A DNA stretch of 41,685 bases. It comes from Prasinococcaceae sp. CCMP 1430. Lineage: Eukaryota > Plantae > Prasinodermophyta. The translations under genes and the position numbers were made by a program. How positions within the stretch are numbered: position 1 is the stretch's first letter; the number at the start of each line of letters is the position of its first letter. The notes under the pieces were generated by a model. It worked only from the letters and a program-made list of their open reading frames with translations, searched no databases and was not told the DNA's origin. The DNA is taken from NCBI GenBank assembly GCA_013416795.1, contig RQSC01000456.1, positions 12,192-53,876 of the forward strand, in the 5' to 3' direction. Positions 1 through 41,685 of this stretch are shown here, in pieces.

Positions 1-331
1 CCCCGCCCCCGCCCCGTGCGCCCGCCCGCGCACCCGCGCGCACCCGCGCGCCAGCGCACCCACCAAACGCCCAAAAATCTCCCAACAGGCATAATTCGAT
101 CCTTTCTTCCGTGGTATGAATTCATTTGTGAGGTCATTTCATTGGTGCTTCCCAATTGTGATTGCAGTGGCATTTTGCGATAATTAGAGCGGCTTATCCG
201 CTGCGATAAGCCGCTTCGCCCAAGGCAGCGCCACACAGCGCGCGCTCGGCCGGCGGGGGCGCGGGCGTGCACTCGCCCCTCTGGCGGGCGGGCGGGGGGG
301 GGGTGCGAGGGGCGGCGCGGGGATGGCGATN

Positions 332-630
332 GCCCGGCCCGTAAAAGCCCGAGAGGCGGCGCGCGTGGAAGGCCTCGTACGTCTCGGCGGGCAGCGTGCG
401 CGGCAGCCCCGGCACCAGGCAGTCCACCGGCGCGTAGGGGCTGGGCACGCAGAAGTACGCGATCGCCTGGCGCGTCGCGCCGCCGGGCAGCCACGTCGGG
501 CGCGCCACGCGGTGCAGCGTCGCTTTGAGCTGCCCGCCCGACCAGCGCGTGAGTATCTGGCCCACGTTCATCAGCAGCGACCCCTCGCGCGGCCGCACGC
601 GCCGCCACGCGAGCGCCGCGCCGCCGCCGC
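332..630 (-). CDS. 2-oxoglutarate/Fe(II) dioxygenase (IPNS/DIOX-like), C-terminal fragment only
   Basis: In ORF 194..1162: WRRVRPREGSLLMNVGQILTRWSGGQLKATLHRV...RQAIAYF. This matches the family pattern (vNvGd.l..wSnG..kst.HRV...R.SiayF) with the distal Fe-ligand His and the 2OG-binding Arg. The HxD half is absent and the 3' end runs into the N at 331. Confidence 0.7.
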
Positions 631-673
631 TCGCGCCGGGGGCGTGAGCGCGGCGGCGGGCGGGGCGCGGTGG

Positions 674-1093
674 ATGGCGAAGGGCAACCCCGCCAACGCG
701 GGCAGCAACGCGGGCGGCAGCAAGATGAGCAAGGAGGACGAGGCGTTCCTCAAGTGGATGACGCGGCCCGTCGAGAGGCCGCAGCACACGGCCGAGCAGC
801 GCGCCGAGCACGCCGAGCGGGCCAAGGAGTACTCGCGGCGCATGATGCGCGAGGAGAAGCGACGGTCGAAGCAGCTGGCGGCGATGGTGCGCGCAAGGCG
901 CGCGGCGCTCAAGGCGCTGCCCGAGGGGCTGCGCGCGGCCGCGGAAAAGCCCGACCTCACGCCTGCGCCTCTGCACCGGCACATGGCGGAGCACACGCAC
1001 GCCGTGCCGGGCTTCTCTGCGGCGGTGCGCAAGGCCGGGGCGAAGGCGGAGGGCGGCGACAGCGATAATCCGCTCGCCGGCATCGTGGGCTGA
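674..1093 (+). CDS. MRPL40: Mitochondrial ribosomal protein mL40 (plant-type); 5' end/transit peptide probably incomplete
   Basis: AKEYSRRMMR...AALKALPEGLRAAAEKPDLTPAPLHRHMAEHT resembles plant mL40 (AKEYSRvLMR...AIEALPE.L.AAAL.PDLTPFP). First in-frame ATG after 323 is at 674; stop at 1091-1093. Confidence 0.8.
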   Translation: MAKGNPANAGSNAGGSKMSKEDEAFLKWMTRPVERPQHTAEQRAEHAERAKEYSRRMMREEKRRSKQLAAMVRARRAALKALPEGLRAAAEKPDLTPAPLHRHMAEHTHAVPGFSAAVRKAGAKAEGGDSDNPLAGIVG

Positions 1094-1377
1094 ACTTCCA
1101 GGGCGGCGGCTCGAAGGGCGGCGAGCGCTCAGTGCGCGCCACGCGCGCGCGCCTTCGCGCACTCTCTCGTATATTTTTTCTCAAGCTATTAATACCATTC
1201 CCCCTCCTCTCAGGACCACCCGCGCGCCTGCGCGCGCTGCCGGCGCGCTCGGACGGCCGGTCCTCGCACGCGCCTCGCTCGCTACTCTCGCAGGCCGCAC
1301 GTCGATGTTGTCAGCCTCCGTCGTCTCGCCGCTCCGGTGCCCTGAACAGGTCGCGGTGCGCGCACCCCCGCCGCGCA

Positions 1378-2012
1378 TCAGTCCGCCAGCTGCGGGCAGC
1401 AGGCGCGAGCGTCAGCGCGGGGCACCGAGCTGCGCGTGGGGTGCGCTCCTGCGCGCGGGCTCACACTCGGCTCGCCCGCAGGGACGAACGCGCACGATCG
1501 GGGGTGTCTCCCACGGAGCGGCGAGCGCGCCAGCCGCGAGCGCGCGCGTGCGCGCACCAGCGCGCGCGCGTGTGAGAGAGAGAGCGCAGGAGGGAGAGGG
1601 GACAGGGAGAGAGCGCGCACCTGCCACAGCCCGAGCGCCGGTCCCACGAAGCGGATGCACACCCAGATGAAGGCCAGCGCGAACGAGCCGTACCACGCCG
1701 TCTCGTTGAGCCACCATAGGAGGCCCTTCTGCCCGACGTAGGCGCTGTAGAGCTTGCCGGGCAGCGACTTGCCCTCGAAATCGGGGTCCTCCCAGAACGG
1801 CGGCAGCTCGTCCTTGCCGACGTCCGTGCTCGCGCGCACCGAGGGCATCATGCGGCGCGGCTCGGCCGCGGCGCCGCGGCTCGCCGCCGAGCGGTTTGCC
1901 TTCTTGCCCTTCTTCGCCCCGCCGCCGGCCTTGAGCAGCGCCTCCATCTCCGCGATGGAGTCGTCGCCGTCGGCGCCGCCCCCCTCGGCGCGCGCCGCCG
2001 CGCGCCGCGTCC
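1378..2012 (-). CDS. Conserved green-lineage single-TM protein (probably plastid membrane), unknown function; intron 1620..1390; start lost at the N join (2013)
   Basis: ELPPFWEDP...GQKGLLWWLNETAWYGSFALAFIWVCIRFVGPALGLWQ|LAD*. Donor CAG|GTGCGC at 1620, GCTGAC branch point at 1416-1411, CCCGCAG acceptor at 1390. Family resemblance is from memory, without a name. Confidence 0.65.
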
Positions 2013-2015
2013 NAC

Positions 2016-3029
2016 ATGAGCGCGTGGCGGCACGCGCCGCTCGTGGCGCGGCGCGACGGGGGGGGGCGACTCTCACGCAGGCGAGCCGCGCGCGCGCAGG
2101 CGAAGCGCGTGCGCTTCGGCGGCGGCGGCGGCGGCGGAGCAAATGATCGGCTGCGGGAGACCATCAGTGACTCGCGCGCCGAGCGTGGCGGCGCGGCCAG
2201 GCCTGAGGGCGTGCGCGGGGAAGGCGGTGCACGGAGGGATGCCAATGGCGTCAACGGCCGCGTGGAGCGTCCCAATGGCAGCACGGCGGGCGCGTCAAGC
2301 ATGGCCAAGAGGCTTGGCTCAGTGCTCGGCGGCGCGGGCGCGGCTCTGCTGCGCGAGCGGCGCGCGCGGGCGGACGAGGTGGCGTTGGATGTGCCCGAAG
2401 CGGTGGGGGATGGGATGGCGGAGGTCGGCGCCGGGGTGGAGGGCGCGCTGGAGGGCGCCGCGGACGGCTCCGCCGCCGCGAGCGCGGCCGACGCGGCGAT
2501 GGACGACTTCTTCGCCGACGAGCGCGTGCTGCTCGAGTACAACCGCGCGCGGCGCATGCAGGCGCTCAACGGCGCCCCCGCGGACTTCCCCACCTTTTTG
2601 CGCGACGGCTTCGAGGCAACGGTGGTGACGCCGCCCGAGACGGACTACGTGGTCGGCAGCGACGGCCTGCTGACGCTCGACTTCGAGTTGGGCACCGGGC
2701 GCGCGCCCGGCCCCACCGACGAGGTCGTATTCGAGTACAAGGTGTACAACGAGGCGGGCAAGCTCATCGACGGCACGTACAACAAGGAGACGCCCGGACA
2801 GACGCGCCTCGGCCTCGGGGGCCTCATCCCGGGCGTCGAGGAGGGGATGCTCGGCATGCGCGTCGGCGGCAGGCGGCGCATCGTGTGCCCGCCGGAGCTC
2901 GGCCCGCCCGTGGGGCCGCAGACGTTCTTCATGAGCAGGCAGTACGAGGTCTTCGACGTGAAGCTGCTCGAGGTCCACACGTGCACGGAGAAGCAGGTGC
3001 TCTTCACCAAGCGCTCCGTGTGCGAGTGA
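2016..3029 (+). CDS. FKBP20-2: Thylakoid-lumen FKBP-type peptidyl-prolyl isomerase, FKBP20-2-like
   Basis: FKBP domain (LIPGVEEGMLGMRVGGRRRIVCPPELGPPVGPQTFF..QYEVFDVKLL) plus the C-terminal Cys pair (TCTEK...VCE*) characteristic of FKBP20-2. Long Arg/Ala-rich N-terminal targeting region. Confidence 0.88.
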   Translation: MSAWRHAPLVARRDGGGRLSRRRAARAQAKRVRFGGGGGGGANDRLRETISDSRAERGGAARPEGVRGEGGARRDANGVNGRVERPNGSTAGASSMAKRLGSVLGGAGAALLRERRARADEVALDVPEAVGDGMAEVGAGVEGALEGAADGSAAASAADAAMDDFFADERVLLEYNRARRMQALNGAPADFPTFLRDGFEATVVTPPETDYVVGSDGLLTLDFELGTGRAPGPTDEVVFEYKVYNEAGKLIDGTYNKETPGQTRLGLGGLIPGVEEGMLGMRVGGRRRIVCPPELGPPVGPQTFFMSRQYEVFDVKLLEVHTCTEKQVLFTKRSVCE

Positions 3030-3777
3030 GAGGCCCCGCCGCGCGCGAGTAATATTTGCCAGTGAGGACTGCGACCACAGCGCCGCTCTCTGCCTTGCAA
3101 GGTGGGCTCGGAGCACGTGGACACGCACACACAGCACACATGCAGTGCCGTACGTGCCGCGTCCCCCCCTTCATTCCCCCCTGGGCCGTTTTCGACCTCG
3201 AGCGCCAGCCACTCTGCGCGCCGCTGGCGGCTACCCCCTTCCCCCCCCACCCCCACCCCCCGACCCTCACCCTGTTCCCCCTCGTCCCCTCGCCGCAGTC
3301 GCCGCCGCCGCACCTGCCGACAGCAGCTCCAAGCGCGACTTTCCGGTCGTTCATCCCCCGCGAATCCGAATCCGCGCGTTTGGTGCGCGCTCTCCGCGCG
3401 CCTTCCGAGCGGCGCGAACTCTTCCGGGCCGGCTCGGGCGAAAATCGGTCGACCTCGTTCGGGCGTCGCCGGACGCTCAACCGCTTCCGTCCGCTCCGGC
3501 GGCCCGCTCGAGCAGATTTGACCTCGCACGTGCATGCGAATGACTGAAATCGCCTTGCGGAATAGTATTTCAAATACTATTTGAGTTGGAAGCAAGCGAT
3601 TTCAGTTGTGCGGCGGGATGAAACTCACACTGAAAGACGGGGGAAAAAGAGCCTTCAAAAAAGCCTTTCTCGAATGGGTTCCGGGCGGAGGGCGAAACCG
3701 CAACCCCTTCGACGCGCACATTTGGGTGAGAGCGAGCGAACCCTACCTGCATCGCGCGCGCGCGCCGCGGAAGGCGT

Positions 3778-3791
3778 ATCAAATTGAATGG
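3778..3791 (+). promoter_or_regulatory. RTCAAATYG candidate promoter motif upstream of profilin
   Basis: ATCAAATTGAATGG, 13/14 identical to 7281-7294. The motif recurs in six upstream/intergenic regions. Confidence 0.5.
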
Positions 3792-4158
3792 GCGGGGACG
3801 CGCCGGCGCGGCGATCGCAGCTTTTCGCGGCCGCCCGGCTCGCGCTAGGTCGCGAGGGGGTGCGAGGGAGAGGGGCCGCGGGGTTGCGCCGAGGTCGCCC
3901 GCCAACGCGCGCGCGCGCGGCTTGGGAGCGTCGCGTGGGCGTTGGGATGGATGCGGTGGGGCGAGGTTGGCTGGGGCTAGGACGTTTGGCATGCATGCTC
4001 CGAGCCACGCCTCCCTACGCCACGCCGTTCCTCGACCCTATGCTGGCCGCCCGCCCGCCCGGCCGCCCGCCTGCCCCGGCTGCGCCGACGGCGCGCTGAC
4101 ACGCGCTCGCCGCGTGTCACGATCGGTGGGCGCGCGCGCGCGCGCGCGACGCGCGCAG

Positions 4159-4629
4159 TACATCGATGACAGCATGATGTCGACCGGCGCGCTGGCCTCG
4201 GCGTGCATCGTGGGCTTTGACGGGCAAATTTACGCGCAGAGCGCCGACTTCCCGGCCATTACCGCGTCACAGGTCCAGACCTTCAAAGCCAACATCGCCA
4301 ACCCGGACGCCCTCGGCGCGACCGGCCTCATGGTCGGCGACAACAAGTTCTACACTGTGGCCTGCGACCCGGGCAGCGTGCTTCGCGGCAGGAAGGGCGC
4401 GAGCGGCATCTGCATCGCCATGGCCAAGACCTGCTTCCTGATCGGCATTTATGGCGAGGGCCAGCAGGCTGGTGATGTCAACAACATTGTGGAGAGCTTG
4501 TGCGACTACCTGAAGGTGCGAGTCCTTGTCTAGACTGTCGAAGTCGAGCGCCAGCCAAAGCGAGCGAGTGCGAGTGTGCTGACCGCTCCTTCTTGGCCTG
4601 CCGTCGCCCTGCAGGACCAAGGGTGTTAA
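4159..4629 (+). CDS. PRF: Profilin; exons 4159-4515 and 4615-4629; short first exon not located
   Basis: YIDDSMMSTGALASACIVGFDGQIYAQS...LRGRKGASGICIAMAKTCFLIGIYGEG...VESLCDYLK|DQGC* is a typical profilin. Intron 4516-4614 runs GTGCGA...GCTGAC...CTGCAG. Upstream acceptor at 4157-4158 with GCTGAC at 4095. Confidence 0.92.
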
Positions 4630-5019
4630 ATCCCTGGGTGTCGCAGCACGTACGAGGTCAGCGCGGTGCGCCGCTGCGTTCCGGGAGAGATCGCCGGGCG
4701 AGGCCGAGCAGGCCGGGCGCCCACGCAGCCCGGCGTTTGCAGCATGCGCATGCGCACCACACGCGCGCGCGCGCACACGCACATCGCACGCGCCGTACTG
4801 GTACTGTATGTACTTCTCGTGTAAGTGACACGGCATTTAAATATACGGTGCGTCGCCACCGATCGACGGAGACGCCGCCGAAGGCGCCAGCGCACGCAGG
4901 AGGCGAAGAGGGGTGCGCTGGGCGAGCCCGCCTCTTCTCTTCATTGGTGTGTCTTCTGATGGCATAATGAAGCGGACAGGGAGAGGGTGTTCCCGGTCCG
5001 CGGCGCTACTCATGGCGCA

Positions 5020-6417
5020 TCACAGCTTCGAGTACGCGCCGCCCGTCGACGGTACGGTGCGCGACTTATCGCCGAGCTCACCTCCGTCTGTCGTATTTCG
5101 TCGGAAGCGCTGAATGCCCAGGTAGTGCGTCACCTTGCCGCTGTCGGAGTGGAGCGGAATGAGCTCCAGGTCGTTAACCAGCTCAGTGCCGTCCTTATGG
5201 TAATTCATTATGCGCACGCGGCAGGCGCGGCCCTCGGCGATGGCGGAGCGTATCGCGGAAAGGGCCTCTGTGTCCACGTCGTTGGTTGACTGCAGAAAGC
5301 GGCAGTCGCGGCCAAGGATCTCCTCGACGGAGTATCCCGTCTGCAGCACGAAGTTATCGTTGCAGTACACGATGGGGCCGTCGCCCTTGGGGGTCATGTG
5401 GGACACGCAGAGCGCATGCGGCGTCCAGCTCACCAGGTGCTCGACGAGCGAGCGCGACTGCTCGTCGACGGTGTCCAGTGAGCCGTGGTTGAAAGCGGTG
5501 GAGGGGAGCGTCGGCGACACATCCATACGCGGGCCGGAGCCTTCGTCCGCGACCCCGAAGTTTTCGATCTCAGGCTTGAGTTTGGCGAGCCACGCCCTCA
5601 TGCCAGCGGCCGTGGGATGCAGCGCGTCGCGCATGAGATCCGAGCGCAGCGCCGTGCCGTCCTCGGTGAGGAAGCACTCAGCACAGTCCACGTACTTGAC
5701 TAGGCCGCCGGAGCCTGCCGCGAGCGCGGCCAGCCTCCGATTGACGTGACCGATGACCGCGGTGTGTGCCCCCGGTTGCGCGTACTTGCTGACCTTGTAG
5801 CCAGCGGCCAGCGGTGTCGGTTCCTCGGCGACGCCAGAGTGATACGTCGAGTCCTCCCCAGGCGCGGGCGGCATCTGCGCCCTGGCGCCCACCGGCGGCC
5901 CTCTCGGCAGTATCCCGGGCAACAGCACTTTGGAGCCCGGCAGTCTTGTCAGCACCTCGCCGATGCACGCCCGCAGGCCAAGAAAAATGTCGTGGGCCTC
6001 GTCGTTGTCGCGCCCGACGTTGTTCGTCCCTATTGTGATCACCACGACGCGCGGCGGGTGGCGGAACTCGAGCTCGCCGTTGCGCACGCGGTAGAGCAGG
6101 TGCTGCGTGCGGTCGCCGCTGATGCCAAAGGCGAAGACGTCCCCGCGCGGGAACGCCTCGCGGAACGCCTCGCTGCGCGGGCGCAGCTCGTCGTACGCCT
6201 CGGAGAACTGCGTGCCGCGCATCGCCTCGGTGATCGAGTCGCCCAGGAAGAGCACTCGGCAGCGCGGGCGGCCGGCGATGCCCGCCTCTCGCGCCTCGCG
6301 CACGAAAGTGTCGTGCAGCGCCCGCCACGCGTCGGCGCGCTCCTCGGGGAGCGCCGCGTGCGGGCGGCCGTGGCGCGCCGCGCGCGCCGCGTTGTCGACC
6401 ATGCCGAGCGCCACCAT
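5020..6417 (-). CDS. SGNH/GDSL esterase (PAF-acetylhydrolase Ib-like) fused to a C-terminal LOV (flavin-binding PAS) domain
   Basis: Single stop-free ORF (465 aa from ATG 6417). SGNH blocks: LFLGDSIT (Ser 6237-6235), FGISGDRTQHLLYRVRNGEL, ITIGTNN, DALHP (Asp 5628-5626, His 5619-5617). LOV (~5421-5104): IVYCNDNFVLQTGYSVEEILGRDCRFLQ (Cys 5304-5302), NYHKDG, LVNDL, YLGIQ. Confidence 0.93.
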   Translation of the reverse strand: MVALGMVDNAARAARHGRPHAALPEERADAWRALHDTFVREAREAGIAGRPRCRVLFLGDSITEAMRGTQFSEAYDELRPRSEAFREAFPRGDVFAFGISGDRTQHLLYRVRNGELEFRHPPRVVVITIGTNNVGRDNDEAHDIFLGLRACIGEVLTRLPGSKVLLPGILPRGPPVGARAQMPPAPGEDSTYHSGVAEEPTPLAAGYKVSKYAQPGAHTAVIGHVNRRLAALAAGSGGLVKYVDCAECFLTEDGTALRSDLMRDALHPTAAGMRAWLAKLKPEIENFGVADEGSGPRMDVSPTLPSTAFNHGSLDTVDEQSRSLVEHLVSWTPHALCVSHMTPKGDGPIVYCNDNFVLQTGYSVEEILGRDCRFLQSTNDVDTEALSAIRSAIAEGRACRVRIMNYHKDGTELVNDLELIPLHSDSGKVTHYLGIQRFRRNTTDGGELGDKSRTVPSTGGAYSKL

Positions 6418-6884
6418 CGCGCGTCGGGGGCCGGCCCGCCCCAATCCCGACCTCGCGCCTCCTCCCCTCCGTCAACACGCGCCCAACCTCGGCGCGCCGC
6501 CGCGGTCCGCGCGGGGTGTGGCGCCCTGTCCCCCCTCCCCCCCCACACACACCCGGGCGCCGCAGGCGCAGCTGGCAGGCGAGGAGTCATCGCCCGCGCC
6601 ACGTCAGAAACGCGGAAGAGAGAATTTCAAAATTCCTTCCGTAAACTTTTAAGGCTGAGAGCGTTGAAAAACGACTGGAACCTCCAATTCCGATTGCGTA
6701 CCGCACGCGCGTCAAAGCGCACCCGATTCTCGCGCGCGCGCGCCGCGTTCCGTGGTTCCCGCGGGCCGTCTCGCAGCAGCGGTCGTCTCTAGCTACGTAC
6801 CAACTCTGTCCGGAAAAAAACTAACTACGTCAAAATGCACGGTAAAAGTTGGCCGTTTTTGGCCGTAGACCCTTTTCTAGCTTT

Positions 6885-6897
6885 CATTCGATTTGAT
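6885..6897 (-). promoter_or_regulatory. RTCAAATYG candidate promoter motif upstream of the SGNH-LOV gene
   Basis: Plus-strand CATTCGATTTGAT = ATCAAATCGAATG on minus, an exact inverted copy of 7281-7293. Confidence 0.5.
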
Positions 6898-7280
6898 TAG
6901 TATGACTTCGGGTTTATGCGCTCCCGCTCGCCCGCGGTTCCGGCGCCCGCGTCTCGTGCCGCGCCTCCCCTTTTCATTAGGATTGATATTTTCCTCCCCC
7001 CCAAAGCGCGCGCGCGCGCGCGCGTGATGAAAAGCCGTGAAGGCGCCATCATTTACTACCTGCGTCCGGCTTTTCCGTATATGCAGACGGTTCCGAACCG
7101 ATGCGCGAGCGGCGCGCGAATTTTCTTCCGTGGTTTGCATCGGCCGCACTTAGACCCCATCGCATGCGCGCGCGCGCGCGCGCGCGCGCGCGGCCCCCAT
7201 CAAAACGCACGCGCGCGCGCGCGTGGCACGCAATGCATTTTGATTTACAGTCTGCGGGCGCGGCGTGACGGCCGACCTAT

Positions 7281-7294
7281 ATCAAATCGAATGG
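7281..7294 (+). promoter_or_regulatory. RTCAAATYG candidate promoter motif upstream of the NSUN2-like gene
   Basis: ATCAAATCGAATGG in an AT-rich intergenic island. Confidence 0.5.
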
Positions 7295-7540
7295 CCGCGA
7301 TTCCGCGCGCGCGGGCGTCCGCGGGCGCCCCGTTCGGGGCTTCCGGGCTTCGGGTTTCGAGTTGCGGTTTGGTCATAATCCTAGCCGTCACAGTAATCTT
7401 CACTGCATGGCGTGCGCTTAAATGCGCGGTAACCCCATTCTGGGATAGTGTATATCAAAACGAACGAGTTGTTTTTTTTCCGGACAGAGTTGGTAGAGAG
7501 CTAGGGTACGTTGAGGTTTGCTGTATTTGGGTATGAGTAG

Positions 7541-7560
7541 AGGGTTTAGAGGGTTTAGGG
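7541..7560. promoter_or_regulatory. Telo-box-like motif (AGGGTTTAG)x2
   Basis: AGGGTTTAGAGGGTTTAGGG is a degenerate plant-type telomere repeat upstream of an RNA methyltransferase gene. Confidence 0.45.
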
Positions 7561-8287
7561 GCCGCAGTCGGTTATTATTCTGTCGCGGGCGCGGGCGCGT
7601 GTGCGGCACACACCGCGCGCGAGCGGCGGCGGGCAACGCGCGGGCAGGGCGTTCGCTTGTCAGTCCCTCGCATCGACCCTCGCCCTCCCCCACGCTCACA
7701 CCACCGCCGCTGCCGGCCCCATGCGCGCGCGGGCGCACGCACATTCGAAGGGTGGGCAGCTCCGCCCCGCACGCCGAGCGCGAGCGCAGCGGCTGCTGCA
7801 ATCGCCGCAGTCCGCGCGGGCGCCATTTGGTGGCCCAGGGCGGCGTCAGGACGGGTAGGTCTGGCGCGTGTCCCCCCGGCGCTCCGGTGGGTGCCCCGCC
7901 CCCCGGGCCGCCGCTCGTGCGACCGTGCGCTCGCGGCTTCCCTCTTCCGCCCCTCCGCGGCGCGGCGGGGTGCGCTGACCACCGTTCCCCGAGCGGCGCC
8001 CGCAGAAGATGCCCCGGCGGCATGCATTTCATCAGGGTTTACCGCAATGATTGGCATTGTCGAGCGAGCGAGGCACCACAGATCAACGATGGACGATGGA
8101 CCATCAGATCGCACCATCAGATGGTCGATCACCATCTACGTCAAAGGAGATGTAACCCTAACCTTCCGAGCGTGCGCGTTCGGATAGAATCCTGTACTGC
8201 CGGAGCGCCGCGACGCCGCTGCCACTGGGCGGCGCGGCGGCGGTGGCGCGGTGCGGCGGCCTGGCGGCCTGCTACCGCCATGGCGCG

Positions 8288-8408
8288 NNNNNNNNNNNNN
8301 NNNNNNNNNNNNNNNNNNNNNNNNNNNNNNNNNNNNNNNNNNNNNNNNNNNNNNNNNNNNNNNNNNNNNNNNNNNNNNNNNNNNNNNNNNNNNNNNNNNN
8401 NNNNNNNN
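8288..8408. other. Assembly gap (N-run)
   Basis: Run of N; hides the 5' part of the NSUN2-like gene. Confidence 1.
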
Positions 8409-8409
8409 C

Positions 8410-9747
8410 TTCCAGGCGGCGGCGGGCCTGGACCGCGCGGCGCTGTCCAAGGGTGGCGTCGGCCGCGGCGACGCCGCGGCGGAGCGGCTGGCGCGGGAGC
8501 TTCCCGCCCGCGCGCGCGCGGCGCAGCTCTGCCGCCAGGAGGCCGTGTCGGCGCTGCCAGTCGCCGCGCTGCGCGTCGCGCCTGGCTCGCGTTGCCTCGA
8601 CATGTGCGCGTCGCCGGGATCGAAGACAATGCAGCTGCTCGAGGCAGTAGGCGCCACGGGGTGCGTGTTCGCCAACGATGCCGACCCGCGCCGTGCGAGG
8701 ACACTGCTCGCGGCGCTGGAGCGGCACGGCAGACTTGGCGTGGGCGGCGAGGCGCCCGCCGACGCCGACTCGCGCCGCTCGCTTGTGGTAACGTGCCACC
8801 GCGGGGAGGCGCTCCCCGCGCCGCGCCGCGGCCGCCGCTTCGACGCGGTGCTCGCTGACGTGCCGTGCAGTGGCGACGGCACTTGCCGCAAGGATGCGAG
8901 CGTGCTGCCACGCTTCTCGCCCGCCGCCGCCAACGCGCTGCACGCCACACAGCTCGCCATCGCGTGGCGGGGGCTGCAGCTACTGGAGGTGGGGGGGTTG
9001 ATGGCTTACTCGACGTGTTCCCTCAACCCAATCGAGGACGAGGCGGTGGTTGCCGCACTGCTGCGGCGCGGGGGCGGCAATGTGGCGCTGGAGGAATGGC
9101 CCGCTGAGGTGCTCCCGCGATTCAGGCGCAGGGGGGGATTGACGACCTGGGGCGTCGCCGACGTCGTCCAGGGCGGGGGGGAAGCAGGCACCGGGGCGGA
9201 GCGCGACGGGGAAGAGGCATGCGGCGAAAGCGACGGCAATGACTGCGAAGACGAGCCTCGGCTGCGCTGGCACGCTCGCGGCGCGGCCGCCGCCAGGCGA
9301 GCGGGCTTTAAAGCCGCCGTCGAGTCAATGTGGCCGCCGACCGAGGACGAGGTTGCCGCGATGGGCCTCAGTCGCTGCTCGCGCGTGCTTCCCGGGGACA
9401 ACGACACCGGCGGGTTCTTCGTCGCACTGCTGCGCAAGACCGGCGAGCTGGCTGGCGGCGAGGAGGAGCGCGCCTCGACGCAGGAGGACCGCCACAGCGC
9501 CGCTGCCGCCAAGCGAGCGGCGCGCGGCCCCTCGGGCACGCGGGAGCTGGGTGCACTGCGCGCCACCGAGGTGCTGCTCCCGACCGGGGAGGTCGGGGCA
9601 AGCGGCGAGGCGCCGCGCGCTGAGGCCGACACTGTGGTGCTCGCACGGGCGGACGGCAGCCTCTTCGCTGCGAGCAGCGCACTCGCCGACTTCGGCGTGG
9701 GCGGCGAGGGGGGGCTGTGCATCCTCGCCGCGGGCGTGCCAATTTAA
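8410..9747 (+). CDS. NSUN2: RNA m5C methyltransferase, NSUN2/Trm4 family (5' part in gap)
   Basis: RQEAVSALP, CLDMCASPGSKTMQL (SAM motif I), FDAVLADVPCSGDGTCRK (motif IV Cys), AYSTCSLNPIEDEAVV (motif VI Cys), RVLPGDNDTGGFFVALLRK. Confidence 0.9.
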   Translation, partial: FQAAAGLDRAALSKGGVGRGDAAAERLARELPARARAAQLCRQEAVSALPVAALRVAPGSRCLDMCASPGSKTMQLLEAVGATGCVFANDADPRRARTLLAALERHGRLGVGGEAPADADSRRSLVVTCHRGEALPAPRRGRRFDAVLADVPCSGDGTCRKDASVLPRFSPAAANALHATQLAIAWRGLQLLEVGGLMAYSTCSLNPIEDEAVVAALLRRGGGNVALEEWPAEVLPRFRRRGGLTTWGVADVVQGGGEAGTGAERDGEEACGESDGNDCEDEPRLRWHARGAAAARRAGFKAAVESMWPPTEDEVAAMGLSRCSRVLPGDNDTGGFFVALLRKTGELAGGEEERASTQEDRHSAAAAKRAARGPSGTRELGALRATEVLLPTGEVGASGEAPRAEADTVVLARADGSLFAASSALADFGVGGEGGLCILAAGVPI

Positions 9748-9831
9748 CGGCCCACCCATTCAACCACCCACTCGCACCCACCCGACGCAGTGTAAGGGCA
9801 TCCCTGAACATCGGAAGGGCCAACAAAAAAA

Positions 9832-12800
9832 TTAGAAGAGCGTCGCATCGGGAGGGCCAGCAATCGCGTCCTCGAGCCGCCGCTGGCGTTCGGTCATGGC
9901 CTGCTGCTGCCGTTCGAGACGCTTGAGTGAAGCCTCGATCTCGGAGAGCGCACTCGCAACGTTCGCCGCGCCCCGCCCGCTGGTGAGCGCCTCCTCTTCC
10001 AGCGTTCGCGTGATGCGTGTATCCACCTGGTCCTCGTCGTCGTCGTTCCAGGCTGTCATCTCTGCGCTGAGTGGCGCGCTGATGGTGCGGGCTTGACCAG
10101 CGCGGGCCCTCGACGGCCGCCCAAGGGACTCCCTCCAGACGACTTCTCTTTGCACGGGCATTGCGTCGGTGCTGAGAATCTTCAGCAGGGGCCTTCTCTG
10201 GGTTCTCCGTTGCTGCACGCTCCCTCGCCAGTGTGTGACCAGCCGCTGCAAGCTCTTATGCCGGCGCTCCTCGTCGACCGTCAATGGATCCTCCCCTTGG
10301 CAGGCCGCGCCAAACTCTTGCCCGGTTTCTTCGCGGATGCGCACTCGTGCTGCATGCCCGCGCCAGTATCGCTGCACAGTGATTGCGCTGCCATCGACTG
10401 ACGCCGGAGACCTGCCGCTATAAAATGCGTACACCTTGCTCAGGTCGGGCGCGCCGTTGGTGTACGCGAGAGCGGCTCCGAGCGCGCGCCACTCCGTGAC
10501 AGCCGAGCGTATGGTGTGCGCTCGGCGACCGCTCGCGTTGCGCGCTGCCGCGAAGTCGCGCGCGATCTCGAAGCTGCTCACAATGATCGCGATGACGAGG
10601 TTCAGGGCGACGATGGAGACCACGATCATGTACAAAAAGTACCAGACATAAAATGGCCACTTGCTCGCAGACGGGAAGTACTCGTTTGGAAAGGGATCGA
10701 AGAGCAAGTTGAACACCGACAGCAGCGTCTCGAAGAAAGTCGTGTAGCCTGGCAGCAACAAGTACCCATTGTAAATTTGGGCAAAGAAACAAAAGCCGAA
10801 GAAGACGAGGCTACCAGATGCCATGAAGAAAAGCAGGGTGCCGGCCGCCACCGCGAGCGTCGTGAGCATCAACGACATGCGCGCGTCGATGTGCGCATAG
10901 CGCAAGACCCTGAGGAAGAGCAGAAGAGCAGTGAATGCGAGCGCGATGAGCCAGTTGTATTCGGCACTACTCGCAGCCTCGATTGCGTCGTCGTAGAGCT
11001 CGTACGGCAGGCGGAGCCTTTCGTCGTACCATTCCTGCACAAAGGATTCCCACACGGCGATGCGCTCTTCAGGCGTTGTTAGGAGCGCCTGTTGCGCCTG
11101 CAGTTGCAGCTGCTCTCCCAGCGGAGGGCTCATTTGGAAGTTGAGCTGGAGGGCGTCGCTGTAGGCTTTCCAGTCTATGTCGTACCACCCTTCTGGCAGC
11201 GGCGGCGCCTCCCCACCGCAGACCTCGTCGACGTCCTCGCACCCCCCTCCGATGGTATTGGCGAGCTGTAGGTCGCACGTGCAGGCGCCTTCGTTGTTGG
11301 GGAAGCCACACCAAGTCACGTTGGGTGGGCCCCGCGTGACTCCCTCGCCCGCGTGCACGCAGCTTCGGCTCAAATTCGAGGGGGGTGGCTCGAATGGCGA
11401 CGCCTCTCCAGTCTCAATCGGCGGCGATTGCCCAGATGACCCCCCTCCGCCAACGCTCTGTTTCGACCGCGTCCATGGGCGGCCTAACCAGAAGTACGGC
11501 TCCTCACCAAAGATGGCTGAGTTCAGGTAGAAATCTCGTAGGTAGCCCGGATCGTTCTTCGGCACCCAATGACGCGTCGTGAGGTTTCGCAGCTCATCCG
11601 CTGAGCACACGGTGTGGCAGTTGCCCCACTTGCTAGCGCAGCACATCGGCGAATACAGAGTTTCAAGGCTCTGGCCTGTCGCGAAAACGGTCTCGCCGCA
11701 GCATGTGAGCGTGACGTCGTCCCAGCTCTGCGAACCCATGGGCTCCAGGGCGTCAAGACCGATTTGCGCGCCGGTGACTGCGTTGTGCTTGTCGACGTAC
11801 ACGACGTACAGCGCTATGCACGTAATCATGACGGCGAACGTGATTGTGTCGAAGACCATCCACTTGCGACTGGCAGCCGAGGCCAGCGTCCGCCAGAACC
11901 TGTACATGACGTGCGGCGTTCTGTACCGAAGCGAGCGCTCTATCGCCCACAGGCGCCCCACGATCGGGAAGCAGAGATAAAAGCACGTGAAGATGACGAA
12001 TATCACCTGGAAGACCGCGAGGGCGACGCCCTGTGCTCCGGGATAGAGGTCCATGGGGAGAAAGACATACGAGATCCCAGTGCTTGAGTGGCGTGCCTCG
12101 GTGCTGTCATATTGCGCAAGCACCCAGAGCGAGTCTGTTGCGAACCCGTTCTCTCGCTCGCCATTGACCGACAGGCCGTTGTTGCTCCCCTTGTGCGCGC
12201 CCGGCTCTGCCGCGGTGACATTCCACTGGCCGGATCCACTGTTTGGCGGCGTCCTGCGCAGCAGCATGCGCCAACCCATGTCGATCTCAGCACAACACTC
12301 GCCATTGGTGGTGCCGCTGGCTCGTCTGTCATCACTAGCGCTCGAGGTGAACACGCCGGTCGCTTGTATGCAATTGGAATCGTTTGTGAGCGCCTGGAGA
12401 CTGGTCGCGAGAACATCTGGGTCGAGGGGCGAGCACATGTCGTTCAAGTTCTGGACAAAAACACGCGCAGTGCGTGAAGTCAGTGGTGGACAGACATTCG
12501 CCGCAAAATGCGTGAGTGTGGCAGGCTCAGTTCCGGAGGCGGCGCGCACGTACATGAAAGCTCGTCGACCTGCGCCTGTGGACCTCACATGCCATCTGGA
12601 TGCCATTAGCGCAAGCGAGCTCGACATGGGCGCTCACTCTGTCGGACGCTCCGAAGGAGTAGCCGTAGGAGGGCGACGTGTGCCAGTTTATTTCCGACGC
12701 AGTGATGTTGTCGAATGCGTCGAAGTTGTACAGCGGCCAGAGTCCCCGCAGGTCTCCACCCACGAAATCCGTTGAAAAGTTGGCCAGACTCTCCCGTGCC

Positions 12801-13720
12801 AGGAGCGTTCGCACGGGCGAGTAGTCGAAGAGCAACGAGTCGTGAAAGCGCACTCCGTATGCGAGAGACGTGTCGCCAAGAGGTGTGCGTGGCAGGCCGT
12901 CGGCGAGGTCCATCTTGAGCCACGTGGCCATGAGCTGGTACTTGGAGTGCAGGCGAAAGTCCTCATAGCTGCAGCCCTCGCAACGTGTCGGCCTGTGGAA
13001 CGTGCGCGCCACTTGCATGGCCCAAGTGAACGCGGCGTTTGTCTCGGACATGACGCGGTCGGTCTCCACCAGCGTGTTGCGCGACTCCCAAAGCACCGTG
13101 TCGGGGCACAGCGCCGGTGTCGAGAGACCCGGCCCGAGTGGGCCATAGCCACGATTGGAGAGAGTGCTGCCCGCCACTGACGATGACGAGCTTCGTCGCC
13201 CTTTCGCAAAGAGGGCGTCGATCTCGCTCTCTATCTCAGCACGCTCCCCGTACGAGCGCAGCGTAGGCAACAACTGCAGCATCACGACGAAGCACGCCAG
13301 AAAAAAGAGGTAGAGGAGCGGCTCAAATATGGCCCTCGAGAGTTTTGCCCTGCGCTCGGAGAGCTCAGCGTAACTCACCGGGACGTGGGTCATGCCGAGG
13401 CGGACGGTTTGCGGGACACGCCAGTGGTCCTTGTGCGCAGGTCTTCGCCGCAAGCTGGGGTCGCGCCTCGGGAAGCTGCCACCGTCGCGGAGCGAAGCAC
13501 CATCGTCCTCCCCGTCAAGCACGCCGCTCCTGAAATTGGCACTGCCCCCCACGCTACTGCCGCGGCTGCCGCTGCTCGAGTACGTCCAGAACGACCGGAA
13601 CTTTGCCCACCTCTGCTGCGGGTGGTGCGGCGTGGCGGCCTCCACGTCGTCCTCCGCCTGCGTCGGCGGCCGCGCGGCGTCATAGTACGCCTCCCCCCCG
13701 ACTCGGAGTGCCGGTGCCAT
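9832..13720 (-). CDS. PKD2: Polycystin-2/TRPP-like 6-TM cation channel with large extracellular loops, IQ motif and C-terminal coiled coil; intron 12553..12451
   Basis: ORFs 12527..13801 and 9832..12627 join by a phase-0 intron (CAT|GTACGT...ACTGAC...TTTTGTCCAG|AAC). S1 LLYLFFLACFVVML; long S1-S2 loop; S2; S3 KWMVFDTITF; S4 LLFLRVLRY; S5; pore TFFETLLSVFNLL; S6 YFLYMIVVSIVALNLVIAII. Start uncertain. Confidence 0.82.
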
Positions 13721-14403
13721 CACTACTGTCAATTTTCCCGCCGCGGACGGGGGACGGCCGCCTGGCGCCGCCACCGGCCGCCACCCGTTCCCGCCCGCCA
13801 CCCGCGCGCCCCGCTGGCGGTCCCACAGCCGCTCCCTCGGCTGCAGCCACCGCCTGGCACCGTCTTCCCGCCTTTGCCCGGCGCCGCCGCACCGCTGCTG
13901 CCGGCGTCCGCCACCGCCGCGCGCGTGCTGTGTGGCGCTCGCCTACCGTTTAGAGATCGCCACTCGCGCCTTCCGCGCGGATTTGCCAGATCTCTTCCCA
14001 CCTCTCCCACCCAGGCCGCCACCCGTGGTGCCCAATGGGTGGCAGCCGAGAGCAGCGCCAGGCTCACACCACTGGACAACATGTAGAAAGAAAATGAAAC
14101 TTTACACGTGCACAGGAGCGGCCACTGCTAACGAGGCGCTCCCACGAGGCACCAGCCGAGCACGACAATCACCGAGTGCGGGCGCAGCCGCTGCGGGGCG
14201 CCAGACTGCGCATCGGCGCCGGCGTCGGCGTCGGACAGCGCGTCCGTCGGTGCCGTCGGGGCCGAGCGGCGCGCAGGGCGCCGGCGGCGTTTGTGATCGA
14301 GCGGTCGAGGCGGCCGGGGGGCGCAGCGGTCGCGCACGCCTTGCGCGGTGAACGCGGCGGCGGGCTTGCCTCCGCCCCATCCCCGCGCAACTCCTCCGCC
14401 GCC

Positions 14404-15219
14404 ATGACGGGTGGCGCTGCGGGGCCACTGATGCTCTCGCTGCTGGCAGGGCTGTCGACTGGGATCGGCGGTGTGCTGAGCGTCGTGCGGATGCCGGGCG
14501 CGTGCGCGCTCGCCGCCCTGCTAGGCCTCGCGGCGGGCGTGATGGGCTACCTCGCCGTCGTCGAGATGTGGATTGACAACGCGCTGGAGCACGCCGCGCC
14601 GGTGCGAACGACGCTCATGTTCCTCGTGGGGGCGGCGGCGTTCCTCGCGCTGGAGCCGCTGCTGCCGGAGCCTGCCGTGGGCGCGGCAGTGGCAGGGGGC
14701 ACGGGGCAACGCAACGGCACGCGCACGAGGGCGCACGCGGACGGTGGGAAGCAGCGGCAGCGGCTGCTGCGCCTCGGCGTCCTGATGGCTGTTACGATGA
14801 CCCTGCACAACCTGCCAGAAGGGTTCGCCGTCGGCGTGGCAGCACTGACGGACTCTGGCCCGCTGATCGCGCTGGGAATCGGCCTCCACAACATCCCCGA
14901 GGGGGTGGTCATCGCTGCGCCCATCTACGCGGCGACCGGCAGCAGGCTGCGCGCGGTCGGTGCCGCGCTCGCGAGCGGGCTGAGCGAGCCGCTCGGCGCG
15001 GCTGCGGCGCTGGCGCTCGTGCGCGCCTCAGGCGCGAGCGTCGACGAGGCCGCGCTGCACGCGCTCTTGGCGGCCGTCGGCGGCCTCATGTTCGCAGTGT
15101 GCGCCGTCGAGCTGCTCCCAGAGGCCCGCCAGTGCGGCGCGCCAGCGCACATGTGGGGGGGCATCGCGGCGGGAGTCCTGCTAATCGCAGCCGTCAGCCA
15201 CTACTGTGAGGGTCACTAG
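14404..15219 (+). CDS. zupT: ZIP-family zinc/iron transporter (ZupT/ZIP11/ZTP29-like)
   Basis: LSLLAGLSTGIGG, LGLAAGVM, TLHNLPEGFAVG, IGLHNIPEG, SGLSEPLGA; about 8 hydrophobic segments. Confidence 0.92.
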   Translation: MTGGAAGPLMLSLLAGLSTGIGGVLSVVRMPGACALAALLGLAAGVMGYLAVVEMWIDNALEHAAPVRTTLMFLVGAAAFLALEPLLPEPAVGAAVAGGTGQRNGTRTRAHADGGKQRQRLLRLGVLMAVTMTLHNLPEGFAVGVAALTDSGPLIALGIGLHNIPEGVVIAAPIYAATGSRLRAVGAALASGLSEPLGAAAALALVRASGASVDEAALHALLAAVGGLMFAVCAVELLPEARQCGAPAHMWGGIAAGVLLIAAVSHYCEGH

Positions 15220-15283
15220 CTGCACCGTCGTGTGGGTATATAATGTACAGTAGTTAACGACACGGCACAAGCTGACTGACGGC

Positions 15284-18200
15284 TCACTTCTTCCTGGCGC
15301 GCGTGCTCTGCTTCGTGGCGCTGGCGACGACCTTGACCTCGACCATCAGCCCCTTGCGACGGCGTACGCCATCGACGAGCCGTCGCGCCACATTGGTGGT
15401 GGGGACGTCACCGCCCTCGCCGTGCTCCTCGCGCTCATCCTCGGTGAGCGGCACGAAGAGCGGATCCGTCTCGACCGCCTCCCCGGAGATGGGCTCCCAG
15501 TGTGAGAACATGAGCATAGCGGATGCCGCGCCGCTCGTGCGCGTGCGCAGCTCATCTGCGAAGCCAAATGACTCGGCGACAGGCATGTGCGCGAGGATGA
15601 GGAAGCTGTCCGCACCTTCCACCATCTGCGGACGAGATTATTCGTCAGCGGTGTCAGCGCTTCAGCTTGAGGGCACAGCGCGTCGGGCGAGCGCGTCCGG
15701 CCATGGGCGCGCCAACGAGCCACCGCGCGGCCAGCGTCACGGGCGCGGCGCAATGCGTACCTCCTCGCGCAACACGCGCCCGCGGCGGCGACTGATGGAT
15801 GCATACGCACCGCCGAGCGCGTCCGTGCGAGCGCCGCACTCGCAGATGTACATCGCCTCAACCAGTCGCGGCCCGCTCGCCAGCATAGCCGCGCGCAGCG
15901 CCTCCTTGGTCGCGCTCAGCGCCTGGCCCGACAGCGCCGACAGATTCGCCCCACCCGCACCGCCTGCGGCACTGCCGACCGAGGCCTTCCCGTCGCCCCC
16001 CGTGCCCTCGGCCGCGTCTCTGCTGGCGCTTGTATCGAGGCACGCCTCCACCTCGAACGCCACCGCCCACATGGGCTCGTTGCAAAGCGGGCCTGCCTGC
16101 GCTGCAGCCTGGAAGCCCGCGAGCACTCCCGCCTCGAGAGTCGCCAGCTGCGTTCCGAGTTGGTCGACGGCAGCGACTAGACCGGGGTCCCCCTTGGCCT
16201 CGGCCTGAGCCTCACCATCACAATCGCCGTCGACGAGGCGCAGGCGCCGGGAAGCGGCAGGGTGGCCCAGAGGAATCCAACGTTCGCTGAGAGCGTCCGC
16301 ATCTCCGCCTGCGATCGCGTCCGCCGCGGTGGCCCGCAGCGCTGCATCGCGCGCACATCTGCCACCGTCGCGTCCGGCAGCGAGCAGCATGCACGCGCCC
16401 GTGTTGTGCGGCCCCAGCGACCACATCCGCGCGAGCAGCTCGGCAGGTTGCAGACCCATCGTGTCAGGCGCCTCGGCGCCCCACGCGCCGTCGGCCGCCT
16501 GCTCGCTCACCTGACCTGCGGCAGCCAGCAGGCGGTCGTGCACAGCCCGCGCCGCCTCGGCGACAACGGGTGCGTCATGCTCGCGATCGTCGCCAGCACT
16601 GGCGGGACCGCTGCCTGGGGCCTGCTCTGTCACGGTCGCTGCGATCGCACCCACGTCGGCATCGACGCCGGCGCCGCCTTCGGCGCCGCCGAGGGCGGCC
16701 GCGAGCTCGTCCCTGGACTCGTCGATGGCTTTGGCGAGGGTGAGTGGGATGCGCGCGCAGCGCACGCGAAGCCGCGCCACGGCAGCGTGCGCGCCACCGC
16801 CGAGCGACACCTCGGCGGCCCATTTCATGCCCGCACCCACGCGCGTGCCGTCGGCAGGAACCGCGGCACCGCGCCAGTATGCTGGGAGCGCACTGGGCTG
16901 CGGCGGCGGACGCTGCTCTTCGGCGCTCGCGAGGCTCTCGCGAAACGCAATCAGAGGGGCGCTCACTCGCACGGGCACGCGAGCGAAGCGCTCCTGCAGG
17001 TCCTTGACGCATCGCTCGAGGTGCACCTCGCCCGCCGCACCGACCACGAGCTCGCCTGTGGGCTCTTGCACGACGTCCACGAAGGGGTCGGCTTGGTTGA
17101 GGAGCCGCAGGCCCGCCTCGAGCTGCGGCAGGTCCGTGGCGCAGCTTGGCTCCACCGCCACGCGCACGATGGGCGCGGCGGGGAAGGACATCGGTGCCAG
17201 CGCGCGCGAGAGCGGCGTCGACGCGAGCGTGGCGCTTTTGAGGATACGCGACGACAACCCAGCGATGGCCACGAGGTTGCCCGCGGGCACGCTCTCCACG
17301 GGCTCTAGCGCGCGACCCATCGGTAGAAAGAGCTCGACCGAGCCTGGCGGCAGCACGCGCGCCGCCGCCGCTTCAACACAGGCCGCATCGCTGGGATCAT
17401 GGGCGGCGTTGAGCACGTAGAGTGACGTGGCGGCCGTGAGCACGCCCGAGAACACGCGCGCGACCGCCACGAAGATCTGCGGTGGCGCATCACCGCTGTC
17501 AATCTCGGCCGCAGCTGCTTCGGTTCGCGCCGCCGCCGCCGCCGCTGACTGCGGCGGGAGGTCGGCGAGCTCGACCGACACCATCTTGGCGACGTACGCA
17601 ACCACAGGCGCTGACTCGTCCGACGAGCACTGCGCGATTGCGCGCGAGCACGCCGCGGTCTCCTCGGCCTCATCGGGGCGCGATGGCAGCTCGTTGCGCT
17701 TGCGCGCTGCGCCGCTCGCGCCCAGAAGGTGCGGAGCCCGCGTGGCGGCGGCATCAGCCGGCGAGGGCAGAGCGTGCGCCACGTTCGAGAGCACCGCCTT
17801 CGCCAGCGGGAGCCACGCTCGCATGACGCTGCGCACGGCGCTGGCGGTCTCCGCCTTGGACAGCTCCCGCGCAGGCACCGACAGCTTCATCTTCGAGGCC
17901 AGCGCGGTGAGCAGCGGCCGGCCGGCCTGCGCGTCATCCTCTGCGGCGGTGCTGTACACCCGCCATATGGGCTCCAGGCAGAGCTGCGCGAACATGGGCT
18001 TGAGCTTGTTGCCCGCGAGCTTGCGCCCCACGATGCGGCGCGTCTTCGGGTGGTAGTACCTGTCCCCCCACAGCCCCTTGAGCAGCGCGCGGCGCGAGGC
18101 GCCCATCTTCGCGGCGTACATGTCGGCGAACTGGTCGATGGTGAACGCCCAGCCGTCGTAGGCGGAGGCGAAGGCGACGTTGCCGCGCTCGGGGCTGAAC

Positions 18201-18907
18201 ATGTCCTCGTCGTCGTCGTCGTCGAGCAGCGCCTCCAGCTCGGCCGAGGCGTCCTCGATGCTGATGCTCACGTCCTCCGCGTCGGCCTCGTCGCCCTCGC
18301 GCGCCTCGCGCGCGGCCTCCGCGTCCATTGCGAGCTCATCGGCGCGAGAGATGTACTCCTCCGAGCGGAACGTGCCAATGAGCAGGTTGACGTCCGCCAC
18401 GACGCGCCTGAGACGCTGGTAGGCCTCCTCCGGTGTGAGGCACAGCTCGCTGATGAGGCGGTCCACCTTGTTGAGGACGAGCGTCATGCCGAGCCCCTCG
18501 TCCCATGCCTGGCGCAGCGTGGCGCGCGTCTGGATGCACACGCCCTCCAGCGCGTCCACGACCACGATGGCGCCGTCGGAGAGGCGTACGGCGGCCGACA
18601 CCTCCGAGCAGAAGTCGACGTGCCCTGGCGAGTCGATGAGGTTGACGAGGTGGCGCCCGTCGCCGCCCTCGTGGAGCAGTGAGATGGAGCTCGCCTTCAT
18701 CGTGATGCACCGCTGCTGCTCGTCCTCGCGCGTGTCGAGGTAGCGCAGCGAGCCAGCCAGCCGCGGGTGTATGATGCCGTTCGACGCGATGAGCCCATCG
18801 GTGAGCGTCGTCTTGCCGTGGTCGACGTGCGCCACCACGCACACGTTGCGCACCCGCGCCGTGCACGACTGCAGCGACGTCAGCGTCGACGTCGCCACCT
18901 CCGGCAT
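15284..18907 (-). CDS. EFL1: Elongation factor-like GTPase 1 (EFL1/Ria1), 60S maturation; intron 15760..15626
   Basis: RNVCVVAHVDHGKTTL, RYLDTREDEQQRCITMKASSI, NLIDSPGHVDF, NKVD, LNQADP, GAAGEVHLERC, GPLCNEP, C-terminal RRRKGL...ATKQSTRARKK*. Intron GTACGC...GCTGAC...CGCAG. Confidence 0.95.
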
Positions 18908-18986
18908 GGCGCCCGCGCGGCGCGGCGCGCGCGCGCCCGCNGCGCGCCAGCGTGCGCGTGGCACGGGGGGGCATGGGCGGTGCTAG

Positions 18987-19346
18987 CACAGCTCCGCGGA
19001 GGAGGCGGACACATGCGCGGGCGACGGCAGCGTCTGGCTGACGGTGAAGCGCACGGCGTTCAAGAGCAAGGCGGCGCGGCGCAAAGCCAAGCGCGCCGCG
19101 ACGGAGGCAGGCCTGTCGCGCGCGCAGGTGGCCGCGGCCGCGGCGAGCGGCGGCGCGGGCGAGGGGGAGTTCGCGTGCCTCGTGCGCGCGACCGACGGCG
19201 ACAAGAAGATCTCGCTCACCGTGCGCGCGGCGCAGCGCGCCCACTTCCAGTCGACGCTCGCCGCGCTCATGCGCGAGCGTGCCAGCGCCCTCAAGAAGCG
19301 CGACCGCACCAAGGACAAGGCCGCCAAGAAGAGGGCCAAGCGGTAG
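18987..19346 (+). CDS. SRP14: Signal recognition particle 14 kDa subunit (first exon missing near the N at 18941)
   Basis: GSVWLTVKR...CLVRATDGDKKISLTV...FQSTLAALMR...ALKKRDR matches SRP14. The in-frame CTAG at 18983-18986 is a probable acceptor. Confidence 0.9.
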   Translation, partial: HSSAEEADTCAGDGSVWLTVKRTAFKSKAARRKAKRAATEAGLSRAQVAAAAASGGAGEGEFACLVRATDGDKKISLTVRAAQRAHFQSTLAALMRERASALKKRDRTKDKAAKKRAKR

Positions 19347-19533
19347 CACCCCCCCGGCGCCCTCGCGCACCTGTACACGTACACGCATTCGTCCCCGGCC
19401 GCACGCCGCCGCCCGGCCCCGCGCCAGCGCTCGCGCTTGCTGCTGCCGCCCCCAACCCTATTTTGTGACCGTCGAAGATACATTCGTTTTGACGTATTTG
19501 ATAAGTCGCCCGTGGGTGGATTGATCCGGGTCA

Positions 19534-19553
19534 AAACCCTAAACCCTAAACCC
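19534..19553 (+). promoter_or_regulatory. Telo-box / short interstitial plant-type telomere repeat (AAACCCT)x2.9
   Basis: AAACCCTAAACCCTAAACCC between SRP14 and TMCO1. Confidence 0.65.
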
Positions 19554-19939
19554 AAAACGCACTCTTGCGACGGGCGCGCGCACCGGGGGCCACACACAGC
19601 GCGCGCGCGGCGCGGCGACCGAGGTAGAACGAACCGACGTTGCGCATACTCGCTGACCCGTTCCGGATCGCCTGCAGGGAGGGCGCGCGCGAGAGAGAGG
19701 CGCGCGGCGGCCGGTGCGATCGATCCGACCTCCGGCCGCTCCGCGCGCCCGCGGCGACGAGGCGCGCGCGTGCGGAGTCAGAGAGGGAAGGGAGGGGGTG
19801 GGTGAAGGGGGTCAGGCCATGCATCGCCTCTCGCGCCGCGCTTTTCGCGCCCGCCCATTGCCACGCGCAGGCGGGAACCCCGCGCCCGCGCGTGATACAC
19901 ATGTGTGGGCCGGCGGCTGCCGCTTAGCGGCGAACATCG

Positions 19940-20569
19940 ATGCGGCTGTTGCTGACACGCGGCGCGCGCGCCCTGCTCGCTGGCGCCGACGCCCGGTCGC
20001 TCGCATCGCACCCGCCGTGCACGGTGCGCGTCCTTCGCGCTTGCCAGCTCATCGGCGTGTCCATTGCCACGTCGCTCATTACGGAGGCTGCAAACTACGC
20101 CTTCGTGTACAGCACCGATGCGTACAAGCAGGGCAAGGCGCAGGTCGACCGCCTGACCAAGACGCTAGACGAGGCGCGCAAGGAGGGCGCGAGCGCTGCG
20201 GGTGGCAACAAGAAAGTCGAGCGCAAAGTAAAGTCGCTCGAGGGGGATCTGCAGAAGGCCAACGCCAACCTGCAGCAGGGGAAGCTGTTCGTGGGCCTGG
20301 GCACCTCGGTGCTCTTCATGGGCCTGCTGTATTTCATGGGCACCATCTTCAAGGGGGTCGTAGTTGCCAAAATCCCCTTCGAGCCGCCCCAGTTCTTTCA
20401 CAAGATGACCCACCGCACGCTCGAAGGGGACGACTTTACCGACGCCTCGTACTCGCTCATCTACATGCTCGCGGGCATGTCGATCAAGGCGAACGTCTCA
20501 AAGCTGCTCGGCTTCGGTGGCCGCGGGCCCCGCTCGGCGTTGCCTTTCGGCATGCCAGCGGCGCAGTAG
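19940..20569 (+). CDS. TMCO1: TMCO1 (DUF106/Oxa1 superfamily ER insertase subunit); the true first exon may differ (possible acceptor at 20047)
   Basis: LIGVSIATSLITEAANYAFVYST, coiled coil, FKGVVVAKIPFEP...HRTLEGDDFTDASYSLIYML...IKANVSKLLGF. Confidence 0.88.
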   Translation: MRLLLTRGARALLAGADARSLASHPPCTVRVLRACQLIGVSIATSLITEAANYAFVYSTDAYKQGKAQVDRLTKTLDEARKEGASAAGGNKKVERKVKSLEGDLQKANANLQQGKLFVGLGTSVLFMGLLYFMGTIFKGVVVAKIPFEPPQFFHKMTHRTLEGDDFTDASYSLIYMLAGMSIKANVSKLLGFGGRGPRSALPFGMPAAQ

Positions 20570-21057
20570 GCAGGCACGCGGCCAGCCCCTCTCTTCCAGC
20601 CACTGAAGGAGCGCGCTTGTAGCCCGCCTGTAACGCACCCGATGACGTACGAGTCACGCACTCGCGGGCCCGAACGGGCCGAGCATTGCGCGCGCGGGGC
20701 GGCGTGGGTGGCGTGCGATGAGAGCAGGGCATCCGCGCGCTCGCCAGTCGCCACAGAGCGTGGCCCGTCGCGGCAGAGCGCGCCGCTCTGGCCGTCGGGA
20801 CGTGCCTCTCTGCTCGAGGAGCACATCGCAATACTCATACTCTTGACTGTTGTTTTAAATCATTTGTTTGTACTGACACTGTATGGTAGGGCCTATCCAC
20901 CTACGTGTGCCGGTGTTTCCGATCGTGTGCGCGGCCGACTGCAAAAAATTAGAGCCGTGGGGCCGCCTCTGCTCGTCCCCCTCGCAATGCGTGAGGGGGT
21001 GGGGCAGGCCCGCCGAGCGCGGTGGTCGGTGCTAGGTGAGGTTTCCCTCCACTCTTT

Positions 21058-21088
<31 letters not shown>

Positions 21089-21165
21089 ATGCGCCGCTAG
21101 CGGCGCGCGCCGTGCCGCGGACAGCGGCGATGGCCAGCGCCTGCACGCCCCCGCACGGGCGACAC

Positions 21166-22509
21166 TCAGTGAGTGGCCTTCTTGTGCAGGCGCTCCGCGC
21201 TGGCGATGCGCTGCAGCGACTCGGAGCGCGGCACCTTGGAGGTCGCCGCCATCTTGGGTTTGGGAGGGGGAGACATTTCCCCGAGCGTGTCGCCGCCCTC
21301 CGCCTCGGCGCCGTCGCTGGCGTCGCCCGCGGAGCCGTTTGTGTAGCCGTTTGCGCCCCCCGAGCCGTCGTCGACGCCGTTTCCGCTTTCCCTGAGCTGC
21401 GCCCGCAGCCTTTCCAAGTCCGCCTTGAGGTCGGTGTTCTCCTTCGCAGCCAGCTGGAATTGCTGGCCGATCTCGTGCAGCTTGACGACCAAGCCCTCGT
21501 TTTGCTGGCGCAGCGTGTTCAGCTGCTGCTCGAGCTCCGTCAGGTGCGCCTGTTTGCGGCGGCGGCTCCTGCGCGCGGACTCGCGGTTCGACAGCATGCG
21601 GCGCATGCGGCGCTCGTCCTTGCCGTCCGCGTCCCCGCCGTCGTCGGGGGCCTCCTCCTCGCCTGCGGCTCTGTCTGGCAGGGGCGTGATCCCGCCCGCG
21701 GGGTGCGGCTGCGGCTGCTGGCCGCCCACCAGCGCGCCGCCTCCGTTCATGGCGCCCGGCACGGCGCCCATGCCCTGGGCGGCGTAGTACCCGGCGGCGG
21801 CGGCACCGGCGCCCATCATCGCGACCCCCGCGGGGCCGACGTCGCCGCCCATGCGCTGGCGGTTGAGCATCTCGACCATGCGCGACTCGTCGTTGGCGAT
21901 CGACCCGCTCACGTTGTTGAACATCCCCTGCGGCGGCGGCATGCCGGCCACGCCGGCCACGTTCGGGCCGGCGGCCGCCGCGGCCGACGCCNTTGCCCCG
22001 CCGCCGATCCCGGGGACCGGCACGGGCGCCCGCGCGCCGTTGTTGGCCGCGGCGTGCGCGCCCATGGCGGCGCCGGGCGCCATGCCCGGCGCCACCCCGT
22101 TGGCCGCGCCAATCTTCGTGAGGTCGGACGCGCTCGCGATGCCGAACAGCTTGGACAGGTCGGCGAACGAGCCGCCCGAGCCCCCGGAGAGGCTGCCGAG
22201 CTTGCTGAGGTCGGCGATGCTACCGCCGCCCAGGCGCGCGAGGTCGCCCATGGAGCCCAGCCGGTTCATGCTCTCCACCGGGCCGAGCTTGGACAGGTCC
22301 GGGATGGAGCCGTTCTCCATGTGCTGCCGGAGAAAGTCCTGGAACGCCGCCTCCGAGCCCGAGCGCATCATCGACGGCGCGTTGGCCGCGCGCTCCTCGC
22401 CCTGCTTGGAGTTCGGGTCCATCTTGTACATCTGGTTCATCATGTCGTCCACGGACGCGTCGCCGCGCCCTCCCGGCGCCGCGGCGCCCGGCGCCGCCCG
22501 CTGGTCCAT
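21166..22509 (-). CDS. Group C bZIP transcription factor (bZIP63/Opaque-2/CPRF2-like)
   Basis: Basic region RRMLSNRESARRSRRRKQAHLTELEQQ plus a long zipper; N-terminal MMRSGSEAAFQDFL; C-terminal RSESLQRIASAERLHKK. Single N at 21992; 5' flank in gap. Confidence 0.9.
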   Translation of the reverse strand: MDQRAAPGAAAPGGRGDASVDDMMNQMYKMDPNSKQGEERAANAPSMMRSGSEAAFQDFLRQHMENGSIPDLSKLGPVESMNRLGSMGDLARLGGGSIADLSKLGSLSGGSGGSFADLSKLFGIASASDLTKIGAANGVAPGMAPGAAMGAHAAANNGARAPVPVPGIGGGAXASAAAAAGPNVAGVAGMPPPQGMFNNVSGSIANDESRMVEMLNRQRMGGDVGPAGVAMMGAGAAAAGYYAAQGMGAVPGAMNGGGALVGGQQPQPHPAGGITPLPDRAAGEEEAPDDGGDADGKDERRMRRMLSNRESARRSRRRKQAHLTELEQQLNTLRQQNEGLVVKLHEIGQQFQLAAKENTDLKADLERLRAQLRESGNGVDDGSGGANGYTNGSAGDASDGAEAEGGDTLGEMSPPPKPKMAATSKVPRSESLQRIASAERLHKKATH

Positions 22510-22521
22510 GGCGCGCGCGCC

Positions 22522-23105
22522 NNNNNNNNNNNNNNNNNNNNNNNNNNNNNNNNNNNNNNNNNNNNNNNNNNNNNNNNNNNNNNNNNNNNNNNNNNNNNNN
22601 NNNNNNNNNNNNNNNNNNNNNNNNNNNNNNNNNNNNNNNNNNNNNNNNNNNNNNNNNNNNNNNNNNNNNNNNNNNNNNNNNNNNNNNNNNNNNNNNNNNN
22701 NNNNNNNNNNNNNNNNNNNNNNNNNNNNNNNNNNNNNNNNNNNNNNNNNNNNNNNNNNNNNNNNNNNNNNNNNNNNNNNNNNNNNNNNNNNNNNNNNNNN
22801 NNNNNNNNNNNNNNNNNNNNNNNNNNNNNNNNNNNNNNNNNNNNNNNNNNNNNNNNNNNNNNNNNNNNNNNNNNNNNNNNNNNNNNNNNNNNNNNNNNNN
22901 NNNNNNNNNNNNNNNNNNNNNNNNNNNNNNNNNNNNNNNNNNNNNNNNNNNNNNNNNNNNNNNNNNNNNNNNNNNNNNNNNNNNNNNNNNNNNNNNNNNN
23001 NNNNNNNNNNNNNNNNNNNNNNNNNNNNNNNNNNNNNNNNNNNNNNNNNNNNNNNNNNNNNNNNNNNNNNNNNNNNNNNNNNNNNNNNNNNNNNNNNNNN
23101 NNNNN
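22522..23105. other. Assembly gap (N-run)
   Basis: Run of N. Confidence 1.
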
Positions 23106-23641
23106 AAAAAAAAAAAAACGTGTGGGGTAGGGCGGGCGGGAGCACGATGCCCGCGCTGGACGCGCCCCGCGTGGGTGGGCGAGGGTGGGTGGATGGGGAT
23201 CAAGGAGACGGGCAACCGCGCCCGCGCCGCCGCGTCGGCCCCAGCTGCGTGGGAATCGCCCCTCCCACCCATTCCCACCACCAGCCAGAAGTTTTTCTTT
23301 TTTTTCTTTTCTTTTTCTTTTTCTTTTCCTTTGTCCTTCGGGGGTGTCGCCAACCCATCCCACTCCCAGAAGTTTTTTTCTTTTTCATTTTCTTTTCCTT
23401 TTTCTTTTTTCTTTTTTTTTCCGACCGGGTCGCCCAGCGAGTACACCGTACAGTGCCATCATGATACCCAGCGCGAGCCCTCGCGAGCGCCGTCCCCCTC
23501 CGCCGCGCGTTTTGATTTTGATTTTGATTTATTTTTATTTTTATTTTTTTGAGCCAGCTGCGCGGGCGGCGCTGCCGGGGGGCGCGCTGCTGGGCGCAGG
23601 CCCCGAGGCCCCGAGGCCGCGCGCGCGCGGATAAGCGCGCG

Positions 23642-23670
<29 letters not shown>
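23106..23670. repeat. Low-complexity poly-T/poly-A and TTTTC/TTTTGA tracts next to the gap (possibly low-quality consensus)
   Basis: Long T/C tracts, two CCAGAAGTTTTT-led blocks, TTTTGA repeats, and an A-run at 23642-23671. Confidence 0.8.
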
Positions 23671-23672
<2 letters not shown>

Positions 23673-23995
23673 GGGGCCCCGCCCGAGGGGCCCAGCGAGC
23701 GCGCAGAAGCGAGCGCACGCGAGGGCTCGGCGGCATTCCGAGAGACACGGGGGAGAGTCGACAGGGCACTCATATTCTGTTGATGAACTGAATTCACTGC
23801 AACTGTGTTGTGTTGTGTACTCAGTGTGTATACGCCGCAAATGGTATCACGCAATGGCAACCACGCGTGCGTAGCAAACGTGTTTTTGTACGTTGGTGCG
23901 CAAGCGCTGTAGGTGGCAGGTGCGATCGCGCGCGCTCTCGCTCGCGCGTTCGTTCCCCCGCGCGCGCGCGCGGACGCGCGCGCGCGGAGCGACGC

Positions 23996-24072
23996 GACGC
24001 TACGCCTACGCTGCGCCTACGCGCTCGTTGCGGCGCCCTACGCGGCGCCTACGCGGCGCCTACGCGCTCGTT
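23996..24072. repeat. Degenerate minisatellite (CGCGGCGCCTA / GCGCCTACGCGCTCGTTG units)
   Basis: Repeated CCTACGC cores; GCGCCTACGCGCTCGTTG occurs twice. Confidence 0.7.
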
Positions 24073-24099
24073 GATGTCCTCTGGCGCTCGCTGACACCT

Positions 24100-24541
24100 C
24101 TCCACACCCTCGTCCTCCCTTTGCGAGGAGGCGCCGCGGCGCCGCGGCGCCACAGCGCCAACCCCCTCCTTCGCATCCCCCGGGCGGCGCGGCGCGATGG
24201 CGCCGACCGGCGGCGGGGACGCAGCGCAGCCCCGCGCGAGAGCAGCGCGGGGCAAGCGCGCGGGCAGGGCGCGGGCGCGGCGTCGACGTCGACGTCGGGG
24301 GGGAGCACGGGTGCGCGCGCGCGGCACGCGCGTGCTCTTACTCACACGCACACGCGCACGCTCGCACGCACGCATGCGCACGCCTGCCCCCCTTTCCTGT
24401 CTGACACACACGCAGCATCGGCGGCGCGGCCGTCTCCGCCCTCGGCGGGCGTCCTCTCTCTCTCTCCCGAGGAGCTCGCCGCGCTGTCGCTGAAGGAGCT
24501 GCGGGAGCTGCGCGAGCTGCGCGAGCTCAACAGTGGTGCGG

Positions 24542-24578
<37 letters not shown>

Positions 24579-25130
24579 AGCCGACGCCGACGCCGACGCC
24601 GGCGCCGGCGCCGGCGGGAAGGAGAGCGAGGCGGCCGCACACGCACGCGCACGGACACACAAACACAAACACAAACGAAAACACAGACACGCACACACAC
24701 ACAAGAAGACGAACGAGCACGACACACACGCACAAGCACTCCAAAACACGATCGAGCACAGCACACACACACTCGCACGCACAAGCGCAAACGCGAACAC
24801 GCACGCCACACACGCACGCGCGCACACACACGCCGAGCGCGCTGCCGTCCTCGGCGTGGGGGGAACGAAGGTGGGCGGCACCAGGGCGGGCGACGACGAT
24901 GACAACGGCGGCATGGTGTGCGGCTGGGGGCCACTGGTGCGCGTCCGCGCGTCCGCGCGTCCACGCGTGCGCGCGTGCGCTCTCACACATGCACACACAC
25001 AAACACACACGCGCACACATGCACGTCTGACGCGCGCGCACGCACACACAAACACACAAACACACAAACACACACACCTACACACACACACACCTACACA
25101 CACACGCACACACACACACACACACACACA

Positions 25131-25161
<31 letters not shown>

Positions 25162-25640
25162 TGACGGCCCAGGAGGTGTGCGGCACCGCAATCGTTGGCA
25201 CGCCAACGTCGCCGCGTCGCGCGCGCGCCGACCTCGCCGACCTCGCGGCGCTGCGCGCGGCGTCGCTGGGCTTCCCATCGTCGCCCAAAGTGGCGCCGCA
25301 GACGAGGCCGAGCGGGCGGCGGCCCGCGCCGTGGCGACCGCGCGACCCGCCACCGAAGTCGGAGGCGGCCAAGGGTGCGAGCGCGCGCGCGCGCGACACA
25401 CACGCACGTCTGTCACGCACACACACGCAGCTGACACGCACGCACGCATGCACACCACACATACACGTCTGACACGCGGACGCACATCCACGTATACACG
25501 CACCCACGGACGCACGCACGCGCGTGCGCACGCACAATAGCGCGCGCGCACGCACGCACGGGTGGGCGCAAGGGGAGGCGCCGAGCGAAGGCGGCCCCGC
25601 CGCCGCAGCCGCCCGAGCCCGAGCCGACGCTCGCAAAGTA
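24100..25640 (+). CDS. Possible multi-exon low-complexity protein with CA-rich introns
   Basis: GC-rich coding-like islands (LSPEELAALSLKELRELRELRELNSGAEADAD) bounded by splice signals, e.g. a phase-consistent intron 24311-24415 (GTGCGC...TCTGAC...CGCAG). No recognisable domain. Confidence 0.3.
24340..25560. repeat. (CA)/(CACG)-rich microsatellite region with an embedded (GCCGAC)n tract at ~24543-24600
   Basis: Directly visible simple repeats. Confidence 0.85.
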
Positions 25641-25859
25641 ATACTGCCGACGATTGTCGATGCGCTCTTGCTTGGCTTGCAGCGAACGCATCCGCTTACT
25701 TACGCACGCACATGTGCGCACACACACATGGCCATAAGAATCGGTTGCATGTTACATATGGTGTGAGTACCGGCACTCGCTCGCCTCCGGTATGTGTGTG
25801 CGTGCGTGTGTGTGCGTGCGCATGTGCGTGCGTGCGTGCGTGTGCGCGTGCCCCACCGC

Positions 25860-26568
25860 TCACTGCGCACCGCCCATGCCGCCGAGCATGGCCGTGAGCA
25901 TCGGCTCCAGCTCGGGCGTCATGAAGGCCGCCTTCATGGTGGCCAGCTTGTCGGCGACCTCGGCGTCCTCCTTGTGCGCCGCGAGGGCGGCGATGAGGTT
26001 GAACACGCCGCTGGGGTCGGCGGGGAAGCCGTGCTTGGACAGCGTGGGGCCCATGACCTGCGCAGCCTGCGGCAGCAGCATCATCATCACCATCATCACT
26101 GTGTGTGGGCGCGCGCGCGTGTGTGCATGCGCCGCCCGGGGACGCACGAGGTCGCGTCAGCGCCCGCGAGAGCTGACGGCACGAAGTGTGCAGACACGCA
26201 CAAACACGCACGCACGCGCGCGCGCGCGCACACATTCGCTGCGCCTCACTCACCGTCCTGGCCGGCCTGCACCTTGATGCCGTCGAGCATCGCCTTGTTC
26301 TGGGCGAGCACGGCGTTCACGTCGGTCAGAATGACTGCGCGCAAGCGCGCGGTTCGCGGTTCGGCGCAGCGGCGCGTGAGAGCGGAGGTGTAGTGTGTGT
26401 GTGTGTGCGTGCGTGCGCGTGCGTGTGAGGGGGCGCCGTCAGCTCTCGCGAGCGCCGCAGCGCCGCCGATCCGCGCCGCCGCTGCCGCCGCCGCCGCCGC
26501 GCACCCTTGGCCTCGTCGAGCGTGCACGTCTTGGGCGGGGCGAAGCCCGTCGGCGCCGGCGTGGCCAT
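25860..26568 (-). CDS. C12orf57: Protein C10 (C12orf57/GRCC10 family); exons 26568-26505, 26334-26254, 26098-25860 (127 aa)
   Basis: The spliced product TLDEAKVILTDVNAVLAQNKAMLDGIKVQAGQDVMMVMMMLLPQAAQVMGPTLSKHGFPADPSGVFNLIAALAAHKEDAEVADKLATMKAAF parallels C10 (AEQAKVVLAEV...D...MLQFVLP...YGF..D.EGV..F). Both introns are phase 1 and GT-AG. Confidence 0.82.
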
Positions 26569-26799
26569 CGCCAGCAAAGGGGAAGAGGCGGGAAACGAGG
26601 CCGCGGTGTGGCAACGAGGCCGCAGTGCGCGTGCGTGCGTGTGTGCGTGCGTGTGTGGTGCGCGCGCGTGTGTGTGCGTGTGTGGAAGAGCTGAGGGGGT
26701 CGCTCGCGCGCGGTGTGTGGCGGCCGCCGCCAGATCGGCCGCACACGACCCCGCGCGCGCCGCTGCCACACGCACTGAACACGCAAATAGTACATCATT

Positions 26800-29238
26800 A
26801 TGTACTATGTATTTAACCACGGGCGACTATTTCACATCAAATTGAAAGCGGTCGTCCGGCCGCTTCCCGAAGCCCTCGCCGCCGGGCGGGACGGCGGCGG
26901 CGGCGCGGTGGCCACACCGCGCTGTGTGTGTGTGTGGGGGGGGGAGGTTGCGGCGGCGGCGGCGGCGTGCGAGGCGTGCAGAGCGCTCGCCGCCGACCGC
27001 GGCCGAGGCCGAGGCAGCGGACGCGGCGGCGGCACGCAGCAGCCACCGCAGGGGCCCAATCGGGAGGCGCGCAAGGCGCTCGCGCGCCACCTCTCCCGGC
27101 CGCTGCCGCGCGCGGGGACGAAGGGCAGGCCCTTGCACGCGGCGCGGCTGCACGCGGTGTACCAACTCGAGCAGGTCGAGCGCGCCGGCGCGAGCGTCGC
27201 GGGCATGGACGTCTATGGCGATGTGGCGGGCGGGGCTGATGGCGTCGGCGCGGACGAAGGCGGTGCGAGCGCAGGCGTCCAGAATGCTGCCGTCGACGCC
27301 GGGAGCAGCACCATGCTCCGCAGCTGGCAGCATGGGATGGCGCGCCTGTCGGCGTCCGAGAGGCGCACCGTGACGCGCCTCGTCTCTGGAGTCACGCGGC
27401 GACGGCGCGCTCTCGACTACGCCGCGGCCGCGCTGCTGACGGGGCGGGAGCTGCGCAATCTCGCCCCGCCGCTGCGGCAGTGCCTGCAGCTCGGGCTGCA
27501 CGAGCTCGTCGAGGCGCACCAGGCGGGCGACGGCGCCGCCTCCGCACGCGCGACGGTGTACGAGCTCGTCGAGGTGGCCTCCGCCAGCGCCGCGGGTGCG
27601 CGCTCGGGCGCGCTGGTGAACGCCGTGCTGCGCGCTGCCGAGCGGCAGCTCGCCGCTGAGGGCGCACTGCCAGCGCCAGCACCGCCATCGACGGCGGCGG
27701 CTGCGGCGCTCGCCGCGCCGAGTGCACCGCACAGTCCTGCTGCCGTCGCGGACGGCGACGCGGCGCCCGACGCCGCGTTGGTGGAGTGGCTCGGAGTGAC
27801 CCACTCCCACCCGGACTGGCTCGTGGCGCGCCACGTGGCGCAGCTTGGCGCGGCGGACGCCGCGGCGCTGCTTGCGGCAAACAACGAGGCGCCACAGTTT
27901 GGCGTGCGTTCAACGCTCGCGGGGCAGGCGCGCACGGGAGACGGGGGTGTCGCAGGGGCCGACGTGGCGGCCATGCTGACGTCCGACCTCGAGGCGGCGC
28001 TGGCCGAGGCGGCCGAGCGCGAAGACTCGGCAGCGCTCGGGGACGCGGCGGCGACGAGTGGGGGCGAGACCAAGGCGGAAGAGGGCGAGGACGCAAATGC
28101 TGCGAATCAGCTCGAGGAGGGCGCCTCCGCGACGGGCACGGAAGCAGACGCAGCGATGCGACGGGCGGCCCAACGCGGCGGTGACGTCTCCGGGGGTACA
28201 GACGCCACGCCGGCGGTAAATAGCTCCGCGCTCACGCCGGGCTTTGCGCGCGTGTCGACGGGCCTGCAGGCGATCTCGCGTGCAGGCTTGCTAGCGAGCG
28301 GGCAGTGGGCGGTGCAGGATGAGGCCGCTGGGCTGGTGGTCCACGCCGCACTGGCTCCGCGCCCTGGCGACCGGGTGCTGGACGCCTGCGCAGCGCCGGG
28401 CGGCAAGGCGCTGCTCGCTGCAGCACTCATGCAGGGTGAAGGCCTCGTGGTAGCTGCTGATAAGAGCGCGCACAAGGTGGAGGCGATGCAGCAAGCTGCG
28501 AAGCTGCAGGGCGCTTCGAGCTGCGTCACGTGCGTGGCTGCCGCCGCTGAAGAGCTGCAAGGCGCGCTACAGGACGAGGGCCTGCCCATAGCATTCGACA
28601 AGGTGCGCTCACGCCATCCCATTGCGCGCGGGAGCGAGCGAGCGTTTGTATCCTCGAGTCTGCGCGCACACGAAAAGGGCCGTCGAGCAATGGCGGGCGG
28701 GCGCTGCCTGAGTCTGACACGAGCGCCCAATGTGCGCGCCTTCGTATCGCAGGTGCTCGTGGATGCCCCGTGCTCGGGCATGGGTGTCGCCCGCAAGCGC
28801 CCTGACCTGCGCTGGACGCGCAAGGAGAGCGACCTCGAAGGATTGCTGGGCGTGCAGCGCACCATATTGGACGCCGCGGCAGCGCGCGTGGCACCTGGTG
28901 GCGTGCTGGTGTACTCGACGTGCTCGGTGGACGCCGAAGAGAACGCCGCGCAGGCGAAGGCATTCCTCGACAGGCACGCCGGGGATTTCGAGGTCGAAAA
29001 GGTACGCGCGTGGGCCCGCCCGCGCGCTTTGGAGAGCAGGCGCGTGTGCGTCCTCGCTGCTGACACGCGCCGCGCTTTTGCTCGCGTGTGAATGCGATGG
29101 GCGCGCGCCGGCGCTGCTCAGGTGACTGGCGCACCGCCTGATGCGGTGACGCCTGAGGGCTACCTGGCGCTGTTCCCGCACAGGCACGGCACCGACGGCG
29201 CATTTGCAGCGAGATTCAGGCGGCGCGTTTCCCCTTGA
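26800..29238 (+). CDS. rsmB: 16S rRNA m5C967 methyltransferase RsmB/Sun (NusB + MTase), probably plastid; introns 28603-28752 and 29002-29121; start uncertain
   Basis: NusB-like helices (LVSGVTRRRRALDY, LQLGLHELV, GALVNAVLR), SHPDWLV, QDEAAGLV, VLDACAAPGGK, FDK|VLVDAPCSGMG..RKRPDLRW, VYSTCS, FPHRHGTDGAFAARF. Confidence 0.92.
26836..26848 (+). promoter_or_regulatory. RTCAAATYG candidate promoter motif in the C10/RsmB divergent region
   Basis: ATCAAATTGAAAG in an AT-rich island. Confidence 0.5.
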
Positions 29239-29288
29239 CGGCACACGCGCGCGCGTCTGCTCGACCGTGACTGTACAGCCCAGACCAC

Positions 29289-31026
29289 TTACTCTTGCAC
29301 TTTTTCGAAGTCAGCAGCGCTGCCGAAGCGCGGTTTTCGTCGCGCGAAGAACACGCCGCGCTCCGCGAGCGCACGGCGGTGCGCGCCGCGCGCTGCCGCG
29401 TCGCTGGCGCACTCCGCCGAGCAGAAGCAAACTGTGCGCGTGTAGCGACAGCGCCACAGCGGCACCCCCGACGCGCGACAGGTCGCGCACGACAGAAGCC
29501 AACTGGGCTTGCCCTCGTCCGCGCCACCCTCGCGCCGCCTCCGCCACAGCGTTAGCGCGTTGGCCGTGTTTCCCCACTGCGGCAGCTGCACGGTACGCTC
29601 GAGCACAAACCCCTCGCGCAACTTCGCCGCCAGCGCGGGCGTGCCCGTGAGACCGCACGCCTCGCCCACGTGCGCGAGGTGCTGCCCACCGGCGGCAACG
29701 TAAGACGCTAGGGCGACCTCGCCCATGTCACTGTCGGGTGGCGCGTAGCACAGCAGCAGCGTGGCACCCGCCTCGCCCGCGCGCTTGCCGGCCTCCTCGG
29801 CGGCCACAGGCAAGACCTTGGCGTGGCACCGCGAGGCGCCGTGGTACTCGTTGCGCCCAGAGACGTGTGCGCCGGCCCCGGCGTGCTTGTTTGCGCGGTC
29901 GGGCGGCGCGCAGTCGGTGGCGTCCACCTCGACGCCCGCCTTTCGCAGGAGCGCGGCCCAGTACCCCGTGCCAGCACCCACGTCGGCAACCAGGCGCTTG
30001 GAGCCAAAGTCCGCGAGCGCGTTGAGGGCGGCAGCGGTGGGAGTCGCGAAGGCGTACAGACGCGCAGGCCAGTCGCGGCACGAATCGCGCCAGCGCTCGA
30101 GCAGCGGGAACGCGCGCCGGCTGGCGGCCTCCCGCGCCTTGCGCCTCGCGCCGCGCTTGCCCTTGCCTTGCACCTTCCCCCCCTTGCCGTCGCGGAGCAG
30201 CGTATCCAGGACATCGGCGGTCTTGTCCATCTCTCCGCCGCGGCCCAGCCCGGACGCAAAGAAGAGCGCAACGGTCTCACTGAGTTTGGCGCGCTGCACG
30301 TCGAGCAGCGCGTTCGACGGCGCGCTCCACGGAGGTCGCTCGAGCTCCCCGCGGACGCTCGCACCTGTACCAGAGGCGACGCAGTCAGTGAGCGAGCGAG
30401 CGCGAACGCGCAGCTTGAGGCGAGGCGCGAGCCGCGCTGCGGGCCGCGCCGCGCCGCGCGCTCTCGCGCTGCCGCTCACCTGCCCCAGTCTGCGCTGCCT
30501 CGAGCGCCACCGCGTCGAAACCCCAGTGGGCGAAGCGCGCCGCGCCCGCCTCCTGCTTGAAAAAGCCGCGAAGGGCGGCGCGCAGCTCCGCGCCGCCCTC
30601 GGCGTACAGCCGCCGCTCCATCGCGCAGAAGTGCGCCGCCGGAGCGTCAACGAGTTCCTCCCCAGCCGCTTCGGCGAAGCGCCGCAGCGCGCCGTCGGCT
30701 GCGGTGCTGTGGTAGTAAAGGTCGTAGTAGGCCACATCGAGCGCCATGACGGTTTCGACGCGCGCGGCCGCCGCGGCAGCGCTGCCGTCCCCCGCCATCG
30801 CCTCAGCGTGCGAGCGCGCGCCGTGCGCGGCCGCTCGGAGCGCCTCCAGCGTCTGCGCATACGACGAGTACTCCGCGTCAGGCGCGCCGCGGATGAGCGC
30901 GTCCAGCGTGCCCTCGAGCACCTCTGTGAGCACGCGCGTGGCAGCCGCGTCGTCGAGCACGAGCGCCGCGCAGCGCGCGCCGCGCAGCAGCGTGGCCACG
31001 CGCTTCATCGCCGCAGCAGGCTGCAT
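29289..31026 (-). CDS. Uncharacterised class I SAM-dependent methyltransferase-like protein with a C-terminal MYND-like zinc finger; intron 30479..30365
   Basis: YAFATPT, VADVGAGTGYWAALL (motif I), NEYHG, LLLCYAPP, HVGE, LPQWGN; then CATC...RCRYTRTVCFCSAEC...H. Phase-1 intron GTGAGC...ACTGAC...TACAG. Confidence 0.8.
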
Positions 31027-31616
31027 GCGCAGCGCAGGCGGCGGCGGCGCAGCGAGCCGCCGCGAGCCGAGGACAGCAAGGACGCACGCGCGAAAGCGAC
31101 TCACACCACGCACGCGCGGACGAGTTTCGGCGGCAGCCTCCCTCTTTGGTGTTGCGTCCGTTTCGGCAGCATCGCCATCGCTCGATGCGGCATCCGTGNC
31201 CCGTCGCAGAGTCGACAACCACCGCCGCGCCGTGCCTCTCAAGCACCTTCCGCCCGCCCCACAGCGGCGCTGTGGCACCAGCCGCCGCCGCCAGCCGCCG
31301 CCGCCAGCCCGCCCGCGCGAGGTTTAGGTTTCATATCTTTGAGGTTCATTCAGGGCGAATCCGGTGGTAAAGGGTCTATGATTGATCCCTTCGAAGTGAC
31401 GCGCGCGCGCACGCGTGGCGTGGGCACCGTCCCAAAACCCAAACGTACGTAGTTTTTTTGGACATCACAGTGCATTCGGAAGGCCTTCACTGATTTGGGG
31501 TGTGAATTAATAGGGTTCAATTGTGTGTGTGTGTGTGGAGCAGGCGGAGGGGGTGTTGCGTGTGTGTGCGCGCGCGCGTGCGTGTGTGGCACGCCCGCCC
31601 ACGCGCACGCGCCCGG

Positions 31617-33296
31617 ATGACGCGAGCAGCGCGCGCAGGGGCGCCACGCACGGCCGGCGCGCAGCCCGGGCAGGGCGTGCGTGGGCAGGTCCGCGCGGGC
31701 GGTGCCGCCGCGCGGGGCGGCTTGGTGGGAGGGTACAAGTCCAACGCAGAGTTGGCGGCGTGGGCGAGGGCGTTCGGCAGTGAGGGGTCCGCCTGCCCGG
31801 GACTCGGCTCGGCATGGATGTTCGGCACATCGGGCAAGGTGGGCGACCGTACGCACGTCCCCCACCACGACACGCACTCTCACAAATCTTAGCCGCGCCC
31901 CCTCTCTGCCCCGCTGCTATCCTTGCGCCCGCCAAGCGACGCCGCCGTCTGTCCGAGCACTGCCTCACGCGCTGACTCAAAGCGCGCCCGGTCACCACGC
32001 GCCCGGCCCCAGGGTGAGCCGCTGATTGCGCTCGACATCACGGACCCAAGGACTAACGAGACCGCCAAGCCTGTGCTGAAGATCGTCGCCAACACCCACG
32101 GCAACGAGCCCGCGGGGCGAGAGATTGGCGTCGACCTGGCCGAGTGGCTGTGCAAGGGGTATGCGGAGCGATTGCCGGAGGCAGTGGAGCTGCTGAGAGA
32201 CGCGCGCGTGCTGCTTGTGCCCGCGCTCAACCCCGACGGCTTTGCCGCCAGACAGAGGGGCAACGCGGCGGGCGCCGACCTCAACCGCGACTTCCCCGAC
32301 CAGTTCGCGCCGGCGGTTCAGAAAATGCAGCCGGAGACGCTCGCTGCGATGCGCCTGTCGCGCAATAGCCCTTGCGTGGCCGCGATCGCCTTCCACGAGG
32401 GTGCGGTCGTCGCCAACTACGCGTGGGATGGCCTGCCGTCGAGGAGCCGGCGCTCGGAGTATTCGCGCTGCCCGGACGACGACACTCAGCGTGCGCTCGC
32501 GAGCGCGTACGCGAATGGCCATCCGTCAATGGCTTCGAGTGCCGAGTTTCCGGGCGGCATCACAAACGGCGCCAAGTGGTATCCGCTGTACGGTGGCAAC
32601 CAGGACTGGGAGTACATCAACACTGGCTGCATGTTCATCACCATCGAGGCGAACGAGGCCAAGTGGCCGCCCGCCGACCGCCTGCCCCAGCTCGCCGCAG
32701 CGCATAGGCCCGCGACTCTCGCGCTACTGCGCCAGGCACTCGGCGGCGTCACCGGCGTCATTGTGGACGCCGGCACGGGCGCACCCATCCCTCACGCGGA
32801 GGTCGTCGTGCGCGGCCGCGAGGTCGCGCGTACGCCCGTGTCGGGCGCCGGCGGCGAGTTCTTCCGCACGTTGCTTCCCGGCGAGTACCGCCTGGTCGCA
32901 AGCGCGCGAGGCTACCGTGAGGCAGAACTGGCCGTGTCGGTGCCAAAGCCCGCCACCCCTGGGGATGGCGGGGTCGCTGGCGTGCGCTTCGAGCTCTCGC
33001 CGACAGGAGGCGGTGAGGCCAAGGCAGTGCAGCATGCAGAGCAGCATGGTCAGCAGCTACCACAGAGCATGGGTGCGATGCAGGGTGCGCAGGTGCACGC
33101 GCCGCAAGGCGGGCGAGCCTCAGCCTACAACCTCGCCGGCGAATTGGGCGCCGAGGTGGAGGCCGCCGAGCTGTGGGTCGAGATGCACGCGCGCACGTGG
33201 AACCCGCACATGCTTGCGGCGGGTGGCGTGCTTGGCGTGGCGGCTCTCACGCTCGTCGCCGTGCGGCGCAGGCGGAACCGCAGGGGGCGGCGCTGA
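31617..33296 (+). CDS. CPD: Carboxypeptidase D/E-like M14B metallocarboxypeptidase with transthyretin-like domain and C-terminal TM; intron 31839-32012
   Basis: YKSNAEL; HGNE (Zn ligands); RGNAAGADLNRDFPD; FHEGAVVANYAWD; GITNGAKWYPLYGGNQDW; catalytic ITIE; GVTGVIVD..TG.PI; RTLLPGEY; TM followed by a basic tail. Confidence 0.92.
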
Positions 33297-33390
33297 GCTT
33301 GACGGTCATCGGATGGTAATAATTATTTCGGCTCCAACCGCGGCTCTTTCCCGAAGCTTTGGCAGCCGCGCTCTCGCGCCTCGCGCCTCG

Positions 33391-36300
33391 CTAGAAGCAT
33401 TTATACACACGCAGCGGCCCGCCACGATCGTCGTACATGATTTCCATGTTGTTTTGCAGCTCGACGAGCGCGTCGGAGTACCCTGCAGGGCCAAACTGCG
33501 CCTGCATCTGCTGCTCGGTGAGCCCCGCGTCCCCGCTACGCTGAATGACGGCCAGCAGCTGCGCCGGCGTCGCGGCTTTCGCTTGTAAGGACGACGGCGC
33601 GGTGGGTGGGGAGACGAAGCCTTGCGGGCAGCTCGCTGGGGGCCGCGCGGCCGGCGAGGGGGTCACGCTTGCATTCGGGAGCGCGGGAGCACCCGTGCCC
33701 CCGAGGGACTGTCGCGGCGTCTGGGTTGCACCAAAAGATGGCCGAGGCGCCTTGGCGGGGCCTGGAATGCCAGTGGATCCATCCGGGGCACGCTTTGGTT
33801 GCGGCAGGCCGCCAAAGGATCGGATGGTCATGAGGGCGATCGCCAGATCCAGCACGGCATACGCATCCCGGACCTTGTCCTTGTCGTCCAAAGAGTCCGC
33901 GCCGAAGACAGACTTCAGCAGACCCTCTTTCTGCATCCACTCGATGCATTCTTTCCTCGAATTGAAGTCAGTAGCCACGATGCCATCGAAGGCTGCGCGG
34001 AGCTGCGGGGCCGAGCATGGATACTCCGCGACCAATCGGCGCACGTCCCCAGTTTTTTTGTACAAGCAGCCGTCAATGATCTGTCTGAGCACCGTGGGTA
34101 TTGACACCGGCTTGAGGTCGCCACCCGCCAGCCGGTTGTTGTTCGCAATATACGAAGCGCTTTGGCCGCTGAGCCACGCCTCGAATCGCTTCTCGCCAAT
34201 ACCGGACAACTTGGACGGTCCATCTGGCACTATGGTGGGCCGGCCGGCGCGGTGAGCCTCGGCCAGCAGTGCATCGGCATTTGACGCAAAGCCGGCGAAC
34301 CCTTCACTCGTCGACGCGAGCTCGCTCTTTCGCCGATTGATTTCTGCGTTCCTTTCCTGCGCCACCGCCTGCCGATCGGCTTCATGTTGCGATGCCGTAC
34401 CGGTTGCGGGCCTGCGCACCGGTTGCACGTCACGGGTGAGGTTGAGGCGCTGGCACTGTGTGCCGAGGAGGCCCATGATAGCCCCGCCAAACTCCATTGC
34501 GGTCCACTTGTTGATGCCCTCAACGCTGCCAAAGAGCCTCTGCCGCTCAGCGGGAGACGCTTTGTCAACCATGACTCCCGGAGTGAACCCAGGCTGGGTG
34601 CTGCCGCCGGCGCCGGGCGTGCCGGTCACATTTCCGCACGGGTCAACGCCTTTGGACGAGGGTCGCACCTTGGCGATCGCCTCGGCAGCTGCCTCGCTGA
34701 ATATGGCTTCGGGGGCAATGCCGCGCTCGTTTGCAAGGCGCTGGCGCAGGCCCAAGATCTCCCGCACGAGGACCTGTTCTGCAGGGCTGGTGGTAATCGA
34801 GGGGGCGCTCGTTGCTCCCGCTCCTTTGGGAACCTCTTTGACGATCTGGAGGACAGCATCGCCGTACTTGTCGGCCTTCACTTGTCCGACGCCATTCACG
34901 GCGAGCAGCTCGTGCAAGTTGTTGGGCCGCGCAGCGCAAATGCTGGCGATCGCCGCATCGGTGAAGATGCAGTAGGGAGGCAACGTTTTCCCTGTCTGCG
35001 GATCCCTCGACTGCTCGACTACACGCCGACGCCAGTCCTTGAGCGCTTCGAAAAGCTTCGGCTCCCCGCGGGCCGCCGTAAGGGCCTTCGCGCGCGCCTC
35101 GTCGTCACCGCCGGGCAGCGCCTTCTCGGCCCGCAGCAGCTCGTCGCTCGCGACGATTCTCACAGCGGCGTTTGGGTCGCCAAGAACCGCACGGCCTTCT
35201 CTTGTCAGCACGGTCTTGTTGTACGTGCGCTGACCGTCGGCAATTGAGACAGTCTCCTCTGTCAGCAGGCCCTTTGCCACTAGGGCGGCCCCCAGCGCGC
35301 GCCACCAGTCCTTGTGGTGGTGCTTGCCACGGCCGAACGAAGCCAGATTTTCGTAGCCGCGATCAATGGCCGCTTTTGCGCGCGAGCCCGCGAGGCAATC
35401 GATCGGGCCAGCAAGCGACCATCTGTTGCCCGTGTCTTGGACCGCGCTCATGAGCAGGCGCGCGTCCTTCGTGAAGTCCGTTTCCTGACGGCCAACGGCG
35501 CCAGAGCGGCAGTTGTCACACATGCCGCACGGGGGCGGCCCGTTGCCTTTGCCAGCGAAGTGCTCGACCAGCAGCGTGCGGCGGCAGCGGGTCGACTGTG
35601 CGTATGCCTTGATGGCTCCGAGCCCCACCCCGATGTCTAGCATCCGCGCCCTGCCGCCCGCGTCCAGCGTGCGCGCCCTGCCACTTTCGTCACGGCGAGT
35701 CAACCCGCCCTGCAGAAAACTCTCTCTGGTCCAATCGCGTTCGCTCCACCAAAGCTCGCATATGGAGTCGCGCCCGTCGCGGCCCGCGCGCCTGCGCGGG
35801 GCCCAAGAGCGCAGCGTGCCGCGTGCGTGTGCGTCAGCCGCTTGGCTCACCCGGGCGCTTCATTTGCAGCAGGGCGCGGCGTATCGCGCACGCATACTGA
35901 TGCCGCGATGCGCGCCACATAGGGCGCATGCGCACGCACCCCGCTTCTTGGTAGTACGCCTCCAGACTGCTCGGCGCCCCGAGGTGAAACACCGCGCGCA
36001 CGTCGTGCTTGTCAATGCCCATGCCAAAGGCCACCGTGGCGAAGACGAGCTTGCACTTGCCTTTGATGAACTGGTCGTGCGTCAGCGTCTTGTCTGCCGG
36101 ATTCATGCCCGCGTGGTACACCATTGGCTCGGCCTTGCTGAGGTTGGGATGCCGCCTCGCCATGGCGCAGAGGTTGTCGCATTTGGCCTTCGACTGCGTG
36201 TAACAGATGGTGGCGCCATCAGAGCCACGAGTGCGTGCGTCCACGCGCGAGAGGAAGTCGCCGAGGCCTGCGCCCTTCTGGGCGGAGAACGCCAGGTTCG

Positions 36301-36970
36301 GCCGATCGAAGGTGCTGATTACGCTCTCCTTGGTGCTGTCCATCTCCAGGACCCTGGCCAGGTCGGTTCGCACTTTTTCGGTCGCCGTGGCCGTCAGCGC
36401 CACCACAGGCACGTTCACGCAGGCGGCCCTGATCTCCCGCCGCAGCACGCCCGAGAAGGTCTTGTAGGCAGGTCGGAAGTCGTGCCCCCACTCGGACACG
36501 CAGTGCGCCTCATCCACTGCCAGCATGACGAAGCGCTGGCCATTCTGGGTGACGCACCGCCAGAACTCGGCGTCGAGCGTCATCTCCGCGCGCTCCGGCG
36601 TCATGTACACCACGCGGTATTGACCCTGGCGCACGCCAAGCATGTCGTTGTGCGCCTGGTCGGAGCCCAATTTGCACGCAGCGACGCCCCTGTTGTGGAG
36701 CGCCTCCACCTGGTCGTGCATCAGCGACAGCAGCGGCGTGATGACGATCGCGACGCCGTTGCCGGTGACGAGCGGGGGCACCTGATACACGAGGCTCTTC
36801 CCGCCGCCGGTCGCGACCACCACGACGGCATCGCGGCCTTCCCCCACGACCGCGCGGATGGCCTGCAGCTGCGGCGCGCGGAACTCCGAGTATCCCCAGT
36901 GCTCGCGCAGCACGTCGTGCGCCTTGTCCTCGAGCGCCTGGCCCCACCAGCGCACGTTGAACCCGCGCAT
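33391..36970 (-). CDS. RECQ: RecQ/WRN-like DNA helicase (helicase, RQC, two HRDC-like domains, HTH, C-terminal helical domain); intron 35939..35792
   Basis: WGYSEFR, ATGGGKSLVYQ, VDEAHCVSEWGHDFRP, ALTATAT, ATVAFGMGIDK, YYQEAG|RAGRDG restored by splicing, Zn-RQC CRR...CGMCDNC, HRDC LPPYCIFTD...VNGVG..K..KYG. Confidence 0.95.
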
Positions 36971-37116
36971 TTGAACCCCAAAACATCGTCTCTAACCTCA
37001 ACCCCAGGGCTGTTGGAGCCTTCGATCAGTTCGATGGCAGTTTGCACGGCGCCGCCGCGGGTCCGCACGTGGGCCGCGCGACGGGCGGACCCCCCAACGA
37101 CGCCATCTAAATCAAC

Positions 37117-37126
37117 TCAATTTGAC
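37117..37126 (-). promoter_or_regulatory. RTCAAATYG candidate promoter motif upstream of RecQ
   Basis: Plus-strand TCAATTTGAC = GTCAAATTGA on minus, about 150 bp upstream of the RecQ ATG. Confidence 0.45.
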
Positions 37127-37868
37127 CCGTGGCGCCACGGGTGACTCTCCCGTGGCGCGTCCGCATTCGCGGTTGCGGCGCGCGGCGCCGCGCGGCGTTG
37201 ATGGCGCGTTCGAATGCGTTTTTCGAACGGGCGCGCGTCCGCAACGGAACCGGAACCTAGAACCCCAACCGCATTTTGGGTCTTCTCGGAATTTTGGCTC
37301 CGTAATTCAAACCAGTTCTTGACATGATATAGTACATATTATCAATAAACGCCATATTTCTCACGGAATAAACATTCATTTCATATCCGCGTCTTTGACC
37401 GGAACGGCGTAGGGTTCTGGACGCGCGCGGCGGGAGAGCCGCCGCCCGCCGATCGGCGGCGGCGCCTATCGGCGCCGGGGTCCGTCCGCGCGCGCGCTTC
37501 TCGCGGGTTCCGCGGCGTTTCGGTGGGGTTCGCATGGGGAATCGAGCCCGGGCGTGCGCAAAAGCCGCGCGCGCGGGCCGAATCCGAATCGCGCAAAAAC
37601 TCGCAATCGGCGATCGGCGGCGGGAGAATCAGCGGCGCCCGGGGAAAATCCGCGGGTTCCGGTGCGTCTCGGCGGAGTTCGGATGGGAAATGGAATCCAG
37701 CGTGGGTGGGAATTTTGCTGGTGGGCGGCGGGGCGGATTCGCCGCGGGGGTCGGGGGCGAATCGGCGGCGGCCTGCGAGCGACTGACGCGGCGAGGCGCA
37801 GCAGGGGCGTGCAGTGAGGGGGACGGATACTGCGCGACACCACAGCGCGCGCGTGGCGCGCAACGCCG

Positions 37869-39536
37869 GTGCGCCTGCACGTGCGCTGCGAGGGCGGCGC
37901 GGGCTTTGCGGGCGCGCTCGCCGCGAGCGGCGGCGACGCGCACACGCTGGCGCTGCACGTCCTGCTGCGCGAGCACCGTGCGCGCTCACGTACGGTGCCG
38001 CTCGCCGTCGAGCCGCGCTTCAGCTTCACCTGCGCGCTCGACCTGGGCGCGCGCGTGAACACGCGCGGGCTCGACGCCGCAGGCGGCGCGTCGGCGTTCC
38101 GGCGCGTGCTCGAAGCGGCGTTGCCGCCGTTGACGGTGGTGGTCACGTCGCACCGCGGCGACGCCGCCAGCACGTCGCAGGCAGCTGTCGTCGGAATCGC
38201 CCACGTCGAGTGGGCGCCGGTGCTCGCGGCGGGGACCGCCGCCGTGGACGTGCAGCTTCGCGGGGTGGGCGCGGAGGCCGGCCTGCGGACAGGCACGCTG
38301 CGCGTTGAGCTCGAGGTGACGCCCGCGCCGCTCGCCGGCGGGCGGGTCGCCTTAGGTGCCGACGAGGCGGCCTCCGCCCTCTCGCGGCAGCGCATGCGCG
38401 AGACGTCGGCCTCCGCGCGCTTCCTCTCTTACGCGCGCAGCTGGTGGGCGGCCTACGCCGCCGCTGCGGACCCCGGCGTGGCGGAGTGCGTGCGGTTGCT
38501 GCTGCCCGAGGCGTCGGGGGCGCAGAGGGCGTGCGTGAGCACGGTGCGGCCGCAGCAGGCCGGGCGTTCAATTGCGTCGCCGCGCGAGGCGGCGCGCTTC
38601 GTCTCGCTCATACCCGCCGGCGAGGAGGAGCGCGAGCGCCGACGGGGTGCCGCCGCGATGGGCAACGCCCTGGCGTTTGAGCCGACGTGGGCGGGTGCCG
38701 CGCTCGTGTTCGCCCAGGGCTGGGCGAGCAGGCTCGACCACGCTACGCTGCTGTGCTCCCTCCTCCTCGGCTTCAACTTGGACGCGTGGGTGGTGCTCGG
38801 CCGCGACGCGACGGGGCCGCACGCGTGGGTGGCCGTGCGCGACAGCAGGCGACGGGCTATCTTCTGGGAGTCCCTCACCGGGCGGCGCTACGACACGGCC
38901 GACCCCAAGGCGATGCGCAGGTGCCCGTACCGCGCGGTGGGGTGTGCTTTCAACCACCGGAAGTTCTTCGCGTCGCTTGCGAGCTCGTCGCTCTCGTCGG
39001 GGGAGGTCGACTACCGCTTCGAGGACCCTGCCCTCTGGATGGGCATGGACGAGGGCGAGTGCGCGGCACTCCCGCCGCCGCCACCGCTCGCGCTGCGCCC
39101 GCCGACTGCCGACCGCGCCGCGCTCGAAGAGGCGATCGAGTCGGCTCTGCGTCAGCGCATCGCCAAGGCCCGGAGCGACGCGGGCATGCGACGGACAGTG
39201 TGGGACCTCTCGTTGTCGTACTTGCTCATGCCAGCGCTCGCTTCGTACGAGGGCGAGCAGATCACCGGCGCCAGCGGCGGGAACGAGGAGTTCCAGATGA
39301 GCATCAAGCGCGCCGTGCCGCGGGGTTACTCTTTCAAGGCCTTCCCGCAGCAGTTCACGCACACCTCTGCGGACAGGATGCTCTCCCGCCTGCTCACTTC
39401 GGAGGTGTGCGCCGACATCATCGGCTGCGACGACACCGACGCGAAGTTTGCACTGAGAGCCCGCTGCTGCTGCTATCCGGAGGATGTCTTCGCAGTGTGG
39501 GTGATGGTGTCCGTCTGCCATCACAACAAGCACTAG
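37869..39536 (+). CDS. CEP76: Centrosomal protein CEP76 (C2 + transglutaminase-like domains); N-terminal exon not located
   Basis: SPREAARFVSLIP, DHATLLCSLLLGF, HAWV, FWESLTGRRY, YRAVGCAFNH, WDLSLSYLLMPALASYE, GNEEFQMSIKRAVP.G.SFKAFP, YPEDVFAVWVM: all CEP76 signature segments. Confidence 0.92.
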   Translation: MRLHVRCEGGAGFAGALAASGGDAHTLALHVLLREHRARSRTVPLAVEPRFSFTCALDLGARVNTRGLDAAGGASAFRRVLEAALPPLTVVVTSHRGDAASTSQAAVVGIAHVEWAPVLAAGTAAVDVQLRGVGAEAGLRTGTLRVELEVTPAPLAGGRVALGADEAASALSRQRMRETSASARFLSYARSWWAAYAAAADPGVAECVRLLLPEASGAQRACVSTVRPQQAGRSIASPREAARFVSLIPAGEEERERRRGAAAMGNALAFEPTWAGAALVFAQGWASRLDHATLLCSLLLGFNLDAWVVLGRDATGPHAWVAVRDSRRRAIFWESLTGRRYDTADPKAMRRCPYRAVGCAFNHRKFFASLASSSLSSGEVDYRFEDPALWMGMDEGECAALPPPPPLALRPPTADRAALEEAIESALRQRIAKARSDAGMRRTVWDLSLSYLLMPALASYEGEQITGASGGNEEFQMSIKRAVPRGYSFKAFPQQFTHTSADRMLSRLLTSEVCADIIGCDDTDAKFALRARCCCYPEDVFAVWVMVSVCHHNKH

Positions 39537-39648
39537 CTCTCTGCACGGCGTGGGCGCTCCACCACGCGTGCCTGCGCCCACGCGTGCTCGTAATCAGACC
39601 CAAATCCCACTCGCGAGGGGAAAGAATTACGCCCCGCCACGCGCTCGC

Positions 39649-41132
39649 TCATTCTCGACGCTTGGCGGTGTACTTGACGTGCGCGTTGCGCACGCCCGTG
39701 AGGTCCTGCATCGCGGTCGGCAAGTAGAATACGCGCGTCAGGAAAGGGCTGCGGGTCCTGTCTACAAAATCCGCCTCCGCGACGGTGCTCCACCGCCCGC
39801 CGGCACTGTCTGTCAGCCCTCCCGCGCCCTCCGCCTTGGCGTCCACAAGCACGGTGCACTTCTCCAGCGGCACGTACTGCTCAGGGCTCTCCACGTTGCG
39901 GTCGTTGAAGTGCGCGGGCGCGGGATTGTCCGCCTCGAAGGGCATGGGGAGCATGCCTCCCCCGCTCTCGCGCACCCATGCCACCTCGTAGCCGTCGGGC
40001 AGGAAGAAGCTCGACGGGAAACGGTGCCATTCGTCGCCCACACACAGCAGCTCGCCGCCCGCACGCGCGGACGGCAGTCGCGCGTACACGTCGAGCGGCG
40101 CCCCATAGTTGGCGGCGAGCGCCGCGTAGCGCGAGAGACCAAGCGCGGCCGACGCGAGCAGCACCACCCACGCAATGCAATCGAGGATCCGCCCAGGCGC
40201 CACGCGCGCAGCTGAGAGGATGCGCAGGAAGCTGTCCCAGCCAAGGGCGGCAGCGAGGACCAGCGTGGGATAGACGGGGGTGAGGAAGCGCTCCTCCTTG
40301 TGCGGCACCAGCGAAAGGACGCTCAGCCACGTCCACGTGGTCGCCAGCGCGAGGTACCACGCTCGCGACCGCGCGGAGCACTCGACGCGTCGTGCCGACA
40401 GCGCGTTGCACGCCGAGAAGAAGGCGCCGAACAGCGGCACCACCACTGCCGGCGCGAAGTTCAGCAGCAGGTTCTTCCAGTAGAAGTGGAAGGGCTCGAC
40501 GCCGTACAGCGTCGAGTCACCGCCCGCGAAGTTGTAGCGCACCAGGTTGAGTGGCGCGAGCACCCACCGCTCGTAGTGCCCGCGGTCCGCCCACGCGCCG
40601 AGCACGAGCGCGAGTGCGGCGGCGGACAGCGTCCACAGCACCGCTGGTCTAATCCCCACGCTGGCGCACCCCCACAGCCCGAGCGGTACCATCGCAATGC
40701 CCGCGAAGGGCCACCCAGCGGCGACGCAGCCGAAGCTCGCGATGACGAGCGCCCTGCGCGGCCTCGCGTCGATGGCAGCAGCCACGGCGCACGACACGCA
40801 CGAGGCGACCGCGGAGCTCGGCAGCAGCGCAGGCGCCTGCGCAAGCGTCCCCGCGGCAGAGGCCGAGACGAGGATGAACACGGCCGCCGCACGAGGGCCC
40901 GCGGCGCACGCCGTGGAGGACGCCAGCCACGCGTCGGACAGGGACGATATGAGGACGAGCAGGGCCCTACGCGTCCGCGCGAGAGAGGGGAGGTAGAGGA
41001 AGGGAGAGTCAGCCGCACATCTGCACACGCGAGAACGCGAGAACGCGCATGCACGCGCACTCGCGCTCGCGCTCGCGCGTACCTAACAGCGTAGAACTCC
41101 TCCGCGCGCGCCGCGAGCGGCGCGAGCCCCAT
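39649..41132 (-). CDS. ALG9: Alpha-1,2-mannosyltransferase ALG9 (GT22); intron 41082..40967; N-terminal loop not found
   Basis: FYAVR|ALLVL, LLPSS, GWPF, YNF.GGDSTLYGVEP..FYWKNLLLNF, PHKEERFL.PVYP, CVGDEWHRFPSSFFLP, FNDRN.E. Phase-2 intron with a GCTGAC branch point. Confidence 0.9.
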
Positions 41133-41392
41133 CGCGGCGCGCGCGGCGCGCACGGCGGCCGCCCCAACCCCCGGCTCGTTCGCAGCCCCAAGGGGGCGCC
41201 CTCCGCAGCGCCGCCCGCGCGCGCTCTGGCTACAGTGGGGTTGGTGGGGGTGGTGGTGGGGGCAGCCCTGCTCCCAACCCCCCTGAGCGCCTGCAGCTGC
41301 AGCCTCCGCCGCTTTTCGCCGCGCCTCTGCGCCCCGCGCGACGCACCCGTTTTGACCTGGGAAACACCCGCGCGCTTTTGAACCATTTTTAA

Positions 41393-41401
41393 ATCAAATC
41401 G
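41393..41401 (+). promoter_or_regulatory. RTCAAATYG motif in the AT-rich island upstream of ALG9
   Basis: ATCAAATCG, here antisense to the nearest gene. Confidence 0.4.
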
Positions 41402-41685
41402 TGCGTACCAAGAGATCTCCCGTGGGCTCAGTACATGTACTGCACATGCTTTGGTGCTTTCCATATTTTGAGTGCGTTTTGATGGCGGGCGGTCGAACGC
41501 GCGATTCAAACGCGCGCGGCGCTCGCGGGCGCGCCACAGAGCGGCGGCGAGGCGGGTGGGGGTGGGGTGGTTGGGGGTGGTGGGGGTGGTGGCGGTGGTG
41601 GCGGTGGCAGGGAGTTGGCGCGTCCTCGGCGAGTCGCGGCGCCGGCTTCGGCGCCGGCCGCGGCGATGGGCGCCTCGGGCGCCTC

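What the first reader, a model, noticed from the sequence alone, without database searches (positions are those of the whole stretch)
5020..6417. Candidate blue-light-switchable esterase: PAF-AH-Ib-like SGNH hydrolase fused to an intact LOV domain
Seen: one stop-free, N-free ORF with a complete SGNH catalytic set (GDS Ser, block II Gly, GTNN Asn, DALH Asp/His), a Ser/Pro-rich linker, a helix-like segment (DEQSRSLVEHLV), and a LOV core with GRDCRFLQ. Established: LOV photochemistry needs this Cys plus the flavin-contacting Asn (NYHKDG), Asn (LVN) and Gln (GIQ), and all are present; only the Asn before the Cys is changed to Asp. The effector-first, LOV-last order resembles aureochromes rather than phototropins, and PAF-AH Ib catalytic subunits work as dimers. 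Inference: light-driven LOV dimerisation or A'alpha release could switch an acetyl/short-chain esterase on or off, giving a photoreceptor that acts directly on a lipid or metabolite, and a possible optogenetic tool. Caveat: I recall bioinformatic LOV surveys listing lipases as rare effectors, so prior listing must be checked. I know of no functional characterisation.
Basis: partly seen in the sequence, partly recalled or inferred. Interest (0 to 1): 0.92.

Follow-up and report, generated by a model that had tools for sequence, protein, structure and literature searches.

The report
Peroxisome-tagged esterase fused to LOV sensor
A marine green alga encodes one protein that joins a small ester-cleaving enzyme to an intact-looking blue-light sensor and ends in a peroxisome address tag, so light may directly control an enzyme inside peroxisomes; nobody appears to have tested this.

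Summary
A single stop-free CDS on the MINUS strand (5020-6417, 465 aa) encodes a PAF-AH-Ib-type SGNH esterase with a complete catalytic set. It is followed by a disordered linker, a conserved helix and a LOV domain with the photoactive Cys and the aligned flavin-contact residues. Only the Asn before the Cys is Asp.

The fusion is real. It recurs on independent Tara Oceans metagenome contigs, in a Prasinoderma singulare UniProt entry, in MMETSP transcripts and in Dolichomastix. The window is most likely Prasinoderma coloniale.

Three points are new:
- The protein ends in -SKL. A PTS1 tripeptide is kept across the whole SGNH family outside the RAAL/RAAM-ending group, including truly LOV-less relatives (SKL, AKL, PKL, ARM, PRL, SRL). 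The enzyme is therefore very probably peroxisomal.
- The helix segment before the LOV core is the most constrained part (92% identity, dN/dS 0.07).
- Relatives with a degenerate PAS domain have lost every flavin-contact residue, which gives an internal control.

The architecture was already deposited as a "putative LOV domain-containing protein" (Dolichomastix). I found no functional study. Light switching of the esterase is plausible but untested. I rate it a new variant of a known kind, interest about 0.64.

The parts
5020..6417 (-). Complete single-exon CDS, 465 aa plus stop (stop codon 5020-5022).
   Evidence: It is 99% identical to the protein on Tara metagenome contig L001.
6286..6366 (-). 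N-terminal extension (res 18-44; AF2 helix 30-44) that aligns with the N-terminal segment of PAF-AH Ib alpha subunits. Only about 17 residues precede it, so there is no room for an N-terminal transit peptide.
   Evidence: HMMER alignment to 1fxw_F/1vyh residues 11-40. AF2 helix 30-44.
5548..6255 (-). SGNH/GDSL hydrolase domain (res 55-290). Catalytic codons: Ser61 at 6235-6237, Gly101, Asn132 at 6022-6024, Asp264 at 5626-5628, His267 at 5617-5619. It has two family-specific inserts relative to PAF-AH Ib, about res 64-88 and 175-217.
   Evidence: Pfam PF13472 at 2e-21. Foldseek hit to PAF-AH Ib alpha, TM 0.89, rmsd 1.9 A. The catalytic columns are invariant in the family.
5491..5547 (-). Ser/Pro-rich interdomain linker (res 291-309), predicted disordered and variable in length and sequence across the family.
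   Evidence: pLDDT below 50 over residues 293-310. 32% identity to P. singulare. DxxH-to-NGSL spacing ranges 36-68.
5416..5490 (-). NGSL motif plus A'alpha-type helix (res 310-334), directly before the LOV core. It has constant length in all family members and is the most constrained segment of the protein.
   Evidence: AF2 helix 319-331. NGSL-to-WSP spacing is 20 in 12 of 12 sequences. 92% identity and dN/dS 0.07 against P. singulare.
5098..5415 (-). LOV core (res 335-440). Photoactive Cys372 at 5302-5304, inside GRDCRFLQ. Flavin contacts: Arg373, Gln376, Arg390, Asn405 (5203-5205), Asn415 (5173-5175), Gln436 (5110-5112).
   Evidence: Pfam PAS_9. NCBIfam YtvA and LOV-HK matches. Residue-by-residue alignment to Chlamydomonas phototropin LOV1, 8qi9. 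Foldseek TM 0.68-0.89 to the single-domain LOV structures listed. Column conservation.
5032..5097 (-). C-terminal tail (res 441-462), Gly/Pro/Ser-rich and predicted disordered. No J-alpha helix is predicted.
   Evidence: pLDDT 46-57, with a helix call only on the last four residues. 21% identity to P. singulare.
5023..5031 (-). C-terminal tripeptide Ser-Lys-Leu, the canonical peroxisomal targeting signal type 1 (PTS1).
   Evidence: A PTS1-type tripeptide is kept in orthologues and in LOV-less relatives. The same tripeptides are listed as PTS1 of validated plant peroxisomal proteins in PMC3355810.
6517..6524 (-). GCGCCACA motif about 100 nt upstream of the ATG, on the gene's strand. It may be a promoter or start-site element; this is weak.
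   Evidence: 10 copies in the window against 5.6 expected, with 5 of 100 shuffles reaching 10. An earlier scan note (s1-377847) proposes the motif precedes gene starts in this genome.

Best explanation
This is a nuclear gene of a Prasinoderma-type marine green alga. It encodes a one-chain enzyme-photoreceptor that is addressed to peroxisomes. The parts, in order, are:
- a PAF-AH-Ib-type SGNH acyl-esterase (Ser61/Asp264/His267, oxyanion Gly101/Asn132)
- a floppy linker
- a strongly conserved NGSL/A'alpha helix
- a LOV core (Cys372)
- a disordered tail ending in the PTS1 tripeptide SKL

Proposed working, with the basis of each step:
1. The protein folds and binds FMN in the cytosol and is imported folded via PEX5/PTS1. 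This is inferred from the conserved PTS1 and from the known import of folded, cofactor-bound proteins.
2. Blue light forms the Cys372-flavin adduct. This is inferred from the intact LOV signature.
3. The change passes through the LOV beta-sheet to the A'alpha helix, which is the most constrained segment. This alters either LOV-LOV pairing, as in aureochromes, or docking of the LOV module on the esterase. Inferred.
4. That raises or lowers hydrolysis of a short acyl ester or thioester in the peroxisome matrix. Both the direction and the substrate are unknown.

The sequence evidence shows that the ancestral unit is a peroxisomal SGNH esterase. In some lineages the LOV module sits between the enzyme and its address tag.
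For: Domains and residues:
- Domain calls and catalytic and flavin residues.
- AF2 model with pLDDT 81 (pTM 0.69); folds match PAF-AH Ib alpha and solved LOV domains.

The fusion is real and maintained:
- Tara contig L001 is 99% identical at nucleotide level, shows 9 synonymous against 4 non-synonymous codon differences, and has the same profilin neighbour.
- The P. singulare orthologue is on three independent metagenome contigs and in a UniProt entry.
- MMETSP transcripts and the Dolichomastix database entry also span both domains.

Purifying selection against P. singulare:
- dN/dS 0.14 and 0.27 for the two SGNH segments
- 0.07 for NGSL/A'alpha
- 0.48 for the LOV core

Flavin-contact columns:
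- They are kept in the 11-12 LOV members that reach each column, apart from the variable second Arg (Arg390). All of them apart from the Cys itself are replaced in the dead-PAS relative P0024, which is the sequence in the alignment; its longer cluster-mate P0015 shows the same degenerate motif.

PTS1:
- LOV members: -SKL (window), -AKL (P. singulare, MMETSP), -ARM (Dolichomastix).
- Dead-PAS relatives: -PRL.
- LOV-less relatives: -SKL, -AKL, -PKL, -SRL.
- Bacterial and other outgroup SGNH proteins have none.
- P0022 is truly LOV-less, because the next gene starts 72 bp downstream.
- These tripeptides are PTS1 of validated plant peroxisomal proteins (PMC3355810).
- The protein has no N-terminal presequence.
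Against: - Nothing here is experimental.
- The LOV core is the less constrained domain (dN/dS 0.48, 65% identity).
- Asp before the Cys is rare: 2 of 157 LOV motifs among the library hits, against 151 with Asn. Its effect on flavin binding is unknown.
- The second phosphate-binding Arg (Arg390) is not kept across the family; it is H, S or K in others.
- The interdomain linker is disordered and variable, so no rigid allosteric path is evident.
- The tool returns no inter-domain error map.
- The residue aligned to PAF-AH Ib Arg22 is Ala here. I recall Arg22 being linked to dimerisation, so a PAF-AH-like dimer cannot be assumed.
- Members of the RAAL/RAAM-ending group (probably Mamiellales) have no canonical PTS1.
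- The SGNH domain carries two conserved inserts absent from PAF-AH Ib, so the substrate need not be PAF-like.
Confidence: 0.55

Rival explanations
1. The esterase is constitutively active. The LOV module does not gate catalysis. Instead it controls oligomeric state or light-dependent binding to another protein or to a membrane, as RGS-LOV proteins bind membranes and ZTL binds partners.
For: The linker is disordered and variable in length. LOV-less relatives evidently work without any sensor. One lineage in the RAAL group deleted the LOV module precisely and kept the rest (P0023).
Against: The NGSL/A'alpha segment is the most conserved part of the protein and has fixed spacing. That points to a specific intramolecular or dimer interface rather than a loose tether. 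No partner is known.
Confidence: 0.2
2. The LOV domain of the Prasinoderma protein is photochemically impaired or drifting. It may act as a redox or ligand PAS sensor, or as a plain structural domain in the oxidising peroxisome. It could be on the same path as the dead-PAS relatives.
For: The Asn-to-Asp change next to the Cys is rare (2 of 157). The Gly after FLQ is Ser, and the following loop is one residue longer. LOV-core dN/dS is 0.48. Dead-PAS members (P0015, P0024) group with Prasinoderma in the SGNH tree, support 92/92.
Against: The Asp is shared by two species that are 70% identical overall. In the window protein Cys, Arg373, Gln376, Arg390, Asn405, Asn415 and Gln436 are all intact; P. 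singulare keeps all of them except Arg390, which is His there. In the dead-PAS relative all of them apart from the Cys itself are replaced. Decay would therefore be visible if constraint had been lifted.
Confidence: 0.12
3. Light controls where the enzyme is, not how fast it works. The LOV domain hides the C-terminal PTS1 in the dark and exposes it in light, or the reverse. This would be a natural counterpart of the engineered LOV2-PTS1 import switch.
For: The PTS1 sits at the end of the segment that follows the LOV core, where J-alpha lies in phototropin LOV2. The engineered LOV2-PTS1 tool works in cells (Spiltoir 2016, as described in PMC8993538). The RAAL group (probably Mamiellales) has a fixed 21-residue, highly conserved tail.
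Against: AF2 predicts the tail as disordered in the window protein. In the relative P0007 it predicts only short helices, the last of them at low confidence. The tail is 21% identical between the two Prasinoderma species, which argues against a docking helix.
Confidence: 0.07
4. The fusion is an assembly or gene-model artefact that joins two separate genes.
For: Gene callers split or truncate several relatives (P0013, P0016, P0017, P0021). The P0016 split was confirmed on its contig, where a separately called PAS_9 gene follows directly; the others are judged truncated from their sequences.
Against: The window has one uninterrupted ORF with no N. The same ORF occurs on an independent Tara contig and on P. 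singulare contigs. Transcript-derived full-length proteins exist in other species. The splits in relatives look like eukaryotic genes with introns being handled by prokaryotic gene callers; the intron was checked directly only in P. singulare.
Confidence: 0.01

Closest known systems
PAF acetylhydrolase Ib catalytic subunits alpha1/alpha2 (mammalian brain; PDB 1wab, 1fxw, 3dt6, 1vyh)
   Same: It has the SGNH fold, with a Ser/Asp/His triad and a Gly/Asn oxyanion hole at aligned positions. It also has the N-terminal extension typical of this subfamily. These are the best sequence matches to the esterase domain and the best structure matches overall (1e-17; TM 0.85-0.89; 25-26% identity).
   Different: It has two conserved inserts, one after the catalytic Ser and one before the KYxQPG motif. 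The residue aligned with Arg22 is not kept. It carries a LOV domain and a PTS1. Nothing here shows dimer formation, LIS1 binding or activity on PAF.
Aureochromes (bZIP-LOV photoreceptors of stramenopile algae)
   Same: The effector lies N-terminal and the LOV C-terminal. An A'alpha helix lies before the LOV core. LOV structures of aureochrome 1a are among the top structural matches.
   Different: The effector is an enzyme, not a DNA-binding domain. No confident J-alpha helix is predicted. The linker is disordered. The protein is addressed to peroxisomes.
Catalogued but uncharacterised 'putative LOV domain-containing protein' of Dolichomastix tenuilepis (AML79330.1 / A0A126X4H5)
   Same: It has the same SGNH-LOV-PTS1 architecture. 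Identity is 54-55% over 87% of the query. Its C-terminus is -ARM.
   Different: It comes from a different green-algal phylum, has the canonical Asn before the Cys, and has a shorter tail. From memory, this accession series comes from the 2016 LOV survey by Glantz et al. I could not open that paper.
Engineered LOV2-PTS1 optogenetic import switch (Spiltoir et al. 2016)
   Same: A LOV domain is followed at the extreme C-terminus by a PTS1.
   Different: The engineered tool embeds the signal in the J-alpha helix so that it is caged in the dark. Here the tail is predicted disordered and is poorly conserved.
Arabidopsis peroxisomal GDSL-motif hydrolase GLH (At2g38180, PTS1 ARL), from peroxisome proteomics
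   Same: It is a GDSL/SGNH-type hydrolase with a PTS1 that was found in plant peroxisomes (PMC3355810).
   Different: No land-plant protein appeared among the best 120 listed homologues of the LOV-less family member (1,011 hits in all). Orthology is therefore not supported here. GLH has no LOV domain.

Membership tests
SGNH/GDSL hydrolases, PAF-AH Ib-like subfamily | Blocks I, II, III and V with catalytic Ser, oxyanion Gly and Asn, and DxxH Asp/His | tested here: met
   Ser61, Gly101, Asn132, Asp264 and His267 are present. They are invariant or nearly so across 13 family members and align to PAF-AH Ib.
SGNH/GDSL hydrolases, PAF-AH Ib-like subfamily | Three-layer alpha/beta/alpha SGNH fold closest to PAF-AH Ib alpha | tested here: met
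   AF2 domain pLDDT is mostly above 90. The top ten Foldseek hits are all PAF-AH Ib alpha, TM 0.85-0.89.
SGNH/GDSL hydrolases, PAF-AH Ib-like subfamily | Obligate catalytic dimer, LIS1 binding and acetyl-specific hydrolysis of PAF | not testable with these tools
   The residue aligned with Arg22 is Ala. The tools offer no multimer prediction and no assay.
LOV photosensory domains | PAS fold | tested here: met
   PAS_9 at 1.2e-15. Foldseek TM 0.68-0.89 to the single-domain LOV structures listed.
LOV photosensory domains | GXNCRFLQ motif with the adduct-forming Cys | tested here: met
   The motif is GRDCRFLQ and Cys372 aligns to the Cys of Chlamydomonas LOV1. The Asn is Asp, which is seen in 2 of 157 library LOV motifs.
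LOV photosensory domains | Flavin-contacting Arg, Gln, Arg, Asn, Asn and Gln at the canonical positions | tested here: met
   Arg373, Gln376, Arg390, Asn405, Asn415 and Gln436 are present. Assigning these positions to flavin contacts rests on published LOV structures, recalled from memory.
LOV photosensory domains | FMN binding and a reversible blue-light photocycle | not testable with these tools
   This needs recombinant protein and spectroscopy.
PTS1-targeted peroxisomal matrix proteins | [SAP][KR][LM]-type tripeptide at the extreme C-terminus | tested here: met
   The protein ends in -SKL immediately before the stop codon.
PTS1-targeted peroxisomal matrix proteins | The signal is conserved in orthologues despite an otherwise unconserved tail | tested here: met
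   SKL, AKL, ARM, PRL, PKL and SRL occur in every complete C-terminus outside the RAAL/RAAM-ending group, including LOV-less members. Outgroup SGNH proteins have none. The RAAL/RAAM endings are non-canonical.
PTS1-targeted peroxisomal matrix proteins | PEX5-dependent import into peroxisomes | not testable with these tools
   This needs localisation experiments.
Aureochromes | bZIP DNA-binding effector N-terminal to the LOV domain | tested here: not met
   The effector is an SGNH hydrolase. Only the domain order is shared.

The most novel reading that the evidence does not exclude
This would be the first natural photoreceptor that works inside the peroxisomal matrix. Blue light would directly switch an acyl-ester or thioester hydrolase there, tying peroxisomal lipid or acyl-CoA turnover to the day-night cycle without any signalling cascade. 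A bolder version is that the LOV domain also gates exposure of its own PTS1, which would make import itself light-dependent.
Probability: 0.3. Interest if true: 0.85.

Novelty: new variant of a known kind. Interest (0 to 1): 0.64.

Why it matters
LOV photoreceptors are known to drive kinases, transcription factors, second-messenger enzymes and membrane binding. An esterase effector has not been characterised, and I know of no photoreceptor assigned to peroxisomes. If it works as proposed, three things follow:
- It would show light acting directly on a metabolic enzyme in an organelle of abundant marine picoalgae, in both Prasinodermophyta and Mamiellophyceae.
- It would give a small, single-chain, natural template for light-controlled hydrolases.
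- The family supplies natural controls for dissecting the coupling: LOV-less forms, dead-PAS forms and a form with the LOV module precisely deleted.

Tried and rejected
1. I could not read the 2016 LOV survey (Glantz et al.) to confirm that it lists this effector class. It is not held under its DOI or PMC id. The supplements of Coesel et al. 2021 are not held either.

2. Literature searches found no study of this architecture. I tried LOV with lipase, SGNH, GDSL, esterase and acetylhydrolase, a 2025 review of algal photoreceptors, a Mamiellales photoreceptor survey and the P. coloniale genome paper.

3. I looked for other SGNH-LOV architectures among the 150 best of 1.84 billion representatives. 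Of the ten multi-stretch hits I scanned, all were tandem SGNH proteins, probably bacterial, and none was a LOV fusion.

4. I tested whether the plant peroxisomal GDSL hydrolase GLH is an orthologue. No land-plant sequence was among the best 120 listed homologues of the LOV-less member P0022.

5. I tried to decide between gain and loss of LOV with an SGNH tree. The family is monophyletic, but its backbone is unresolved and LOV and LOV-less clades interleave.

6. I looked for a J-alpha helix. None is predicted in the window protein. In the relative P0007 only short helices are predicted, the last of them at low confidence.

7. A second SGNH gene near the orthologue on contig L012 (RAAL group, probably Mamiellales) is unrelated.

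8. The apparent low-GC island at 22-23 kb is an assembly gap of 584 N.
Full report
**What is there.** The finding's coordinates hold one uninterrupted ORF on the minus strand. It runs 5020..6444 from a TTG. The first ATG, at 6417, gives a 465-aa protein, and the stop is at 5020-5022. The plus-strand reading of the same interval is full of stops.

Pfam finds Lipase_GDSL_2 (2e-21) followed by PAS_9 (1.2e-15). NCBIfam hits on the PAS part are the LOV-type families, namely YtvA family and blue-light histidine kinase. Against PDB sequences, the C-terminal part matches LOV domains at 1e-23 to 1e-16. The N-terminal part matches the catalytic alpha subunits of PAF acetylhydrolase Ib at about 1e-17.

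- Ser61 (GDS), Gly101 (ISGD), Asn132 (GTNN), Asp264 and His267 (DALH)
- Cys372 in GRDCRFLQ
- Arg373, Gln376, Arg390, Asn405, Asn415 and Gln436

They align residue for residue with Chlamydomonas phototropin LOV1.

An AlphaFold2 model built on a 46-row alignment has mean pLDDT 81 and pTM 0.69. It shows these elements:
- a confident SGNH domain
- a disordered linker (293-310)
- a helix at 319-331
- a confident LOV core (335-440)
- a disordered tail with no J-alpha helix

Foldseek puts PAF-AH Ib alpha first (TM 0.85-0.89, best rmsd 1.9 A), then solved LOV domains (TM 0.68-0.89 for the single-domain entries). The only addition is that the gene is on the minus strand.

**Whose gene it is, and whether the fusion is real.** The window has about 65-75% GC and eukaryotic neighbours: profilin, a polycystin-type channel, an EF-G-like GTPase and RecQ. 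The closest named relative is a Prasinoderma singulare UniProt entry, a member of the cluster whose representative is 70% identical to the query. P. coloniale has 69.8% GC (PMC7455551). The window is therefore most likely P. coloniale or a very close strain.

A Tara Oceans metagenome contig (L001) carries the same gene with the same profilin neighbour. It is 99.1% identical in nucleotides, with 9 synonymous against 4 non-synonymous codon differences.

The P. singulare-type orthologue lies on three independent metagenome contigs. It has an intron straight after GDSITE that the window lacks, and the SGNH-LOV junction again lies inside one exon.

Full-length proteins from MMETSP transcripts, and the Dolichomastix tenuilepis database entry, carry both domains. 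Several 'LOV-less' hits are gene-calling artefacts. P0016, for example, is followed directly by a separately called PAS_9 gene.

The artefact rival is therefore excluded.

The protein ends in -SKL, the prototype PTS1. The tail before it is unconserved, at 21% identity between the two Prasinoderma species. Even so, the last three residues are PTS1-type in every complete family member outside one clade:
- LOV members: AKL (P. singulare, MMETSP) and ARM (Dolichomastix)
- dead-PAS relatives: PRL
- LOV-less relatives: SKL, AKL, PKL and SRL

P0022 is truly LOV-less, because a convergent gene starts 72 bp after its stop. Bacterial and other outgroup SGNH proteins have no such ending.

All these tripeptides are listed as PTS1 of validated Arabidopsis or rice peroxisomal proteins in PMC3355810. 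By my rough estimate such a tripeptide arises by chance in about 0.3% of proteins, so its recurrence on unalignable tails is not chance.

Homology to PAF-AH Ib starts at residue 18, which leaves no room for an N-terminal presequence.

One clade, probably Mamiellales, ends in a strongly conserved ...AEYQxRAAL or RAAM. That ending is not a canonical PTS1. One lineage in that clade (P0023) has deleted the LOV module precisely and kept those last six residues, which shows that the C-terminal peptide matters independently of LOV.

I conclude that the basic unit is a peroxisomal SGNH esterase. The LOV module sits between the enzyme and its tag.

**Is the LOV domain likely to work?**

In favour:
- Cys, Arg373, Gln376, Asn405, Asn415 and Gln436 are kept in every LOV member of the alignment that reaches each column (11 or 12 of 12).
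- In the dead-PAS relative P0024 all of them apart from the Cys itself are replaced; its longer cluster-mate P0015 shows the same degenerate motif. Decay is therefore visible when constraint is lifted, and it has not happened here.

Against:
- Asp before the Cys is rare, at 2 of 157 motifs among library LOV hits against 151 with Asn.
- The LOV core has the higher dN/dS (0.48, against 0.14 and 0.27 for the SGNH parts) between the two Prasinoderma species.
- Arg390 is not conserved family-wide.

From memory of LOV crystal structures, the Asn before the Cys hydrogen-bonds the ribityl chain, and Asp could still accept such a bond. This is not tested.

**How the signal might reach the enzyme.**
- The distance from DxxH to the NGSL motif varies from 36 to 68 residues, and that stretch is predicted disordered. 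A rigid helical spine is therefore unlikely.
- The NGSL motif plus helix (310-334) has fixed spacing to the LOV core in 12 of 12 sequences.
- That segment is also the most constrained in the protein, with 92% identity and dN/dS 0.07.

This is the position of the A'alpha helix. From memory, in aureochromes and other LOV proteins this helix covers the beta-sheet in the dark and is released in light, which allows LOV dimerisation.

I therefore favour light-driven release or re-docking of this helix. That would change either LOV-LOV pairing or LOV-esterase contact, and hence catalysis.

The substrate is unknown. Two conserved inserts near the active site are absent from PAF-AH Ib. A short acyl ester or thioester relevant to peroxisomal lipid breakdown is a reasonable guess, but it is only a guess.

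**Distribution and history.** In a search of 1.84 billion representatives, the only proteins found with both domains belong to this one family. Of the multi-stretch hits I checked, all were tandem SGNH proteins, probably bacterial. The nearest relatives outside the family are bacterial SGNH proteins at about 25-36% identity and a Cymbomonas protein.

The family is monophyletic on an SGNH tree. Its backbone is unresolved, with LOV, LOV-less and dead-PAS clades interleaved, so gain and loss cannot be ordered. Named members come from Prasinoderma (Prasinodermophyta) and Dolichomastix (Mamiellophyceae). The other members are unnamed metagenome or MMETSP sequences.

**Prior knowledge.** The Dolichomastix orthologue is in GenBank/UniProt as 'putative LOV domain-containing protein' (AML79330.1). 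I recall that this naming comes from the Glantz et al. 2016 survey, but I could not open that paper. The architecture has therefore been catalogued.

I found no functional work in the full-text searches. Nor was there any in a 2025 review of algal photoreceptors, which has no mention of lipase, esterase, hydrolase or peroxisome. A Mamiellales photoreceptor survey, the P. coloniale genome paper and Coesel et al. 2021 also have none.

An engineered LOV2-PTS1 import switch exists. The natural tail here shows no sign of a caging helix, so I give light-gated import a low probability.

**Verdict.** This is a real, conserved, uncharacterised gene for a LOV-coupled SGNH esterase that is very probably peroxisomal. 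Its functional reading is plausible but untested, and its novelty claim must be reduced to 'catalogued, never studied'. The peroxisomal address, the highly constrained pre-LOV helix and the natural LOV-less and dead-PAS controls are new here, and they make the system directly testable.

Noticed in passing
window 22522-23105 and 8288-8408: There are assembly gaps of 584 N and 121 N. The first one explains the apparent low-GC island and the odd long ORFs at 21-23.5 kb. Single N bases also occur at 331, 2013, 18941, 21992 and 31199.
   Followed up: yes
window 4217-4533 (+): A profilin gene converges on the esterase-LOV gene, with the two stops about 490 bp apart. The same pairing is kept on Tara contig L001.
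   Followed up: partly
L003:2544-3000: The P. singulare-type orthologue has an intron of about 270 nt directly after the GDSITE block. The window gene has none there.
   Followed up: partly
proteins P0015 and P0024 (metagenome relatives): These relatives keep the esterase, the NGSL-type helix segment and a PAS fold, and they end in -PRL. They have lost the flavin-contact residues: GKACPLLT replaces GRNCRFLQ, and Asn, Asn and Gln are replaced. They group with Prasinoderma in the SGNH tree.
   Followed up: partly
L011:426-1373 (protein P0023): One lineage in the RAAL-ending clade (probably Mamiellales) has a precise deletion of the whole LOV module. The linker motif ...ESWY joins directly to the conserved C-terminal QHRAAL.
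   Followed up: partly
window 6517-6524 (-) and nine other sites: A GCGCCACA motif lies about 100 nt upstream of the ATG on the gene's strand. The window has 10 copies against 5.6 expected, which is not significant on its own. This matches an earlier scan note about gene starts in this genome.
   Followed up: partly
window 2016-3029, 8251-9747, 9832-12627, 15737-18964, 26800-29091, 33391-35850: Other genes by Pfam: an FKBP, two RsmB/F-type (NOL1/NOP2/Sun-like) methyltransferases, a polycystin-type cation channel, an EF-G/EF-Tu-type GTPase, and the C-terminal part of a RecQ helicase (RQC and HRDC domains).
   Followed up: no
window 24544-24613 and 24984-25161: There are two simple repeats: a hexamer GCCGAC repeated 11.7 times and a (CA)n microsatellite of about 88 units.
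   Followed up: no
L012:10110-10838: On the contig carrying an orthologue from the RAAL-ending group (probably Mamiellales), a second SGNH gene lies 3 kb away. It has GSS in place of GDS. It is not a member of this family (BLASTP E 0.002).
   Followed up: yes
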